Source: an uncultured Bacilli bacterium (lineage in GTDB: Bacteria; Bacillota_I; Bacilli_A; RF39; UBA660). Taken from it: a DNA stretch of 64,000 nt. Below are positions 1 through 64,000 of this stretch, piece after piece (position 1 is the first letter of the stretch; the number at the start of each line of letters is the position of its first letter). The notes beneath the pieces were generated by a model that searched no databases, was not told the origin of the DNA, and saw nothing but the letters and a program-made list of their open reading frames with translations. Location: contig CAJTUT010000004.1 in assembly GCA_910579455.1 (NCBI GenBank), positions 1,906 to 65,905 on the forward strand, in the 5' to 3' direction. Both the position numbers and the translations under genes were made by a program.

Positions 1-1
1 A

Positions 2-1707
<1,706 letters not shown>

Positions 1708-1729
1708 AAAATCAGTACTTTTTTATTTG

Positions 1730-2347
1730 TTAAAATTTTCGATATAGACCAACCGCTTTTCCTAAAATAGTAACCTCATGTAAAATGATAGGATCCATAG
1801 TATCATTTTCAGGTTGCAGTCTAATATATCCATCTTCTTTATAAAATGTTTTTACAGTGGCCTCATTATCTGCATTCATGGCGACAACAGTATCTCCATT
1901 TTTTGCTGTAGAGCATTTTTCTACAACTAAGATATCTCCATCATAAATTCCAACATTAATCATAGAGTCACCACTTACTGTTAATGTAAAAACTTCGTCT
2001 TTTGCACTAACGATATTAGCGGGTAGGGGAAAATATTCATTAGGAGTTTCAATAGCCTCAATAGGAGTACCAGCAGTAACTTTTCCAAGTAAAGGGACTT
2101 CAATAATATTATCGTCTTTTTCTAAATACTCATTAGGAACTAAAATTTCAATGGTTCTATTTTTGCTATTATCCTTTTTTATATAACCCTTTTCTTCTAA
2201 TTTTTTTAAGTGAAAGTGTATAGTAGCAGGAGAATGTAAATCAGCCTCTTTTCCAATTTCTCTGACAGTAGGGGGATATCCGTTTTTAGCACTTAGTTTT
2301 TTTAACACCTGTAATATATCTTTTTGTCGACTTGTCAACCTTTCCAT
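1730..2347 (-). CDS. lexA: LexA repressor
   Basis: N-terminal winged HTH (LTSRQKDILQVLKKL...GYPPTVREIG) and a C-terminal S24 peptidase domain (VSGDSM...K). The start was trimmed to the ATG at 2347, which follows GAGGAGG. The ORF-track TTG at 2362 would include the RBS. Confidence 0.92.
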   Translation of the reverse strand: MERLTSRQKDILQVLKKLSAKNGYPPTVREIGKEADLHSPATIHFHLKKLEEKGYIKKDNSKNRTIEILVPNEYLEKDDNIIEVPLLGKVTAGTPIEAIETPNEYFPLPANIVSAKDEVFTLTVSGDSMINVGIYDGDILVVEKCSTAKNGDTVVAMNADNEATVKTFYKEDGYIRLQPENDTMDPIILHEVTILGKAVGLYRKF

Positions 2348-2397
2348 AATATTCCTCCTCAATTAATATTAGTTTATCATTATATATGTAAAATGTC

Positions 2398-2409
2398 AAA
2401 CAAACGTTT
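2398..2409. promoter_or_regulatory. degenerate LexA (Cheo-type) box overlapping the lexA -35
   Basis: AAACAAACGTTT compared with the GAAC-N4-GTTC core. It abuts TTGACA on the minus strand (plus-strand tgtcaa at 2394-2399), with TAAACT 17 nt downstream. Confidence 0.4.
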
Positions 2410-2419
2410 TAAAAAAGCA

Positions 2420-2448
2420 TTGACACGAACAATTGTATGATATAAAAT
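2420..2448 (+). promoter_or_regulatory. promoter with embedded LexA-box-like CGAACAATTGTATG (2426-2439)
   Basis: TTGACA at 2420-2425 and an extended -10 TGaTATAAA/TAAAAT around 2438-2448. The left half-site CGAAC is perfect and the right half matches 3 of 5. It is divergent from lexA. Confidence 0.5.
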
Positions 2449-2475
2449 AAACTTATCAAAGAAAGGAGAGAGAAT

Positions 2476-2631
2476 ATGAAAAAAATAGTGAAGAAGGGAA
2501 TAGGGATCGCATTAGTTTATATAGTTGCTATTCTTTGTACCTTTTTAATTTCTAATAGAGTTAGCGAATTAGATAACAATTCAGATCTACGAAATAATAA
2601 TTCATCCATATCAATAAAATTCACACGATAG
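2476..2631 (+). CDS. 51-aa single-pass membrane protein divergent from lexA (candidate SOS-induced division inhibitor)
   Basis: Not in the ORF track because it is under 60 aa. RBS AAAGGAGAG lies 7 nt upstream of the ATG. Sequence: MKKIVKKGIGIALVYIVAILCTFLISNRVSELDNNSDLRNNNSSISIKFTR. One N-terminal TM helix. Confidence 0.55.
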   Translation: MKKIVKKGIGIALVYIVAILCTFLISNRVSELDNNSDLRNNNSSISIKFTR

Positions 2632-2668
2632 TTTATATGTATGATATAATAAATACTAGGTGATAAAA

Positions 2669-5299
2669 ATGAAAAAAGTAATACTAGTTGACGGAAATAA
2701 TTTATTATTTAGAAGTTATTATGCTACTGCTTATCAGGGAGTTATCATGAGAAATTCTAAAGGATTTCCAACAAACGCACTATATGGTTTTTTAAATATG
2801 ATGAATAAAATTATTCATGAGGAAAAACCAAACTATATTTTGGTAGCTTTTGATAAAGGAAAAACATTTAGACATGATCAATACTCTTCATATAAAGCTG
2901 GTCGTATAGAGATGCCTGATGATTTAAGATTACAATTTCCAAGGGCCAAAGAGATATTAGATGCTATGGGAATCTATCATTATGAGATAGAAAACTATGA
3001 AGCGGATGATATTATTGGAACGGTTAGTAAAATAGTAGATGAGGAAGACCAATTTATCGCAACTATTATTAGTAGTGATAAAGATTTATTACAATTAATT
3101 AGTGATGAAGTCGATGTAAAATTATTAAAATCCAATAGTTTTATTAGAATGGATAAGAAAGAATTTAAAAAACAATATAAAGTAGATCCTATTCATATGA
3201 TCGATTTGAAATCATTAATGGGTGATGCTAGTGATAACATTCCTGGAGTGAAAGGAATAGGAGAAAAAACAGCAATTAATTTGTTGAGTCAATATGAAAC
3301 ATTAGACAATCTATATCAAAATATTGATAATATAACAGGTAAAACAAAAGAAAAACTAGAAAATGACCGAGAAAATGCTTATATGAGTTATGATTTAGCG
3401 ACTATTTATCGTGAGGTCCAACTAGATTTCTCCCTAGAGGATTTAAAGTATCAAGGAATGAATAAGGATCAATATGTAAATTTATTAAAGGAATTCGAAT
3501 TTAACTCTTTATTAAAAAAAATAGACAGTGTCATAAATCCAGTAGTAATTGAATCATCAAAAAGGGAAATGAAAAAAATAGAAAAAAGAGATTTAATTAT
3601 AAAGGATATTAGAAATTTTAATATAAAAAAAGAATTTTCTTATTATATTGAGGTAGATAATACCAATTATAGTAAAAGTCAGATTATTGGAATTGGCCTA
3701 TACGATGGAGAAGCTGCCTACTATATTTATCCTGATGAATTGGAATATTATAAAAATATATTTTGTAGTATTCAAAATAAATTTACATATGATTTAAAAA
3801 AATCAATATTTTGTTTGAATCATCACAATATTAAGGTGAAAAATACTACATTTGATCTTATGATTGCAGCTTATCTTTTAAACTATACAGTAAAAGATGA
3901 TATTGCCTATCTAGCTCGAAAATTTAAATATGATATAGAATTATATGAAACTACTTATGGAACAGATAAGAAAAAAATAGAAGTAGAAAAGGAAATTTCT
4001 GCTAAAAGAGCTATGGAAAAGGCAAAATTTATTTATGAGGTAAAGGATTATATTTTAGAAGAATTAGAAAAAGAAGAGGAGCTTTCTTTATTTGAAAATA
4101 TCGAAATGCCCTTGTCTTCTGTTTTGGCAGATATGGAATTAACAGGAGTAAAGGTAGATGGGACATATTTAGATGAAATATCTACCAAATTAAAAAATGA
4201 TATGGATCAATTAACAGAAGCGATTTATCAAGATGCGGGATGTGAGTTTAATATTATGTCACCAAAGCAATTAAGTGATATTTTATTTGAAAAACTAGAA
4301 ATAAAATATCCAAAGCGTATAAAAAATAATAAATATTCGACTAGTAAAGATATTTTAGATAAAATTATAGACTCTCATCCCATTGTTTCTAAAATCCTGG
4401 ATTATAGAACAGTATCCAAACTATATACCAACTATGCAGTTGGTTTGAAAAATGAGATTAGAGAGGATGGAAGAATCCATACAGTATTTACTCAAACATT
4501 GACCAGAACAGGAAGACTATCTAGCATTTGTCCTAATTTACAAAATATTCCAGCAAGTGAAGAATATTCTAAGTTAATTAGAAGTGCCTTTATTCCAGAT
4601 GATAATTCTGTTATCTTATCTAGTGATTATTCACAAGTAGAGCTTAGAATTTTTGCTTCCATGTCAAATGCCACCAATTTGATTGATGCTTTTAAGAAAG
4701 GAATTGATATTCATACGAAAACGGCAAGTGATATTTATCATGTAGAATTAGATGAAGTAACAAAAGAGATGCGAAGAACTGCGAAAGCTGTAAATTTTGG
4801 AATCTTATATGGAATCAGTAGTTTTGGGCTTTCAGAAGATTTGGGAATTGATATTAAGACCGCAAAACAATTTATTAACAATTATTTAAATACCTATCCA
4901 GGAATTACAGAGTATATGGAACAAGAAAAAAAGCAGGCTTATGAATTAGGGTATGTAAAAACATTGATGAATAGAAAGAGAATAATAGACGAATTGAAAA
5001 GCAAAAGTTACTTAATTAGAAGTGGTGGGGAGCGAATAGCACTAAATACTCCAATTCAAGGAACTGCTGCTGATATTTTAAAGAAAGCAATGATAGAAAT
5101 ATATGATAAATTCAGTGAATTAGGATTAAAAAGTAAGATGATAATACAAGTACATGATGAATTGGTGTTTAATGTAGTTGATGAAGAATTGGAACAGGTG
5201 AAGAAAATTGTGAAAGATATTATGGAAAATACTTATCAATTAAATGTTCCGCTAAAGGCGGAAATAGAGTACGGAAAAAATTGGTATGAGGCTAAATAG
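2669..5299 (+). CDS. polA: DNA polymerase I
   Basis: 5'-nuclease N-terminus (VILVDGNNLLFRSYYA), a central 3'-5' exonuclease-like region and a family A polymerase C-terminus (DYSQVELRIFA, QVHDELVF). The start is taken at the ATG at 2669, after AGGTGA. Confidence 0.95.
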   Translation: MKKVILVDGNNLLFRSYYATAYQGVIMRNSKGFPTNALYGFLNMMNKIIHEEKPNYILVAFDKGKTFRHDQYSSYKAGRIEMPDDLRLQFPRAKEILDAMGIYHYEIENYEADDIIGTVSKIVDEEDQFIATIISSDKDLLQLISDEVDVKLLKSNSFIRMDKKEFKKQYKVDPIHMIDLKSLMGDASDNIPGVKGIGEKTAINLLSQYETLDNLYQNIDNITGKTKEKLENDRENAYMSYDLATIYREVQLDFSLEDLKYQGMNKDQYVNLLKEFEFNSLLKKIDSVINPVVIESSKREMKKIEKRDLIIKDIRNFNIKKEFSYYIEVDNTNYSKSQIIGIGLYDGEAAYYIYPDELEYYKNIFCSIQNKFTYDLKKSIFCLNHHNIKVKNTTFDLMIAAYLLNYTVKDDIAYLARKFKYDIELYETTYGTDKKKIEVEKEISAKRAMEKAKFIYEVKDYILEELEKEEELSLFENIEMPLSSVLADMELTGVKVDGTYLDEISTKLKNDMDQLTEAIYQDAGCEFNIMSPKQLSDILFEKLEIKYPKRIKNNKYSTSKDILDKIIDSHPIVSKILDYRTVSKLYTNYAVGLKNEIREDGRIHTVFTQTLTRTGRLSSICPNLQNIPASEEYSKLIRSAFIPDDNSVILSSDYSQVELRIFASMSNATNLIDAFKKGIDIHTKTASDIYHVELDEVTKEMRRTAKAVNFGILYGISSFGLSEDLGIDIKTAKQFINNYLNTYPGITEYMEQEKKQAYELGYVKTLMNRKRIIDELKSKSYLIRSGGERIALNTPIQGTAADILKKAMIEIYDKFSELGLKSKMIIQVHDELVFNVVDEELEQVKKIVKDIMENTYQLNVPLKAEIEYGKNWYEAK

Positions 5300-5310
5300 G
5301 GAGTGATAAG

Positions 5311-6132
5311 ATGCCAGAAAAACCAGAGGTATTAACTGTAGTAGGGGCATTAAAAAGTAAAATTATAGGGAAAAAGATAATAAAAACAGAAGTTTTCTGG
5401 AATAATATAATTGTAAATCCATCCGTAGAAAAATTTAAGGATAAAATTAAAAACCAAATTATAGAAAAAATTGATACGAGAGGGAAATGGATTCTTATTC
5501 ACTTAACCAAAAATATCTTGGCAATCCATTTGCGAATGGAAGGGAAATTCTTTTTTAGAAATCAAAATGATGAAATAAAAAGGCATGAGCATGTAATCTT
5601 CACTTTTGATGATTTTACTCAAATGAGATTTCATGATGTTAGAAAATTTGGTAAAATGCACCTATTATCTAAAGAAAATTATTTGAAAGAAGAGCCCCTA
5701 AAAAATATGGGATATGAATATAATGATTATAATTTAGATGAAAACTATTTATATCATAAATTACAAAACAAAAAAATTCCAATTAAAACAAGTTTACTAG
5801 ATCAAAGTATTATCGCAGGAATTGGAAACATATATGATGATGAAATATTATTTATGAGTGGGATTTCTCCATTAAGGGAATCCAATCGAGTTACAAAATT
5901 TGAATGTAAAAAAATTATAAAAAATACTAATATAGTGTTAGAAAAAGCCATAAAATTGGGAGGTACTACGATTAAAAGTTTTACATCTAGTGAGGGCGTG
6001 CATGGACTCTTCCAAAATGAATTATTGATTCATGGTAAGAAAAATGGAGTTTGCCCAAATTGTAATAATTCGGTTCAGAAAATAAAGATAAATGGTAGAG
6101 GAACTTACTATTGTAATAAGTGTCAAAAGTAG
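5311..6132 (+). CDS. mutM: formamidopyrimidine-DNA glycosylase
   Basis: N-terminal MPEKPEV catalytic proline, an H2TH region and a C-terminal CxxC...CxxC zinc finger. Confidence 0.92.
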   Translation: MPEKPEVLTVVGALKSKIIGKKIIKTEVFWNNIIVNPSVEKFKDKIKNQIIEKIDTRGKWILIHLTKNILAIHLRMEGKFFFRNQNDEIKRHEHVIFTFDDFTQMRFHDVRKFGKMHLLSKENYLKEEPLKNMGYEYNDYNLDENYLYHKLQNKKIPIKTSLLDQSIIAGIGNIYDDEILFMSGISPLRESNRVTKFECKKIIKNTNIVLEKAIKLGGTTIKSFTSSEGVHGLFQNELLIHGKKNGVCPNCNNSVQKIKINGRGTYYCNKCQK

Positions 6133-6206
6133 TAAAAACGATTGATTTTTATGAATAACTATGCTAATATGTAGAGGTTGATATTAAAAGGAGAGATGAG
6201 AAGTCT

Positions 6207-7619
6207 ATGAAAAAAACAAAAATAGTTTGTAGCATTGGTCCATCTAGTAATGATGTGGATGTAATGGAGCAAATGGTAATAGCAGGAATGAATGTTGCTA
6301 GAATTAATTTTACTCATGCTACTTTAGAGGAGAGAAAAAAAGCTACTGATTCTGTTCGTGAAGTTAGAAAAAGAACAGGACAGTCTGTTGCCATTTTATG
6401 GGATACAAAAGGTCCTGAATTTCGTAATGGAGTTTTTGAAAATGATAGTGTGGAATTAATCCCTGGTCAAACGATTCGCATTGTAAAGGAAAATGTGGTC
6501 GGTAATCAGGAAAGATTTAGTGTAAATCATCCTGAAGCACTTGATTCTTTACGTGTTGGAGATATTATTTTGCTTGAAAATGCTAAAATGAAATTAGAAG
6601 TAATAAGTATAGAATCAGATGGTGTAACTTGTAAAATTATTTATGGTGGAATTTTAGGAAATCGAAAAAGTATGAGTGTTCCTGGAATTAAATTAAATAT
6701 CCCCTATGTTAGTGATTTAGATAGAGAAGATATTAAATATGCCTGTGAACATGGAGGAGAATTTTTAGCTATTTCTTTTGTCTCTAGTAAAGAGGATGTC
6801 CTAGAAGTAAAGGAAATTATTAAACAACATCATCGCGAAGACTTAAAAATTATTTGTAAAATTGAGAGTCAACTTGGAATTGATAATCTAAGAGAAATTT
6901 TAGAAGTCTCAGATGGAGTAATGATTGGTCGTGGAGATTTAGGTGCTGAGATACCAAGCGAAGAAGTACCTCATGCTCAAAAGAATATGATAAAAATTTG
7001 CCGTGAAATGGGTAAAGTTGTTATTACAGCGACTGAAATGCTTGAAACGATGATGGAAAATAGCCGTCCTAAAAGAGCAGAAACATCAGATATTGCGAAT
7101 GCTGTATTGGATGGTACAGATGCTGTTATGTTAAGTGGGGAAACTACTATTGGAAAACATCCAATAGAAACGGTAAAAGCAATGGCAGATATTTGCGAAG
7201 TCGCAGAAAAATATGCTGAGTTTGACTATACCTCAAATATCAAATTTGTTGAAGATATTCCAACTTCAATTGCCGAAAATGTAGTAGCGAGTGCAAATCG
7301 TTTAAATGCTAAATTAATTTGTGCAGCGACCATTAGTGGTACAACAGCAAGAATTATTAGTAACTTAAAACCAAAGGCACCAATTTTAGCACTTTGTCCG
7401 GATGAAAAAACGGGACGTAGATTAGCTCTTAATTGGGGAGTTTATCCAATTGATTTAAGAGTATGTAATTCTACTGATGAGGTATTGGAACTAAGTGTAG
7501 AGAGGGCAAAAGAATTTATTACACTAAATCAGGGCGATAAAGTAGTGGTAACAGGAGGTTTTCCTAATACCGATGAAAATAGAACAACAAATTTAATGAA
7601 AATAGAGATTATAGACTAA
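6207..7619 (+). CDS. pyk: pyruvate kinase
   Basis: 470 aa with MKKTKIVCSIGPSS, NFTHA and MIGRGDLG motifs. There is no PEP-utiliser extension. Confidence 0.95.
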   Translation: MKKTKIVCSIGPSSNDVDVMEQMVIAGMNVARINFTHATLEERKKATDSVREVRKRTGQSVAILWDTKGPEFRNGVFENDSVELIPGQTIRIVKENVVGNQERFSVNHPEALDSLRVGDIILLENAKMKLEVISIESDGVTCKIIYGGILGNRKSMSVPGIKLNIPYVSDLDREDIKYACEHGGEFLAISFVSSKEDVLEVKEIIKQHHREDLKIICKIESQLGIDNLREILEVSDGVMIGRGDLGAEIPSEEVPHAQKNMIKICREMGKVVITATEMLETMMENSRPKRAETSDIANAVLDGTDAVMLSGETTIGKHPIETVKAMADICEVAEKYAEFDYTSNIKFVEDIPTSIAENVVASANRLNAKLICAATISGTTARIISNLKPKAPILALCPDEKTGRRLALNWGVYPIDLRVCNSTDEVLELSVERAKEFITLNQGDKVVVTGGFPNTDENRTTNLMKIEIID

Positions 7620-7643
7620 AAATAGGGTAGCCCCTATTTTTTT
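7620..7643 (+). terminator. rho-independent terminator of pyk
   Basis: ATAGGG-loop-CCCTAT hairpin followed by a T6 run. Confidence 0.7.
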
Positions 7644-7907
7644 AATATATTAAGGAGTGTATATGATGAAGTACAACAAAAAAATGGAAGTAGATTAAAT
7701 GTGGTTTTACAACAATGAACTCAAGAACTATCAAGAATTTTAATAGGAAAGGGCGAATTACCACAGAAAGGACGTTCCATTTCATATAATTTTTTAAGTC
7801 TTAATAAATTTGAGGAACTTAGGTTGTCATTGATAACGAAGTTTGGAATAGGATTCAGTTTGTGATATTGACTGTATTGGTAAACATAGATTTTTTCACA
7901 ATATTGA

Positions 7908-7936
7908 AAAACAGGAAGATATATGTTAAAATAGCT
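7908..7936 (+). promoter_or_regulatory. sigma-A-type promoter upstream of the pilin-like gene
   Basis: TTGAAA, a 17-nt spacer, then TAAAAT. Coordinates are approximate and were read by eye. Confidence 0.4.
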
Positions 7937-7958
7937 TTATAGAATAGGAGATTACAGT

Positions 7959-9959
7959 ATGAAGAAAAAAGGATTTACGATGGTAGAGTTGCTAGCAGTA
8001 GTAGTAATATTAGGAATCATAGGAACAATAGGAGTAGTAGGAGTAACAAAAATCATTAAATCATCTCACGAAAGGCATAATATAGCTCAAGCAAAACTAT
8101 TTGTATCAGGGGCACAAATGTATTTTACAGACAATAAAAGTAAACTACCAACTAAGACATTTACAAGTAAGGAAATATCCTTAAAAGAGCTACAGGAGAA
8201 AAACTACATAGAAAAAATAGTAGATTATAAAAAGGATGAATATGATAAGGAGAAAAGTTATGCATATGTAACGAAAATGGGGACAGGAAAATATGCATAT
8301 GATGGGGAATTATTAACGAAAGAGGGAGAAAGAACAAAATATAAACCACAGAGTAATGATAATGGAAAAGTGACCTTCTATATAGGAAATCAAAACTTTA
8401 CGAATCGAACTGTATATACAAATGCAAAAAGTAATAAAGTGGTAAAAGTGCTAATTGAAGATCCAGATACGATAGCGGGATATATTATTACATTGTATAA
8501 GGGTGGAAAAGAATTAAGAGAACTAGAATATAAAGAAATAGGAAACCAGACGCAAGTAGAAACAAAAATCACTATTCGACCAGAGGAATATCCGGATGGA
8601 CAGTATAGGATACAAGTAAAGGTAGTAGATATCTACAATAACCAAAAGACAGCAAAATCAGGAACACTAATAGTAGATACAATTGCCCCACAATGTGAAA
8701 CAATCCTTAAAGGAACTAATGGCAAAAACAATTGGTATATAAGTAATGTAGAGACTAAAGCAGAATGTACAGATTTAGATGAAAAAGGAAATAAGAAGAA
8801 TGTAAGTGGATGTGCAAGCAAAGTACTATTAACAACAACAGGAGCGACAGAAAATGTAGAAAACAAGGAAGTAGGGGAATGGAAAATTCAAAAAAATGGG
8901 GTATCATATTTAACCTATAAGGTATCCGATAGAGCAGGAAATGAGACAGTATGTAAAACTACTGAAGTAAAAAAGGATACAGAAAAACCAACCTGTACAT
9001 CCGTTGCTGCAGGACCAGATGCAGTTGATGCAAATGGATATGTTGAATGGACTAATAATAATAGGAATATCACAGGATCTTGCTCAGATAATATTAGTGG
9101 ATGTGTAGTAGAAAATGTCATGAAAATAATCGATACCAGTGCCGAAAAAGCCTCCCCCGGGATAGTTGTTGATAATGCAGGGAATGAAACAAATTGTGGC
9201 GACATTAATGTATATATAGATAAAGGAGTACCAAGATGGAAACCAGATTGTGCAGGAAATCCAAATTGTAATGGAAATGGAATAACTAGTCTTCACAATG
9301 GTCAATGGTTTAATCAAAAACAGTATGAAAATAGTGGAAATAATGGATATAGAATGGGACAATATTACGATCCATCAATTTCTGGGATAAAGGCGATTAA
9401 AAGATATAGGCAAAACAGTTTAGGATTATGGGATTATTTAGATGAGGTTATCTATCCTGGACCAGGAGTAAATGCAAATTTTACGAATAATTATCGCAAA
9501 ACAAATTATTACTATGATGATCAAAATAATAATATAGGATTTCAAATAGTAAACAGGGCAAATTCTACATCTGAAATTTCATCTGTATCTATTAAAATTG
9601 ATAAGGTAGCACCTACAATTGATGGCTTTAATATAGGGGGAAATGGATCTCATAGTGTAAATTGTAGTGATTCCTTGTCGGGAGTAAAAAAACTAGTAAA
9701 ATATAGTACAACACCAGGATGGGTAACAGGGATAGAGATAGATGAGGGTACAGGGGAACCTTGGATGCAAACGACAGCTATATGGGATGCTACAGGTGTA
9801 AAAAATCCTGCATTTGCATGTAAAGATGCAGCTGGAAATAGTTCTACAGCCTCTTATCCTGCTAAATGTACTTCATGTTCAGATGGCTCTGGAAAAGATC
9901 CAAATTGGAAAAACTGCCATAATCATGGTTTAAGTATAAATTGTTCATCCGGACATTAA
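7959..9959 (+). CDS. type IV pilin-like protein with a large cysteine-rich C-terminal extension (modular pilin)
   Basis: Class III signal MKKKG|FTMVELLAVVVILGIIG with Glu at +5. About 600 aa follow, with repeated D..AP.C ... SGC ... D.AGNET.C Ig-like modules and about 19 Cys by my count. Confidence 0.8.
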   Translation: MKKKGFTMVELLAVVVILGIIGTIGVVGVTKIIKSSHERHNIAQAKLFVSGAQMYFTDNKSKLPTKTFTSKEISLKELQEKNYIEKIVDYKKDEYDKEKSYAYVTKMGTGKYAYDGELLTKEGERTKYKPQSNDNGKVTFYIGNQNFTNRTVYTNAKSNKVVKVLIEDPDTIAGYIITLYKGGKELRELEYKEIGNQTQVETKITIRPEEYPDGQYRIQVKVVDIYNNQKTAKSGTLIVDTIAPQCETILKGTNGKNNWYISNVETKAECTDLDEKGNKKNVSGCASKVLLTTTGATENVENKEVGEWKIQKNGVSYLTYKVSDRAGNETVCKTTEVKKDTEKPTCTSVAAGPDAVDANGYVEWTNNNRNITGSCSDNISGCVVENVMKIIDTSAEKASPGIVVDNAGNETNCGDINVYIDKGVPRWKPDCAGNPNCNGNGITSLHNGQWFNQKQYENSGNNGYRMGQYYDPSISGIKAIKRYRQNSLGLWDYLDEVIYPGPGVNANFTNNYRKTNYYYDDQNNNIGFQIVNRANSTSEISSVSIKIDKVAPTIDGFNIGGNGSHSVNCSDSLSGVKKLVKYSTTPGWVTGIEIDEGTGEPWMQTTAIWDATGVKNPAFACKDAAGNSSTASYPAKCTSCSDGSGKDPNWKNCHNHGLSINCSSGH

Positions 9960-10160
9960 TTATATAAAAACAGTTGAATATTAGTGTCCAACAATTCCCT
10001 ACTAAATAAAAAGATGAATCAAGAGGTATTTAAGACCTACTTAATACATTCGTTGTTATACCAATAAATATATTGAGTCTGTAAATTAAAAATTTTTCCA
10101 TGATAAAATAAAAGAAATAGGGAGATTCTTATATATTGGAGCATTTAAATCTAGAAAGAG

Positions 10161-10193
10161 AATTGGGATGTCATTTCCCAATTTTATTTTTTT
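10161..10193 (+). terminator. rho-independent terminator (probably of the pilin-like gene, with a long 3' UTR)
   Basis: AATTGGGA-7 nt-TCCCAATT hairpin followed by a T-rich run. Confidence 0.55.
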
Positions 10194-10338
10194 AGAAAAC
10201 TATGGACTTTTAATAGTTAGCCTTTCTTTTATCTATTTTGGGTATACACTCCTTATCTCATCACCAAATTTATCAATAAAGGATTTTCTTTCCCTAAAAA
10301 ATATGTTAAAATGATAACTACTAATAAGAGGTGATAAA

Positions 10339-11478
10339 ATGGCAATTGGTATTATAGCAGAATATAATCCATTTCATAACGGACATATGTATCATTTAAA
10401 TCAAATTAAAGAAGAATATCCGGAAGAAGAAATTGTTTTAGTATTAAGCGGTAATTATACTCAACGTGGAGAACCATCTATTATTGATAAATGGAAAAAA
10501 TCTGAAATTGCGTTAAAAGCGGGAATTGATTTAGTAGTAGAACTCCCTTTTGTATTTTCAACCCAATCTGCAGATTTCTTTAGTTATGGTGCTCTTTCTA
10601 TTTTAGAATTTCTAAAAGTAGACAAATTTGTCTTTGGTAGTGAAACCAATAGTATTGATCATTTAACAACCATTGCTAAGTGCCAAATTGAAAATACAGA
10701 ATTCAACCAATTAGTAAAAATATATTCTAAATTAGGAGAGAATTATCCTACTGCTTTATCAAAAGCAGTATATGATTTAACTGGAAAAAAAGTGAACACT
10801 CCAAATGATTTATTAGGTGTAAGTTATATTAAAACAATTGTAGAAAATAACTTTTTAATTCAGCCTATTTGTATTAAAAGGACAAGCAACTATCATGGTC
10901 AAACTACAACTAAAATTTGTAGTGCCACCGCCGTTCGAGAGGCATTAAAAAATAACGAAAATATTATAGAGTCGGTTCCCAAATTTGTAATTCCATATTT
11001 AAATAACCTTCATTTTAAAGATGATTATTTTGACTTATTAAAATACAAAATTATTACAGACGAGAATTTAAGTCGGTATCAAACCGTCGATGAGGGAATT
11101 GACCGAAAATTAAAAAAAATAATTCATGAGTGCTTTTCCTATGAAGAATTGATAGATAAAATAAAAACAAAACGGTATACTTATAATAAGATTTCTAGAA
11201 TGCTTTTACATATCCTAGTTGGTTTTACCAAGGAAGAGGCAAAAGACATGAAACAAATAGAATATATTCGAATTTTAGGATTTAATTTGCATGGAAGACA
11301 GTATTTAAATCACATTAAAAAGGAAATCAAAATTCCACTTCTTGCTAAATTTAAAAAGAAATATTCTAAAATGCTAGATTTGGAATTTAGGACCACCAAT
11401 ATATATAGTTTAGGAAAGCAACAAAATCTATTACAATATGAATATAAAAATCATTTAAGAAAGAAGGAAAAAATATGA
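10339..11478 (+). CDS. tmcAL: tRNA(Met) cytidine acetate ligase (UPF0348/YlbM family nucleotidyltransferase)
   Basis: N-terminal GIIAEYNPFHNGHMYHL HIGH-like motif. Length is about 380 aa. Confidence 0.85.
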   Translation: MAIGIIAEYNPFHNGHMYHLNQIKEEYPEEEIVLVLSGNYTQRGEPSIIDKWKKSEIALKAGIDLVVELPFVFSTQSADFFSYGALSILEFLKVDKFVFGSETNSIDHLTTIAKCQIENTEFNQLVKIYSKLGENYPTALSKAVYDLTGKKVNTPNDLLGVSYIKTIVENNFLIQPICIKRTSNYHGQTTTKICSATAVREALKNNENIIESVPKFVIPYLNNLHFKDDYFDLLKYKIITDENLSRYQTVDEGIDRKLKKIIHECFSYEELIDKIKTKRYTYNKISRMLLHILVGFTKEEAKDMKQIEYIRILGFNLHGRQYLNHIKKEIKIPLLAKFKKKYSKMLDLEFRTTNIYSLGKQQNLLQYEYKNHLRKKEKI

Positions 11479-12134
11479 TTAAAACAAAAAAACGAGGAAT
11501 ATTATTTGTAGTGTCAGGTCCATCTGGTTGTGGAAAAGGCTCTATTATCAAAGAACTCTTAAGGAGAAGGGCCAATTTATGGCTTTCTATTTCATGCACA
11601 AGTAGAGAAAAGAGAGAATATGAAATAGATGGGCAGGATTATTATTTCTTATCCAAAGATGAATTTGAGAAAAAAATTCAGGATGATCAATTTTTAGAAT
11701 ATGCACAATACTCTGATAACTACTACGGAACTCCAAAACAATATATTGAACAACATCTCAATAACGGAGAAGATGTAGTTTTGGAAATTGAAATTATTGG
11801 GGCATTAAAGATCAAAAAAATTCTTCCAGATACCCTGTTTATTTTTGTTATGCCCCCTAGTATGTTAGAACTTAGAAAAAGATTAGAAGGAAGAGAAACA
11901 GAGACAAAGGAAAAAATAGATCAAAGGTTCAAACGTGCCTATGAAGAAATTAATGCAGTTAATGATTATAACTACGTAGTTGTAAATGATGAAATAGAAA
12001 ATGCAGCCAGCAAGATAGAGGCTATATTAATCTCTGAAAAGTGTCGTGTAGATAGAATTGAAACACTAGATATAGACAATGAAGAAGAAAGAATTCATGA
12101 GGCACTAATAGATCCGAATATGGAATTAGAGTAG
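11475..12134 (+). CDS. gmk: guanylate kinase
   Basis: P-loop SGPSGCGKGS and a guanylate kinase core. There is an acidic C-terminal tail of about 25 aa. ATGA overlap with tmcAL. Confidence 0.92.
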   Translation: MIKTKKRGILFVVSGPSGCGKGSIIKELLRRRANLWLSISCTSREKREYEIDGQDYYFLSKDEFEKKIQDDQFLEYAQYSDNYYGTPKQYIEQHLNNGEDVVLEIEIIGALKIKKILPDTLFIFVMPPSMLELRKRLEGRETETKEKIDQRFKRAYEEINAVNDYNYVVVNDEIENAASKIEAILISEKCRVDRIETLDIDNEEERIHEALIDPNMELE

Positions 12135-12206
12135 TGGTTGACAATAAATAAATTCCTTTTATTTGTTATTAAACTATTCTTATAGTATACTTTAAGTGGT
12201 GATTAT

Positions 12207-12662
12207 ATGTTAATTGATTTAGATTTTGATGGTGATTATATCATAAATAGTGATATTATACTTCCAATTGAATATTATAAAGATAGTGAGATTCACAATA
12301 TTAATCATCTGCATATAGATGGTAAACTTTATTATGATAGTGATAATATAGTACATGCCATATTAGAAATAACAGGTAATATGATAATATCTGATTCTAT
12401 TTCATTAGAAGAGGTTTCCTATCCCTTTTCTATTGAATATGACGATATTTTAGAAGAAAGTTATAGAAATGACGAAAATAAACTTGATTTATTCGAATTT
12501 TTGTGGGAAAATATTGTACTAGAGATTCCCTTAAGATTTACTAAGGTTCAGGATCTCAGTAAATTTCATGGGGATGGATGGAAATTAATTAGTGATGAAG
12601 AAATTATTTCCTCTAGTAATCCATTTAGTGATTTATTAAAAAACTTTGATAAAAAGGAGTGA
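12207..12662 (+). CDS. YceD/DUF177 family protein
   Basis: Acidic 151-aa protein immediately upstream of rpmF, which is the conserved yceD-rpmF pairing. Confidence 0.7.
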   Translation: MLIDLDFDGDYIINSDIILPIEYYKDSEIHNINHLHIDGKLYYDSDNIVHAILEITGNMIISDSISLEEVSYPFSIEYDDILEESYRNDENKLDLFEFLWENIVLEIPLRFTKVQDLSKFHGDGWKLISDEEIISSSNPFSDLLKNFDKKE

Positions 12663-12666
12663 TAAA

Positions 12667-12876
12667 ATGTTAAAATTAGATATTCAAATGTTTGCGGTAC
12701 CATTTCGTAAAGTATCAAAGACAAGAAAAAGAACTAGGCAAGCACATAAGGCTATATGTGCACCAACTCTTACAAAATGTTCAACTTGTGGAGAAATGAT
12801 TAAACCACATAGAGTATGTAAAAAATGCGGAAGTTATAAAAAGAAAACCGTGATAGAAGTAAAAGAAGCTGCTTAA
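12667..12876 (+). CDS. rpmF: 50S ribosomal protein L32
   Basis: AVPFRKVSKTRKRTR plus CxxC...CxxC. The start is taken at the ATG at 12667, after AAGGAG. An alternative is the ATG at 12688. Confidence 0.88.
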   Translation: MLKLDIQMFAVPFRKVSKTRKRTRQAHKAICAPTLTKCSTCGEMIKPHRVCKKCGSYKKKTVIEVKEAA

Positions 12877-12878
12877 AT

Positions 12879-12913
12879 GAAAGAAAACATATTAATGTTA
12901 TGTTTTCTTTTTT
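12879..12913 (+). terminator. rho-independent terminator of rpmF
   Basis: GAAAGAAAACAT-9 nt-ATGTTTTCTTT hairpin followed by Ts. Confidence 0.8.
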
Positions 12914-12963
12914 GTGGATAATTTTATATTCAAATACTCCATACTTTAGGAATATGAGCAAAA

Positions 12964-13320
12964 TCAGCTTATATAATAGATTGAATGAGTGGATTTTATC
13001 CTAACATCAGTTCTAAGACATGTTAAACCGTTAAATTTAGGGATAATATCATTAATAGGGGTAATTTCAGCATTAGTAATTAAATAAGAGCTTTCAGTGA
13101 TCAGTGTTTGTTTATATCTATTATAGGAGACATAAAAACTATAAAAATGTTCTTGTTTTTTATAGGGGTTAAATTTATCACAATTATTATAAACATAAAG
13201 AGTTCTGGATTCAGAACAACAGGACTGATTGTTGAAGCTAGAGGTATTTTTTTAAATCTATGTTTACACTTTCATCAGAAATGGTAGTTCTATATTTACC
13301 ACTTCTATTTCCAATTTAAG
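12964..13320 (-). pseudogene. unidentified gene remnant (frameshifted, no start codon)
   Basis: The minus strand reads ...GNRSGKYRTTISDESVNID... and then, in another frame, ...YVYNNCDKFNPYKKQEHFYSFYVSYNRYKQTLITESSYLITNAEITPINDIIPKFNGLTCLRTDVRIKSTHSIYYIS*. The family was not recognised. Confidence 0.3.
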
Positions 13321-13566
13321 TAAAAATGACTATTTGTCGTTTACCTTATCCAGATTTAAATATGTATTATGAAATGTGTGTATTGCATTTCGTTAATCAA
13401 AGCCAAGAATATCTTTTCCAAAAAAATAGATATTTCTAAAGTTTCTGTTTTGTATGTTAGAGTAATTGTGAAGAGGTTTTGAGGCGACAAGAATATTATA
13501 GTAACGAAAAATTCTACAGAAAACATAATATATAAAAATAGAAGCTTATTAAACATCGGTGTTAAG

Positions 13567-14030
13567 GAAAATGGTGATGTATATATTCTTTACCATCATT
13601 ACCAAATCTACAGATTTGATTGGAACAGTTAATTTTTCTGCAGGATTGAAAAATCTTCATAATGTTTTGCGACAATTTAAGGGAAACATGGCTTTTTATT
13701 TGCACTATATTGTGGTGAAACCTATAAGTGCAATATCAAATAAAAAAATAGTATATAGTTGTATAAAATCAAATCATTTATGAGGATGCTGAAAAACTTG
13801 AAATTCCAATTATAAAAGAAGCAAGTCTTCGGGAGATGAATAATGGTGATTTAGCTGGTATGAAAAATGACCTAGCTGAGGAAAAATATCCAAATGGAGA
13901 AAGTCCTGTTGAGTTTTATAACCGTATCTATAGTTGGTTTATGGATTTTTTATATCATATTGTGAAAAATATTGAGTGGAATAACAAAAAAAGTCGTTTA
14001 AGGTGGAGAATTGTAGTTTGCATGTTTTAA
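13567..14030 (+). pseudogene. histidine phosphatase (phosphoglycerate mutase family) pseudogene
   Basis: Degenerate RHG-like start (VYILYHHYQIYRFDWN). Later, in another frame, SLREMNNGDLAGMKNDLAEEKYPNGESPVEFYNRIYSWFMDFL. Interrupted by frameshifts and stops. Confidence 0.5.
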
Positions 14031-14584
14031 ATATTTCAACCATGCAATTTGAAAAAGAAAATTACGTCGATTTTATATTAAATAAATAATTTAGAAATGA
14101 GTAAAGCAATATGGAATTATATTTTTGCCTGATTAAAATGCAATTTAATATGGAAATAGGGAATGACTATGAGTACGAAAGGTATCTTGAAAACTGGATA
14201 GCAGATGACGATTTTTCTTCTTCAGCTGTCTTGGGGGTACTGGAGGCAACAGGAGGGAATAAGGAAGATAAGAAGGCAGAGATTTTGATAATAAGTTGCC
14301 AAGGATATATCCGATATTGAACACTAGATAAATCATTATTCTAGAAAGATATTTGTTTTTCGTACTTCAGCTGAAATGTTTGATAAGGAAGTTGCTATAA
14401 TTACATAAAAAGAGCAGACTAGAGGACTATAAGAAATAAAGGATGACGTAAGATAGTCTTTTTGTGATACACGAAAATAGTAAATATGCACAAAAATCAC
14501 ACAGTAAGACCGTACAAAATAACGAAACGGAGAAATGTGACAAAAAAGGTTGGAATTTTTAATGAGTAAACAACGCAACAGTTT

Positions 14585-14640
14585 TTTATATTGACAAATC
14601 GCTCTAGAGGGGATATTATGTAAGTATAAAGTAAATAAAT
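14585..14640 (+). promoter_or_regulatory. promoter/leader cassette copy A
   Basis: TTGACA (14591-14596), a 17-nt spacer, then TATTAT (14614-14619). About 80 percent identical over roughly 55 nt to the copy at 38882-38938. Also related to the copy at 21431-21480. Confidence 0.6.
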
Positions 14641-14643
14641 ACG

Positions 14644-15525
14644 GTGGTGATGGTAGTGAAAAAGAGATTTAAAAAGAACTATAAATTAATATTAGGAATC
14701 ATAATAGGAGTGATTATATCAGGAATAGGAGTTTATGCAGAAACTACAATATCAAGTTCTGATATCTCTTATGACAATTCAAAATCAGGATTAAAGTCAA
14801 CCGATATGAAAGGAGCAATCGATGAGTTGTATACTAAGATTCAGGAACCAGGTGGAGGTAAATTTGTTGCTGCGTATACATAAAATGAAGATACTAAGTC
14901 TAGTAGCTATTGTATGACAGGGGAAGAATCTACCTGTAAATCTACCGATTGTTATAAAATGAGTAAGATAATTAAAGGCGGAAGTTGTAAGGCAGGAGAC
15001 ATAATCCTATATAGAGTAAATGATTCTAGTATAGTTAAATTTCATAATATTGAATTTGAATCAGGTAGTGAAACTTTCAAAATGATAAGCCACGATAATA
15101 TAGTTGATAGTACAAAATGGAGTAATTCCTCAGAACTCTCAGATGGTGCAATATTGGCTAGGGAAGCCTTAAGATTAAAAACACAATCATGGACAAATGT
15201 TATTTCAAGAGGAGGATATAGTACTGGTATAGAAACAAATGCTATAGATAGATTTGGTACCCCTAGCTTTGTATCTGACTCATCCACTAGGACAAGTATG
15301 GTAACTGTAAGAGACTTAATTGGTTTAGGGTGTGAAGCTTATTTAGCAGACTCTTGTCCGAAATGGATGACACAGGGTAAGTTTTGGACTAGTGATTGGT
15401 ATCTAAGTTCAGGATCAGCTCCTAGGGCTTGGGCTATAAACGATGGACAACTTATCACAAAGGACAATACTGATACTATAGGAGTTAGAGCTGTCGTATA
15501 TATTAATCCAATTATAGATTTATAG
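14644..15525 (+). pseudogene. secreted DUF1566/lectin-like protein interrupted by one in-frame TAA (14881-14883)
   Basis: ORFs 14644-14883 and 14914-15525 are in the same frame. AAYT*NEDTKSSSYCMTGEESTCKSTDCYK aligns with KAYNYNDDNTAGNYCLTGDEDTCEKTECYK of the 43005 gene, so the stop aligns with a Tyr codon. Confidence 0.7.
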
Positions 15526-15996
15526 TATGATTATGATATAATAAAAGATAGCTAAGAGTGTTTTAACTAAGGTAATGTGTGGATTTTATAATAATAAACA
15601 CTTATATAAATAAAAAATGTTAGTAGGGGTATCCTTACTACTTTTTTATTGAATTTCACAGGATAGTAGCATCAAAAAAACTTTTGAATAGTATTGTAGT
15701 TTTATTTTATAAGGAACTAATAATTGTGAGTGTTAAAGTCTTTACAAGGAAATTGATAAAAATTTAACCAAAACAATATAGTATACCTTTATATAATGAA
15801 ATTTGAATAAGTGAACTGGAGACAATAATATATGAGAGATAATTTATCCGAAATTTATTTATAATCTTTTGAAAAAAAGATTGTAGTTGAATGACAAAAT
15901 TGTTACTAATAATAAATCTATAATTTTATTTTGACGATTCCAGAGTTTTTCTTGAAGAAGAAAGAAACAAAAGTTATAATAATAATAGGTGGTAAT

Positions 15997-18324
15997 ATGA
16001 ATTTAGATCAATATTTAGATGAGGATTTATTAATTGTATGTCCAAATGCCATAAAGATAAGAATTTTAAATCAATATTGCGATCAATTAATTTCGTTTAA
16101 ATTTATGACGAAAGAAGATTTTAAAAAGCATTATTATTTTTCTTATGATAACCAAGCGATCGTATATTTAATGGAAAAATATCATTATCATATCGATGTT
16201 GCCAAAACCTACTTAGAAAACTTATATGTGATAGATACTAGTAAGAATTATCAAAGCGATAAATTAAGACTACTAAAAAAAATCAAGAAAGAATTAATTA
16301 TGAATTCTTTGTTAGAATTTGATCCATTATTTTCTAAGTACTTAGCTACTAAAAAAATCATTGTGATCGGATATAATGTATTAGAAAAATATGAAGAAGA
16401 TATGTTGAAGAAAGCAACAAGAATTCAAAAAGATATCAAAAAATTAGATACTAAGGTATTTTCGTGTCATACGATTGAGGATGAAATTTTATTTGTTATC
16501 GAGAACATTTTAGAGTTAGTAAAAAAGAAAGTAAAACTGAATCAGATTTATATTGCTAATCTTTCAGATGATTACCTGTATTCTATAAAAAAGTTGTTTT
16601 CTTATTTCAATATTCCAATTCAGCTTGATATGAGAGAGTCTATTTACGGAACTAAGATCGTGAAAGAGTACTTGGAATCAAAGAAAATGCCTGCTTTTCA
16701 AACAAAAATCGGGATAAAATTAGTAGAAATAGTAAACCGTTTAGTAGAAGTGGAGGATTCTAAAGTATATAAAGAACTTTTAATTGATCAATTAAAACAT
16801 ACCTATCTTTCCCCTAAATATTTAACGGAAGAGGTTCATATTATTAATATAGAAGAAGAAATGGTAGAAGATACAGACTATTTGTTTGTAATTGGTTTTA
16901 ACCAAGACTATATTCCTAAGATTTACAAGAATGAGGAATTTATTACAGACCAAATCAAAAAAGAAGTAGCTCTATATCCAACTAAGGAGAAAAATCGAAG
17001 GAGTAGAGAAGGACTTTTGAGACAATTAAGTAATGTAAAAAATCTATATCTTTCCTATAAGGAAAGCAGTAATTTTAATCATTATTTACCATCCTCTCTT
17101 ATCAAAGAGTTGGAATTAGAAGTGGTTCCTTATCAAAGTAATAAACTATATCCTTCTAACTTTTATAATAGACTCTCTTTGGCAAATCTTCTAGACAGGT
17201 ATCATAAATATGGAGAGGAAACACCATATTTAAGAAACTTGCTTAAACATTATAAAAGTAACAATCATACATATAATAATCAGTTTACTGGAATCAATTC
17301 TGCTAATATGCTAGAAAGTATGAATCACGTTTTAAGACTCAGCTATACCTCTTTAAATACTTATTATTTATGTTCTTTTAGATATTATGTTTCTTATATT
17401 TTAAAATTAGATCCATATCAGGATACTTTTTCTATTGTAATAGGGAATCTCTTTCATTTTATATTCTCTGTTATGTATGATGATTATTTTAACTTTGATA
17501 GAGAATGGAATCATTATATATCGTCACAGGATTTATCACCAAAAGAGCAATTTCTTTTGAAAAATTTAAAAGCCAGATTGGAAGAAGTAATCATAAAAAT
17601 CAAAGATTTAGAAATGTTATCTAGTTATAGAAACGTTTTAACAGAACAAGAAATTACAATACAACTGCAAAAAAATATTGATGTCTTTTTTACCGGAAAA
17701 ATAGATAAAATTATGTATAAAAGAGAGTCAGATGATACTTATTTTTCCATAATAGACTATAAAACAGGCAACGTACATTCTAATCTTTTTGATATGAAAT
17801 ATGGTATAAACATGCAACTTCCTATTTATTTATATTTATTAAGTAAGTCTAAATTGTTTTCTTCACCTATTTTTACAGGAATGTATTTTCAAAAAGTTTT
17901 ATATAAAACTTTAAAATGGGAACCGAATAAAGAATTAGAGGATATGAAAAAAAGTAATTTGAAATTACAGGGATATTCTACAGACGTAATAGATCGAATT
18001 TTCCTTTTTGATAGAAGCTATGAAAATAGTGAGTGGATTAGAGGAATTAAAATAAATAAGGATGGTTCTTTTTCAAAAAATAGTAAAATTATAAGCGATG
18101 AGGAAGTTTATGACATGTTAAAATATACAGAAAAGATGATTCAAAAAGGAGTAGATCATATTTTAAAAGGGGACTTCCAAATAAATCCTAAGATTATTGA
18201 TAAAGAAAAAGCCTGTGAATATTGCAAATTCAAAGATCTCTGTTTTGTAAATCCAAAAGATTACATTTATCTAGATAAAATGGATAATTTAGAATTTTTA
18301 AAGGAGGAAACAGAAAATGACTAA
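15997..18324 (+). CDS. addB: helicase-nuclease AddAB, subunit B
   Basis: C-terminal RecB-type nuclease (IIDYKTG) with Fe-S cysteines (C...CEYCKFKDLC). Overlaps addA. The start is taken at the ATG at 15997, after AGGTGG. Confidence 0.88.
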   Translation: MNLDQYLDEDLLIVCPNAIKIRILNQYCDQLISFKFMTKEDFKKHYYFSYDNQAIVYLMEKYHYHIDVAKTYLENLYVIDTSKNYQSDKLRLLKKIKKELIMNSLLEFDPLFSKYLATKKIIVIGYNVLEKYEEDMLKKATRIQKDIKKLDTKVFSCHTIEDEILFVIENILELVKKKVKLNQIYIANLSDDYLYSIKKLFSYFNIPIQLDMRESIYGTKIVKEYLESKKMPAFQTKIGIKLVEIVNRLVEVEDSKVYKELLIDQLKHTYLSPKYLTEEVHIINIEEEMVEDTDYLFVIGFNQDYIPKIYKNEEFITDQIKKEVALYPTKEKNRRSREGLLRQLSNVKNLYLSYKESSNFNHYLPSSLIKELELEVVPYQSNKLYPSNFYNRLSLANLLDRYHKYGEETPYLRNLLKHYKSNNHTYNNQFTGINSANMLESMNHVLRLSYTSLNTYYLCSFRYYVSYILKLDPYQDTFSIVIGNLFHFIFSVMYDDYFNFDREWNHYISSQDLSPKEQFLLKNLKARLEEVIIKIKDLEMLSSYRNVLTEQEITIQLQKNIDVFFTGKIDKIMYKRESDDTYFSIIDYKTGNVHSNLFDMKYGINMQLPIYLYLLSKSKLFSSPIFTGMYFQKVLYKTLKWEPNKELEDMKKSNLKLQGYSTDVIDRIFLFDRSYENSEWIRGIKINKDGSFSKNSKIISDEEVYDMLKYTEKMIQKGVDHILKGDFQINPKIIDKEKACEYCKFKDLCFVNPKDYIYLDKMDNLEFLKEETEND

Positions 18325-21300
18325 TGTATGGACAAAAGAGCAATTAGATGCAATTCATTTGGAAGGAAATAATATTATTGTATCAGCAGGAGCAGGTAGT
18401 GGAAAAACTGCGGTTTTATCAGAAAGGGTATTAAGAAAAATCGATGATGGAATCTCAATTAATCAAATACTAATCTTAACATTTACCAATGCCGCTGCTA
18501 AGGAAATGAAAGATAGGATTAGGGATAAATTAAGAAAAGCAAACAAGCAAGAACAAATAGATTTAATCGATCACAGTTATATTACTACCTTTGATAGTTT
18601 TTCGTTAAGTATTGTTAAAAAGTATCATACGATTTTAAATATTAGTAAAGATATAGGAATTACGGATTCTTCGCTTTTAGATATTAAAAAACAAGAGTTA
18701 ATGGATGAAATATTCAATTGCTATTATAGCGAAAAAAATAAAAAATTCAAAAAGCTTATTACTAACTTTTGCTTAAAAGAAGATGATTCATTAAAAAAAT
18801 TACTTATAAGATTGAATGATAAACTAGATATGAGATATAATAAATTGGATTATTTAAATCAATACATAAAAACATATTACCAAGAGGATTTTATAGAAGA
18901 AGGTATAGCTTTATATTATGATAAAATAAACGATTTGATTTTAAAAATCAAGGAAATAGTAAGAAGACTGAATCATTATATGGATTTTGATTATATTATT
19001 AAGTTGGAGGATAAGCTTTCAAAATTATGGAAAGCGAAAGACTATAATGATGTAGTATTAGCCTTAGATTTTAGGTTACCCAATTTGCCTAAGAATCAGG
19101 ATTCATTTGTTAAGTGTTTAAAAGAAGAATTAAGTAGTTATATTAAAGAAATAAAGAGTCTTTGTATCTATAAAAATACAGATCAAATAAAAGAAGAATA
19201 TTTTGCTACTAAGGATAATCTAGAAATCATAGTGGAAATTATAAAAGAGCTAGATCAAAGATTAAAAGAAGAGAAAGTAAAAAGCAATATGTATGATTTT
19301 TCAGATATCAGTAGAATGGCAATTGAAGTAGTTACACAAAATGAGGAAATAAAGGAAGAATTGAAAAATAGTTTTCAGGAGATCATGATAGATGAGTATC
19401 AAGATACCAATGATATCCAGGAGTATTTTATTTCTTTAATTAGTAATCACAATGTATATATGGTAGGGGATATCAAACAATCCATTTATAGATTTAGGAA
19501 TGCGAATCCTTATATATTTAAAAATAAGTATGATAATTACATACAAGCTAAGGAAGGATTAAAGATAGATTTATTAAAAAATTTTCGTTCAAGAAAAGAA
19601 GTGTTAGAAGATATTAATATCGTATTTAATGATTTGATGAGTGATGATATGGGAGGAGCGGACTATAAAAATAGTCATCAAATGATTTTCGGAAATAAAA
19701 CTTATCAGGAAGAAGGTAAAACAAACCAGAACTATCATTTATCTATCCTTACTTATTTAGAGGGTCCCAATTTTTCTAATAGTGAAAAAGAAATTTTTAT
19801 AATTGCAGAAGATATTAAAGAAAAAATAGATTCTAATTATCAGATATTCGATAAGGATCGAAAAATTTTAAGGAAAATGGAATATAGTGATTGTGTAATT
19901 TTAATGGATAGAAGTACTGATTTTGATCGATATAAAAAAATCTTTGAGTTTTTAAAAATTCCTCTTACCTTGTATCAAGATGAAGAATTAAAAAGTGGTT
20001 ATGACATCCTAGTAATAAGAAATTTATTAAAACTAATCAAGTGCATGGATTGTGAGCAATACCAAGAAGAATTTAAATATGCATTTTTATCGGTTGGTAG
20101 GAGCTTTTTGTTTAGAATAGAGGATGACAAACTATTCGAATACTTAACTCAGAACACTTATAAGGAAAGTGAGATTTATAAGAAACTAGAAGAGGCATAT
20201 CAATATTTTTATGAGATGTCCTTAAAGATGTTTTTCATGAAATTATGTGAAATTTTTGAGTATGAAGAAAAATTATTAGAAATAGGAAACGTTATGGTAG
20301 CAAGAGTACGATTAGAATATTTTTATCATTTGTTAGATGAATTTTCAAAAAATGGAAAGGATTTAGCCGACTTTATTATTTATTTAGATACCATATTTGA
20401 AAAAGAGCATAAAGTGAATTTTTCTCTTAATACAACAGATGCCAATTCTGTAAAAATTATGACCATTCATAAATCAAAGGGATTAGAGTTTCCAATTTGT
20501 TATTTCTCGGGATTTACAAAAGAATTTAGTTTTAGAGAATTCAATGATCTAATACTATATAGTAATCAATATGGTATTATTATTCCCTATTTTAATGAGT
20601 ATATAAAACCTACCATTTATAAAAATTTGTTAAAAATAGATATGAAAAAAGAAGAGATCAGTGAAAAAATAAGATTGTTTTATGTAGCATTAACTAGAGC
20701 AAAGGAAAAGATGATTATTGTAATACCAGAACGGGAAGGTGAAATTCTTGGCTTAGAAAAAATAAAATCATTTTATGATATGATGCAATTAATGTATTCT
20801 AATATTTGCCAGTATTACATTAGAAAGGATCCTAGTTGTACTAAAGACTATATGACATCGCTTTATAAGAAAGATGAATTTGATTTAAATTGTGGAGATG
20901 AAACAGAAATGGAGGAACCATCTTTTCTATTTCAAGAAGAAAGAAAAGAAAAACTATCTAAAAATACCACTCAGTTATTGACAAAGGAAGATTCGGTTAA
21001 AATGAGATATGGGAGTTATATCCACAAAATATTAGAATTCTTAGATTTTAACAATCCAAATTATCAGGGGATTGAAGATAATATAGTACCGAAAATAAAA
21101 AGTTTTGTATCAAGTAGTCTAATCCAGAGTAATTTAGATGCTAAATTTTATCATGAATACGAGTTTACTTATAATAAAGAGGAAAAGAGAGTACATGGAA
21201 TAATTGATTTAATAATAGAGAATAAAGATGAAATTATTATTGTAGATTATAAATTAAAAAAGATAGAGGACGCTGCTTACCAAGAGCAATTAAGAGGATA

Positions 21301-21394
21301 TCAAAAGATCATCGAAAATAGAACAAATAAGAGAGTTACTACCTATTTATATTCTATTTTAGATGAGAAATGGTATCCTATTGAACAATGCTAG
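18317..21394 (+). CDS. addA: helicase-nuclease AddAB, subunit A
   Basis: UvrD-type helicase (GAGSGKTAV, DEYQDTN) and a C-terminal nuclease (GIIDLI...VDYKLKK). At 1025 aa it is shorter than the Bacillus protein. Confidence 0.9.
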   Translation: MTNVWTKEQLDAIHLEGNNIIVSAGAGSGKTAVLSERVLRKIDDGISINQILILTFTNAAAKEMKDRIRDKLRKANKQEQIDLIDHSYITTFDSFSLSIVKKYHTILNISKDIGITDSSLLDIKKQELMDEIFNCYYSEKNKKFKKLITNFCLKEDDSLKKLLIRLNDKLDMRYNKLDYLNQYIKTYYQEDFIEEGIALYYDKINDLILKIKEIVRRLNHYMDFDYIIKLEDKLSKLWKAKDYNDVVLALDFRLPNLPKNQDSFVKCLKEELSSYIKEIKSLCIYKNTDQIKEEYFATKDNLEIIVEIIKELDQRLKEEKVKSNMYDFSDISRMAIEVVTQNEEIKEELKNSFQEIMIDEYQDTNDIQEYFISLISNHNVYMVGDIKQSIYRFRNANPYIFKNKYDNYIQAKEGLKIDLLKNFRSRKEVLEDINIVFNDLMSDDMGGADYKNSHQMIFGNKTYQEEGKTNQNYHLSILTYLEGPNFSNSEKEIFIIAEDIKEKIDSNYQIFDKDRKILRKMEYSDCVILMDRSTDFDRYKKIFEFLKIPLTLYQDEELKSGYDILVIRNLLKLIKCMDCEQYQEEFKYAFLSVGRSFLFRIEDDKLFEYLTQNTYKESEIYKKLEEAYQYFYEMSLKMFFMKLCEIFEYEEKLLEIGNVMVARVRLEYFYHLLDEFSKNGKDLADFIIYLDTIFEKEHKVNFSLNTTDANSVKIMTIHKSKGLEFPICYFSGFTKEFSFREFNDLILYSNQYGIIIPYFNEYIKPTIYKNLLKIDMKKEEISEKIRLFYVALTRAKEKMIIVIPEREGEILGLEKIKSFYDMMQLMYSNICQYYIRKDPSCTKDYMTSLYKKDEFDLNCGDETEMEEPSFLFQEERKEKLSKNTTQLLTKEDSVKMRYGSYIHKILEFLDFNNPNYQGIEDNIVPKIKSFVSSSLIQSNLDAKFYHEYEFTYNKEEKRVHGIIDLIIENKDEIIIVDYKLKKIEDAAYQEQLRGYQKIIENRTNKRVTTYLYSILDEKWYPIEQC

Positions 21395-21430
21395 ATTAGT
21401 ATTGTTTTTTTAAAGGAAAAGGCTAACATT

Positions 21431-21480
21431 CCATTGACAAATGAGTATCGGAAAGGGTATACTTAAAACATATAGTGAAG
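21431..21480 (+). promoter_or_regulatory. promoter/leader cassette copy C
   Basis: TTGACAAAT (21434-), an 18-nt spacer ending in GGG, TATACT (21458-21463), then TAAAACATATAGTGAA. Resembles copies A and B. Confidence 0.55.
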
Positions 21481-21510
21481 AGTAGAGTGAAAGGTAAAAA
21501 GGAAAAATTT

Positions 21511-21948
21511 ATGAAATGGATAAAAAATAAAAACGAGAGAATGATACTGGTTGTTGTATCTATTATTCTTATAATAGGGACAATTTTGATTATTATATTT
21601 TCTGGAAACAGAAAGGAAAATATAAAGAGTGTAGAGGAAATTATTTCTCAAAATGAGGAGTCTATTATTTTTGTAAATAATAGTGATTCAAAAAAATGCA
21701 AAAATTGCCAAAAGATAAAGAGGTATTTAGATAAGAATAAAATGACATATGTGTTATACGATGTAAGGAAGCATACAAATGATGAATATATAGAGATGTT
21801 ACAATCCTTATCAATTAATCCTAATAGTTTTCATTATCCCGCAATTATTTATGTGAAAAATGGAAAAGCATATGCTGATTTAATTAATATAAAAGATCCA
21901 GATAAGATAGAAAAATTTATAAAAAAATATGATATAAAGAGTAAATAG
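21511..21948 (+). CDS. membrane-anchored thioredoxin-fold CxxC protein (PedC/BrcD-like)
   Basis: N-terminal TM helix (MILVVVSIILIIGTILIIIF), then IIFVNNSDSKKCKNCQKIKRYL...YPAIIYVKNGK. The start is taken at the ATG at 21511. Confidence 0.7.
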   Translation: MKWIKNKNERMILVVVSIILIIGTILIIIFSGNRKENIKSVEEIISQNEESIIFVNNSDSKKCKNCQKIKRYLDKNKMTYVLYDVRKHTNDEYIEMLQSLSINPNSFHYPAIIYVKNGKAYADLINIKDPDKIEKFIKKYDIKSK

Positions 21949-21997
21949 TACATAAGTACTATTTTAACAAGATATTTTAGTGATGGAGTGAATATAT

Positions 21998-24900
21998 ATG
22001 AATAAATTATTATCTAAAAAAAGAACAATGATGATGTTAATACTATTATTAGTAGCTGTAGTAGGGGTGAGTTATGCATGGTTACAGGTAACTTTGTATA
22101 GCAATTCTACTAGTACTGTACAAGTAGGAACTCTAAATTTAAAATTGGGTGAAACTAAAGAGGGAATCCAGTTGAAAAATGCCATTCCAATATCAGACGA
22201 AAAAGGATTAAAAACAGAGGAATATACTTTTACATTAACAAACACTGGAGATATCACAAGTGAATATACCGTTTATTTGGATGATGTGGAGTTAGCAGAA
22301 GATCAAGTGAGATTGTCAGACGATACAGTGAAATATAGTCTAGTAAAAAATGATGAAGTTAGACCCCCTGCTTTAGTTTCTACTTTAGGCAAAAATGCTA
22401 ATAGAATATTAGATAGTGGAAAGTTAGATCCAGGAGCTATCAATACTTATACATTAAAGGTTTGGATTGATTATGATGCTGATAACTCCATCATGGGAAA
22501 GGTCTTCTCTACAAAAATAAGAGTAGAGGCAACACAAGAAAATATAACTTCTGACAGTTCAGAAAAAATAGAATTAGATATAAATAGCGGACCACAAAGA
22601 ATAGATTTAAAAGGAGAAGAAGCTAGTAAATTTATTTTTGATAGTAGTGATAAAGAAATTATAGAAGTAGATGAAAATGGAATGCTTACTCAAAAAGGTC
22701 CAGGACAGGCAATTGTTGTAGTTACCAATAAGGAAACCAGTGAAACTAGAAAAATTACTGTTTCTGTAACAAAAACTTTAACTATTACTTATTACAAAGA
22801 TGCGGGGATATCATTTATAGAAAAGGAGACCGATACTTGTAAATTGGAAGCAAAAGGACAAACTAGTTGTCAAGTAATTCTACCAAAAACAACAGTAAGT
22901 GATGGGTATACATTAATAGGTTGGAATACAAGTGCTTCTGCCACTAACGGAAAAGAAGAATTGGAAAAAATAGAAATTAGCGAGGATACTGCATATTATG
23001 CAATTAGTTCTAAAAATTCTGTGAAGTTTATTGCTAATTTTGATGAAAATGGAGTCGGAGTTAGCTCTATTAAACAGTCTAGGATAAGCTGTAAGACAAA
23101 ACCAAATCAAGAAGAAAAATGTGAAATTATTCTTCCTAAATTTTCTGTAAAAGAAGGCTATGAAGGACTTGGATGGAGTACGGATAAAGATGCAACGGAA
23201 GGTATTGCACCAGGTCAAGCGGTGTCATTAACAGAGGATACAACTTTCTATGCAATTACTAAGAAAAAGGCAGTTACATTTGAAGCGATTTTCTATAAAA
23301 ATGGTGCTTCTACTCAAACAAATGAAATAGGAGAACCAGTAGAGAGTAATACAGTAACTAGGAGTTGTACTACAGAAGAGATTTATAACAATAAAGAAGA
23401 AAGCAAAAATACACCTACCTGTGAGATTGTATCTCCTACTATAGAAGGTAGTAGTAATACGCCAACTGTATTGGGTTATGCGACAAATAAAGAGGCTACA
23501 GAAGCTACATTGGGAACCAATCAAACTATTCAATTATCAAAAGATATCAAATATTATGCAGTGACTAGAAAAGATCCTATGACTAGAACAGCAACATTTA
23601 TTAAAAATGGTACAGGTGTAGAAACGATTGGCGGACAATCAGGTAGTATTACTCAGGAATGTGAAATAAAGGCTAGCTATAATGGAAAAAAACAAGAGAC
23701 ATCTTGTAATGTGATAGCACCAAGTATTGAAGTGAAAGAGGGATACTCAAAAGTAGGCTGGAATATCAACCCTAATGCTGAAATCGGGTTTGATAATATT
23801 ACATTGGAAAAGGATGAAACTTTATATTCGATAAGCAAGAAAAACGCAGTTACTTTGACCGCAAAATTTCATAAAAATGGTGCTGCTGCACAGGATGGGT
23901 CAACCGATGAAATTTATGAAAAAACCTGTGAATTACCAGAAGTATATAATGATCAAATACAAAATACTTCATGTAAAATAAAATTACCAGTAATAACAGC
24001 TAGTCCTAATACCCCAACTATAGTGGGATATGTACAAACAGCAACAGCGATTGTACCAATTGCTGGAGATGAGGTGACAATAACTGGTACTGAAGATTAT
24101 TACGCTATTACCAAAAAAGAGGCAGAAGACGTAAATGTTACTTATCAATTAAATGGAGCTAGATATGCAACCTTGGCTGGTAAAAGATATACGAAAAATT
24201 TTACGGTATTAGTATGCCGTAAACCTGAAACATGGAATGGAGCAAAACAGGAAGATTGTCAATTTGTGCTCCCAACAATAAAGGGAAGTACAAATACTCC
24301 AACAATCCTTGGATGGAGTACTGCTTTTGATAATCATGAGGCACTATATCAATCTGGACAGGAACAGGCAACAATATCTAGTAGTACAGTTCTATATACA
24401 CAAACGGTAAGAAATGCAGTTACATATAGAGTAAAGAGCTATAAAGCAGGAAAGAACGTTTCTTCAATTCAGGCAACTAATGCAAAAAAAAGTTGTACAA
24501 TAGATGCTACATATAATGGCGAAAAGCAAGAAACAGAATGTACAATAGGAGGAAAAGATTTACCAACCATTATAGCAAAAGAAGGATATGAAGCAGCAGG
24601 ATGGACGAGTATAGATGCTGATTCTTTGGATGGTAGTTCAACTCTTACTTTAAATAAAACAAATACCAATAAAACGTGGTATGCTTACGCCTTAGGACAT
24701 ACTTTCACAGTAGAATATTATAGCGATGGTAAAAAAGATAGTGAGGAACAGCTTTCTATATCTGATAATATTATGCTAAAAACTATTGAGAAAAAAGGAT
24801 ATACTTTAAAAGGATGGGATACCTCTTCCGCAGCTACTACAGTGGTATATAAGGCAGGAGAGGCAATTTCTGGATTAATTCCACAGAAAGGACAAGTAAT

Positions 24901-27900
24901 TAAATTATATGCAGTATGGGAGGATAAAAATGCTCCAGTATGTAGTTTTGGACATGTGTCAGTGACTACTACCGGAAATACCACTGAAATGAAGTTAACC
25001 TGTACAGATTATGGTAGCGGATTAAGAGAACAATGGTTAACTAAGGATTCCTTTATTCTATCAGATTCTACTTATGGAGAAATTGTTTCTGTAGGAAATC
25101 CTGTTGCAACCGAGAATGGCTATGAATACCTCCTTACATTAAAAGGTCTAAGTAGTAGTACAGAGGGAAGCGCAACAGAAAATGTTCCTGGTCGATTTAA
25201 TATTAAATTAAAAGAAAACAGTATAACAGATGAGTTGGGAAATGCCAATGAGAGTGTAACTAGTGATCATGTTGAGGTTTATGGACATCGTCATACGGCA
25301 ACCTTTACTAAAGATAATAATACTGTAGAATCCATCGGATCTACCAGTAGTAGTTGCATTACAAAGGGTACTAGTTTAACTTGTGAAGTTACAACGCCTA
25401 CTATTACAGCAAAGTCAGACTATGAAGTAATAGGTTGGAATTCCGATTCTAATGCAACAGAAGGAATTGAGCAAAACAGTAAGGTAACCCTATCTAAGGA
25501 TATTACATATTATACGATTATGGGGTATCGTGGTAGAAAAATAAGAGCCACTTTCCATTTAAATGGAGCAAAACTATTAGACGATCAAGACGGGGATATT
25601 ACAAAGGAATGTAGAATTAGTGCAAGCCAATCTTCTGATGCGGAGGCATCTTGTGATATAATAGTTCCAATTATAAGTGCAAGCGAGAATACTCCAAGAG
25701 TTTTAGGTTTTGCTACTACAGCTAATGAAACAAATGAAGCAAACATGATTAATCAGGCAAACCAAAAAGTTGTAATTCATATTACAAATGACATCGATTA
25801 CTATGCTATTACCAGAAAGGATGCCATTACCTATCATGCGGAGTTTATTCGAAACGGTATAGGGGTTACAAGTATTGGAAAAAATCAAGATCAATGTACA
25901 ATAGATGCAGCTTATAATGGAAATTTACAGAATACCTCATGTCAAATTAATGAACCAAATATAGAAATGAAATCAGGATATACCAAAATTGGGTGGAACA
26001 CGGAGGATGATGCAAAAACATCCCTTGTAAGTAATGGAAAGCTAGAAATCACAACTGATAATATGAGGTATTTCTCAATTAGTAAGAAAGATAAAGTTAC
26101 TTTAACAGCAAGTTTTTATAAAAATGGATCTTCTTCTGTAGAAGGAATTCAAGACGGGGAAGATAAGGTAGATAGAACTTGTGAATTAAAAGAAGTATAT
26201 AATAATGAAGCACAAGAAACTCAGTGTACAATATCTACTCCAAATATTGTGGCTAGCAGTAATACTCCAAAGGTATTGGGATATCATACAGATAAAGATG
26301 CAATCACTGGAATATTACAGCCAAATATAGAACTTGCACTTACTAATAATATAAAATACTATGCAATTACTACAAATGAACCAAAAAGAATTCAAATTAC
26401 TTTTCATAGAAATAACGCCACATCCTTAGATCATTCATCAGAAGATACAATAGATAAAATATGTAATATTCCTCAAACATATAATGGAGTAAAGCAAGAT
26501 GTTAATTGTGATATTACTTCTCCCACAATTGAAGCAAGTGAAAATACACCAGATGTAATTGGTTATTCTACCGCTTCAGATAAACACGATATGGAATGGG
26601 AAGCAGGAACAACGAAAAAAGTTAGTGAAAGTGCAAATTATTATGCCCAAACGAAAAAAGATGAAATAACTTACCGAATAGGAGCGTTTGCAGTCGGAAA
26701 AAATGTATCTAGTATTTCATCAACAGAGGGAATGAATTGTAAAATAGCTACCACATATAATGGAAAATCTCAGCCAAACAGTTGTACAATAGAGACATCT
26801 AATTTACCTACCATAACGCCAAAAGTGGGGTATACTTCAATAGGATGGACAAGAAGTAGTACAAATACAGAAAATTCATCATCGGCAATTACCCTAACAG
26901 AAGACGTTGATACATATTATGCCCATGCAATATCGAATAGTTATACGATTAAATATTATGATCAAGATACTGAAGTAGGATTTACTGGTGTTAAGGTAGA
27001 TGAAGAAATAGATTTAAGTACTGCAAATGAGTTGGGAATTAAAAAAGAAGGATATAACTTTAAAGGTTGGTCTACTTCTTTAGGAGATTCTACAATCGCT
27101 TATCAAGATGGTGAAACAGTAAGTAATTTGGCTACAGAAGAGGGAACTATTGTAAATTTATATGCAGTATGGCAAGATGATATTGCACCTGTTTGTCATT
27201 TTGAAAATGAAGGAGCAATAACAACCGGTACCACCAAGGAATTAATATTAACATGTACTGACCAAGGTAGTGGTTTATCTTCTCAAAATCTTACAGTAGA
27301 TAATTTTCAAACTTCTAATGGTTATGGAAGTGTTATGTCAGTATCAGCACCAGAACAGATTAATAATGGATATAAATATATAGTAACAGTAAAAGGTATT
27401 TCTTCTGGAGGGGAAGGACAGACTTTAGGATCATTTACTACTATGTTAAAGGCACAAGCTATAAAAGATAATGCAGATAATAGGAACCAACAAATAGAGA
27501 GTGCTAATATTACTGTAAATGGTATTACCTTTACAGCACATTTCATTAATCAAGGAATTGGTATAACTTCGGGTGATGACTTTGAATCAACAAAATCATG
27601 CACTACAACAGGAAGTGACACCTCCTGTGCAATTGTATTTCCAGATATACATGTACTAGAAAATTATACAGTAGTTGGATGGAACACTAATCAGAATGCA
27701 ACAGTAGCTAGTCACACTAGTGGCTCAAACTCCCTTAATCATGATAATACTGATGAGAACAATACACAAACCTATTATAGTATTACATATAAAAATGCAA
27801 TTACATATAGTGTTGATTGGAATGCTAATGGAGCAGGTTTATCTCAAACAACAAGTACGAGTAGCTGTACTATTGATAAAGTATATAATGAAACAGAAGA

Positions 27901-28405
27901 GACAAAGCAGCCAACTAGTTGTACGGTAACAGCACCAACTATAACCCGTGCTGGTTATGATATTATAGGATACCATACGGATGAAAATGCAACAGAATCA
28001 ATCTTTTCAAGCGGATCAGTTCTAGAATTAGATCATGATGATGGTCCATACTATGCCATTACCAAAAAGGATATTAACATTACATGGACAAAGGATAACG
28101 ATGATACAAAAATTGGTGCTACAAAAAGTAGTTGTTCAATCTATAATAAACAAGAAAAATGTAATGTAAACATTCCCTCTATTGAACATGATACAAGAAT
28201 AATAGAAGGATGGTATGATTTATCGGGAAATAAATTTTCAGATAATCCAGGAGATCAAACTATTACCAAACAGGTAAGTGATTCGGCTACTTATATAGCA
28301 AAAACTAGATTATATAGAGCTGATGAAGTTTCTTATAGTAATGCATCATCCGCTTGTACAAATGCTCAATGTGCAATTGATGAAATTAGTGGAATGTTAA
28401 AATAA
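21998..28405 (+). CDS. giant (2135 aa) secreted repeat protein
   Basis: The N-terminus is TasA/camelysin-like with a SipW-type signal anchor (LLLVAVVGVSYAWLQ...VQVGTLNL...LTNTGDITSEYTVYL). About 20 Listeria-Bacteroides-type (Flg_new-like) modules follow (GY.F.GW...LYAVW). They fall into two divergent super-repeats of about 750 aa, each ending in an Ig-like module. I count about 38 Cys arranged as 19 pairs. Confidence 0.85.
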   Translation: MNKLLSKKRTMMMLILLLVAVVGVSYAWLQVTLYSNSTSTVQVGTLNLKLGETKEGIQLKNAIPISDEKGLKTEEYTFTLTNTGDITSEYTVYLDDVELAEDQVRLSDDTVKYSLVKNDEVRPPALVSTLGKNANRILDSGKLDPGAINTYTLKVWIDYDADNSIMGKVFSTKIRVEATQENITSDSSEKIELDINSGPQRIDLKGEEASKFIFDSSDKEIIEVDENGMLTQKGPGQAIVVVTNKETSETRKITVSVTKTLTITYYKDAGISFIEKETDTCKLEAKGQTSCQVILPKTTVSDGYTLIGWNTSASATNGKEELEKIEISEDTAYYAISSKNSVKFIANFDENGVGVSSIKQSRISCKTKPNQEEKCEIILPKFSVKEGYEGLGWSTDKDATEGIAPGQAVSLTEDTTFYAITKKKAVTFEAIFYKNGASTQTNEIGEPVESNTVTRSCTTEEIYNNKEESKNTPTCEIVSPTIEGSSNTPTVLGYATNKEATEATLGTNQTIQLSKDIKYYAVTRKDPMTRTATFIKNGTGVETIGGQSGSITQECEIKASYNGKKQETSCNVIAPSIEVKEGYSKVGWNINPNAEIGFDNITLEKDETLYSISKKNAVTLTAKFHKNGAAAQDGSTDEIYEKTCELPEVYNDQIQNTSCKIKLPVITASPNTPTIVGYVQTATAIVPIAGDEVTITGTEDYYAITKKEAEDVNVTYQLNGARYATLAGKRYTKNFTVLVCRKPETWNGAKQEDCQFVLPTIKGSTNTPTILGWSTAFDNHEALYQSGQEQATISSSTVLYTQTVRNAVTYRVKSYKAGKNVSSIQATNAKKSCTIDATYNGEKQETECTIGGKDLPTIIAKEGYEAAGWTSIDADSLDGSSTLTLNKTNTNKTWYAYALGHTFTVEYYSDGKKDSEEQLSISDNIMLKTIEKKGYTLKGWDTSSAATTVVYKAGEAISGLIPQKGQVIKLYAVWEDKNAPVCSFGHVSVTTTGNTTEMKLTCTDYGSGLREQWLTKDSFILSDSTYGEIVSVGNPVATENGYEYLLTLKGLSSSTEGSATENVPGRFNIKLKENSITDELGNANESVTSDHVEVYGHRHTATFTKDNNTVESIGSTSSSCITKGTSLTCEVTTPTITAKSDYEVIGWNSDSNATEGIEQNSKVTLSKDITYYTIMGYRGRKIRATFHLNGAKLLDDQDGDITKECRISASQSSDAEASCDIIVPIISASENTPRVLGFATTANETNEANMINQANQKVVIHITNDIDYYAITRKDAITYHAEFIRNGIGVTSIGKNQDQCTIDAAYNGNLQNTSCQINEPNIEMKSGYTKIGWNTEDDAKTSLVSNGKLEITTDNMRYFSISKKDKVTLTASFYKNGSSSVEGIQDGEDKVDRTCELKEVYNNEAQETQCTISTPNIVASSNTPKVLGYHTDKDAITGILQPNIELALTNNIKYYAITTNEPKRIQITFHRNNATSLDHSSEDTIDKICNIPQTYNGVKQDVNCDITSPTIEASENTPDVIGYSTASDKHDMEWEAGTTKKVSESANYYAQTKKDEITYRIGAFAVGKNVSSISSTEGMNCKIATTYNGKSQPNSCTIETSNLPTITPKVGYTSIGWTRSSTNTENSSSAITLTEDVDTYYAHAISNSYTIKYYDQDTEVGFTGVKVDEEIDLSTANELGIKKEGYNFKGWSTSLGDSTIAYQDGETVSNLATEEGTIVNLYAVWQDDIAPVCHFENEGAITTGTTKELILTCTDQGSGLSSQNLTVDNFQTSNGYGSVMSVSAPEQINNGYKYIVTVKGISSGGEGQTLGSFTTMLKAQAIKDNADNRNQQIESANITVNGITFTAHFINQGIGITSGDDFESTKSCTTTGSDTSCAIVFPDIHVLENYTVVGWNTNQNATVASHTSGSNSLNHDNTDENNTQTYYSITYKNAITYSVDWNANGAGLSQTTSTSSCTIDKVYNETEETKQPTSCTVTAPTITRAGYDIIGYHTDENATESIFSSGSVLELDHDDGPYYAITKKDINITWTKDNDDTKIGATKSSCSIYNKQEKCNVNIPSIEHDTRIIEGWYDLSGNKFSDNPGDQTITKQVSDSATYIAKTRLYRADEVSYSNASSACTNAQCAIDEISGMLK

Positions 28406-28432
28406 AAAATGCTAGGAAACAGCATTTTTTTT
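28404..28432. terminator. bidirectional terminator between the giant gene and the M23 peptidase gene
   Basis: AAAAAATGCT-7 nt-AGCATTTTTTTT. A-run and T-run flanks allow it to work in both directions. Confidence 0.8.
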
Positions 28433-29021
28433 AGTAAAATTCAAAAGGATTAATAGACTTACTATTATGAGGATAACCTTCCCAAACAGAAAAATGTAGA
28501 TGAATGCCAGTTGCCATACCGGTATTTCCCATAATTCCGATTACTTGTCCTTTTTCTACTTTTTCTCCCGTATGTACTAGTTTTTGTGATAAATGGGCAT
28601 ATAGGACATAATAGTTATTATCTTGTTTTATTACCAGGTAATTTCCATTATCATACTTGTAACTATCTGTAATAACTTCTCCACTATATGCTGAATATAC
28701 ATGTAAATCAGAGGTGGTAACAATATCCACTGCTGGATGATAGGTTTGATAATGATTTGTAATATTGTAATGACAATCAGTAGGCCATCTCCAGGAAGTA
28801 TCTACATAACTAATATATTCAATACTACTGTTATTTTCATAATAAGTATCTATCTCTTTTAAATTGAGGTTAAAATTCATTTTACCATCTTTTGTATCAT
28901 AATGTTTAAAAGGATCAGTAGCACTTTTATGAAATTGGATCATTATGCCAATTGAAACGGAAAAAAGACCTAATAATGTAGTAAGTTTAATTATAATAAA
29001 TCTTCTTTTAATTTTATTCAT
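28431..29021 (-). CDS. M23 family (LytM-like) metallopeptidase, membrane-anchored
   Basis: HPAVDI ... GNTGMATGIHLHFSVW motifs with an N-terminal TM helix. The start is taken at the ATG at 29021, after GAAGGAG. Confidence 0.85.
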   Translation of the reverse strand: MNKIKRRFIIIKLTTLLGLFSVSIGIMIQFHKSATDPFKHYDTKDGKMNFNLNLKEIDTYYENNSSIEYISYVDTSWRWPTDCHYNITNHYQTYHPAVDIVTTSDLHVYSAYSGEVITDSYKYDNGNYLVIKQDNNYYVLYAHLSQKLVHTGEKVEKGQVIGIMGNTGMATGIHLHFSVWEGYPHNSKSINPFEFY

Positions 29022-29544
29022 AATAGATGTCTCCTTCAATAATGGTGTTGATTATTATATAAAATAGAAGTTTGTTTGTAAAGAAAAATTTACTAAAATA
29101 ATATAGTAGTGTTAATAAAAGAATCAAAAGTCATATTTTTCCTGTTTCCAAATACTGTGTTGAGATTCTTTCCTTTAAGAGTGTGTATGTAGTAGAATTA
29201 AGTGACTCTACATCGTTTGAATATTCAAATGAAAGGAAGGAGTACGAAGATTATATGAATTTGATTAATGGATTGAAAGAAGAGTATCACTTACGATTAT
29301 AGTAAAGTAGGAGAATACTTATTAGAAAATGATCTGTATCCATTATTGGGAATTGTAGAGGAGGATTTAACAAAACATAAAATTGAAAACTCAATAAATC
29401 AAATAGTAGTCAATTAAAATGGAAATAGGTATATGCCATCTATTAATCACCTAAAATTGAGGGAGATGGATAGAAGTAACGTCTTTCGCTTCTATTTTTT
29501 TCTGCTTTATGATATACTTAATAAGAAGAAAAGAGGTATGAACA

Positions 29545-31161
29545 ATGGAAACATTTATATTTGGACATAAGAAGCCGGATACTGATTCAGTAATGGCTGC
29601 GATTAGTTTATCGTATTTAGAAAATGCATGTGGAAATCAAACCACTCCTAAATTGTTAGGATCAGTGAATAAAGAGACCAGATATGCGTTAGAACAGTTT
29701 CATTTAGACGAGCCAGATTATTTAAATGATGTAAAACTACAATTAAAGGATATTAAATATCATAAAGATTTTTATTTAAAAGAAACAGATTCTATTTTTG
29801 ATGGCTATCAATATATGTTAGATGAGGGATTAACTGGACTACCTATTGTAAAAGCAAATAATGATTTTATAGGCTTAATTACAATTAAAGATTTGTCAAG
29901 AACAATGGTTTATGAGAATGGAATTTCCCTAGACACATCCTATGACAATATTCTAGATACTATTTCCGGAGAAGAAATCATTAGAGTGAATAAGGAAATA
30001 AAAGGAAAAATTTTGGCTGCCGCTTTTAAAGATGAAACATTCATGGAAAATATCAATTTATCAAATGAGGATATTTTAATAGTGGGAGATAGGCATAGTA
30101 TTATAGAATATGCTATTAAAAGTCAAGTGAAATTATTAATCATTACTGGAGATGGAGAAATCCAGAAATCTCATATAGAATTAGCCAAAGAAAATAAGGT
30201 AAATATCATTAGAACAAAATATGATACCTATCATGTATCGAGGGTAATATCATTATCCAACTATATTAAAACTATGATTAGAAGTTATAATCCCGCTAAA
30301 TTTTTGGATACTGACTATGTAGATGATGTAGTGGATATTAATAATAAATTAAAACATACCAATTATCCAATTGTAGATAAAAATAATAAATGTTTAGGAT
30401 TACTAAAAATAACAGATCTATCAGAAAAAAAACCGAAAAAGGTAATTTTAGTAGATCATAATGAAAAGAAACAAAGTGCAGATGGAATTGATGAGGCAGA
30501 AATTATCGAAATTATCGATCACCATAATTTGGGTAGTATTACTACGAATATGCCAGTGAACTTTAGAAATATGGCAGTGGGTTCTTCTTGTACTATCATT
30601 TATACCTTATATCAAGAAAAAAATATTAAAATTCCTAAAGAGATTGCCGGAGCCATGTTATCAGGAATCGTATCAGACACTTTGATTTTAAAAAGTCCTA
30701 CTGCAACAAAAAAGGATAGAGAGGCAGTGGAGGAATTATCAAAAATTGCCGGAGTTGATTATAAAGAATACGGAATGAATTTATTAAAAGCTGGTACATC
30801 ATTAGAAGGTATGAGTAGAGAAGATGTATTATATAATGATTTTAAATTGTATACAGTAGAAGATAACACCTTTGGTGTTGGTCAATTCTTTACAATGAAC
30901 TTTTCAGATATTGAAAAGGAGTTAGATGAGTATGTACATGTATTAGATGAAGTAAGCGAAGCCAATAATTATGACTTTTTAGCTTTATATGTTACAGATA
31001 TTATAAAAAATGGTTCCTATATACTATATAATACAAAAGCCCAGGATAAAGTAGAGATTATGTATAATAATCATGATGTGTATCAAGGATATTTTATTGA
31101 AGGATGTGTTTCTCGTAAGAAAAATGTAATTCCGTTAATCATGGAAATTTATGAAAACTAA
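29545..31161 (+). CDS. ppaC: family II (DHH) inorganic pyrophosphatase with CBS/DRTGG insert
   Basis: GHKKPDTDS, VDHNE and IIDHHNLG (DHH/DHHA2) motifs. An insert of about 240 aa carries CBS-like repeats. Total length 538 aa. Confidence 0.88.
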   Translation: METFIFGHKKPDTDSVMAAISLSYLENACGNQTTPKLLGSVNKETRYALEQFHLDEPDYLNDVKLQLKDIKYHKDFYLKETDSIFDGYQYMLDEGLTGLPIVKANNDFIGLITIKDLSRTMVYENGISLDTSYDNILDTISGEEIIRVNKEIKGKILAAAFKDETFMENINLSNEDILIVGDRHSIIEYAIKSQVKLLIITGDGEIQKSHIELAKENKVNIIRTKYDTYHVSRVISLSNYIKTMIRSYNPAKFLDTDYVDDVVDINNKLKHTNYPIVDKNNKCLGLLKITDLSEKKPKKVILVDHNEKKQSADGIDEAEIIEIIDHHNLGSITTNMPVNFRNMAVGSSCTIIYTLYQEKNIKIPKEIAGAMLSGIVSDTLILKSPTATKKDREAVEELSKIAGVDYKEYGMNLLKAGTSLEGMSREDVLYNDFKLYTVEDNTFGVGQFFTMNFSDIEKELDEYVHVLDEVSEANNYDFLALYVTDIIKNGSYILYNTKAQDKVEIMYNNHDVYQGYFIEGCVSRKKNVIPLIMEIYEN

Positions 31162-31170
31162 GGAGAGAAT

Positions 31171-32034
31171 ATGAGAAAGAATATTATGTTAGTAGTAAAA
31201 GGATTTATAATGGGAATTGCTAATATCATTCCTGGAGTCAGCGGAGGAACCTTAGCTCTAATACTTGGGATTTATGAAGAATTTATCACAGCAATTAGTC
31301 ACTTCTTTCATAATTTAAAAAAGAATATTTGTTTTTTAATACCAATAGCAATCGGGATGATTTTAGCAATTATATCGTTAAGCAGAGTAATCGATTATTC
31401 CTATCAACATTTTCCAATTCCTACTAGTTTATTTTTTGTAGGGCTAGTAATTGGTGGAATTCCAATGCTATCTAAAAAGGTAAGGGGTAAGAAGGAAGGT
31501 AAACAAATATCCAGTTATCTCATTTTCCTAATTGCCTTTTTAGTAGTAATATTGATGACATGTTCTGAATTCATTTTTGGCAACGGATTAAAAATAAGCT
31601 TGCAAAATATGGGAGTATTACAATATATTTTATTATTCTTAGTAGGAGTAATAGCAGCAGCTACTATGATTATTCCAGGTATTAGTGGTTCATTGGTTTT
31701 GATGCTTCTAGGTTATTACTATCCAGTTATTTCTGTAATTAAAGAATTTACTCAATTTAAAAATATAGGAATTAATTTTTTGATATTAGGCATATTTGGT
31801 ATTGGAATTTTAGTAGGAATTGTATTGATATCAAAACTAATCGAGTTTTTATTTCATAAATATGAAACAAAAACTTATTTTGGGGTCTTAGGTTTTATTG
31901 TTGCCTCTATAATAGCAATTCCGCTTTCTACTATTTTAAATATGGAAATTGTATATACTTTTCCTCAAATTGTCATTGGTCTTATTCTCTTAGTTTTAGG
32001 CTATGGTATTAGTTATAAATTAGGAGATAGGTAG
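31171..32034 (+). CDS. DUF368 family membrane protein (PopT-like candidate undecaprenyl-phosphate translocase)
   Basis: Polytopic protein with the IIPGVSGGT motif twice (GIANIIPGVSGGTLAL and MIIPGISGSLVL). Confidence 0.8.
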   Translation: MRKNIMLVVKGFIMGIANIIPGVSGGTLALILGIYEEFITAISHFFHNLKKNICFLIPIAIGMILAIISLSRVIDYSYQHFPIPTSLFFVGLVIGGIPMLSKKVRGKKEGKQISSYLIFLIAFLVVILMTCSEFIFGNGLKISLQNMGVLQYILLFLVGVIAAATMIIPGISGSLVLMLLGYYYPVISVIKEFTQFKNIGINFLILGIFGIGILVGIVLISKLIEFLFHKYETKTYFGVLGFIVASIIAIPLSTILNMEIVYTFPQIVIGLILLVLGYGISYKLGDR

Positions 32035-32061
32035 TATAGTTATTAAAAAGGGGAGAAAAAT

Positions 32062-32892
32062 ATGATTGAATTAATAAAATATGCACTTTTAGGAATATTA
32101 CAGGGAATTACAGAACCTATTCCAGTATCAAGTAGTGGTCATCTTTTAATATTACAAACTATTATAGAAAAGATGCATCAAAGCTTACCCATTAATTTCG
32201 AAATTTTAGCAACAATTACGAACTTCGGAAGTTTAATAGCGATTATCATTTTATTTTGGAAAGAAATCGTGCAACTATTTAGCTCATTTTTTACCTATTT
32301 TTCAAAAAAGGAAAAAAGAAAATCCGTTAAAAAAGATTATTACTATTGTTTAAAAATAATTTTAGCAACAATACCAGCAGGTATTTTAGGTTTATTAGTA
32401 ACAAAGTTAAATTTATTAAACATGCTAGAAGAAAATGTAAAATTTGTTGGTATTATGTTATTAGTAACTGCAATATTCTTATTCCTGATTAAAGATTTTA
32501 AGGGAAATAAGGAAAAAGATGATATTAGCTTTAAAGATGCAGGAATAATTGGTATTTGTCAAATGATTAGTATTATTCCAGGAATTAGTAGAAGTGGTGC
32601 AACTATTGTAGGTGGGATGTTTCAGAATCTAAAAAGAGAAACTGCCTTTAACTTTTCCTTCATCTTGTATATTCCTATTTCTATAGCAACCTCTATTCTT
32701 GGACTGAAGGATTTATTCGAACTCTCTATTTCTAGTAGTTTATGGATTCTTTACGTAATAGCTGCCATACTAGCTGGTATTTTTACTTATATATTTACAA
32801 AATGGTTTGCTAGAATTGTAAAAGATGGAAAACTAATTTATTTTTCAATTTATTGTTTGATTTTAGGACTTATTGTAATTCTATTTTTGTAG
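32062..32892 (+). CDS. uppP: undecaprenyl-diphosphate phosphatase
   Basis: BacA motifs GITEPIPVSSSGHL and PGISRSGATI. Eight-TM-like profile. Confidence 0.9.
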   Translation: MIELIKYALLGILQGITEPIPVSSSGHLLILQTIIEKMHQSLPINFEILATITNFGSLIAIIILFWKEIVQLFSSFFTYFSKKEKRKSVKKDYYYCLKIILATIPAGILGLLVTKLNLLNMLEENVKFVGIMLLVTAIFLFLIKDFKGNKEKDDISFKDAGIIGICQMISIIPGISRSGATIVGGMFQNLKRETAFNFSFILYIPISIATSILGLKDLFELSISSSLWILYVIAAILAGIFTYIFTKWFARIVKDGKLIYFSIYCLILGLIVILFL

Positions 32893-32920
32893 ATAAAGAA
32901 AGTCAAAATAGTAGTAAGTA

Positions 32921-33685
32921 GTGGTGAAAAAGATGTTGTATAATTTTTGTTATTTATTTTTACTTTTTATATTTTATTCAGTACTGGGATATATTATAGA
33001 GATTATCGCCTGTAGCATAGAGTATAAAAAAATAGTTTTAAATAGAGGTTTTTTGATGGGAAGTTATCTTCCTATTTATGGAATTAGCTGTATTTTAATG
33101 AGCCAATTTTTAGAAAAATATAGTAATGACCTAGTTGCCTTATTTGTCATGTCTATGGTCGTCTGTTCTGTGGTGGAATTTTTTACAAGCTATATTTTGG
33201 AAAAAATATTTAAGATTCGCTGGTGGGATTATTCTCATATGAAATTTAATTTAGGAGGGCGGATTTGCTTACGTAACGCATCTCTATTCGGCCTAGGAGG
33301 GGTTGCACTAATTCACTTTATTAATCCATTTATTTTACCAATTATGAATAGATTTCCCTCTACCTTATTGATCATTATTTCTATGATAGTTATGGGAGTA
33401 TTTATATTAGATTTAATTATTTCTATTGTCACTTTATGTAAAATTAAAATTTCATCTAATCGATATACGAATCATGATGCGACAGAGGAAATTAAAAAAT
33501 TAGTAAATGACAGTTTAAAGAAAAATTCATTTCTTTTATCCAGACTATTAAATGCATTTCCTAAAATATCCGGAAAGAATATGAAGAAAATCGTTACTTT
33601 AAAGAAAGTTTCGAATGAATTTAGGGAGAAATTAAAACAAAACAAAATCTATTTAAAAAAGTACCAAGTAAAAAACAAAAGGTAA
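32921..33685 (+). CDS. polytopic membrane protein (putative 'ABC-transporter type IV'/DUF1113-like)
   Basis: FIFYSVLGYIIEI...RWWDYS pattern. The start is uncertain (GTG at 32921 or ATG at 32933). Confidence 0.55.
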   Translation: MVKKMLYNFCYLFLLFIFYSVLGYIIEIIACSIEYKKIVLNRGFLMGSYLPIYGISCILMSQFLEKYSNDLVALFVMSMVVCSVVEFFTSYILEKIFKIRWWDYSHMKFNLGGRICLRNASLFGLGGVALIHFINPFILPIMNRFPSTLLIIISMIVMGVFILDLIISIVTLCKIKISSNRYTNHDATEEIKKLVNDSLKKNSFLLSRLLNAFPKISGKNMKKIVTLKKVSNEFREKLKQNKIYLKKYQVKNKR

Positions 33686-33883
33686 AATAGACTATTGGAA
33701 AGGGGAATCATTTTTCCCTTTTATTTTTTTGTAAGTAAACTATAGAAAAATAAGTGTAAAATGAGTTTGAAACTGTTAACGAAAGAGGGATTGTATGATA
33801 CTATTTAGGTAGTAGAGTTCACTTTGTTTCGATGGAAAAATAAAGATGAGCATTCATGTTTTAATTGAATAGGAGGAGAAAGC

Positions 33884-35257
33884 ATGGAATATAAGAAAGA
33901 TATTAATAAAAATATATTTAGGGGATATGATATTAGAGGAATATATCCTAAAGAGATTGATGAGGATACTGCCTATACGATTGGACTTGGTTTTGGTAGT
34001 TATATTAGAGAAATCGGAAAAACCAATTGTATTATTGGCCATGATAATCGGTTATCTAGTCCTAATCTTTGTAATGCCTTAAAAGAAGGAATTTTATCAA
34101 CGGGTATAGATATTATTGATCTGGGACTTTGTACGACTCCAATGTATTATTATGCATGTATTAAATTAAAGGTATTCAGTGGTGTAATGGTAACTGCCTC
34201 ACATAATCCAAAAGATGATAATGGATTTAAATTTGCATTTGATGAATCAGGAAACTGTAAGGGACAGGAAATTCAAGATTTTTTATCCTATATTTTAAAG
34301 GGAGAGTTTCAAAAAGGTAAAGGGAAAGTAACTACTTATAGTATAAAAGAGGATTATTTAACCTTATTTAGAGAAAATTTACAGTTTGGACCAAGACGTA
34401 TCAAAGTTGTATTAGATGCGGGAAACGGAACGACTAGTATCATTATGAATGAATTATATCATATGTTTCCAATCGAAATTGTATCAATTAACGACACCAG
34501 TGATGGAACTTTTCCGAATCATCACCCAGATCCTTGTGTAGAAGCTAATTTGGAACAGTTAAAGAAAAAAGTTCTAGAAGTAGGGGCAGATATTGGATTA
34601 TCTTTTGATGGAGATGGAGACCGTATGGGAATGGTTTCTAATACCGCTAGGTTTATTCCAACGGATCAGTATATGATAATAGTAGTTAGAGATATTATTA
34701 ATAAAGTGGTCAAAAAAGAATTTCTAGCCGATGTAAAGTGTAGTAAATCTCTTTCTGATGAAATAGAGAAATTGGGTGGAAAATGTATCACTTATCGTAC
34801 TGGTAATTCATATACCAAATCTAAGGTTAGAGAAGATGATTTACCATTTGGTGGAGAACTTTCTGGACATGTTTATTTTAGGGATAGATGGTTAGGATTT
34901 GACAGTGGATTATATGCAGGGCTTAGAATGTTGGAGATTTTATCAAATACTGAAAAATCAGTAGATGGGTTATTAGAAGGAATTGAAACGTATTATGTAA
35001 CAGAGGAGTTGAAATTTGCATCTAATGATGATAAAAAGTTCGGAATTATAGAAAAGATAAAAAAATATGCAAAGGAAATGAATTATCAATATTTAGACAT
35101 TGATGGGGTGAAAGTTTTATTTGATGATTCTTGGGCATTGGTACGTGCATCGAATACAGGACCAAATATAACTGCTCGATTTGAAGCAAATACAAAAGAA
35201 AGGCTAGAAGAGTTACAGGAAGAATTCCTAAAACTAATTAAAGAATATAATCAATAA
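33884..35257 (+). CDS. phosphohexomutase (phosphomannomutase/phosphoglucomutase type)
   Basis: IFRGYDIRG N-terminus, catalytic TASHNPKDDNG, a DGDGDR Mg loop and GELSGH. Confidence 0.88.
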   Translation: MEYKKDINKNIFRGYDIRGIYPKEIDEDTAYTIGLGFGSYIREIGKTNCIIGHDNRLSSPNLCNALKEGILSTGIDIIDLGLCTTPMYYYACIKLKVFSGVMVTASHNPKDDNGFKFAFDESGNCKGQEIQDFLSYILKGEFQKGKGKVTTYSIKEDYLTLFRENLQFGPRRIKVVLDAGNGTTSIIMNELYHMFPIEIVSINDTSDGTFPNHHPDPCVEANLEQLKKKVLEVGADIGLSFDGDGDRMGMVSNTARFIPTDQYMIIVVRDIINKVVKKEFLADVKCSKSLSDEIEKLGGKCITYRTGNSYTKSKVREDDLPFGGELSGHVYFRDRWLGFDSGLYAGLRMLEILSNTEKSVDGLLEGIETYYVTEELKFASNDDKKFGIIEKIKKYAKEMNYQYLDIDGVKVLFDDSWALVRASNTGPNITARFEANTKERLEELQEEFLKLIKEYNQ

Positions 35258-35382
35258 TGTAGAATAAAATTACTTGTTTAAGTAATTTTATTTTTATAAA
35301 TCAAATGTAAAGCGGTTACGAAGCAGTAGAATCTTTTGAATTTTTATGGTATATTTTTAATAGATAATAGGAGAGTGGACAT

Positions 35383-37413
35383 ATGGCAATTGAAGAAAGA
35401 GAACTAAAAAAAGAAAAACTAATCTTAAAAAAAGTCAGCAATCTATTAAATGAGAATATAAACGAATTAGAAAAAGAAGTTCACATTTATCAGGATGATT
35501 TAATTGAATTTAAAAAGTTAACTTGGAGTGATTTTTCATCCTTTGATCAAGGGGATATTGTCCAGGCAAAATCATCTACAATAGAGGAGGAAAATAGACT
35601 TTTAAATAAGCAAACCTATTTAAAAAGATTAATAAAAATCAAACATAAACCTTATTTTGCATCGATTATATTTAAAGATTTGGACGGGGAAATTTTCAAT
35701 ATTTATATTTCATTAACCTATTTAAAAGACAAGCATGATAATAATATTCTATATGACTGGAGAAGCCCTATATGTAGTCTATTTTATGATTATGAAACAG
35801 GGCCATGTTCTTATCTTGCTCCAGCTGGGGAAATCAAAGGAGAACTACTTAGAAAGAGGCAATATAAAATAGAAAATAGTGAGTTGCTTAGTGTTTTTGA
35901 TAATTCATTAAATATCAATGATGATATCCTACAAGAAGTTTTAGCAACTGAATCTGATGAGAAAATGAAGAATATTGTTAATACAATTCAGCAAGAACAA
36001 AATCAAATTATCAGAAATTTAGAAGATAGGAATTTAATTGTTCAGGGTATCGCTGGATCTGGAAAAACTAGTGTAGCCCTTCATAGAATTGCTTTCTTAT
36101 TATATCAAATAAAGAATCTTAAAAGTAATAATATTCTAATTTTTTCTCCTAATAATATTTTTACGGAATACATTTCTAATGTTTTACCAGAGTTAGGAGA
36201 GAATAATACATTACAAACGACTTTTAATGATTATTTATCTTACCTTATAGAGGAATATAAGGAGGTAGAAACCTATACAGATTTTATTGCCAGATATTAT
36301 TCTTACCTAGAAAATAATGAAAGTCTAATTAAATATAAACAAAGTGATGTTATTATACACGATTTAGATGACTTTATTGATGATTTTATAGGAAATGCTA
36401 AAATTGAAGATGATATTTTAGAATCGAAAAATCATTTAATGACCATGGAGGAGTTAAATGAAATGTTGAATTATCGATACAATAGGCTTCCCTTATTTGA
36501 AAGGTTAGAGGAAATGGCCTCTAAGTTAAGTGAAATTTTCTACCAAGGATCCCAAAAGAAAAAGTCTACATTTTACAAACTATTAGTTCAAAAAGCAAAT
36601 TTTCAAAAAGATTATAAAAAAATATATAAATCCTTTTTCCTAAGTAAATATTGTAGAATTCCTGTGACGGAAGTGGAGATCAATTCCTTTCTAAAGAAAG
36701 AAAAAATTCATTATGAGGATTCCTTAATTTTTGCATATATCAAGGGAAGATTAGAGGGATTTCATTATGAGGGAAATATCAAACAAGTTGTTGTGGATGA
36801 GGCCCAAGACTATAATAAATTACAATACATAATTATGGCTAATATTTTTAAAAAGGCGGAATTTACTATTTTGGGAGATATTCATCAAAATATTAACCCT
36901 TATTATCAATACCAATCCTTAGAAGAATTGACAACTATTTTTGATTCAGATACCAAATATCTAGAACTATTAAAAACATATCGATCATCTAAGGAAATTA
37001 CAGAGTATACGAATAAAATATTAAATTTAAATCATGTGAATGCAATTAGAAGAAGTTCAAATTTACCAGTAGTATTTAGAAAAGGAAAGATAGATTTAAG
37101 ACAAGCTCTATTGAAGGATGTTCAATTATTACAAGAGAAGTATAAAAGTATAGCAATTATTACAAAAGATAGTCAGGAATCAAAAAAGATTTATCAATTA
37201 TTAAAAGATGACTTAATGATCTCCCTTGTTGAAGAGAATACGGTAAAATTTCATAAAGAGTTAATCATTATTCCTTCTTATTTATCAAAGGGATTAGAAT
37301 TTGATTGTGTTATAGTATATAATAACAGAGAAAATAGTTATCGTAAAAATGAAAGAAACCTATTATATGTAGCGTGTACTAGAGCACAACATGAATTGTA
37401 TGTTTATAATTGA
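35383..37413 (+). CDS. helD: HelD-type (helicase IV-like) UvrD superfamily ATPase
   Basis: N-terminal coiled region, YFASIIF...YDWRSPICSLFY, Walker A GIAGSGKTSV, DEAQDY and C-terminal YVACTRAQHEL. Confidence 0.82.
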   Translation: MAIEERELKKEKLILKKVSNLLNENINELEKEVHIYQDDLIEFKKLTWSDFSSFDQGDIVQAKSSTIEEENRLLNKQTYLKRLIKIKHKPYFASIIFKDLDGEIFNIYISLTYLKDKHDNNILYDWRSPICSLFYDYETGPCSYLAPAGEIKGELLRKRQYKIENSELLSVFDNSLNINDDILQEVLATESDEKMKNIVNTIQQEQNQIIRNLEDRNLIVQGIAGSGKTSVALHRIAFLLYQIKNLKSNNILIFSPNNIFTEYISNVLPELGENNTLQTTFNDYLSYLIEEYKEVETYTDFIARYYSYLENNESLIKYKQSDVIIHDLDDFIDDFIGNAKIEDDILESKNHLMTMEELNEMLNYRYNRLPLFERLEEMASKLSEIFYQGSQKKKSTFYKLLVQKANFQKDYKKIYKSFFLSKYCRIPVTEVEINSFLKKEKIHYEDSLIFAYIKGRLEGFHYEGNIKQVVVDEAQDYNKLQYIIMANIFKKAEFTILGDIHQNINPYYQYQSLEELTTIFDSDTKYLELLKTYRSSKEITEYTNKILNLNHVNAIRRSSNLPVVFRKGKIDLRQALLKDVQLLQEKYKSIAIITKDSQESKKIYQLLKDDLMISLVEENTVKFHKELIIIPSYLSKGLEFDCVIVYNNRENSYRKNERNLLYVACTRAQHELYVYN

Positions 37414-37466
37414 CAAATATTATCAAATATGATATAATAAGCCCAATTAAAAAGGAGTTGTTATAG

Positions 37467-37820
37467 ATGAATAATAATACAGAAAAAAGACAAGAATTTA
37501 TAGTAAAGGAAATCAATAAGAATAGGTTTGATTCAAGAAAAAATTTTAAGAAAAGCTTATTATATACTGCTTCTGCTGCTTTTCTGATTTCTGCTTGTGC
37601 GACTCAAACTCTACTAGTAACAGCGTTATATGGAGTATGTGCTGTATTAAATGCTTGGTCTGCAGCTAGAAATTTTGGAAAAACCTGCAAAAATATAGTT
37701 ACAACACATACATTAAAAAAGAGTGTAGATCAAGAGATTTATGAGAAATATAAAATACATCCAAAGGTAATGAAAAAAGTAAATAAATTCCTGAAAGGTG
37801 CAAACATTAAGGTTAGATAA
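37467..37820 (+). CDS. hypothetical membrane protein
   Basis: 117 aa with a central hydrophobic hairpin (LLYTASAAFLISACATQTLLVTALYGVCAVLNAW). No family recognised. Confidence 0.45.
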   Translation: MNNNTEKRQEFIVKEINKNRFDSRKNFKKSLLYTASAAFLISACATQTLLVTALYGVCAVLNAWSAARNFGKTCKNIVTTHTLKKSVDQEIYEKYKIHPKVMKKVNKFLKGANIKVR

Positions 37821-37821
37821 T

Positions 37822-38091
37822 ATGGATATAAATATATATGATCAAATAACGTTGAGTGATAACGAGGTTTATCTAATAGCCGGAAAGACCAACTATTTAA
37901 ATAAGGTATATTACTTTTTAGTGAATATGAAAAATACCCATAATATAAAATATTGTGAGGAAAATATTAAAAATCATTCGATAATTGAGGTCAATGATTC
38001 CGAATTAAAGCAAGTATTATTTCCCTTATTTTTAGAATCATTTCAAAATAGTTCTGTTGATATAATGTTAAAAGAAATTGAGAATAAATAA
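37822..38091 (+). CDS. small acidic protein, DUF1292-like
   Basis: The start is taken at the ATG at 37822, just after the upstream stop. The ITLSDNE..YLI....N.VYYFLV pattern resembles DUF1292. Weak call. Confidence 0.35.
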   Translation: MDINIYDQITLSDNEVYLIAGKTNYLNKVYYFLVNMKNTHNIKYCEENIKNHSIIEVNDSELKQVLFPLFLESFQNSSVDIMLKEIENK

Positions 38092-38304
38092 AAATTCTAA
38101 ACACATATTATATATTTATCATAAAGTTATTGTAAAAAAGGGGTAATATAATAAATATGTTAGGAAATGTCCCAACCGAAAACACAAAAGATTAGAGAAT
38201 TTTTAAAAATGTAATGGAAGACTAAATTCCTTTTGATAAATGTTTATTCTTATTACGTTTTATGAGATGAGGTTACACTTAAAACCTTATCTCATTTTAT
38301 TTCT

Positions 38305-38870
38305 TTAATATTTAATAAATCCAAAATTTCCCCTATATGGGTTACTAGAAGTAGAAAACATAAATGTAAAAACTTCGTAAGGTATTTTACCCTTGTAAGA
38401 ATTTCTAGGTGTAGAATCAATATGTGAGAACATTAAATTTAAATCATCTTGATTAATATTAGATATATCAATTTCATTAGAGATAATATTTCTAATATAA
38501 TTATGTGTGTTTTCAATATGGGGTTTTAAAATAATTGATAAGGAACACAATAAAAAATATTAGTTTTAAATTCCCCTATACCTGAATTAAATTCAAATAA
38601 ATTTACCTTTTTGAATTTAACACTCCTGTCAATAAGAATCAAAAAAATAGTTCTCTATATAAATCATGTCCAATTTATTTACTAACTCATCTAAAGTTTT
38701 ATTTTAATGAATAAAGCCAATAATAATACCAGAACCTTCAAAGTAAAATGTTTAAATATAAGGACCAAATTGACTATTTAAAACTGTATCCATTTCAGTA
38801 GTAGGTACCTCAGGATTATTTTCTTTAAATATAAGATAATCTTTATATTCATGATTTTCGTAATTTACAG
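38305..38870 (-). mobile_element. IS30-family transposase remnant (frameshifted, 5'-truncated)
   Basis: Minus-strand fragments ...TTEMDTVLNSQFGPY... and ...NLMFSHIDSTPRNSYKGKIPYEVF resemble the DDE core and C-terminal LN.RPRK.L...P.EVF motif of IS30 transposases. Several stops and frame changes lie between them. Confidence 0.45.
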
Positions 38871-38881
38871 GTGTTTTTCTT

Positions 38882-38938
38882 TTTTTATTGACAAATCGCT
38901 CAGGGGGGGGGTATACTGTAAACAAATAGTAAATAAAC
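38882..38938 (+). promoter_or_regulatory. promoter/leader cassette copy B with a G9 tract in the spacer
   Basis: TTGACA (38888-38893), an 18-nt spacer containing G9 (38903-38911), then TATACT (38912-38917). Shares the 14-nt exact match TTGACAAATCGCTC with copy A. Confidence 0.55.
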
Positions 38939-39086
38939 AAAGCTATTATTATGTTAATTGATCTATGATTAATACATATTCATAATAGAAAGGTATATAT
39001 ATTATTGAAAATGGATATTGCACTAATAAAATAAATATGCTAATATAATAGTTAGTTAGAATGTAAAATATGGGGTGAATATTATA

Positions 39087-39608
39087 ATGCTAAAAAAAAT
39101 AAAAGAAAAAGACGGATTTACTTTAATTGAGTTACTAGCAGTTATCGTAATATTAGGAATTTTAATGATTATTGCGATTCCTCAGGTGACGAAATATATT
39201 GAAAATTCAAAAAAAGATACCTATGCAGATACAGCTAAGGCATATATTAACTCAGCAAGATATATGCTTTTAAATGATGAGTTTGAGACATGTACTCTAC
39301 CAGAAGATGGAGGAGCTCCTATTTATATTCCATTAAAAGCAATTTACTTAGAACAAGGAGGAGAAAAGTCTCCATATAGTAAAGTAATAGATTTAAACAA
39401 CAGTTTTATTCAAGTAAGTAAACCAACCGCTAAAGATAAATATCAATATTCAATATTTATCACCGACCAACAGAAAAATGGAACACCCAAGTTAACTAAC
39501 GAAACAGAGTTAACTAGAACTGCTATTTCAAAAAAAGGAACTCCTTCTTCTTTAACTCATGCAAAATATTGTGCTGAAGAAAAACCAACTGAGAAGGAAA
39601 AATCTTGA
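39087..39608 (+). CDS. type IV pilin-like protein (prepilin-type N-terminal methylation motif)
   Basis: MLKKIKEKDG|FTLIELLAVIVILGILMIIAIPQ with Glu at +5, then a globular domain of about 130 aa with 2 Cys. The start is taken at the ATG at 39087, after GGGGTG. Confidence 0.8.
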   Translation: MLKKIKEKDGFTLIELLAVIVILGILMIIAIPQVTKYIENSKKDTYADTAKAYINSARYMLLNDEFETCTLPEDGGAPIYIPLKAIYLEQGGEKSPYSKVIDLNNSFIQVSKPTAKDKYQYSIFITDQQKNGTPKLTNETELTRTAISKKGTPSSLTHAKYCAEEKPTEKEKS

Positions 39609-39664
39609 TAGATGTGATATAATAGAACTTAGAAAATCTAAGTTTTATTTTTTGGAGGTAAACT

Positions 39665-40546
39665 ATGTTATTAATTGGAAGTCATGTAGGTTTTAAGAAA
39701 GATACTCAACTTCTAGGGAGCCTAGAAGAAGCACTTAGCTATGGTGCCACCACTTTTATGTTTTATACAGGAGCTCCTCAGAATACAATGAGAAGTAATA
39801 TTGATAAAGAACTTACAAAAAGAGCATTAGAAAAAATGAATAACCAGGATATAGATTATACTAAAGTGATTGTTCACGCCCCCTATATTGTAAATCTTGC
39901 CAATAATAAGGACCAAGATAAATACAAATTTTCAATTCGTTTTTTAAAAGAGGAAGTGAAACGTTGTGAAGAGCTAGGTATCAAGTATCTAGTCCTTCAT
40001 CCAGGAAGTCATGTGGGATTGGGAGTAGATTTGGGAATTAAGAATATCATAGATGCATTAAATATTATTTTAGAAGAGTCTAATGTGACAATTTTACTAG
40101 AAACTATGGCCGGAAAGGGTAGCGAGCTTGGTTCTACTTTTAAAGAAATAAAAAAGATTATTACAGGAGTGAAAAATAAGGATAAAATTGGGGTTTGTAT
40201 GGATACTTGTCATTTAAATGATGCCGGATATCATGTAGAGGATTTTGATCAACTCTTAAATTATTTTGATGAAGTAGTAGGTATAAATTATTTAAAATGT
40301 ATTCATATTAATGATAGTAAAAATGAAAAATCATCTCATAAAGATAGACATGAAAATATCGGATTTGGTACTATTGGATTTGATTCCTTAATTAAAATTA
40401 TTTATCATGAAAAATTAAAAAAGATTCCTAAGATCTTAGAAACACCATATATAGGAAAAATAGCACCTTATAAAGAAGAGATTAAAATGATTAGAGAAAA
40501 AAGATTCAATCCAGACATGAAAGAAGAAATAGAAAAAGCAGGTTAG
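39665..40546 (+). CDS. nfo: endonuclease IV
   Basis: HAPYIVNLA, HPGSH, CMDTCH and HINDSK metal-ligand motifs. Confidence 0.92.
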   Translation: MLLIGSHVGFKKDTQLLGSLEEALSYGATTFMFYTGAPQNTMRSNIDKELTKRALEKMNNQDIDYTKVIVHAPYIVNLANNKDQDKYKFSIRFLKEEVKRCEELGIKYLVLHPGSHVGLGVDLGIKNIIDALNIILEESNVTILLETMAGKGSELGSTFKEIKKIITGVKNKDKIGVCMDTCHLNDAGYHVEDFDQLLNYFDEVVGINYLKCIHINDSKNEKSSHKDRHENIGFGTIGFDSLIKIIYHEKLKKIPKILETPYIGKIAPYKEEIKMIREKRFNPDMKEEIEKAG

Positions 40547-40809
40547 ATTAAAAACTTGCTTTTATACTCTTTATATAAACTCATAATTTTTTGATATAAA
40601 TAATTTGAAATACTTTCCTGTAGTTCTTGAAAAGAAGATTCGTCTCCATTTAATATATTTTTATAATTCCTTTTTATAAAATTATATATTATAATAGAAT
40701 CTGACTTAGAAAGTAGTATTTGTTTTTTAGCAGCATATGTTAAAATATCATCAACTGTCAAATTATGATTTATATAGTTACTAATTAAATTCTTATAAAT
40801 ATGAATCAC
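40543..40809 (-). CDS. small protein, possibly YqfT/DUF2624-like
   Basis: 88 aa, convergent with nfo, as yqfT is with yqfS in Bacillus. Weak sequence support. Confidence 0.35.
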   Translation of the reverse strand: MIHIYKNLISNYINHNLTVDDILTYAAKKQILLSKSDSIIIYNFIKRNYKNILNGDESSFQELQESISNYLYQKIMSLYKEYKSKFLI

Positions 40810-40874
40810 CTAATTAAATATATGAAATAACTTTTGAATTATGTGATAAACTAGTAATAGAAAGAAGGGTTTAC

Positions 40875-42935
40875 ATGAAGAAGAAAAAAGTGCTAAATAA
40901 AAAAAGAAGTCCCCAATTAGAAGAAATAGAAAAAAGAAGATTATGGATTATAATGGGAGTTATTATCCTACTTTTTTCTGTTGTATTCATAAAGTTTTAT
41001 CAGGTGATGATTTTAGACCATAACAAGTATAAAAAACAGCTAAAAGAATTATCTTATGATACTGTGGAAGGTCCGTCTGCTCCACGTGGAAGAATTTATG
41101 ATAGAAACTATAATATATTAGTAGATAATATAGCTGTAAAAACGATTTATTATCAAAAAGACAAATCGCTTTCTACGAAAGATGAAATTAAATTAGCGTA
41201 TCAAGTGAGTCCTCATTTAAACCTGGATATTAGTAAATTAGAAAATAGAAATAAGAGGGAGTTTTATGTAGAAATTCATCCTAACATTGCTTCTAAAAAA
41301 ATTACAAAAAAAGAGTGGGAAAAGTTAGATCAAAGGAAATTGACAAGTAATGATATTAAAGAGATGAAAATCAAAAGAATTACGGATGATGAATTAAATA
41401 GTATGAGTGAAGAGGATAAAAAGGCTGCTTATTTATATTATTTAATGAATAAAGGATATGCGTATGACGAAAAGACAATTCGAACCGATGATGTTACGGA
41501 CGAAGAATATGCATATATTTCAGAAAATAATAAAGAATTAGGTGGGTTTAATACTAGATTAGATTGGGAAAGGGTTTATCCATATGGAGATACCTTTAAA
41601 TCAATTCTTGGTAAGGTTTCCTCATCTTCTACAGGAATTCCTAAGGAGGAAAAGGAGTATTATTTAAGTAAGGGATACTCCTTAAATGATCGAGTAGGAA
41701 TTAGTTATTTAGAAAAACAATATGAAAAGTACTTGAGGGGAAAGAAAGAAATTTATCAGGTAGTAAATAGTCATGAATTAAAATTAATAGAAGAAGGGAA
41801 AAGAGGGAATGATATTGTTCTTTCCATTGATATTAATCTTCAAAAGAAAATAGAGGATATTTTAACCGAGGAGGTTATAAAAACTAAGGGTGAGGCGAAT
41901 ACTCAATTTTATGATCATTCCTCTGTAGTGATTCAGGATCCAAAAACAGGAGAAGTACTTGCGATGTCTTCCAAACAAATTGTGGATGGAAAAGTGGTGG
42001 ACCATACAAGTAGCATTTTAACGTCCCCTGTAACTCCTGGATCAGTAGTAAAAGGAGCCTCTATCCTAGTTGGCTATAATAGTGGGGTATTGAAAATGGG
42101 AGATTATATTGTAGATGAATGCATTCAAGTAAGAGGAACGAATGAAAAATGTTCTTATCATACATTAGGTAGAATTAATGATATAACAGCTTTAGCTATG
42201 TCTAGTAATGTATACCAGTGGAAAACAGCGATCAAGGTAGCAGGATATCGTTATAGTAGAGGAATGACGTTGCCATTAAATCAAGCAGCTTTTGATACCT
42301 ATAGAAAGATGTATCACTCTTTTGGATTAGGAGTAAAAACAGAAATTGATCTTCCCGTAGAGAGTTTAGGATATGGTGCAAAAAAGGATACACAGGCAGG
42401 AAACTTATTAGACTTTGTAATTGGTCAGTATGAAACCTATACCACCATTCAACTGTCGCAATATATTAATACCATTGCCAATCGAGGAAGTCGGTTAAAA
42501 CCATCTTTGCTAAAGGAGGTACATGAGGCTACTAATGATGAAACATTAGGAAAAACAATTTATGAGAATAAGGTAAAAATTTTAAATAAGGTAGATACTA
42601 AAGAGGAATATATGAACCGTGTTCATGAAGGATTCCATGCTGTAATTAATTCATCATCAGGGTATGGTAGAGGTTATATGGATTATAGGTATAGTCCAAG
42701 TGGAAAGACTGGAACCTCCCAAAGTTTTATTGATACTGATAATGATGGAGTAATTGATAAGGAAACTATTACATCTACTTTTGTAGGATATGCTCCAAGT
42801 AATGATCCTAAGATGTCGATTACCGTAGTTTCTCCAAATTCTTCACGACCTGACACCAGTAATAGTTTTGCAAGTTTAGTAACCATGAGAATTACAAAAA
42901 AGTCAACTGATGCATATTTTACTCTGAATCCATAG
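40875..42935 (+). CDS. class B penicillin-binding protein (transpeptidase)
   Basis: N-terminal TM anchor, a dimerisation domain, and SVVK (SxxK), SSN and KTGT motifs. Confidence 0.9.
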   Translation: MKKKKVLNKKRSPQLEEIEKRRLWIIMGVIILLFSVVFIKFYQVMILDHNKYKKQLKELSYDTVEGPSAPRGRIYDRNYNILVDNIAVKTIYYQKDKSLSTKDEIKLAYQVSPHLNLDISKLENRNKREFYVEIHPNIASKKITKKEWEKLDQRKLTSNDIKEMKIKRITDDELNSMSEEDKKAAYLYYLMNKGYAYDEKTIRTDDVTDEEYAYISENNKELGGFNTRLDWERVYPYGDTFKSILGKVSSSSTGIPKEEKEYYLSKGYSLNDRVGISYLEKQYEKYLRGKKEIYQVVNSHELKLIEEGKRGNDIVLSIDINLQKKIEDILTEEVIKTKGEANTQFYDHSSVVIQDPKTGEVLAMSSKQIVDGKVVDHTSSILTSPVTPGSVVKGASILVGYNSGVLKMGDYIVDECIQVRGTNEKCSYHTLGRINDITALAMSSNVYQWKTAIKVAGYRYSRGMTLPLNQAAFDTYRKMYHSFGLGVKTEIDLPVESLGYGAKKDTQAGNLLDFVIGQYETYTTIQLSQYINTIANRGSRLKPSLLKEVHEATNDETLGKTIYENKVKILNKVDTKEEYMNRVHEGFHAVINSSSGYGRGYMDYRYSPSGKTGTSQSFIDTDNDGVIDKETITSTFVGYAPSNDPKMSITVVSPNSSRPDTSNSFASLVTMRITKKSTDAYFTLNP

Positions 42936-43004
42936 ATTTTAGTTCCAAAAATAAAAAAAGTGTGTTATAGTAATATTGTATTGATATAGAATAGTGGTGA
43001 TAGA

Positions 43005-44282
43005 ATGAATTTTAAGTATTGGTTAAAAAAGACTGTAAATATTAAAACAAATTATTTAATTATTATAATTGTAGCAGCTATCTTAATTATAGGAGGATGT
43101 TTCTCTTATGCGGTTTTTACAGTAAGTAGTGAAAGTAAAGGTGCACTAAATATAGTTACAGGAAATCTATATTCTCATATAGAGAGTATTGACCTGGATA
43201 AGGATAAAAGTATTACCGTTGAGCCGAATGACTCTGTGATTATTACATTAAAACTATTAAATGTGAATGGAATAGAAGTAAAGGCCAATATGTATTATAC
43301 AGCGTCCTCCTCGACAGTTGATGTGAATTATTTAGATAAAATGGATGCACCACCATCAAGAAATGGCGATATTTTAGGAACTAATGGTAGTAATAGGGAT
43401 TCAAAAGAAATGGATATAAAGATCACAAATCATGATGCTAGTCATCCAGTTACGGTAACCTTTGGTAGTAATGTCGGATTAAAAAACTCTAACTTAGACT
43501 TCCCTGTAGATAAAAGGGAAATTGTAAAGTTTAATGGAAATCCATATATTATGAAAGCATATAATTATAATGATGATAATACAGCAGGAAATTATTGTCT
43601 AACAGGTGACGAGGATACTTGTGAAAAAACAGAATGCTATAAAGACAAATCCGCTAATGCATGTTCTTTTGGAACTGTAATAAAATATAGAGTAAATGAT
43701 GAAGAAGAAAAAGTCTTTTATGTAATAGAGGATCATGGAGATACTATAACATTACAACAAAGAGAGAATACAATTAATAATATAGAATGGTATGCAGAAG
43801 GAAATGACAATACAAAAGGGCCTCTTACCGTATTATCAAAGTTGGAAGAGGAAACAAAAAAGTGGGATAATGTATTAGACCAAGTATATACTATGGGGAC
43901 TACTACATTTAAAGATATCGCATTTACAGGTTGTGCAGCTTATAATACTTGTAGTTCTAATGCATATACTTTAGAAGAAAGGACCGGAAAAGCAAGAATG
44001 ATTACTGCCCAAGAAGCAGCGGCTCTTAATTGTACAGACATTCAAAATTCATGTCCAAAATGGATGAGCAACTATTTATATTTGTCTACAAATCATGGTG
44101 GTACAGTAGATGACAATACACCGATTAATGGCAAATATAACCAAAATTATTGGACAATGTCATCTTTTACTACAATTCCGGGTAGTGCTATGAATATAAC
44201 TAATAGTGGTATTTTGACAGGGGCGAATGGCTTAACTACTGATGTTGCAGGAGCTCGAGCAGTCATTGAAATCTCAAAATAG
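43005..44282 (+). CDS. secreted protein with a TasA/camelysin-like N-terminal region and a cysteine-rich DUF1566/lectin-like C-terminal module
   Basis: Signal anchor ...IIGGCFSYAVFTVSSESKGALNIVTGNL. The C-terminus (CLTGDEDTCEKTECYK...SCPKWMS...YWTMSS...GARAVIEISK) is paralogous to 14914-15525. Confidence 0.7.
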   Translation: MNFKYWLKKTVNIKTNYLIIIIVAAILIIGGCFSYAVFTVSSESKGALNIVTGNLYSHIESIDLDKDKSITVEPNDSVIITLKLLNVNGIEVKANMYYTASSSTVDVNYLDKMDAPPSRNGDILGTNGSNRDSKEMDIKITNHDASHPVTVTFGSNVGLKNSNLDFPVDKREIVKFNGNPYIMKAYNYNDDNTAGNYCLTGDEDTCEKTECYKDKSANACSFGTVIKYRVNDEEEKVFYVIEDHGDTITLQQRENTINNIEWYAEGNDNTKGPLTVLSKLEEETKKWDNVLDQVYTMGTTTFKDIAFTGCAAYNTCSSNAYTLEERTGKARMITAQEAAALNCTDIQNSCPKWMSNYLYLSTNHGGTVDDNTPINGKYNQNYWTMSSFTTIPGSAMNITNSGILTGANGLTTDVAGARAVIEISK

Positions 44283-44305
44283 TTTGGAGAGAATAAAATG
44301 TATAA

Positions 44306-44336
44306 AAATATCAAAAAACTTTTGCTTTTTTGATAT
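44306..44336 (+). terminator. terminator hairpin after the 43005 gene
   Basis: ATATCAAAAAA-7 nt-TTTTTTGATAT. It overlaps the rpmG promoter region. Confidence 0.55.
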
Positions 44337-44374
44337 TTTTTGATATAATACCTATAGACGTAAGGAGGGATAAC

Positions 44375-44539
44375 ATGGCAAAAGTAGGAAATAGACAAAG
44401 AAAAACATTAGTTTGTAGTGAGTGTAGCGAGGAAAATTATAGAATTGAAAAAAATGTTAAGAATACAACAGAACGTCTAACATGTAACAGATATTGTCCT
44501 AGATGTAGAAAGCATACTGAACATAAAGAAAAGAAATAA
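44375..44539 (+). CDS. rpmG: 50S ribosomal protein L33 (zinc-ribbon type)
   Basis: MAKVGNRQRKTLVCSECSEENY...CPRCRKHTEHKE. The start is taken at the ATG at 44375, after AAGGAGGG. Confidence 0.9.
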   Translation: MAKVGNRQRKTLVCSECSEENYRIEKNVKNTTERLTCNRYCPRCRKHTEHKEKK

Positions 44540-44752
44540 TTAGAAAAGGGGATTTAGTTTGAATGCTCTAATAAAAAAATCCATTGCATTCAACTATTAT
44601 TTATTAAAGATTCATTAAATTGTCAGAAAATGGGTATTATGAATCTACCAAGTCCAATTGGCAATTCCAAAAGAGAATTAATGGAAATATAAGGGTAAAA
44701 GGAAAAAATATCTAAGTTACCACGAATACCTAGAAAATAGGGAGGATAAGTA

Positions 44753-45310
44753 ATGATAAACGTAAATGAAATAAAAAATGGTATGACTATTATGATAGAG
44801 GGACAAATCTATCAAGTAGTAGAATTTTTACATGTAAAACCAGGAAAAGGATCTGCCTTTATGAAAACAAAATTAAGGAATTTAAGAACTGGTGGAATTG
44901 TAGAAAGAACATTTAATACAAATGTAAAATTTGAAAGAGCAAATATTAATAAGCAAAATGTACAATACCTATATAATACAGGAGATACTTATTTCTTTAT
45001 GAACATGGATAATTATGAGCAATTAGAATTAAGTTCCGATCAAGTAGGAGAAAGTAAAAATTATTTAATTGAAAATATGAGTGTTTATGTAATCCTTTAT
45101 GAAGGGGAACTCTTAGGAATTGACTTACCAGATAAGGTTGAATTTACAATAGTAGAAACAGAACCAGCTGTTAGAGGAAATACAACTAATAATGCACTTA
45201 AGGATGCTACAGTAGAAACTGGTTTAGTCGTAAAAGTTCCTATGTTTATTGAACAAGGAGAAAAAATACTAGTAACAACTTCAGATGGAAAATATTCATC
45301 AAGAGCATAA
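44753..45310 (+). CDS. efp: elongation factor P
   Basis: 185 aa with VNEIKNGMTI...KPGKGSAF. Confidence 0.95.
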   Translation: MINVNEIKNGMTIMIEGQIYQVVEFLHVKPGKGSAFMKTKLRNLRTGGIVERTFNTNVKFERANINKQNVQYLYNTGDTYFFMNMDNYEQLELSSDQVGESKNYLIENMSVYVILYEGELLGIDLPDKVEFTIVETEPAVRGNTTNNALKDATVETGLVVKVPMFIEQGEKILVTTSDGKYSSRA

Positions 45311-45603
45311 GGCTCTTTTTTTATAAAGCTTATATACAATAATATTATTGTATTTTAACGAGTCTTTATTTATTCTATTAATATAGGATATTAGAAATCA
45401 TCTAGTATAATACTTAAACTATGTTGATCTGATCATTAAATTTAAGAGATATACTTATTATGGAACAGTAATGTTCCTTTTATATTTTTATTGAATTTTT
45501 ACTGAAATAGTATATAATAAATATAATTTGATATTTAATAGAAGGTTATTTTTTATTACGAGTATCGAAGATATTAATAATAAGATTATATAGGTGAGTG
45601 AGT

Positions 45604-46347
45604 ATGAAAGATAAAGTTGCTTTGATTACAGGAGGGGCAAGTGGATTGGGTAGGACAATCACAGTAACCCTTGCTAAACAGGGATGCCAGGTCATAATTC
45701 TTTATCATACAAATGATAAAAAGGCCATCGAATTACAAAGAGAGATAAAGGAAAAATATCAGGTTCAAGCAAGAATTATAAAATGTGATTTATCAAGTGA
45801 ACAAGAGATTAATAAAATGATAGAACAAATAAAACAGCAAAATATAAAAATCAATTACTTAGTAAATAATGCTGCTTTATGTATAGATAGCTTATTTGAA
45901 GATAAAACCAAAGAAAATTTTATGAAAACTTTGGAAGTAAATGTAGTGGGGACGTTTTTAGTGAGTAGATTAGTAGGGAATATGATGTATGAAAATAGAA
46001 ATGGCACAATTGTTAATATATCTTCCACTAATGGAATCAATCAATATTTTCCTATGTCAATAGACTATGATGCTTCAAAAGCAGCACTAAATTCACTTAC
46101 TCATAATCTTGCATTACAATTTTCACCTTATGTACGGGTGAATGCGGTAGCACCAGGATGGGTAAAAACAGAAAATGAAATGAGAGGGCTGGATGATCTA
46201 TATATAAAAAGTGAAGAAGAAAAAATTTTCATCAAAAGGTTTGCAGAAGAGCAAGAAATTGCTAATATTATAATTTTTTTATTATCTGATCAATCAAGTT
46301 ATATAAATAATCAAATTATTGAGGCAGATGGAGGAATGTATTCATGA
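45604..46347 (+). CDS. short-chain dehydrogenase/reductase (FabG-like)
   Basis: TGGASGLG Rossmann motif, NNAA and YDASKAA (YxxxK). The start is ATG at 45604 or GTG at 45598. Confidence 0.85.
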   Translation: MKDKVALITGGASGLGRTITVTLAKQGCQVIILYHTNDKKAIELQREIKEKYQVQARIIKCDLSSEQEINKMIEQIKQQNIKINYLVNNAALCIDSLFEDKTKENFMKTLEVNVVGTFLVSRLVGNMMYENRNGTIVNISSTNGINQYFPMSIDYDASKAALNSLTHNLALQFSPYVRVNAVAPGWVKTENEMRGLDDLYIKSEEEKIFIKRFAEEQEIANIIIFLLSDQSSYINNQIIEADGGMYS

Positions 46348-47579
46348 AAAAAGAGTGTTTAAAGTTAATTAATGAATCAGAAAAAGAATGTTTTGATGAG
46401 TTTCAAAAAATAGAAAAGATTTGTTTTGATAAAACAAAAAAAATATTAGAGGCATTTCATAAGTATGAAGTATGTGAAAATGATTTTCATGAAACAACTG
46501 GGTATGGTTATAATGATATGGGAAGGGAAAAAATTGAGAGGATATTCAGTGAAGTATTAGGCTTTCCTGATGCTATAGTCAGAAATCAATTTGTATCAGC
46601 ATCGCATGCACTATCGGTTGTGTTCTTTGCACTTTTAAGACCAGGGGACATCTTATTATCCATTACAGGAACTCCATATGATACAATGCATGAAGTGATT
46701 GGAATTAAAGAAAATAATAGTAGTCTATCTTCTTTCGGAATTAAGTATATGGAAATAGATTTAGCTCATGATGATTTTGATTACGAAAAAATTAAGGAAG
46801 TGATTACTAAAAATAAGATTAAAGTGATAGAAATTCAAAGATCAAAAGGATACTCTACTAGAAAAAGTATTAATATAGAAAAAATAAAAAAGGTATCTAA
46901 ATGGATCAAGTCAATCGATAAAGAGATTATTATAATGATTGACAATTGTTATTGTGAATTAGTAAGTCAAGAAGAAATAGGAAGTGCTGATGTAGATATT
47001 GCTGTCGGATCTTTAATTAAAAATTTAGGTGGAGGAATTGCTCCAAATGGTGCTTATGTTGTAGGAAGACATGATTTAATCGAATTAGTAGGAGAACGAC
47101 TAACCTTACCTGGGGAGGGCAGAGAAGTAGGACCAACACTAGGAGTGAACAAGCAAATTCTACAAGGATTATTTCTGGCTCCAAGTGTAGTTGCGTCATC
47201 TTTAAAAGTAGCTATTTTAACTTCTCATGTATTAGAAAAATTAGGATATGTAGTAGAACCCAAATATAATGAAGAAAGAGTGGATGTTGTTCAAAGTATA
47301 GTTTTACATGATGAGAATAAATTAATTCAATATGTACAAGGTATTCAAAAAGCCTCTCCAATTGATTCTAACTCAATTCCTATTCCATGGAATATGCCAG
47401 GATATGATGATCCTGTAATTATGGCATCGGGTTCTTTTATTCAAGGATCTAGTATTGAAATCAGTTGTGATGCTCCCATAAGAAGCCCATATATTGCTTA
47501 TCAACAAGGGGCCCTTACTTATGAATCAGGAAAATTAGCACTAGCTAGTGCGATAGAAAAATTAATTGTTGAGTTGTGA
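46344..47579 (+). CDS. PLP-dependent YnbB/'aluminium resistance' family protein (Met_gamma_lyase-like)
   Basis: TGYGYNDMGREKIERIFSEVLGFPDAIVRNQFVSASHA...PGDILLSITGTPYDT pattern. Confidence 0.75.
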   Translation: MKKECLKLINESEKECFDEFQKIEKICFDKTKKILEAFHKYEVCENDFHETTGYGYNDMGREKIERIFSEVLGFPDAIVRNQFVSASHALSVVFFALLRPGDILLSITGTPYDTMHEVIGIKENNSSLSSFGIKYMEIDLAHDDFDYEKIKEVITKNKIKVIEIQRSKGYSTRKSINIEKIKKVSKWIKSIDKEIIIMIDNCYCELVSQEEIGSADVDIAVGSLIKNLGGGIAPNGAYVVGRHDLIELVGERLTLPGEGREVGPTLGVNKQILQGLFLAPSVVASSLKVAILTSHVLEKLGYVVEPKYNEERVDVVQSIVLHDENKLIQYVQGIQKASPIDSNSIPIPWNMPGYDDPVIMASGSFIQGSSIEISCDAPIRSPYIAYQQGALTYESGKLALASAIEKLIVEL

Positions 47580-47725
47580 AAATAGTTACTATGGTTTTAA
47601 AATATAATAATAGTAAAAGTAAATGAACAATTTGTAGTAAAAATAGTATTCAATTTCAATTTAAAACTAATATTTACAAATAAAAAGTAAGTATATATGA
47701 TACTAAAATATATGAAAAGAGGGAG

Positions 47726-48850
47726 ATGATTGTTTTGCAAAAACAAGAAATTGGTCAATTCCTTATTGAAGATCAAAATGACATATTAATCATCAATTGG
47801 CTTTTTTTCGATGGATTAGCATTAGAAAAAAACAAAAAAGGTTTATATGGATATATAGATACAGAAGGAAAATTAAAAATTCCATGGCAGTATAAGGAGG
47901 CTTATCAGTTTTATGAAGGTTTGGCGAGAGTTCAAAATAAAGAAGGTCTATGGGGATATATAGATACAGAAGGTAACCTAAAAATTCCATACCAGTATAA
48001 ATATGGAGCAGATTTCCACGAAGGGTTAGCCCTAGTTAAAATAGAAAATGGATTATATGGATATATAGATAAAGAGGGAAATCCAATAGTAGAATGTCAA
48101 TATGATTTAGCAGGTGATTTTCACGATGGTATGGCAAATGTTCTAGATAATCAGTCTAGGTTGTGGGGGTATATAGATAAAGAAGGGAATCAAATAATAG
48201 AATGTCAATATGATTTAGCAGGTGATTTTCACGATGGTATGGCAGAAGTTGGAAATAGTAAAAAATGGGGAAGATTACTTGGATATATAGATAAAAATGG
48301 GAAGTTGGTAATTCCATATCAATATTACAATGCATGGGATTTTCGTAATGGTATGGCACGAGTTGGAAATTCCCATGGCTTAGAAGGCTATATAAATAAA
48401 AAAGGAACTATGATACTCCCATATCAATATAATTTTTTATGTGCAAGTAATTTTCAAAATGGGTTAGCCCTAGTTAAAATAGAAAAAGGATTATATGGAT
48501 ATATAGATAAAGAAGGTAACCTAAAAATTCCATATCAGTATAAACAGGCAACCAGTTTTTATGAAGATTTAGCATGTGTTCAAAATAAAGAAGGCCTATG
48601 GGAATATATAGATACAGAGGGAAATTTGAAAATTTTATGTCCAGATTATAAAGATATATATCCTTTTTGGGATGATTTTGCCCTAGTTAAAAATAATAAA
48701 GGCTATGGATACATAGATAAAGATGGAGATCAGGTAGTTCAATGTCAATATAAAGATGCACATTATTTTCACAATAATGCCTCTATTGTCGTAGATAATA
48801 ATAATAATAAATTTGTTCTAAGAAAAGGAATCAAAAATATTTCAGTCTAG
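47726..48850 (+). CDS. WG-repeat (KWG) protein
   Basis: About ten repeats of roughly 36 aa with the pattern F.EGLA.V....GLWGYIDKEGN..IP.QY. No signal peptide. Confidence 0.85.
   Translation: MIVLQKQEIGQFLIEDQNDILIINWLFFDGLALEKNKKGLYGYIDTEGKLKIPWQYKEAYQFYEGLARVQNKEGLWGYIDTEGNLKIPYQYKYGADFHEGLALVKIENGLYGYIDKEGNPIVECQYDLAGDFHDGMANVLDNQSRLWGYIDKEGNQIIECQYDLAGDFHDGMAEVGNSKKWGRLLGYIDKNGKLVIPYQYYNAWDFRNGMARVGNSHGLEGYINKKGTMILPYQYNFLCASNFQNGLALVKIEKGLYGYIDKEGNLKIPYQYKQATSFYEDLACVQNKEGLWEYIDTEGNLKILCPDYKDIYPFWDDFALVKNNKGYGYIDKDGDQVVQCQYKDAHYFHNNASIVVDNNNNKFVLRKGIKNISV
48090..48244 (+). repeat. perfect 47-nt direct repeat inside the WG-repeat gene
   Basis: TAGAATGTCAATATGATTTAGCAGGTGATTTTCACGATGGTATGGCA occurs at 48090-48136 and again at 48198-48244. 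The 108-nt period is one protein repeat. Confidence 0.85.
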
Positions 48851-48940
48851 TTTAATATAAAATAATGCAATTTTAATTATTTTTATTTTGCATATCATTT
48901 TAATGTATGATATTATGATAATAAAGAAGGGAGTGATTTT

Positions 48941-49570
48941 ATGACAACAGATTACGATACTTATACTACGGCTGGTGCCTTAGTAGGCGGAGCATTAGGA
49001 GGACTAATGATCTTTTTTGTAGTAATGATGATTATTGCTATAGTACTAGGAATTTTACATATCATTGGGGTATGGAAGATATTGTCCAAAGCAAATAAGC
49101 CAGGATGGGGAGCGTTAATACCTGTTTACAATCAGTATTTATTATGCAAAATTGTTGGAGTAAGTCCATGGTGGATTTTGATTTTATGTCTTAGTCCAAT
49201 AATAGTTTTAATTCCTATTATTGGGACCCTTGCAAATGTGGCAGTGGCTATCTATTTTACTATCTTGTTAAATGTAAGTTTAGCACGTAGTTTTGGAAAA
49301 GAGGATGGATTTGCTGTCGGTTTAATTTTACTAGCACCTATTTTTTATTTGATTTTAGGATTAGGAGATCATAAGTATTTAGGAGAAAAACCTATGAATG
49401 ATGTAGTATTTAACAAAATAAATCAAGCAAACCATAATAAATCAACGGAAAATACTGAATCTGCTACAAATACTTCAAAAGATACGAATATTCAGTATTG
49501 TACATCTTGTGGTAGTAAAATTGATGGGTATACAAGATTTTGTCCAAATTGCGGTAAAGAAGTAGAATAA
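48941..49570 (+). CDS. DUF5684-like membrane protein with C-terminal zinc ribbon
   Basis: WKILSKANKPGWGALIPVYNQY motif, several TM helices and C-terminal CTSCGSKI...CPNCG. Confidence 0.6.
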   Translation: MTTDYDTYTTAGALVGGALGGLMIFFVVMMIIAIVLGILHIIGVWKILSKANKPGWGALIPVYNQYLLCKIVGVSPWWILILCLSPIIVLIPIIGTLANVAVAIYFTILLNVSLARSFGKEDGFAVGLILLAPIFYLILGLGDHKYLGEKPMNDVVFNKINQANHNKSTENTESATNTSKDTNIQYCTSCGSKIDGYTRFCPNCGKEVE

Positions 49571-49635
49571 GAATATTTATTATGAATATTCTTTTTTTAT
49601 GCTTCATATAGTTTACTGTAAGGAGGAAACCTCGT

Positions 49636-50142
49636 ATGATTAATAAACAAAATTTGTGGTTTTTAACATTATTTAGTTTGATATTAGTTCTTAGTGTCTA
49701 TTATATTACAATGCCAAATGATTTGTTAGTAAACAATGTAGAAAGTAAGGTACAAATAAAATCAAAGGATAAGGCAAAAACAGAAGTGAAACAAACAAAT
49801 TCACTAGTTGCCATGAGAGTATCATTAGAAGAGGAAAGACAAGAAGAAATGGTTAGTTTACAAGAAAAATTGACAAATGAGAAAACAACGACAGAGGAAA
49901 AGAATAATGCCTATGAACAATTGAAGTATTTAAATCAATTACAAGGGGAAGAAGAAAAAATTGAAAAGCAAATCAAAGAGCAATATAAACTAGATAGCTT
50001 TGTAAAAATAGACGATAAGAATATAGAGGTAGTAGTAATTAAAGATAAACATGATAATAGTATTGCTAATAATATCATGCGACTTGTTCAAACTAACTAT
50101 GATGACAAAATGTATATCACTGTAACTTTTAAAAAAAGTTAG
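49636..50142 (+). CDS. spoIIIAH: SpoIIIAH-like sporulation protein
   Basis: MINKQNLWFLTLFSLILVLSVYYI N-terminus typical of SpoIIIAH, with a charged linker and a C-terminal YscJ/FliF-like region. Confidence 0.7.
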   Translation: MINKQNLWFLTLFSLILVLSVYYITMPNDLLVNNVESKVQIKSKDKAKTEVKQTNSLVAMRVSLEEERQEEMVSLQEKLTNEKTTTEEKNNAYEQLKYLNQLQGEEEKIEKQIKEQYKLDSFVKIDDKNIEVVVIKDKHDNSIANNIMRLVQTNYDDKMYITVTFKKS

Positions 50143-50216
50143 GCAGATAAACTGAAACAAATTCTTAACTTCTCATACAATACTTTAGGTAACGTATAAA
50201 GGAAGGGAAGAGTTAT

Positions 50217-50423
50217 ATGTCAAAAGGTATTTTAACTTCTAGAGAAAGGGAAGTATTTGAACTTTTAATCCTTAATAAAACTACAAAGGAGATTGCTAAA
50301 AGTCTAGGTATCAGTGAAAAAACAGTAAGAAACCATATATCTAATACTATGCAGAAACTGGGTGTAAATGGTAGAGCAAGTGCAGTAGTAGAGTTATTAA
50401 AATTAAAAGAAATATCATTATAA
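50217..50423 (+). CDS. gerE: GerE-like LuxR-family HTH regulator
   Basis: 68 aa consisting of an HTH only: LTSREREVFELL...TTKEIAKSLGISEKTVRNH. Confidence 0.75.
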   Translation: MSKGILTSREREVFELLILNKTTKEIAKSLGISEKTVRNHISNTMQKLGVNGRASAVVELLKLKEISL

Positions 50424-50471
50424 AACGTACTAATATAGTGCGTTTTTTCATATTATTAATTAGGTGATATT

Positions 50472-51401
50472 ATGTTAAGGAAAAAAGCAATTCGAAAAAT
50501 ATTTATAACAACACTAACTGCATTTATTTTATTAGTAGTATACTCAATCCCAAATATGATAGAAGAGGAAAAAACTATTAAAACAAACCTAGAAGTAGAA
50601 TATATATCAGGTCTTGGAACTAATAATATTTATTTGTTAGATCAAAATGATTACTTAGTAAAAACTAATATTTTACTAGATAAGAAAGACAAAGTGGAAC
50701 AAATAAAATTACTACTTTCTAACTTAATAAAACATGATAATTCAAAATTCCCAAATGGATTAAGGGCAACTATTCCAGCTAATACAAAGGTCATTGATGT
50801 AATTTATGATGAGGGATATGTCACCATAAACTTTAGTAAAAGGTTTTTAAATGTTGATTCAGAATTAAAAGATCGAATGATGGAGTCAGTCGTTTATAGT
50901 ATTATGGATTTAGGTGATATTAAAGGGGTGATCATTGAGGTAGAAGAAGAAATATTAAAAGATTATAATAGAGTGTTAGATAGGAGTATGGGAATTAATA
51001 GGAAATATAATATTAAATCGAGAAATAAAATTAATAAAGTTGTGGTTTATTATTTAGAAGAAATTGAGAATAATAAATATTATGTTCCGGTTACTAAGTA
51101 TTTAAATGACGATAGAGATAAAATTAAAATAATTGTGGATGAACTTACCACCAGTTATATCTATGAGCCTAATTTGATGAGCTTTTTTAACAGCAATACT
51201 AAGCTTTTGGGCCACGAGGAAAAAGAGAATATCATGTCAATTAACTTTAACCAGGCTATTTTTGACCGAGATCATAAGGTAGTAGAGGAAGTTAAATATA
51301 CTCTCGCTTATTCTATATTTGATAATTATGATGTGAATCAAATTTTACTACAAGTAGATGGCAAAAATATAGAGACGATTGGAAAAAAAGACCTTCCGTA
51401 A
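50472..51401 (+). CDS. gerM: GerM-domain (GerMN) lipoprotein-like protein
   Basis: N-terminal anchor with two GerMN-like halves. Lies next to other sporulation genes. Confidence 0.6.
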   Translation: MLRKKAIRKIFITTLTAFILLVVYSIPNMIEEEKTIKTNLEVEYISGLGTNNIYLLDQNDYLVKTNILLDKKDKVEQIKLLLSNLIKHDNSKFPNGLRATIPANTKVIDVIYDEGYVTINFSKRFLNVDSELKDRMMESVVYSIMDLGDIKGVIIEVEEEILKDYNRVLDRSMGINRKYNIKSRNKINKVVVYYLEEIENNKYYVPVTKYLNDDRDKIKIIVDELTTSYIYEPNLMSFFNSNTKLLGHEEKENIMSINFNQAIFDRDHKVVEEVKYTLAYSIFDNYDVNQILLQVDGKNIETIGKKDLP

Positions 51402-51940
51402 ATTTTGATAGAGTATATAATAAGTCCTAGCTCATATTTCAGGGTTGGATGATGACGGAACAAAGGATCAATATATCAGGTTACTTGAGTTAATGTTGAT
51501 CAATAAGAATAAATAACCCTGAAAGAATAGAAAACAAAAGATTGAAGGGGCTAATTGCCCAGCAGCAGTATATGTAATTTTAAATCGGGATCAAGAAATA
51601 AGAAAGATTGTTCTTTTTTGATGGAGAGATTCGGTATAAATTGGATCCAAACTATATGAGGCAAGGATATATAATGTAAGCAGTGGAAAAGTTCTAAAAG
51701 CCAGTTCAAAAAGTTATTTTTTGTAATTGACAAGGATAATAAGGAATTCAAAAAATTTGCCAAGAAATTAAGATTTCAGAGAAATAAAAGAATAGGGTAG
51801 GCAAAGATTTACGTAAATTTTTAGACTAAATTCCGTTTTTAAATGAAATATTCAAACTATAAGACTTATTTCAGTTTTTTTATTATAAACAGAATTTCAA
51901 ATTAAATTTTAGGGTTGCAAAATATTTATCAAAAAAGTAC

Positions 51941-51969
51941 TTGAAACCTTCCTATTTTTGTTGTATAAT
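51941..51969 (+). promoter_or_regulatory. consensus sigma-A promoter of tRNA-Arg
   Basis: TTGAAA, a 17-nt spacer, then TATAAT. Sits about 20 nt upstream of the tRNA 5' end. Confidence 0.7.
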
Positions 51970-51990
51970 CTTATGTGTCAACAAAATTCT

Positions 51991-52067
51991 GTCTGCGTAG
52001 CTCAGCTGGATAGAGCAATCGCCTTCTAAGCGATCGGTCAGGCGTTCGAGTCGCCTCGCGGACACCA
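51991..52067 (+). tRNA. tRNA-Arg (anticodon TCT), CCA encoded
   Basis: Acceptor stem GTCTGCG/CGCGGAC, D arm TAGCTCAGCTGGATAGAGC, anticodon loop CTTCTAA, T arm GGCGTTCGAGTCGCC, then ACCA. Confidence 0.9.
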
Positions 52068-52077
52068 CTTAAAGATT

Positions 52078-52103
52078 AACTCTTGTAATACAAGAGTTTT
52101 TTT
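52078..52103 (+). terminator. rho-independent terminator after the tRNA
   Basis: AACTCTTG-5 nt-CAAGAGTT followed by a T run. Confidence 0.8.
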
Positions 52104-52170
52104 GTGATTTTTCTTGCGTTTATTTAAGACGTGTGATATAATATGCAACTAAGAGAGGGGGGGATATTAT

Positions 52171-52347
52171 ATGACATATAAAATGCAATATATTGAAAAC
52201 AGGAGGAAAATGATAGCAATTTCATTGATAGGAATTATATTATTTTGTAGTATGTTTTTACTAAACTATTGTTTTAACTACAAGACTGCAGCTACCAATA
52301 CAGATGTAAAAACAAATGCCTCTGGTGCTATGGAAACTACTAAGTAA
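52171..52347 (+). CDS. 58-aa single-pass membrane peptide (candidate immunity or other bacteriocin-locus protein)
   Basis: Not in the ORF track. An extended -10 TGATATAAT lies upstream and the RBS is a G7 tract (52157-52163). Sequence: MTYKMQYIENRRKMIAISLIGIILFCSMFLLNYCFNYKTAATNTDVKTNASGAMETTK. Confidence 0.45.
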   Translation: MTYKMQYIENRRKMIAISLIGIILFCSMFLLNYCFNYKTAATNTDVKTNASGAMETTK

Positions 52348-52501
52348 AATTACTAGTAACAGCAAGAATAAGAATTGTAGATTCATTTGAATAAAAAGGG
52401 ATGATAAGATATTATACAAAATGTAAATTTGTATAATATCTTAATTTTTTTAGGAAAAATGTTCAACTTCTACTAATAATATGGTAGGAGGTAAAATAAG
52501 A

Positions 52502-54565
52502 ATGAAAGTGGTATTACAGGATGGCATTAAAGATTGTGGAATTTGTTGCCTTCTTTCTATTATCAAGCACTATAATGGAAAAGTATCAAAAGAATATTTA
52601 AGGCAATTAACAAACACAACTAAGAATGGGGTATCCCTATTTAATTTATTAGAGGCATCAAAGAAAATAGGATTTGAAGTAGAAGCCGTAAAAGGCGATA
52701 TAGAAAAAATTAATGCAGATAACTTACCCTGTATCGCACATGTAATTATAAATAAAAGCCATCATCATTTTATAGTAATTTATAAAATAGATGAGGTTGG
52801 TCAAAAAATCTTAGTTATGGATCCTTCCCAAGGAAAAAGAACTTTTTCTACTTCAGAGTTTAAGTTGATGACTAGTAATCATTATTTGTTTTTAAAACCC
52901 ATTCAAAAATTACCAATATTTCATGATAATAAAATAATTAGAAAATCAATTTGTTTATTTCTAAAAAAGAAGAAGCATTATATATTATTTCTTTTCTTCT
53001 TAACTATATTTTACTTTGTATTTAATGTCTTTTCTTCTTATCATTTTAAATATTTAATTGATTATGGCATTAACTATAATACAAGTAATAACTTAGGACT
53101 CATAAGTTTTGTAGTTTTATTTATTTACTTATTAAAAGAATTCTCATCCCTTTTCAGAAAAATATTATTATTGAAATATGGTCTATTGTTTGATCAAAGT
53201 ATTACCATAAAAACACTCAATCAGCTTATTTTACTTCCTTATCTTTATTATAAAAATAGGACAACAGGGGAGGTTATCACAAGAGTTAAAGATCTGTCTA
53301 TAATCAAAGAGTATTTAACGTTAGTTCTTTTATTTGTTACTACAGATCTTGTTAGTATCCTAATTTTTATAATTCTCTTATTTAATATCAATAAAAAACT
53401 TTCTGTAATAGCACTATTCTTATTATTGTTTTTGATTTTAATTAGCATTGTTTTTAAAAGGATAGCAAAGCAAAAAACGGAAAGACTATATCGAGAGGAG
53501 GAACAGATCAATTCATTTTTAATTGAAACATTATCTAGTGTAGAAGCAATTAAGGGAATGCATATAGAATTTCGTATCATTAAGAAATTTATTAGAAAGT
53601 ATAGAAATTTTTTAAGCTCTCTGTACTCTTTATCACTAACATCCGAAGTAGTTGTAGTATTAAAAAGTATAGTCTATAATATATTTATGGTGATTATTTT
53701 ATATTATGGATCAAGTTATATAATAAAAGGTCAAGTAAGTTTAAGTGATATAATCGTATTTCAAAGTATACTGAGTTTTTATACTAACTCTTTTCAAAGC
53801 CTAATTAATATTATTACAGAATATCCCAGATATAAAGTAGCAAGTGAAAGGATAGAAGATTTATTTACTATCAAAAAAGAAGTATTCCAAGGAGGTAATT
53901 ATTATAAATTATATAGTTTGGAGGGGGATATTTTTTATCATAATTTAACATATTCCTATAATGGAAAACTTCTATTAGATCATATTAATTTAACCATTAG
54001 ATTTGGTGAAAAGATCTTTTTATATGGACCAAGTGGAGTAGGAAAATCAACACTTATAAAAATTTTAATGAGATATATAGAGGTCCCTTTTAATAGTTTA
54101 TCTGTAAATGGGATTGATATAAATCATTATCATTTAGATGTATTAAGGGAACATATTACATATATTTCACAGCAAGAATTTTTATTTAATGATACAATTT
54201 TGAATAATATTAGACTATATCGGAATTTTCCAAAAGAAGAAGTTCAAAAGGTTATGAATTTAACATTAGTTGATGAGGTGGCATCTATGGATAAACTAGT
54301 AGAAGAAAATGGCTTTAATTTTAGTGGAGGGGAAAGACAAAGAATTGTTTTAGCTAGAAGTATTTTAAAGAAAAGTGATATCTATATTTTTGATGAGGCA
54401 TTTAGCCAAATTGATACAATAAGAGAAAGAAAGATACTTTTAAATATATTTGGATATTTAAAAAATAAGACGATTATTGTAATATCTCATCGCTTTGATA
54501 ATAAAGAATTATTTGATAGGGTTATAGCTTTAAAAAACGGACAAATCAATGAAGAAAAATTATGA
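52502..54565 (+). CDS. bacteriocin ABC exporter with N-terminal C39 peptidase domain
   Basis: QDGIKDCGICCL catalytic Cys, HHFIVIYKID...VMDPSQG, six TM helices, Walker A GPSGVGKST, signature FSGGERQR and Walker B IYIFDEA. The start is taken at the ATG at 52502, after AGGAGG. Confidence 0.9.
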   Translation: MKVVLQDGIKDCGICCLLSIIKHYNGKVSKEYLRQLTNTTKNGVSLFNLLEASKKIGFEVEAVKGDIEKINADNLPCIAHVIINKSHHHFIVIYKIDEVGQKILVMDPSQGKRTFSTSEFKLMTSNHYLFLKPIQKLPIFHDNKIIRKSICLFLKKKKHYILFLFFLTIFYFVFNVFSSYHFKYLIDYGINYNTSNNLGLISFVVLFIYLLKEFSSLFRKILLLKYGLLFDQSITIKTLNQLILLPYLYYKNRTTGEVITRVKDLSIIKEYLTLVLLFVTTDLVSILIFIILLFNINKKLSVIALFLLLFLILISIVFKRIAKQKTERLYREEEQINSFLIETLSSVEAIKGMHIEFRIIKKFIRKYRNFLSSLYSLSLTSEVVVVLKSIVYNIFMVIILYYGSSYIIKGQVSLSDIIVFQSILSFYTNSFQSLINIITEYPRYKVASERIEDLFTIKKEVFQGGNYYKLYSLEGDIFYHNLTYSYNGKLLLDHINLTIRFGEKIFLYGPSGVGKSTLIKILMRYIEVPFNSLSVNGIDINHYHLDVLREHITYISQQEFLFNDTILNNIRLYRNFPKEEVQKVMNLTLVDEVASMDKLVEENGFNFSGGERQRIVLARSILKKSDIYIFDEAFSQIDTIRERKILLNIFGYLKNKTIIVISHRFDNKELFDRVIALKNGQINEEKL

Positions 54566-54950
54566 AAAAAACCAATTAATAATTAGTATTAGTTTTATAT
54601 TTATCATTTTATGTACCTTATTTTTAACTCATATCTTTACGTATAGATACCGTAGTTACCAGGTATTAGATTCTATATTAATTAGTAAAAATTACATAAA
54701 ATTAATGATAACAACAAAGGAATTAACATTATTAAAAAAGAGTAATTTTATATTAATTGATAATACAAAAAGAAAAATAGAAATAACTCATGTTCAAAGA
54801 AATGTTTTAAAAAGAAAGGTATCCTATCATGATGTAATAATCAGAGTAAAAACACCTAAAAAATATCATGATGGAGATTATATGAAAGTGACAGTATATG
54901 AACAAAAACGACGTATGATTCATATATTTAAGTCATGTTGGAAGGAGTGA
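54549..54950 (+). CDS. 133-aa single-pass accessory protein (miniature HlyD/LcnD-like?)
   Basis: Overlaps the exporter stop by 17 nt. It has an N-terminal TM helix and a beta-rich basic C-terminus. The position matches that of a bacteriocin accessory protein, but it is about one third of the usual size. Confidence 0.5.
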   Translation: MKKNYEKNQLIISISFIFIILCTLFLTHIFTYRYRSYQVLDSILISKNYIKLMITTKELTLLKKSNFILIDNTKRKIEITHVQRNVLKRKVSYHDVIIRVKTPKKYHDGDYMKVTVYEQKRRMIHIFKSCWKE

Positions 54951-54952
54951 AT

Positions 54953-55093
54953 ATGAAAAGGTTAGATACAAAAGAATTAGAAAGGATAACAGGTGGATTT
55001 TCTACTTGGGCTGCTTTGGGAATTGTGTCAGCAGTATTATTCCTATCAGGAGTATTTGGTGGAATTGTTCATCCTAAATCATGCGGGGAATGA
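54953..55093 (+). CDS. double-glycine-leader bacteriocin precursor A (46 aa)
   Basis: Not in the ORF track. RBS GGAAGGAG. The leader MKRLDTKELERITGG fits the L(-12) E(-8) L(-7) I(-4) G G consensus. The mature peptide is FSTWAALGIVSAVLFLSGVFGGIVHPKSCGE. Confidence 0.8.
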   Translation: MKRLDTKELERITGGFSTWAALGIVSAVLFLSGVFGGIVHPKSCGE

Positions 55094-55263
55094 CACCGAT
55101 CAAAGAGGATACAACAAGAAATATAATAGGTGGTTCCAATTATGTTAGTGGAACTGTAATTAACGCCTTGGTAAATGTAATTAAATTATTGATGGATGCG
55201 GGACAAACAGTTGGCTCTTCTATAAGAAGGGTAGTAGATCATAATGTATGTCCATTAAAGTAA
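55090..55263 (+). CDS. double-glycine-leader bacteriocin precursor B (57 aa)
   Basis: The ATG overlaps the stop of peptide A (ATGA). The leader is MTPIKEDTTRNIIGG. The mature peptide is SNYVSGTVINALVNVIKLLMDAGQTVGSSIRRVVDHNVCPLK, with a GQTVG motif. Confidence 0.65.
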   Translation: MTPIKEDTTRNIIGGSNYVSGTVINALVNVIKLLMDAGQTVGSSIRRVVDHNVCPLK

Positions 55264-55492
55264 TCAGAAATCATAAAAAGATAATATATTATAGTCTAGT
55301 TATTTTAATTCCAGTGTTTTTATATCTATTTTAATTTACCTATTCTATAGGTAATTATTTTGGCATATTTTTAATAAATATTTATAAAATTATATCAAAG
55401 TAGAAAATAAATAAAAAAAATGTCAAAAATCATTGAAAAATAAAGAAAAATTTGTTATAATCATTTTTAGAAAAAGCGAAGGGAGGGATAAG

Positions 55493-55711
55493 ATGGCAAC
55501 TCAAGTCACTGTAAAAAATGGAAATTTGGATATGGCTTTAAAAAAATTTAAACAAAAAGTAGCTAGAGACGGTGTCCCTTCAGAATGTAAAAAAAGAGAA
55601 TGTTATGATAAACCAGGAGTAAGAAGACGTAATGCGAAAAAAGAAGGAATCAAGAATTCTAGAAAGAGAGATAAAAATAGAGATAAGAAAGAACGAAAAA
55701 ATAGAGATTAA
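55493..55711 (+). CDS. rpsU: 30S ribosomal protein S21
   Basis: MATQVTVKNGNLDMALKKFKQKVARDG... with a long Lys/Arg-rich tail. The start is taken at the ATG at 55493, after GGGAGGG. Confidence 0.88.
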   Translation: MATQVTVKNGNLDMALKKFKQKVARDGVPSECKKRECYDKPGVRRRNAKKEGIKNSRKRDKNRDKKERKNRD

Positions 55712-55810
55712 TTAAAATCTCTATTTTTTTCAACCTGAGAATACTTCATAAATATAAATATCTAGCTAATTAGAAGGTTTAGGTGTATAATATATAAGGA
55801 GAGTGATAAA

Positions 55811-56254
55811 ATGGAATTAGTAGAAAAATTGAAAAATGATATGATTGGTGCTATGAAAGCAAAAGATAAGGAACGACTTACTGTAATTCGAATGGTGAAA
55901 GCGGCTTTAGATAAAGAACGAATTGATAAAAAAGTAGAGATTAATGATGGATTATTAATTGATGTAGTAAATAAACAAGTAAAATTACGTAAAGACTCTA
56001 TCGAGGAGTTTAAAAAGGCATCCAGGACAGACTTAATAGAAAAAACAGAACACGAGTTGAATGTATTGATGGATTATTTACCAGAACCATTAAGTAAAGA
56101 AGAGGTAGACAGAATTATAGAAGAAGAGATTAAAAATGTGAATGCAGAAAGTATCAAAGATATGGGAAAAATAATGAAACAAGTAACCCCCAGAGTAAAA
56201 GGAAAATTTGATATGAGACAAGTTAGCGAGATTATAAAAAAGAAACTGAATTGA
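55811..56254 (+). CDS. yqeY: GatB/YqeY domain protein
   Basis: 147 aa with LKNDMIGAMKAKDKERLTVIRMVKAAL. Conserved position after rpsU. Confidence 0.88.
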   Translation: MELVEKLKNDMIGAMKAKDKERLTVIRMVKAALDKERIDKKVEINDGLLIDVVNKQVKLRKDSIEEFKKASRTDLIEKTEHELNVLMDYLPEPLSKEEVDRIIEEEIKNVNAESIKDMGKIMKQVTPRVKGKFDMRQVSEIIKKKLN

Positions 56255-56372
56255 TCCTTAGATGGTTAATTCTTTTTTATTGAAAGAGAAATGAATTATT
56301 ATATTCCAATTTATTTTCCTTTTTAAACGACTTATTCTTGTTGCAAAAACATATCCTTAATTAGGTGATAGA

Positions 56373-56615
56373 ATGTTTCAGTCTATAAAAAATTATATCA
56401 ATGATAATGAATTTAAGTTGACTGTATTTGAAGATAGAGTCTATGTAGCAAATTATCTAAAAATTATTTCTTTGGAAGATGAGAGAATCTCATTTTTGAC
56501 ACAGAAAGGGAGAATTATCATTAAGGGAAATAATTTATGCCTAAATAAATTATTAGAAGACGAGGTTTTAATCAGTGGAAGAGTATCTAATATTGAGGTA
56601 GATTTTAATGAATAG
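56373..56615 (+). CDS. yqfC: sporulation protein YqfC
   Basis: 80 aa with the YabP/YqfC pattern. Immediately upstream of and overlapping yqfD. Confidence 0.75.
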   Translation: MFQSIKNYINDNEFKLTVFEDRVYVANYLKIISLEDERISFLTQKGRIIIKGNNLCLNKLLEDEVLISGRVSNIEVDFNE

Positions 56616-57792
56616 TAAATATCAATTAAAAATTACTGGGAAAAATCCTAAAAGATTCCTAAAAGATTTAATAAAATTAAAAATATCACTCTATCATATG
56701 GAAAATCATGATAAATACTCTATCATAATAGTAGATGGAAATGGTTTGAATGAGATAAGGAAATTAAAAACAAGTTATCAAATTAGATTAGTTAGGGAAT
56801 ATGGTTATATTAAATATAAACACTTATTAAAAAAATATATTTGGTTTTTGCTTTCTTTGGTTTTGTCTATTATCATAATAGAAGGCTTATCAAATGTTGT
56901 TTTCTCGGTAGAAGTAGAGCACTCTAAAAAAGAAATTAGAGAACTTATTTTAAATGATTTAGAAACATATGGAATTAAGAAATATCATTTTAGAGTAAGC
57001 TATCAAAAAAAAGAGCAGATCAAGAAGAAGATATTAGCTAAGGAAACGGATCGAATAGAATGGCTAGAAATTGAAAGAGTTGGTACCAAATATATTGTAT
57101 CGGTAGAAGAAAGAATTAAAAATGAAGGACCTAAAAATAGAAATGCACAAAACATTATTGCTAAAAAGGATGCTATGATTTTACGGATTAATGCGACCAG
57201 TGGCGAGGTAGTAAAAAAAAGATATGACTATGTAAAAAAAGGAGACATTTTAATCAGTGGATTTATAACAAGAGATGAGAAAATAGTCTCTAAAACCAGG
57301 GCTGATGGAAAAGTTTTTGGTGAAGTATGGTACAAAGTAAATATTGATTTACCTAAAAAATATCAAGTGATCAATAAAACTGGAAAAAGAAAGAAAAAAA
57401 TAGAGTTAAAAATTTTTGATAAGAGTTTATTTTTATTTGAACTTAATCAATATAAAACTTACCAAGTACAAAGAAAAACAATAATAAAAAACCCAATTAT
57501 TCCTTTGGGGATTTATAATACAACAATTCATGAAACCAAAGAGATCTCTAAAAATTATAATCATAATAACGCCTCACAAGAGGCAATGAAAATTGCTAGC
57601 AGGAAATTATTAGAAAAATTAGGGGATGAAGATCGTATTATTTCTAAAAAAGTTTTGAAAAAGACAGAAAAAAATAGTAGAATAATAGTAGAGGTATTTT
57701 TTAAAGTAGAAGAAGACATTAGAGATACAGAAAATATAGAAAATATCAAAATAGAGGATATAGAAGGTGAAAAGAGTGAACCAAGTAACTAA
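56608..57792 (+). CDS. yqfD: sporulation protein YqfD
   Basis: 394 aa with one central TM helix. Size and position match yqfD. Confidence 0.75.
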   Translation: MNSKYQLKITGKNPKRFLKDLIKLKISLYHMENHDKYSIIIVDGNGLNEIRKLKTSYQIRLVREYGYIKYKHLLKKYIWFLLSLVLSIIIIEGLSNVVFSVEVEHSKKEIRELILNDLETYGIKKYHFRVSYQKKEQIKKKILAKETDRIEWLEIERVGTKYIVSVEERIKNEGPKNRNAQNIIAKKDAMILRINATSGEVVKKRYDYVKKGDILISGFITRDEKIVSKTRADGKVFGEVWYKVNIDLPKKYQVINKTGKRKKKIELKIFDKSLFLFELNQYKTYQVQRKTIIKNPIIPLGIYNTTIHETKEISKNYNHNNASQEAMKIASRKLLEKLGDEDRIISKKVLKKTEKNSRIIVEVFFKVEEDIRDTENIENIKIEDIEGEKSEPSN

Positions 57793-58372
57793 AACGATTC
57801 AGGATGTTATAGATATGACTTGGCCTATGATTTTAATATCAATTGTAATTATTGTTTCATTAAGAATTACGTATTTAATAAAAAATCATAAGCATTTAAT
57901 TTTATATAAAGAACTTTTCATGTTATCATTTATTATTTATATATTGTGTTTGTTTCAAGTAGTAACTTTTCAAGATGATGTTACTTGGAGTAGTAATAAT
58001 TTTATTCCGTTTAGGGAAATATTTAGATATCGATTAGGAAGTCGCCTATTTTTAAAAAATGTATTAGGAAATGTACTACTTTTTATGCCCTTTGGCTTTT
58101 TTGCTAGTTACTATTTAAATGTTAAAAAATCATATAGTATTATTATTCTAACTATGATAGCATCTATATCTATTGAATCTGTACAAATGTCAATAGGAAG
58201 GGTATTTGATGTAGATGATATTTTACTTAATATCTGTGGAGGGATTTTAGGATATGTGGTATATTACTTTTTAAAGAAGCTAACAAATAAGTTGCCAGAA
58301 TTTATGAAAAATGAGATGTTTTTAAATGTTATATCGATTATAATATTGTTAGGAGTTATTTGTTTAATATAG
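57767..58372 (+). CDS. VanZ-like membrane protein
   Basis: Four TM helices, NFIPFREI and LGNVLLFMPFGFF motifs. The start is uncertain (GTG at 57767 or ATG at 57815). Confidence 0.7.
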   Translation: MKRVNQVTKTIQDVIDMTWPMILISIVIIVSLRITYLIKNHKHLILYKELFMLSFIIYILCLFQVVTFQDDVTWSSNNFIPFREIFRYRLGSRLFLKNVLGNVLLFMPFGFFASYYLNVKKSYSIIILTMIASISIESVQMSIGRVFDVDDILLNICGGILGYVVYYFLKKLTNKLPEFMKNEMFLNVISIIILLGVICLI

Positions 58373-58380
58373 GTGGTTGT

Positions 58381-58830
58381 ATGAATAATATAGAAATTTT
58401 TAATCAAACGCATGAAGATATAAAAGAACTAATTATGATCAGAAAAGTTTTAGAATATGCTATTAAAAAAGAGGAGTTAAATCAGGTAGAGTTTAATGTA
58501 ATTTTAGTAGATAATGATTATATTCACAATTTGAATAAAGAGTATCGAAATATAGATCGGGAAACAGATGTCATAACATTTGCTTTGGAGGATGATAAGA
58601 TATTAGTTAATGCTAGTAACAGTAGAATTTTAGGCGATATTTATATCTCAGTAGAAAAGGCAAAGGAACAGGCACTAGAATACCAACATTCTTTTAAAAG
58701 AGAAATTATTTTCTTGGCGGTTCATGGATTCTATCATTTATTAGGTTATGATCATAGAAACAAAGAAGAGGAAGAAATAATGTTTCGAAAACAGGAGGAA
58801 GTATTAGATGAATTCAAGATCAAAAGATAG
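58381..58830 (+). CDS. ybeY: rRNA maturation endoribonuclease YbeY
   Basis: HGFYHLLGYDH zinc motif. The start is taken at the ATG at 58381, after AGGTGG. Confidence 0.9.
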   Translation: MNNIEIFNQTHEDIKELIMIRKVLEYAIKKEELNQVEFNVILVDNDYIHNLNKEYRNIDRETDVITFALEDDKILVNASNSRILGDIYISVEKAKEQALEYQHSFKREIIFLAVHGFYHLLGYDHRNKEEEEIMFRKQEEVLDEFKIKR

Positions 58831-59221
58831 GAATAATAAAAAAATTTTAGATAAAAAAAGATTAAGAAATAGTTTTAAATTTGCCTTTCAAGGAGTAATA
58901 ACAGCTTATAAAACAGAACAAAATTTAAGAATCCACACGATGGTAGCAATTGTTGTAATTATTTTAGGATTGACCTTTCAAATTAGCGACTTGGAATGGT
59001 TTATTTGTTTAATCTTAATTGGACTGGTATTGATGGCTGAGTTTTTCAATACTGCATTAGAAAATATTGTAGATATGATTACAATGGAAATTAATCCATA
59101 TGCCAAGAAAGCCAAAGATATGGCAAGTAGTGGGGTCCTTGCTATGGCAATTATATCTGCAATAGTGGGATTGATTATTTTTCTTCCAAAAGTCATTCAT
59201 TTAATAGGAGGTATATTATGA
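58808..59221 (+). CDS. dgkA: diacylglycerol/undecaprenol kinase
   Basis: Three TM helices with AEFFNTALENIVD. Conserved position. Confidence 0.88.
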   Translation: MNSRSKDRNNKKILDKKRLRNSFKFAFQGVITAYKTEQNLRIHTMVAIVVIILGLTFQISDLEWFICLILIGLVLMAEFFNTALENIVDMITMEINPYAKKAKDMASSGVLAMAIISAIVGLIIFLPKVIHLIGGIL

Positions 59222-59601
59222 AAGAGAAGTTATTACAGTTACATAAAAATAGTTATTGTCCATATTCTAATTTTCAAGTTTCAGCAGCAGTAGTGATGAA
59301 AGATGGAAAAGAATTTTATGGAGTAAATGTAGAAAATTCTAATGGGACAAGCATATGTGCTGAGAGAAATGCAATAGCTAGTGCGGTATGTGCAGGGTAT
59401 AAAAGGGGGGATTTTTTAGAGTTAAATGTAATGGTATCTAGTGGAAAGATAGGGACTCCCTGTTTTGCCTGTCGTCAAGTTATTATAGAGTTTTTCGGTT
59501 TAAAAGATACTATCCGATGCTTTGCAACAACGGGCGAGTATAAAGAGTATACAGTGAAAGAACTATGCCCTTATCCCTTTGGAAGCGGGGACTTAGTATG
59601 A
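59218..59601 (+). CDS. cdd: cytidine deaminase
   Basis: CAERNAI and PCFACRQ zinc ligands. 127 aa. Confidence 0.92.
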   Translation: MKEKLLQLHKNSYCPYSNFQVSAAVVMKDGKEFYGVNVENSNGTSICAERNAIASAVCAGYKRGDFLELNVMVSSGKIGTPCFACRQVIIEFFGLKDTIRCFATTGEYKEYTVKELCPYPFGSGDLV

Positions 59602-60488
59602 AAAAATGTGGTTTTGTTAGTTTAGTAGGAAGACCTAATGTAGGTAAAAGCACTTTACTGAATCAATTGTTAGGAATGAAGTTAGCTATTACCTCTAATG
59701 TTAGTGGGACCACAAGAAATGTAATACAGGGAATCTACAATGATTCAGAATCCCAAATTATTTTTGTGGATACACCAGGAATTCATAAACCTACTCATAA
59801 GTTGGGGAGTATAATGAATAAAAAGGCTTATCATAATACAGAAGGTGTTGATGTTATCCTATTCTTGATTGATATAGATAGGGGATTTGGTAGAGGAGAT
59901 CAGTTTGTCTTAGACAAAATAAAAGACAAGAATATTCCAGTATTTTTATTATTAAATAAAATAGATAAAATAAAAAATAAGGAAGTTCTATTAGAAAAAA
60001 TTAATGAACTAAAGGAGTTATATCCCTTTAAAGAAATCATTCCAATTTCTGCTATCAAAAAGGATAATATAAATGTAGTAATAAATTGTATTAAAAGCTA
60101 TTTATATGAAGGTGAAAAAATCTATAGTGAGGATGAACTTACCAATGTTTCCACTCGATTTATAATAGCAGAGATGGTAAGAGAGAAAATATTAGAATTA
60201 ACAAAAGAGGAGATTCCTCATACAGTTACTTGTTATGTAGAAAATTATGAAGAGGAAGAAAAGTTAGTCCATATTCAAGTATTAGTGGTAGTAGAAAGGG
60301 ACAATATCAAAAAAATTATAATTGGCAAAAATGGCTCCATGTTAAAAGAAATTGGAATAAGATCTAGAGCAGATATGGAAAGTTTTTTAGGTAAAAAGGT
60401 ATATTTGGAAACCTATGTAAAAACCTTAAAAAATTGGAGAGATCAAGAGAAATATTTCCAAGAACTAGGTTTTGAGGATGATGAATAA
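59598..60488 (+). CDS. era: GTPase Era
   Basis: GRPNVGKST, DTPG and NKID motifs with a KH domain. The start is taken at the ATG at 59598, which overlaps the cdd stop (ATGA). Confidence 0.93.
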   Translation: MKKCGFVSLVGRPNVGKSTLLNQLLGMKLAITSNVSGTTRNVIQGIYNDSESQIIFVDTPGIHKPTHKLGSIMNKKAYHNTEGVDVILFLIDIDRGFGRGDQFVLDKIKDKNIPVFLLLNKIDKIKNKEVLLEKINELKELYPFKEIIPISAIKKDNINVVINCIKSYLYEGEKIYSEDELTNVSTRFIIAEMVREKILELTKEEIPHTVTCYVENYEEEEKLVHIQVLVVVERDNIKKIIIGKNGSMLKEIGIRSRADMESFLGKKVYLETYVKTLKNWRDQEKYFQELGFEDDE

Positions 60489-60529
60489 AAAAAATGAAAA
60501 GTCACCACTATATAAATAGAGGTGATTTT

Positions 60530-60616
60530 ATGAATGATGTAGTTTGGAATTTGTTTAGAAAAACAGGAGATATTAAATACTATATATTATTAAAAAATAT
60601 AAATAAAAAGAAGTGA
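60530..60616 (+). CDS. yqzL: YqzL-like small protein (28 aa)
   Basis: Not in the ORF track. MNDVVWNLFRKTGDIKYYILLKNINKKK matches the W..F..TG.I..YLL pattern. It sits between era and recO, as in Bacillus. Confidence 0.6.
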   Translation: MNDVVWNLFRKTGDIKYYILLKNINKKK

Positions 60617-60620
60617 TAAA

Positions 60621-61364
60621 GTGAAAATAGAGGAAGTAGAAGGAATCATATTAAGCGAGACCAACTATAGTGAATCGAGTAAAATTTTAAATGTTTTAAC
60701 TAAAGAACATAATATAATTGGTGTGATTTCAAAGGGTTGTAGGAATATAAAAAGTAAGTTAAGAGCAGTTAGTAGAAAACTAGTTTATGGAAAACTTCAT
60801 ATCTATTATAAGGAAAATGGGCTCTCCACTTTGATTAATGTGGATGTAATTAATTCTTTTCATCATGTCTTAATGGATTTAAAAATGATTTCTTATGCTT
60901 CTTATATTGTAGATTTAGTCATACAAGTATCTAAACAAAATGAGGAGGACAATCTATTTTACCTATTAAAATCTACTCTATTAAAAATAGAGGAAGGATA
61001 TAATGCACATATTTTAATGAGTATAGTAGAGATGAAACTTTTAGACTATTTAGGAGTAAAGCCTATGATAGATGGATGTAGTATTTGTGGGAGTAATAAA
61101 AATATAGTTACCATTAATTCAAATGCGGGTGGTTATATTTGTTCCGAATGTTACACAGATGAAGGAATGGTAAGTGATAAGGCTATCCAGTTAGTTAGAA
61201 TGTTTTACTATGTAGATATTGAAAAAATCACAAAGCTAAATGTAAGTAGTAAAGTTTTAAAAGAAATTAATTTATTTTTAGAAGATTATTATGATAGATA
61301 TACAGGGCTTTTTCTAAAAAGCAAAAGGTTTTTAAAAGAATTAGAGAAGATAGAACAAATATGA
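60621..61364 (+). CDS. recO: DNA repair protein RecO
   Basis: GTG start. N-terminal OB-fold region (EGIILSETNYSESSKIL) and a zinc motif (CSICGS...CSEC). Confidence 0.9.
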   Translation: MKIEEVEGIILSETNYSESSKILNVLTKEHNIIGVISKGCRNIKSKLRAVSRKLVYGKLHIYYKENGLSTLINVDVINSFHHVLMDLKMISYASYIVDLVIQVSKQNEEDNLFYLLKSTLLKIEEGYNAHILMSIVEMKLLDYLGVKPMIDGCSICGSNKNIVTINSNAGGYICSECYTDEGMVSDKAIQLVRMFYYVDIEKITKLNVSSKVLKEINLFLEDYYDRYTGLFLKSKRFLKELEKIEQI

Positions 61365-61912
61365 TTCTGATACTATTTCATTTTTAATGCATATATTTTT
61401 ATTAGAGATGATAATAAAATGGCTAGGAATTTTATTTACAATATAGATATACCAAAATTTACTAGTAATGTAATTCAGGAGATGAAAATATTACATATAA
61501 AAAAGATGGAATCTTGAGAGAAACAACAGAGTATCAAGAACTTTTAAAATAAATATATGATGATTGTATAGAAGAAAAAAATAGCAGGAAATCAACGAAG
61601 GAGTGCGATTAACTAGAAAAGGTGATAAAAATTATCAAGAAGTATTGAAAGGAGTTAGAATTACTTCCAATTAAATGAATTCTAATAATAATCTGAATGT
61701 AATAGAACAAAGAGATGCTGCTAGAGAGTATTCCTTTGCTTATGGTTCTTTATAGAAGAATTTTGTGATAAAATGGAAACCTATTCGAAAAATAAATCTT
61801 GTCTAATTAATAGAGAGTGCATTCATATAATGGAAGAGAGTAGAAGAAAGTATTATCCATTTCTAAAAAAATATCAAACGAATGATCCATCATAAAATTG
61901 TCGTCAGCTTTC

Positions 61913-61941
61913 TTGACAGGAAACTAAAAAATTAGTATGAT
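61913..61941 (+). promoter_or_regulatory. consensus promoter of the T-box leader
   Basis: TTGACA (61913-61918), a 17-nt spacer, then TATGAT (61936-61941). Confidence 0.65.
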
Positions 61942-61947
61942 AAACCT

Positions 61948-62090
61948 AGATAAGTTGTGATGACCAAGAGTGGAATCTTGAACAGCAGTATTAAATAAAG
62001 AGATTCTTTTAGAATAAGTAAGGTGGAACCGCGGAGACATTTTCGTCCTTATGTTATTTCTAGAAGTTTTATTTTTTTAAGGAGGTCGTT
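61948..62090 (+). promoter_or_regulatory. compact T-box riboswitch leader (presumably Gly)
   Basis: GTGATGA K-turn-like element at 61957-61963. T-box core GGTGGAACCGCGG at 62022-62034, followed by ...TTCGTCC. The flanking TAAGG/CCTTA can form the antiterminator base. Confidence 0.7.
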
Positions 62091-62639
62091 ATGAATCTAT
62101 TTATAGGATGCAGTTCTTCTTTTGAAGTAGAAGATCAGTATAAGGAAACTACATTAGAACTTGTAAAAGAAATAGCAAAAATTCCTGATGTGCATTTGAT
62201 CCTTGGAACATCCCACCTAGAAGATGGTTTGATGGGACTTTGTTATCAGGAGTTTAAAAAAAATCAAAAACAAATTACAGGAATTACCCTAAACCAATAT
62301 CAAGACTTAAAGCCTCTTAAGATGGAACAAGTTATTTCAGTTGAGACAACAATGGATCGAACCAAGGAGATTTATCAAAAAAGTGATCTTTTACTATTTC
62401 TTCCAGGAGGGCTTGGAACCTATAGTGAATTATTATCTTTTATGAGTGAGATAGTAGAAAAAGAAGAAAACAAAACTATTATTATTTATAATAAAGATTT
62501 TTTCTATACCCCAGTTATTAAGGAATTATATTTCTTGTACAAAAAGGGATTCATTAATAAAAATATTAATGAATATTGTAAAATAGAAAGTGAAAGTGTA
62601 GAAATATTAGAATTCATAAGGAAAGAAGGAGAAGTATAA
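62091..62639 (+). CDS. LOG/TIGR00730 family protein (PGGxGTxxE)
   Basis: LPGGLGTYSELL motif in a 182-aa Rossmann-like protein. The stop overlaps the glyQS ATG (TAATG). Confidence 0.75.
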   Translation: MNLFIGCSSSFEVEDQYKETTLELVKEIAKIPDVHLILGTSHLEDGLMGLCYQEFKKNQKQITGITLNQYQDLKPLKMEQVISVETTMDRTKEIYQKSDLLLFLPGGLGTYSELLSFMSEIVEKEENKTIIIYNKDFFYTPVIKELYFLYKKGFINKNINEYCKIESESVEILEFIRKEGEV

Positions 62640-64000
62640 TGGATAAATTAACCATGGAAAAGTTAGTCAATTACTCAAAACAATATGGTTTTATATTTCA
62701 GGGAAGTGAGATTTATGGAGGGCTTGCCAATACTTGGGATTATGGACCTTTAGGTGCCAGACTTAAGAACAATATCAAGGATACTTGGAGAAAAAGGTTT
62801 ATTCAGGAAAGAAAAAATGCCTATGAAGTAGATGCAGCTATTTTGATGCATCCAAGAGTTTGGGAAGCAAGTGGACATGTTGAGAGTTTTTCTGATCCAT
62901 TAGTTGATTGTAAGGAATGTAAAATGAGACATCGTGCTGATAATTTGATTGATGACTTTGATAATAAAGCAAATGCAGATGGAATGAGTCAAGATGAAAT
63001 GATGGAATATATAAAAGAAAATCAAGTGCCTTGTCCTAACTGTGGGAAGAGTGAGTATACAGATATTAGACAATTTAATTTAATGTTTGAAACTCATAGA
63101 GGTGTTACAGAAGATGGTAAAAACAAAGTCTATTTAAGACCTGAAAATGCCCAAGGAGAGTATGTCAATTTTTTAAATGTTCAAAGAACAACGAGATCAA
63201 AACTTCCCTTTAGTATTGGACAAATTGGAAAAGCTTTTAGAAATGAAATTACACCAGGAAATTTTACCTTTAGAACAATAGAATTTGAACAAATGGAATA
63301 CCAAACCTTTTGTAGGGAAGGAACAGACTCCGAGTTATATCGTTATTTTAAAGAATATGCTAAACAGTATTTTCTAGATTTAGGTTTGAAAGAAGAAAAA
63401 TTAAGATTTCACGATCATGAGAAATTGGCTCATTATGCAAAAGAAGCATGTGACATTGAATATCAATACTCTTTTGGCTGGGGAGAAGTAAATGGAACTC
63501 ATAATAGAACAGATTATGACCTGTCTCGTCATGAAGAGTTTTCTAAAACTTCTTTAGAGTATTTAGATCCAGAAACCAATGAAAAGTATATTCCCTATAT
63601 TATTGAATCAACAATAGGGGCTGATCGTTTAACCCTAGCAATATTAGATAATGCTTATTGTGAGGAAACATTAGAAAATGGAGATATTAGAGAAGTAATG
63701 AAATTTCATCCAGCAATTGCTCCATACAAAGTGGCGGTATTACCTCTTGTTAAAAAGTATCATCATGAAAAAGCGGAAGAAGTTTTTCAGATGCTTTCAA
63801 AACATTTTATGACTTCTTATGATGAGGTTGGTTCTATTGGGAAAAGATATAGAAGATGTGATGCAGTAGGGACACCATTTTGTATTACGATTGATGATGA
63901 TACAGTAAATAGTCAAACAGTAACCATAAGGGAACGTGATACGATGAAACAAATTACATTACCTTTAAATCAAGTAGTAGATTATGTTAAAGAAAGAATT
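62639..64000 (+). CDS. glyQS: glycine--tRNA ligase (class II, alpha2 type), 3'-truncated at window edge
   Basis: Open frame of 454 codons running to the end of the window. MDKLTMEKLVNYSKQYGFIFQGSEIYGGLANTWDYGPLG... with FRNEITPGNFTFRTIEFEQME (motif 2 region). Confidence 0.93.
   Translation, partial: MDKLTMEKLVNYSKQYGFIFQGSEIYGGLANTWDYGPLGARLKNNIKDTWRKRFIQERKNAYEVDAAILMHPRVWEASGHVESFSDPLVDCKECKMRHRADNLIDDFDNKANADGMSQDEMMEYIKENQVPCPNCGKSEYTDIRQFNLMFETHRGVTEDGKNKVYLRPENAQGEYVNFLNVQRTTRSKLPFSIGQIGKAFRNEITPGNFTFRTIEFEQMEYQTFCREGTDSELYRYFKEYAKQYFLDLGLKEEKLRFHDHEKLAHYAKEACDIEYQYSFGWGEVNGTHNRTDYDLSRHEEFSKTSLEYLDPETNEKYIPYIIESTIGADRLTLAILDNAYCEETLENGDIREVMKFHPAIAPYKVAVLPLVKKYHHEKAEEVFQMLSKHFMTSYDEVGSIGKRYRRCDAVGTPFCITIDDDTVNSQTVTIRERDTMKQITLPLNQVVDYVKERI

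What the first reader, a model, noticed from the sequence alone, without database searches (positions are those of the whole stretch)
21511..21948. Membrane-anchored PedC/BrcD-like CxxC thioredoxin encoded directly upstream of a 38-cysteine giant secreted protein
The 145-aa product has one N-terminal TM helix and an extracytoplasmic thioredoxin-like fold with CKNC. Its layout (CxxC, then ...YVLYDV..., then ...YPAIIYVKNGK) resembles the PedC/BrcD 'bacteriocin transport accessory' oxidoreductases. It shares a promoter cassette with the giant gene, and only a weak hairpin separates the two genes. The giant protein's 38 Cys form 19 regularly spaced pairs, one pair per module. Firmicute exoproteins usually avoid cysteine, so a dedicated disulfide-forming or isomerising partner for a giant adhesin is a plausible two-gene unit that I do not know to have been described. 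It may also serve the other Cys-rich proteins here (7959, 43005). An alternative partner is the single-Cys bacteriocin pair at 54953-55263.
Basis: inference. Interest (0 to 1): 0.65.

Follow-up and report, generated by a model that had tools for sequence, protein, structure and literature searches.

The report
Membrane thioredoxin gene paired with giant adhesin
A small membrane-anchored thioredoxin-fold gene is co-transcribed with, and in related gut bacteria usually sits beside, a 2,135-residue surface protein whose repeat modules each carry a conserved cysteine pair, so it is probably the folding helper that closes those disulfides.

Summary
ORF 21511-21948 encodes 145 aa: one N-terminal TM helix, then a minimal thioredoxin/glutaredoxin fold with CKNC and a cis-Pro loop. 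ORF 21998-28405 encodes 2,135 aa with 38 Cys in 19 short-range pairs.

Three new lines of evidence support a two-gene unit.
- One conserved sigma-70-like promoter lies upstream. There is no terminator between the genes. Assembled RNA contigs from four mouse-gut metatranscriptomes cross the junction.
- In 13 lineages of this family, a homologous giant Cys-paired protein lies within three genes in 10, in three different genomic contexts.
- All 38 Cys are conserved at 49% overall identity. The two Cys are two of only four invariant columns across 16 modules.

- The protein is not a PedC/BrcD member. It gives no TIGR01295 hit, and no bacteriocin genes lie nearby in any lineage.
- "Dedicated" is too strong. 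Two lineages keep the CxxC gene with no giant nearby. About a quarter of family representatives lack CxxC, and two of the three CxxC-less loci fetched still sit beside large Cys-rich exoproteins.

Biochemistry, topology and the oxidant are inferred, not shown. I rate it a new variant of a known kind (substrate-linked extracytoplasmic thiol-disulfide oxidoreductase), of moderate interest.

The parts
21434..21463 (+). Sigma-70-like promoter (TTGACA, 18 nt spacer, TATACT) for the two-gene operon
   Evidence: It matches 11 of 12 consensus positions and is the only + strand promoter-like site in 21300-22100. The -35 and -10 elements are conserved in L005 and in the lineage whose giant is 47% identical (L018).
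21511..21948 (+). Gene for the 145-aa membrane-anchored thioredoxin-fold protein
   Evidence: Translation. Pfam Glutaredoxin 24.5 bits against a gathering score of 22.9. A family profile matches PDB thioredoxins at E = 3e-5. The AF2 model has pLDDT 82.5, and its Foldseek top hits are thioredoxins.
21541..21603 (+). Single N-terminal transmembrane helix (aa ~11-31), predicted signal anchor with N-terminus inside
   Evidence: Hydropathy maximum at aa 12-30. The N-terminal flank carries more K/R than the C-terminal flank in 52 of 68 family members. AF2 models a helix at aa 7-30. There is no Cys for a lipobox and no evident cleavage site. The topology is inferred.
21697..21708 (+). CKNC active-site motif (C63, C66) at the N-terminus of helix 66-75
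   Evidence: CxxC is present in 54 of 55 close relatives, with a variable dipeptide (CEKC, CKNC, CKDC and others).
21838..21840 (+). Pro110, the thioredoxin-fold cis-Pro, just before strand 111-116
   Evidence: It is the only invariant column across 44 distant family members. It aligns with the cis-Pro loop of PDB thioredoxins.
21943..21964 (+). Weak AU-rich hairpin overlapping the stop codon; not a terminator
   Evidence: Centroid energy -7.9 kcal/mol, z = -0.92. The terminator scan does not call it. It is absent from L018. RNA contigs read through it.
21998..28405 (+). Gene for the 2,135-aa secreted or surface protein with 19 Cys pairs
   Evidence: Pfam Flg_new at E = 1.1e-23. It is homologous to the giants next to thioredoxin genes in other lineages.
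21998..22567 (+). N-terminal signal or anchor (…VVGVSYAWLQ…) plus a ~160-aa Cys-free domain related to short TasA/camelysin-family proteins
   Evidence: It is 44-60% identical to 184-344-aa proteins. Two of these (P0207, P0237) pass Pfam Peptidase_M73. The same G[VT]SYA[WFL] N-terminus occurs in every giant whose N-terminus is present in the fetched loci. The link to M73 is transitive only, because the giant itself gives no direct hit.
22766..28330 (+). Array of repeat modules, each with one loop-closing Cys pair: 16 Flg_new-type modules plus 2 modules of another type
   Evidence: Module alignment A8 has only C, C, P and G invariant. The AF2 module model has pLDDT 89.9, with the Cys at the end of strand 20-23 and the start of strand 40-42. 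The best PDB match is the InlB B-repeat. All 38 Cys are conserved against L018 at 49% identity.
28319..28402 (+). C-terminal motif ADEVSYSNASSACTNAQCAIDEISGMLK containing the 19th Cys pair
   Evidence: It is conserved in L005, L018 and L026. A related motif follows the TM helix of small Cys-rich proteins in the same islands.

Best explanation
The 145-aa product is a type II (N-in, C-out) membrane-anchored protein with a minimal thioredoxin/glutaredoxin fold. It carries a canonical CxxC (CKNC) and a cis-Pro loop on the outer face of the membrane. Its gene is the first of a two-gene operon; the second gene encodes a 2,135-aa surface protein.

The surface protein has a TasA/camelysin-like N-terminal domain followed by about 18 beta-rich modules. 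Each module is stapled by one short-range Cys pair.

The most likely mechanism is as follows. While the giant polypeptide leaves the Sec channel module by module, the nearby anchored oxidoreductase takes each newly emerged Cys pair through a mixed disulfide and closes the loop. It may also reshuffle wrong pairings between neighbouring modules. It is then re-oxidised by an unidentified acceptor, possibly small-molecule disulfides, as has been shown for one clostridial DsbA.

The giant is probably its main client but not its only one. Other Cys-rich exoproteins of the same gene islands are likely clients too.

Shown here: the fold, the motifs, the operon, the conserved pairing of the two genes, and the constraint on the Cys pairs. 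Inferred: topology, catalytic direction (oxidase or isomerase), client identity and the oxidant.
For: Fold and active site:
- Pfam Glutaredoxin is just above its gathering score.
- The family profile matches PDB thioredoxins, with CxxC and cis-Pro aligned.
- The AF2 model (pLDDT 82.5) gives beta-alpha-beta-alpha-beta-beta-alpha after a TM helix. Its top Foldseek hits are thioredoxins with probability 1.00.

Outside orientation:
- The N-terminal flank has more K/R in 52 of 68 members.
- Multi-domain relatives have one N-terminal TM helix followed by 2-3 thioredoxin domains with no further TM helix.

Operon:
- There is a single promoter and no terminator.
- The promoter and the giant's ribosome-binding site are conserved down to the L018 lineage.
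- RNA contigs span 21650-22529, 21743-22539, 21716-22473 and 21743-22364 in four metatranscriptomes. Depth there is 8-23, against 0-4 in the flanking addA and M23 genes.

Conserved pairing:
- A homologous giant lies immediately downstream in the window lineage (L005), L018, L026, L016, L020, L021 (truncated) and L022.
- A giant lies 1-3 genes upstream in L001/L010 and L012. In L027 only the >=495-aa C-terminal end of a large Cys-containing protein is on the contig; it matches part of the L012 giant.
- The pair occurs in three contexts: addAB…M23, a mutS fragment, and ylbL…parE.

Cys pairs:
- 38 of 38 are conserved at 49% identity.
- They are 2 of the 4 invariant module columns.
- Cys counts in the other complete giants are also even (38 in L005, L018 and L026; 32 in L001).
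- The pair brackets a loop between adjacent strands.

Precedents:
- Substrate-linked oxidoreductases: PedC, BdbA and BlpG (PMC4919988).
- Partner-free recycling of a clostridial DsbA by small-molecule disulfides (PMC12453122).
Against: - No biochemical or topological experiment exists.
- Two lineages (L014/L015 and L011) keep a CxxC copy with no giant within the fetched flanks (about 7-10 kb on each side).
- 39 of 149 family representatives lack CxxC, although a few of these are fragments.
- Of the three CxxC-less loci fetched, two (L024, L025) sit next to large Cys-containing proteins that share modules with the giants. The third (L023) sits among smaller Cys-rich secreted proteins. Redox chemistry therefore cannot be what holds the association together everywhere.
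- The older conserved neighbours are housekeeping genes (ylbL protease, parE/parC). This fits a general envelope function.
- No DsbB, VKOR or CcdA-type partner was found among the 26 window ORFs scanned with Pfam, and none of the other ORFs that contain CxxC looks like one.
- The organism lives in a reducing gut habitat, so the oxidant is unexplained.
- The RNA evidence comes from unstranded assembled contigs, not from mapped reads.
Confidence: 0.6

Rival explanations
1. It is a general housekeeping extracytoplasmic oxidoreductase, the organism's functional equivalent of DsbA, BdbD, SdbA or MdbA. It would serve all Cys-containing exoproteins: the pilins, the small Cys-rich proteins and the giant. 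Its position next to the giant would reflect inherited synteny or an insertion hotspot rather than a specific partnership.
For: - The backbone ylbL - small TM protein - thioredoxin gene - parE/parC is conserved in many lineages.
- The gene and its CxxC persist in L014 and L011 with no nearby giant.
- The window holds other Cys-rich exported proteins: a 666-aa pilin-like protein with 16 Cys, the 43005 protein with 9 Cys, and the split 14644-15525 gene.
- Only one copy of the thioredoxin gene is in the window.
Against: - When the thioredoxin gene left the ylbL/parE backbone (window lineage, L018, L026), the giant moved with it and stayed immediately downstream under one promoter.
- Adjacency in 10 of 13 lineages and in three contexts is far above the chance expected for one or a few giant genes per genome. 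That estimate is a rough inference.
- The two genes are co-transcribed.
Confidence: 0.22
2. It is mainly a redox-independent escort or chaperone, analogous to the non-catalytic b' domain of protein disulfide isomerase. It would bind the unfolded giant or related exoproteins at the membrane. The CxxC would be an accessory feature that many members have lost.
For: - 39 of 149 representatives, plus P0008, lack CxxC. They still keep the cis-Pro loop and the other conserved positions.
- Two of the three CxxC-less loci fetched (L024, L025) flank large Cys-containing proteins that share modules with the giants. The third (L023) flanks small Cys-rich secreted proteins.
Against: - In the clade that contains the window protein, CxxC is kept in 54 of 55 proteins at 41-79% identity.
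- The motif sits at the canonical helix N-terminus opposite the cis-Pro.
- CxxC-less genomes may carry a catalytic paralogue elsewhere. This was not testable here.
Confidence: 0.1
3. It is a PedC/BrcD-type bacteriocin maturation accessory protein that serves the two-peptide bacteriocin locus at 52481-55263.
For: - The overall layout (TM helix plus CxxC thioredoxin fold) is the same as described for PedC (PMC4919988).
- 9 of 44 distant family members hit TIGR01295 weakly.
- One distant relative is labelled 'predicted bacteriocin transport accessory protein' (P0056).
- The window encodes two double-glycine-leader peptides with one Cys each.
Against: - The window protein gives no TIGR01295 hit even at E<=10, where the cut-off is 120 bits.
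- The bacteriocin locus is 33 kb away and has its own exporter and accessory gene.
- No bacteriocin or C39-ABC genes lie next to the thioredoxin gene in any of the 13 lineages.
- The mature peptides have one Cys each, so no intramolecular disulfide is possible.
Confidence: 0.03
4. It is a cytoplasm-facing glutaredoxin/NrdH-like redox protein tethered to the membrane, functionally unrelated to the giant.
For: - The best curated-model matches are glutaredoxin-type: Pfam Glutaredoxin, and GlrX_YruB/NrdH at low scores.
Against: - All NCBIfam glutaredoxin-type scores (about 15-30 bits) are far below their cut-offs of about 66-120 bits.
- The charge bias favours an N-in, C-out orientation.
- The operon and conserved synteny link it to exported proteins.
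- Multi-domain relatives have a single N-terminal TM helix.
Confidence: 0.03

Closest known systems
PedC/BrcD family bacteriocin maturation disulfide isomerases (TIGR01295; PedC of the pediocin PA-1 operon, BlpG)
   Same: - A small exported or anchored thioredoxin-fold protein with CxxC, in low-GC Gram-positives.
- Encoded next to the Cys-containing secreted product it is thought to mature (PMC4919988).
- There is a distant sequence link: 9 of 44 family members hit the model, best E = 2.4e-7.
   Different: - The window protein does not match the model at all.
- The presumed client is a 2,135-aa multi-module surface protein, not a ~40-aa peptide.
- There is no ABC exporter or immunity gene in the unit.
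- The structure 1zma is no closer than generic thioredoxins (rank 28).
BdbA/BdbB of the Bacillus subtilis SPbeta sublancin operon, as a substrate-linked thiol-disulfide oxidoreductase
   Same: - An oxidoreductase gene embedded in the operon of the disulfide-containing product it matures. This is cited in PMC4919988 and is otherwise from my general knowledge.
   Different: - That system has a DsbB-like quinone-linked partner (BdbB) next to it. No such partner is seen here.
- Its client is a small peptide.
General Gram-positive extracytoplasmic oxidoreductases: SdbA (Streptococcus gordonii), MdbA (Actinomyces/Corynebacterium), DsbA/BdbD
   Same: - A membrane-tethered thioredoxin-superfamily enzyme with CxxC that folds secreted proteins, including adhesins and pilins (PMC5112981, PMC5478893 and PMC9974433 abstracts).
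- It may work without a DsbB-type partner (PMC12453122).
   Different: - The soluble domain is only ~105 aa with a minimal fold. The model shows no DsbA-type helical insertion, and there are no AhpC/TSA or Redoxin Pfam hits.
- Those enzymes are not encoded in an operon with one giant client.
Listeria-Bacteroides repeat (Flg_new, PF09479) surface proteins, prototype the InlB B-repeat (PDB 2y5p)
   Same: - The giant's modules match Flg_new at E = 1.1e-23.
- The modelled module is closest to the InlB B-repeat.
   Different: - Each module here has an extra 9-20-residue loop closed by an invariant Cys pair.
- The structural match is weak (E = 0.064, TM 0.49-0.62).

Membership tests
Thioredoxin-fold superfamily (CxxC oxidoreductases) | beta-alpha-beta-alpha-beta-beta-alpha core, with CxxC at the N-terminus of the first core helix and a cis-Pro before the third core strand | tested here: met
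   AF2 elements are E51-56, [C63..C66], H66-75, E81-84, H90-99, [P110], E111-116, E119-124, H131-139. The top Foldseek hits are thioredoxins with probability 1.00. The family profile aligns CxxC and cis-Pro with PDB thioredoxins at E = 3e-5.
PedC/BrcD (TIGR01295) | Score at or above the curated cut-off of the family model (120 bits) | tested here: not met
   The window protein gives no hit at E<=0.1 or E<=10. Even P0056, a distant relative labelled as a bacteriocin accessory protein, reaches only 53 bits.
PedC/BrcD (TIGR01295) | Encoded in a bacteriocin operon with the structural peptide, an immunity gene and a C39-ABC exporter | tested here: not met
   The neighbours are addAB, the giant gene and an M23 peptidase. 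The C39-ABC locus is 33 kb away. No such genes are adjacent in any of the 13 lineages.
PedC/BrcD (TIGR01295) | Exported or anchored thioredoxin-like protein with CxxC | tested here: met
   The feature is as described for PedC in PMC4919988.
DsbA/BdbD family | Thioredoxin fold interrupted by a ~65-residue alpha-helical domain; CPxC-type motif; Pfam DSBA or Thioredoxin_4/5 match | tested here: not met
   Only one helix (90-99) lies between strand 81-84 and the cis-Pro strand. There are no DSBA-type Pfam hits. The motif is CKNC.
TlpA/ResA/SdbA-type (AhpC-TSA/Redoxin) membrane-anchored reductases and oxidases | Pfam AhpC-TSA or Redoxin match and the extended fold with an N-terminal beta-hairpin and a central insert | tested here: not met
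   No such Pfam or NCBIfam hits appear at E<=0.1. The soluble domain of ~105 aa is too small.
Glutaredoxin (PF00462) and NrdH/YruB-like | Pfam score above the gathering score; NCBIfam equivalog cut-offs; cytoplasmic glutathione- or NrdH-type function | tested here: inconclusive
   The Pfam score of 24.5 bits is marginally above the gathering score of 22.9. The NCBIfam YruB score is 21.7 bits against a cut-off of 88.6, and the NrdH score is 14.6 against 85.8. The TM anchor and the genomic context argue against a classical cytoplasmic glutaredoxin role. Glutathione-binding residues were not examined.
Flg_new / Listeria-Bacteroides repeat proteins (for the giant) | Repeated PF09479 modules | tested here: met
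   83.6 bits against a gathering score of 27, with 5 stretches passing individually. 16 modules are alignable. The InlB B-repeat is the best structural match.
TasA/camelysin (Peptidase_M73, PF12389) N-terminal domain (for the giant) | Direct match to PF12389; SipW-type signal peptide | tested here: inconclusive
   The giant's N-terminus gives no direct Pfam hit. It is 44-51% identical to the short proteins P0207 and P0237, which pass PF12389. The resemblance of the SYAW motif to SipW-type signals is recalled from memory. No SipW gene is in the window.

The most novel reading that the evidence does not exclude
An undescribed oxidative-folding system in uncultured anaerobic gut Bacilli. An anchored minimal thioredoxin, with no DsbB or VKOR partner, would work co-translocationally as a module-by-module disulfide stapler for a giant adhesin that has a TasA-like anchoring domain. 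It would belong to a conserved surface-protein island (ylbL protease - small TM beta-protein - thioredoxin - giant - small Cys-rich 'AIDEL' proteins). In that island, CxxC-less paralogues would have become pure chaperones.
Probability: 0.3. Interest if true: 0.7.

Novelty: new variant of a known kind. Interest (0 to 1): 0.5.

Why it matters
Exported proteins of Firmicutes are generally viewed as Cys-poor, and the validated clients of their Dsb-like enzymes are few (PMC2823432).

Here an uncultured mouse-gut member of the Bacilli expresses in vivo a giant surface protein with 19 conserved Cys pairs. Its own thioredoxin-fold gene lies on the same transcript. The pairing recurs across a family of several hundred sequence clusters (313 representatives at 50% identity). 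That family has no curated model of its own, and the four NCBI-sourced copies looked up carry no name.

If the mechanism holds, it gives three things:
- a defined enzyme-client pair for studying oxidative folding in strict anaerobes that show no DsbB or VKOR partner in the region examined;
- a natural model for vectorial, module-by-module disulfide formation in a very long repeat protein;
- a handle on adhesins of a poorly known gut lineage.

The CxxC-less relatives offer a built-in evolutionary contrast between catalyst and chaperone.

Tried and rejected
- PedC/BrcD membership was rejected on the model score and the genomic context.
- The bacteriocin pair as client was rejected. It is distant, has its own exporter, has one Cys per peptide, and is never adjacent in relatives.
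- I tested whether loss of CxxC goes with loss of Cys in the neighbouring proteins. It does not: the neighbours of the CxxC-less loci L023-L025 still contain Cys. This test therefore does not support a purely redox link.
- The first metagenome scan, using a 21-sequence alignment, failed for lack of a conserved stretch. A 7-sequence subset gave only 3 loci.
- The GTDB representative-genome scan gave only 3 species, so whole-genome co-occurrence statistics were not possible.
- Searching with the giant's N-terminal domain returned only short paralogues, not other giants. The inverse test (how often a giant has a thioredoxin neighbour) could not be run.
- I looked for DsbB, VKOR or CcdA among the window ORFs that I scanned. 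None was found.
- The module's structural search gave only a weak InlB match. The tools return no model coordinates, so the Cys-Cys distance could not be measured.
- Literature searches found no description of this gene pair in the held library. This is limited evidence of absence.
- NCBI copies of the family carry no name.
Full report
**1. Observation**

The window has 29% G+C. Runs holding this sequence are mouse-gut metagenomes. The closest genome records are labelled uncultured Bacilli or Tenericutes MAGs.

Its features are:
- ATG 21511, with an AAGGA ribosome-binding site, agrees with the starts of homologues.
- It has one strongly hydrophobic helix at aa ~11-31.
- CKNC lies at aa 63-66, and a YP cis-Pro loop at aa 109-110.

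Forty-nine bases downstream, ORF 21998-28405 encodes a 2,135-aa protein with 38 Cys. They form 19 short-range pairs (spacing 5-20) separated by 65-137 residues.

'One pair per module' needs a small refinement. Sixteen pairs are in Flg_new-type modules, two are in a different module type (APVCxF…LTCTD), and one is a C-terminal CTNAQC pair.

**2. What the small protein is**

Curated models give only marginal matches:
- Pfam Glutaredoxin scores 24.5 bits against a gathering score of 22.9. Thioredoxin is below threshold.
- All NCBIfam matches are far below their cut-offs.

A profile of 44 family members matches PDB thioredoxins at E = 3e-5, with CxxC and the cis-Pro aligned.

AlphaFold2, using a 26-sequence alignment, gives pLDDT 82.5. 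The model has a TM helix at 7-30 followed by helix-beta-alpha-beta-alpha-beta-beta-alpha. C63/C66 sit at the N-terminus of helix 66-75, and P110 precedes strand 111-116.

The best Foldseek hits are ordinary thioredoxins with probability 1.00. The Streptococcus pneumoniae 'bacteriocin transport accessory protein' 1zma appears only at rank 28. There is no DsbA-type helical insertion.

It is therefore a minimal thioredoxin/glutaredoxin fold on a single N-terminal anchor.

The outside orientation is inferred from two observations:
- Positive charge is biased to the N-terminal flank in 52 of 68 members.
- Relatives with two or three tandem thioredoxin domains have only one TM helix, at the N-terminus.

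**3. The family**

- A word-indexed search found 8 proteins, and 56 with a profile.
- An exhaustive profile search of 1.84 billion cluster representatives found 313 at E<=1e-3 and 105 at E<=1e-10. Most are 130-170 aa with the same layout, and some have two or three tandem domains.
- None of the four NCBI-sourced copies looked up carries a name.
- In the clade containing the window protein, CxxC is kept in 54 of 55 proteins with a variable dipeptide (CEKC, CKNC, CKDC and others). Among the broader representatives, 39 of 149 lack it, and a few of those are fragments.
- Nine of 44 distant members touch TIGR01295 (PedC/BrcD) weakly, best E = 2.4e-7.
- The window protein gives no TIGR01295 hit even at E<=10, where the cut-off is 120 bits.

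**4. Operon**

- The only + strand promoter-like site between 21300 and 22100 is TTGACA-18-TATACT at 21434-21463. No terminator-like site was found.
- The hairpin over the stop codon is weak (z = -0.92). It is absent from the L018 lineage. The promoter hexamers and the giant's GGAG ribosome-binding site are conserved there.
- In four mouse-gut metatranscriptomes, assembled contigs run from inside the small gene into the giant gene: 21650-22529, 21743-22539, 21716-22473 and 21743-22364.
- Their depths are 8-23, against 0-4 over the addA 3' end, the promoter region and the convergent M23 gene.
- This uneven depth argues against DNA carry-over.
- The contigs are unstranded, and the first 140 nt of the small gene are not covered. 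Co-transcription is therefore well supported but not formally proven.

**5. Conservation of the gene pair**

I examined 13 lineages of the family (41-79% identical to the window protein):

| Arrangement | Lineages |
|---|---|
| Homologous giant immediately downstream | window/L005, L018 (2,146 aa, 38 Cys), L026 (2,152 aa, 38 Cys), L016, L020, L022 (each truncated by the contig end), L021 (first 421 aa only) |
| Giant one to three genes upstream | L001/L010 (2,714 aa, 32 Cys), L012 (>=2,457 aa, 31 Cys), L027 (only a >=495-aa C-terminal piece, 9 Cys, matching part of the L012 giant) |
| C-terminus of a smaller Cys-rich secreted protein upstream | L028 |
| No giant within the fetched flanks (about 7-10 kb on each side) | L014/L015, L011 |

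Every giant whose N-terminus lies on the fetched contig shares the G[VT]SYA[WFL] N-terminus. BLASTP links the giants to one another, although L027 is linked only through L012. All show paired Cys.

The pair occurs in three contexts:
- between addAB and an M23 peptidase (window lineage);
- after mutS fragments (L018);
- in a ylbL (PDZ-Lon protease) … parE/parC backbone.

In six lineages a conserved 132-151-aa TM protein precedes the thioredoxin gene.

When the thioredoxin gene left the backbone, the giant went with it. With one or a few such genes per genome, repeated adjacency by chance is very unlikely. That is a rough inference, not a computed statistic.

**6. Are the Cys pairs disulfides?**

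The evidence is indirect but consistent:
- Cys counts are even in all five complete giants (38, 38, 38, 38 and 32).
- All 38 are conserved against L018 at 49% overall identity, whereas most residue types are 33-77% conserved.
- In an alignment of the 16 modules, only C, C, P and G are invariant.
- In the module model (pLDDT 89.9), the first Cys ends strand 20-23 and the second begins strand 40-42. They bracket a lower-confidence loop.
- The fold is closest to the InlB B-repeat, the Flg_new prototype.

**7. Mechanism and rivals**

The best-supported reading is a substrate-linked extracytoplasmic thiol-disulfide oxidoreductase. It would close, and perhaps proofread, one loop disulfide per module as the giant emerges from the membrane.

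The precedent is the set of oxidoreductases encoded next to their Cys-containing products: PedC, BlpG and BdbA (PMC4919988).

No re-oxidising partner was found among the window ORFs scanned. Recycling by small-molecule disulfides, shown for Clostridium botulinum DsbA (PMC12453122), is a possible route.

Two facts limit the claim that it is 'dedicated':
- CxxC copies persist without a nearby giant in two lineages.
- Two of the three CxxC-less loci fetched still sit beside large Cys-containing proteins that share modules with the giants. This leaves room for a general oxidoreductase role (confidence 0.22) or a chaperone role (0.10).

A bacteriocin role and a cytoplasmic role are each unlikely (0.03).

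**8. Premise on cysteine avoidance**

Daniels et al. report that 70% of exported proteins of aerobic Firmicutes lack Cys. The figure is only 33% in anaerobic Firmicutes, and only 2 of 20 anaerobic Firmicutes show an even-Cys bias (PMC2823432).

A giant with 19 conserved pairs and its own thioredoxin gene is still unusual.

**9. Novelty and score**

Substrate-linked thioredoxin-fold oxidoreductases are a known kind. This family, its pairing with giant Flg_new-type surface proteins, its lack of a visible partner and its CxxC-less branch appear to be undescribed in the library I could search.

I rate it a new variant of a known kind, with interest 0.5.

Noticed in passing
window 21998-22567 (giant aa 1-190): The giant's Cys-free N-terminal domain is 44-60% identical to many short (184-344 aa) proteins. 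Two of these, rescanned here, pass Pfam Peptidase_M73 (camelysin/TasA family). The giant may therefore be anchored to, or incorporated into, a TasA-like fibre. The SYAW motif resembles SipW-type signals (from memory). No SipW gene is in the window.
   Followed up: partly
window 28319-28402; window 14644-14883; L005:3-1019; L026:13-807; L023:1051-2022: A motif of the form [ED]VSY…N.Q.AIDE[LI] sits at the C-terminus of the giant. A related motif (ISYDN…GAIDEL) lies just after the TM helix of small Cys-rich secreted proteins encoded in the same islands. This may be an interaction or assembly motif.
   Followed up: no
window 14644-15525: The gene for a small Cys-rich secreted protein is split into two ORFs, 14644-14883 and 14914-15525. 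The region is 54% identical to one continuous reading frame in L005. It is either a frameshift pseudogene or an assembly error.
   Followed up: partly
window 12900-14640: About 1.7 kb downstream of rpmF (L32, 12646-12876) has no ORF of 80 aa or more on the + strand and no Rfam match. It may be a decayed gene region.
   Followed up: no
window 24900-28400: In all four metatranscriptomes the contig depth over the 3' half of the giant gene is several-fold (about 2-10x) higher than over its 5' part. Contigs break near 24.9 kb and 27.4 kb. Possible causes are an internal start, differential RNA stability, repeat-induced assembly breaks, or reads from related strains.
   Followed up: no
window 23289-27547 (giant aa ~431-1103 versus ~1186-1849): The giant contains an old internal super-repeat of about 690 aa, 39% identical over 694 aa. 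The whole series of Cys-pair spacings is duplicated with it.
   Followed up: yes
L001:9536-9979, L012:9558-9974, L014:9368-9766, L016:5530-5958, L021:5160-5567, L022:144-599, L027:1571-1999: A conserved 132-151-aa protein lies immediately upstream of the thioredoxin gene in seven loci (six of the lineages). It has one TM helix, a beta-rich domain and a C-terminal F.ISD motif, and it gives no Pfam match. It is absent from the window. It could be a third component of the system.
   Followed up: partly
P0058, P0059, P0064, P0068, P0070, P0073, P0074, P0078 and others; L023-L025: A sizeable branch of the family has lost CxxC entirely but keeps the cis-Pro loop and the other conserved positions. 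In L024 and L025 these genes sit beside large Cys-containing proteins that share modules with the giants, and in L023 beside small Cys-rich secreted proteins.
   Followed up: partly
window 7959-9959 and 39075-39608: There are two type IV pilin-like proteins with N-terminal methylation motifs. The 666-aa one has 16 Cys and a Big_13 domain, so it is another likely disulfide-bonded exoprotein.
   Followed up: no
window 52481-55263: This is a class II bacteriocin-like locus. It has a C39-peptidase ABC exporter, a 133-aa TM accessory protein with no Pfam match, and two double-glycine-leader peptides (54935-55093 and 55081-55263). Each mature peptide has a single C-terminal Cys.
   Followed up: partly
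window 49636-51401 and 56373-57792: Sporulation-type genes (SpoIIIAH-like and GerM/Germane by Pfam; probable YabP and YqfD judged only from their N-terminal sequences), together with a PBP2-type transpeptidase at 40875-42935, indicate a walled spore-former. This is despite the 'Tenericutes' label on one related MAG.
   Followed up: no

What the first reader, a model, noticed from the sequence alone, without database searches (positions are those of the whole stretch)
54953..55263. Two overlapping double-glycine-leader peptide genes, a candidate novel two-peptide (class IIb-like) bacteriocin
Directly after the exporter and accessory genes lie a 46-aa ORF, missed by the ORF track, and a 57-aa ORF. 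The second ATG overlaps the first stop (ATGA at 55090-55093).

Peptide A has a near-perfect 15-aa GG leader (MKRLDTKELERITGG). Its mature peptide is 31 aa and hydrophobic, with small-xxx-small motifs (SGVFGG).

Peptide B has a leader of the same length (MTPIKEDTTRNIIGG). Its mature peptide is 42 aa and amphipathic, with GQTVG.

Each mature peptide carries exactly one Cys, 3 and 4 residues from its C-terminus (KSCGE and NVCPLK). This raises the possibility of an intermolecular disulfide-linked heterodimer. I do not recognise either mature sequence as a known bacteriocin.
Basis: partly seen in the sequence, partly recalled or inferred. Interest (0 to 1): 0.7.

Follow-up and report, generated by a model that had tools for sequence, protein, structure and literature searches.

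The report
Conserved two-peptide double-glycine secretion cassette
The two small overlapping genes are real and encode a pair of exported peptides resembling a two-peptide bacteriocin, but the pair is inherited vertically next to a ribosomal-protein gene in many uncultured gut Bacilli, which is unusual for a bacteriocin.

Summary
pepA (54953-55093, 46 aa) and pepB (55090-55263, 57 aa) overlap by ATGA. They follow a C39-peptidase ABC exporter and a 133-aa single-pass membrane protein.

Both peptides are genuine genes. The order exporter, 133-aa protein, pepA, pepB, rpsU recurs in 55 species-level genomes of uncultured gut Bacilli and in more distant relatives. Leaders across species are canonical double-glycine leaders. 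Each mature peptide keeps an invariant GxxxG motif and one C-terminal Cys. Charged residues inside the two GxxxG motifs co-vary, which suggests the two helices touch.

No curated family or paper describes pepB. pepA only just passes the lactobin A/cerein 7B model.

Several features are atypical for a bacteriocin:
- Mature pepB is as conserved as the housekeeping protein YqeY, and more conserved than its own leader.
- The peptides are near neutral in charge.
- There are no plasmid or phage copies.

I also found a third small membrane ORF (orf3) in the usual immunity-gene position. It is missing in about 40% of species and carries a fixed nonsense mutation in this genome.

Best reading: a new family of class IIb-like two-peptide exported heterodimers. 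Killing activity is unproven.

The parts
52171..52347 (+). up58: 58-aa single-pass membrane ORF upstream of the exporter. It is lineage-specific, and its membership of the cassette is uncertain.
   Evidence: It has a strong Shine-Dalgarno sequence (GAGGGGGGG) and an extended -10 box, TGATATAAT. Homologues were found in only 6 sources, including L015. It has no family hit.
52405..52443 (+). Perfect 16-bp hairpin followed by a U-run, between up58 and the exporter gene. It looks like a terminator or attenuator.
   Evidence: Folding energy is -15.5 kcal/mol, z = -5.05, and 0 of 200 shuffles fold as well. Sequence.
52502..54565 (+). Peptidase-C39 ABC exporter of the PCAT/AMS type. Start 52502 gives 687 aa. 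The mechanical ORF list starts it at 52481 (694 aa).
   Evidence: Pfam hits: Peptidase_C39 3e-32, ABC_membrane 5e-31, ABC_tran 2e-25. TIGR01193 scores 372.6 bits, below its cut-off of 523.85. Q13, C19, H96 and D114 are invariant in 48 homologues. An AGGAGG lies 8 nt before ATG 52502. Homologues are called at 687 aa.
54549..54950 (+). acc133: a 133-aa protein with an N-terminal transmembrane helix and a beta-rich domain. It overlaps the exporter's stop and is the probable export accessory.
   Evidence: Present in 69 of 72 sources. Its divergence tracks the exporter's (rho 0.74). It has a conserved C-terminal (I/L)F..W(K/E)(E/G) motif. Eight of 19 members weakly hit NF045999, the MAG1140 family (best E 2e-4). 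Only the transmembrane helix is modelled with confidence.
54953..55093 (+). pepA precursor. Leader 54953-54997, mature 31-aa peptide 54998-55090. The mature peptide is a hydrophobic helix with G18xxxG22 and P..C.
   Evidence: TIGR03949 scores 26.3 bits against a cut-off of 21.5. Homologues P0005-P0015. The motif G[VIL]xxG..P..C is present in 54 of 54 species.
55090..55263 (+). pepB precursor. Leader 55090-55134, mature 42-aa peptide 55135-55260. The mature peptide is an amphipathic helix with AGxxxG, IRR and C-P-L-K.
   Evidence: Family of 283 clusters at 90% identity and 316 at 50%. Motif invariant in 55 of 55 species. AlphaFold2 gives one helix, residues 21-49, with mean pLDDT 66 for the whole model (about 81-82 over residues 21-40).
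55248..55403 (+). orf3 pseudogene: a small membrane ORF in the immunity-gene position. It is interrupted by an in-frame TAA at 55332-55334. The conserved Arg of its FLRN motif has also changed to Ile.
   Evidence: An HMM built from 24 homologues scores 38 bits across the stop codon. The nearest other species, L017, has CAA where the window has TAA. The same stop is present in L002-L007, from six samples. Intact copies of 45-59 aa occur in many other species.
55493..55711 (+). rpsU (ribosomal protein S21), the constant downstream neighbour of the cassette. It has its own promoter-like site at 55433-55461.
   Evidence: Ribosomal_S21 1.3e-15. TTGAAA-17-TATAAT with a TG extension. It lies downstream of pepB in 71 of 72 sources.

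Best explanation
pepA and pepB are the two precursors of a class IIb-like two-peptide product.

Proposed mechanism:
1. They are translated in a coupled way from overlapping genes, probably in equal amounts.
2. The C39 peptidase domain of the adjacent ABC exporter recognises their 15-residue double-glycine leaders, cuts after Gly-Gly and exports the peptides. The 133-aa single-pass protein assists.
3. Outside the cell, the hydrophobic 31-aa pepA helix and the amphipathic 42-aa pepB helix pack against each other through their invariant GxxxG motifs.
4. The single Cys near each C-terminus may lock the pair as a disulfide-linked heterodimer of about 7631 Da.
5. The heterodimer acts on a membrane, most probably that of competing bacteria.

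The small membrane ORF after pepB (orf3) is the likeliest immunity or partner protein. It is a pseudogene in this genome.

The cassette belongs to an old, vertically inherited family found in uncultured gut Bacilli.

What is shown: the genes, the leaders, exporter competence, conservation, covariation and synteny. What is inferred: export, pairing, the disulfide and the target.
For: - Gene anatomy, SD sequence and ATGA overlap. The overlap is kept in 35 of 54 species.
- Leaders are canonical across species: -12 I/V/L, -8 E, -7 L, -4 I/V, then GG.
- The exporter has the C39 + 6TM + NBD architecture and an invariant Q/C/H/D set.
- pepA and pepB always co-occur, whichever peptide was used to fetch the locus. 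This holds in remote cassettes L072, L073 and L075.
- GxxxG is invariant in 54 of 54 pepA and 55 of 55 pepB.
- The residue inside pepA's GxxxG is acidic in 47 of 63 pairs. In those pairs the matching pepB residue is basic in 31 and never acidic.
- Where pepA is not acidic, pepB is acidic in 8 of 16 pairs (Fisher 3e-6, uncorrected). On the exporter tree, the 3 independent gains of Glu in pepB all lie in lineages where pepA lost its acid, including a K/E swap in L027.
- The C-terminal Cys is present in every pepA and pepB of the species loci and in 135 of 140 remote pepB relatives.
- pepA passes TIGR03949, the class IIb lactobin A/cerein 7B model.
- A small hydrophobic ORF occupies the immunity-gene position in 34 of 55 species.
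Against: - No activity data exist, and every carrier genome is an uncultured MAG.
- The cassette keeps a fixed position next to rpsU. Its pairwise divergence correlates with that of its housekeeping neighbours, which fits vertical inheritance.
- No plasmid or phage homologues were found.
- Mature pepB is as conserved as YqeY (0.635 against 0.637 mean pairwise identity) and more conserved than the exporter (0.48).
- Mature peptides are more conserved than leaders: 0.53 and 0.65 against about 0.35. From my knowledge of double-glycine-leader families, this is the reverse of the usual pattern.
- The peptides are near neutral: pepA charge 0 or -1, pepB 0 or +1. Class IIb peptides are usually cationic.
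- orf3 is missing or degraded in 21 of 55 species and is a fixed pseudogene here, yet pepA and pepB stay intact.
- The pepB leader in this window lacks the -7 Leu and -8 Glu.
- No thiol oxidoreductase lies in the cassette, and the habitat is anoxic. Disulfide formation is therefore unproven.
Confidence: 0.58

Rival explanations
1. The pair is exported as described but is not a weapon. It serves a conserved physiological or host-directed role: for example a membrane-associated heterodimer acting on the producer's own envelope, or a peptide that acts on the host. That would explain why it behaves like a core gene set.
For: - Fixed synteny with rpsU in 55 species and in remote cassettes.
- Mature pepB is as conserved as YqeY, and mature regions are more conserved than leaders.
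- Near-neutral charge.
- The immunity-like orf3 is dispensable.
- No mobile copies.
- Precedent for gut class II peptides without antibacterial activity that act on the host: bioRxiv 10.64898/2026.07.22.739491.
Against: - All the architectural hallmarks of class IIb bacteriocins are present.
- No receptor, sensor or other partner gene is conserved in the cassette.
- High conservation also occurs in bacteriocins with conserved targets (my own knowledge).
- How universal the cassette is within the clade was not measured.
Confidence: 0.3
2. The peptides are quorum-sensing pheromones of the ComC/BlpC type, processed by a ComA-like exporter.
For: - pepA weakly matches the Pfam ComC family (19.2 bits against a cut-off of 20.4).
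- The exporter is of the same type as ComA.
- In L008 and L009 a response regulator and a histidine kinase follow rpsU.
Against: - No kinase or regulator is conserved next to the cassette in the window or in most loci.
- The ComC match lies in the leader.
- Mature peptides of 31 and 42 residues with GxxxG motifs, one of them a transmembrane-like helix, do not look like pheromones.
- The strong conservation is opposite to the diversification into pherotypes.
Confidence: 0.06
3. In this particular species the system is decaying and is no longer functional, even though the family is functional elsewhere.
For: - orf3 carries a fixed CAA-to-TAA nonsense change and has lost its conserved Arg, in all seven sources of this species.
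- The pepB leader has lost the -7 Leu and -8 Glu.
Against: - The exporter, acc133, pepA and pepB are all intact.
- Mature pepB differs by one residue from P0003 of a near relative, while the leaders differ at six positions.
- L017 shares the odd leader but keeps an intact orf3.
- 21 other species lack orf3 yet keep both peptides.
Confidence: 0.12
4. pepB, or both peptides, are chance ORFs.
For: None beyond their small size. pepB has no family hit.
Against: - 283 to 316 homologous clusters.
- Canonical leaders in relatives.
- Coding-type substitution pattern.
- Conserved position.
Confidence: 0.01

Closest known systems
Class IIb two-peptide bacteriocins (lactococcin G, plantaricin EF/JK, enterocin 1071 and similar)
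   Same: - Two adjacent, co-expressed structural genes.
- Double-glycine leaders of 15 residues.
- A dedicated C39 ABC exporter.
- Mature helical peptides of 30-45 residues.
- A GxxxG motif in both peptides, with evidence that the motifs contact each other.
- A small membrane ORF directly downstream.
   Different: - No sequence similarity to any characterised member.
- Near-neutral rather than cationic.
- One invariant Cys in each peptide. I know of no disulfide-linked class IIb heterodimer (from memory).
- A 133-aa accessory protein instead of the roughly 450-aa HlyD-like one (from memory).
- Chromosomal, vertically inherited and fixed next to rpsU.
- The immunity-like gene is often lost.
Lactobin A/cerein 7B family (NCBIfam TIGR03949)
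   Same: The window's pepA scores 26.3 bits against a cut-off of 21.5, over residues 2-38: the leader plus the small-residue-rich hydrophobic start of the mature peptide.
   Different: The L030 orthologue of pepA scores only 16.2 bits and the remote L072 one gets no hit. The match is dominated by the leader and by composition. pepB has no counterpart in that family.
PCAT/AMS exporters (ComA, LagD, LahT, PCAT1; TIGR01193)
   Same: Same three-domain architecture and the same catalytic Gln/Cys/His/Asp set.
   Different: It scores below the trusted cut-off of TIGR01193: 372.6 against 523.85. It is paired with a short single-pass protein of unknown fold.
Mycoplasma Mbov_0121-type C39 ABC transporter and MAG1140-family small protein (NF045998, NF045999)
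   Same: The exporter scores 300.7 bits on NF045998. Eight of 19 acc133 homologues hit NF045999, collinear from the N-terminus. Mycoplasma C39 exporters have no known double-glycine substrate (PMC6609329).
   Different: Both scores are below the cut-offs (500 and 35). TIGR01193 scores higher than NF045998. The AT-rich composition shared with mycoplasma proteins could inflate the weak hits. Mycoplasma loci could not be inspected here.

Membership tests
Class IIb two-peptide bacteriocin | Two structural peptide genes adjacent in one operon | tested here: met
   ATGA overlap in the window. The pair is adjacent in every locus with sequence available. The overlap or near-abutment is conserved.
Class IIb two-peptide bacteriocin | Double-glycine leader on both precursors | tested here: met
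   Family consensus is -12 I/V/L, -8 E, -7 L, -4 I/V, GG for both peptides. The window's pepB is degenerate at -7 and -8 but keeps -4, -12 and GG.
Class IIb two-peptide bacteriocin | Dedicated ABC exporter with an active C39 peptidase domain | tested here: met
   Pfam domains. Q13, C19, H96 and D114 are invariant in 48 homologues.
Class IIb two-peptide bacteriocin | GxxxG helix-helix motifs in both peptides | tested here: met
   Present in 54 of 54 pepA and 55 of 55 pepB. Charges inside the two motifs co-vary.
Class IIb two-peptide bacteriocin | Immunity gene next to the structural genes | tested here: inconclusive
   orf3 occupies the right position in 34 of 55 species. It is a pseudogene here and is missing in 21 species. 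It has no family hit, and its function is untested.
Class IIb two-peptide bacteriocin | Cationic mature peptides (usual, not strictly defining) | tested here: not met
   pepA charge is 0 or -1 (mean pI 5.95). pepB charge is 0 or +1 (mean pI 7.27). The window's pepB is +2.
Class IIb two-peptide bacteriocin | Antimicrobial activity that needs both peptides in about equal amounts | not testable with these tools
   This requires synthetic or expressed peptides. All carriers are uncultured MAGs.
Lactobin A/cerein 7B family (TIGR03949) | Score at or above the curated cut-off, consistently across orthologues | tested here: inconclusive
   The window's pepA scores 26.3 against 21.5. The L030 orthologue scores 16.2 and the L072 one gets no hit.
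Peptide cleavage/export ABC transporter (TIGR01193) | Score at or above the curated cut-off | tested here: not met
   372.6 bits against a cut-off of 523.85, although the architecture and catalytic residues fit.
Mycoplasma Mbov_0121 / MAG1140 pair (NF045998, NF045999) | Scores at or above the curated cut-offs for both proteins | tested here: not met
   300.7 against 500 for the exporter, and 11.8 against 35 for acc133. The best acc133 homologue reaches E 2e-4. A remote relationship remains possible.
ComC/BlpC-type competence or bacteriocin pheromone | ComC family match and a cognate histidine kinase and response regulator in the locus | tested here: not met
   PF03047 scores 19.2 against 20.4, in the leader only. 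No kinase or regulator lies next to the cassette in the window. They occur only in L008, L009 and L010.

The most novel reading that the evidence does not exclude
The cassette is an ancient core-genome module of uncultured gut Bacilli. Its product is a covalently (Cys-Cys) linked heterodimer of a transmembrane-like helix and an amphipathic helix. It has a conserved function other than killing, for example in the producer's envelope or towards the host. It may also represent the ancestral substrate set of the 'orphan' C39 ABC exporters, paired with MAG1140-like proteins, that mycoplasmas keep without any known double-glycine peptide. That group includes gene 0401 of the minimal cell JCVI-syn3A.
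Probability: 0.18. Interest if true: 0.75.

Novelty: new variant of a known kind. Interest (0 to 1): 0.55.

Why it matters
- It defines a large, uncharacterised family of paired double-glycine peptides. The family has at least 316 clusters at 50% identity and at least 55 species, and no curated model or paper covers it. All known carriers are gut bacteria that nobody has cultured.
- The pair offers a clean natural test of the GxxxG helix-pairing model for two-peptide bacteriocins, because charged residues inside the two motifs co-vary.
- It could be the first disulfide-linked heterodimer of this class.
- Its core-gene-like inheritance questions the habit of annotating every double-glycine peptide next to a C39 exporter as a weapon.
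- If the weak link to the mycoplasma exporters holds, it points to where the missing substrates of those exporters might be sought.

Tried and rejected
The single-sequence model was poor (pLDDT 47.8; only the transmembrane helix is confident), so I ran no fold search.
- The pepB model is one helix of moderate confidence. It is too small for a meaningful fold search.
- A profile search of solved structures gave only ankyrin-repeat false positives for pepB, through the shared KLLLDAGA-like motif. The same artefact produced P0199. Nothing was found for acc133.
- Pfam gave no consistent hit for acc133.
- Literature searches for the peptide motifs, for Mbov_0121/MAG1140, for MMSYN1_0401 and for disulfide-linked two-peptide bacteriocins found nothing relevant.
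- The IIBacFinder paper holds no searchable supplement.
- The contig for P0255 returned no DNA.
- Plasmid and phage collections gave no match.
- Rfam found only the tRNA in 51000-56500.
- A strict leader-pattern scan found no further double-glycine peptide in the window.
- I considered post-translational modification (lanthipeptide or sactipeptide) and rejected it, because no modification enzyme is conserved in the cassette. The weak radical-SAM gene upstream in L008 is not conserved.
- I considered a metal-binding site made of His and Cys and rejected it, because the His is confined to one subclade.

Full report
**Observation.**
- pepA runs from ATG 54953 to TGA 55091-55093, with an AAGGAG Shine-Dalgarno sequence 5 nt upstream. 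It encodes MKRLDTKELERITGG followed by FSTWAALGIVSAVLFLSGVFGGIVHPKSCGE.
- pepB starts at ATG 55090 inside ATGA. It encodes MTPIKEDTTRNIIGG followed by SNYVSGTVINALVNVIKLLMDAGQTVGSSIRRVVDHNVCPLK.
- Upstream lie a Peptidase_C39 + ABC_membrane + ABC_tran protein and a 133-aa protein with an N-terminal membrane helix that overlaps the exporter's stop. The exporter's likely true start is ATG 52502, behind an AGGAGG.
- A tRNA-Arg with its own promoter-like site and terminator-like hairpin lies further upstream. rpsU follows downstream with its own promoter-like site.

**Are the peptides real?** Yes.
- pepB has homologues with fully canonical leaders, for example P0004 with MKKININKLENIIGG. pepA has homologues too.
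- A profile of pepB found 283 clusters at 90% identity. An exhaustive profile search found 316 clusters at 50% identity, 45 of them below E = 1e-10.
- Loci fetched through pepA always contain pepB, and loci fetched through pepB always contain pepA wherever the contig reaches that far.
- Differences between species are concentrated at third codon positions: 0.31/0.18/0.50 per site for pepB and 0.37/0.26/0.54 for pepA.
- The ATGA-type overlap is kept in 35 of 54 species, and most of the others abut within a nucleotide or two.
- The 52-aa reading of pepA from ATG 54935 is explained by the conserved C-terminus of the 133-aa gene in another frame. It is not the true start.

**Family anatomy.**
- Across species both leaders fit the double-glycine consensus: -12 I/V/L, -8 E, -7 L, -4 I/V, then GG. 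The window's pepB is the exception at -7 and -8.
- Every mature pepA carries G[VIL]xxG..P..C. Every mature pepB carries AGxxxG..(I/V/L)(R/K)R, usually IRR, followed by a Cys placed three residues before the end in 50 of 51 distinct pairs.
- Among the 140 remote pepB relatives of normal length, 135 keep a Cys in the last nine residues.
- The exporter's catalytic Gln, Cys, His and Asp are invariant in 48 full-length homologues.
- AlphaFold2 with the family alignment models pepB as one helix, residues 21-49, at moderate confidence.
- The window's mature peptides weigh 3150.6 Da and 4482.2 Da.

**Evidence that the two peptides touch.** I compared the fourth residue of pepA's GxxxG with the first variable residue of pepB's GxxxG.
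- Where the pepA residue is acidic (47 pairs), the pepB residue is basic in 31, other in 16 and never acidic.
- Where the pepA residue is not acidic (16 pairs), the pepB residue is Glu in 8 and basic in 1.
- Fisher's test gives 3e-6 without correction for relatedness.
- On a neighbour-joining tree of the exporter, the three independent gains of Glu in pepB all fall in lineages where pepA had lost its acid. One of them is a Lys/Glu swap in L027.
- This is what the GxxxG helix-packing model for two-peptide bacteriocins predicts. It is suggestive, not proof.

**Distribution and inheritance.**
- A scan of one genome per species found the pepB motif in 55 species. All are uncultured gut MAGs labelled Bacilli, Mycoplasmatota/Tenericutes or Erysipelotrichaceae, including Clostridium sp. 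CAG:417 and Candidatus Faecimonas intestinavium.
- In all of them the order is exporter, 133-aa protein, pepA, pepB, rpsU. There are two kinds of exception. L044 and L047 have an insertion before rpsU. L067 has no detectable exporter nearby.
- The upstream flank varies: GerM plus tRNA, a radical-SAM gene, a sigma-factor-like gene, or a phosphoketolase.
- Remote cassettes keep the same layout near rpsU-yqeY. In L073 and L075 pepB matches only at E = 1e-11 to 1e-9.
- Mean pairwise identities across species are shown in the table.

| Protein | Mean pairwise identity |
|---|---|
| S21 | 0.85 |
| YqeY | 0.64 |
| mature pepB | 0.635 |
| mature pepA | 0.50 |
| exporter | 0.48 |
| 133-aa protein | 0.29 |

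- Pairwise divergence of the cassette proteins correlates with that of the housekeeping neighbours about as well as those neighbours correlate with each other.
- Leaders without the GG are only about 35% identical, less than the mature peptides.
- No homologue exists in the plasmid or phage collections.
- Together this indicates old, vertical inheritance and strong constraint on the mature peptides.

- An ORF begins at an ATG inside the last codons of pepB. In many species it encodes a 45-59 aa membrane protein: MS(F/I/T)(K/R)(I/V), one transmembrane helix, then Y..G.Y.G.FLRN.Y.
- An HMM built from 24 copies detects it in 34 of 55 species. In 21 it is missing or broken.
- In the window it runs 55248-55403 but has an in-frame TAA at 55332-55334. 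The nearest species, L017, has CAA there. The conserved Arg of FLRN has also become Ile.
- The same stop codon is present in six other assemblies of this species, so it is not an assembly error.
- The position is that of an immunity gene, but its frequent loss alongside intact pepA and pepB argues that it is not indispensable. It matches no family.

**Comparison with what is known.**
- pepA passes NCBIfam TIGR03949 (class IIb, lactobin A/cerein 7B) by about 5 bits. An orthologue does not pass.
- pepB and its relatives match no Pfam or NCBIfam model. Its motifs appear in no searchable paper. One source labels a homologue only 'bacteriocin-like protein'.
- The exporter is a PCAT-type protein that scores below the trusted cut-off of TIGR01193.
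- The 133-aa protein has no Pfam hit. Eight of 19 homologues weakly hit the mycoplasma MAG1140 family, and the exporter scores 300 bits on the mycoplasma Mbov_0121 family.
- Mycoplasma C39 exporters, including gene 0401 of JCVI-syn3A, have no known double-glycine substrate (PMC6609329).
- That link is only a lead. The scores are below the cut-offs, and shared AT-rich composition may contribute.

**Interpretation.**
- Every architectural feature of a class IIb two-peptide bacteriocin that can be tested in silico is met. The exceptions are cationic charge and a reliable immunity gene.
- The most probable mechanism is coupled translation, leader cleavage and export by the C39 ABC exporter with the 133-aa protein, then pairing of the two helices through GxxxG. 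The C-terminal Cys pair may lock the heterodimer.
- Whether the heterodimer kills competitors (about 0.5-0.6) or has another conserved role (about 0.3) cannot be decided here.
- The evolutionary pattern is unusual for a bacteriocin: a fixed position, mature peptides more conserved than leaders and as conserved as a housekeeping protein, neutral charge, and a dispensable immunity-like gene.
- In this genome the odd pepB leader and the orf3 pseudogene leave a small chance that the system is decaying.

**Verdict.** This is a new, large, uncharacterised family that works like a class IIb system but behaves like a core gene set. I rate it a new variant of a known kind, of moderate interest.

Noticed in passing
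window 55248-55403: A third small ORF (orf3) overlaps the end of pepB. It is conserved in 34 of 55 species. Here it is interrupted by a fixed CAA-to-TAA change at 55332-55334, and its conserved Arg has been lost.
   Followed up: yes
window 52171-52347: up58 is a 58-aa single-pass membrane ORF with a very strong ribosome-binding site and an extended -10 box. It was found only in this species and L015, and its role is unknown.
   Followed up: partly
window 52405-52443: A perfect AT-rich hairpin (-15.5 kcal/mol, z = -5) followed by a U-run lies between up58 and the exporter gene. The arm also contains a TGTATAAT box. It could be a terminator, an attenuator or an operator.
   Followed up: partly
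window 51991-52067: A tRNA-Arg (TCT) with its own promoter-like site (51941-51969) and terminator-like hairpin (52078-52098) lies just upstream of the cassette. The upstream flank differs between species, so the cassette's left border is variable.
   Followed up: partly
P0203 (93 aa; related to L008/L009): A natural variant fuses the first 37 residues of pepB (up to DAG) to orf3. It looks like a deletion that removes the pepB C-terminus.
   Followed up: no
L067 2500-6600; L044 and L047: L067 keeps pepA, pepB and rpsU but has no exporter or 133-aa gene nearby. L044 and L047 carry 0.75-1.5 kb inserted between orf3 and rpsU. L073 has about 6.7 kb (aldolase and copper-ATPase genes) inserted there.
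   Followed up: partly
L072 492-813: In a distant relative the exporter gene is followed directly by pepA-like and pepB-like genes, with no 133-aa gene. The accessory protein is therefore not universal.
   Followed up: no
window 47726-48850: A 374-aa protein is made of repeated 'GLYGYIDKEGN...' units (WG-type repeats). It has no Pfam hit on record for its homologue in L002.
   Followed up: no
pepB profile searches: The pepB profile picks up ankyrin repeats through the KLLLDAGA-like motif: P0199 and PDB entries 1n0r and 1n0q. These are false positives to filter out in any future family model.
   Followed up: yes
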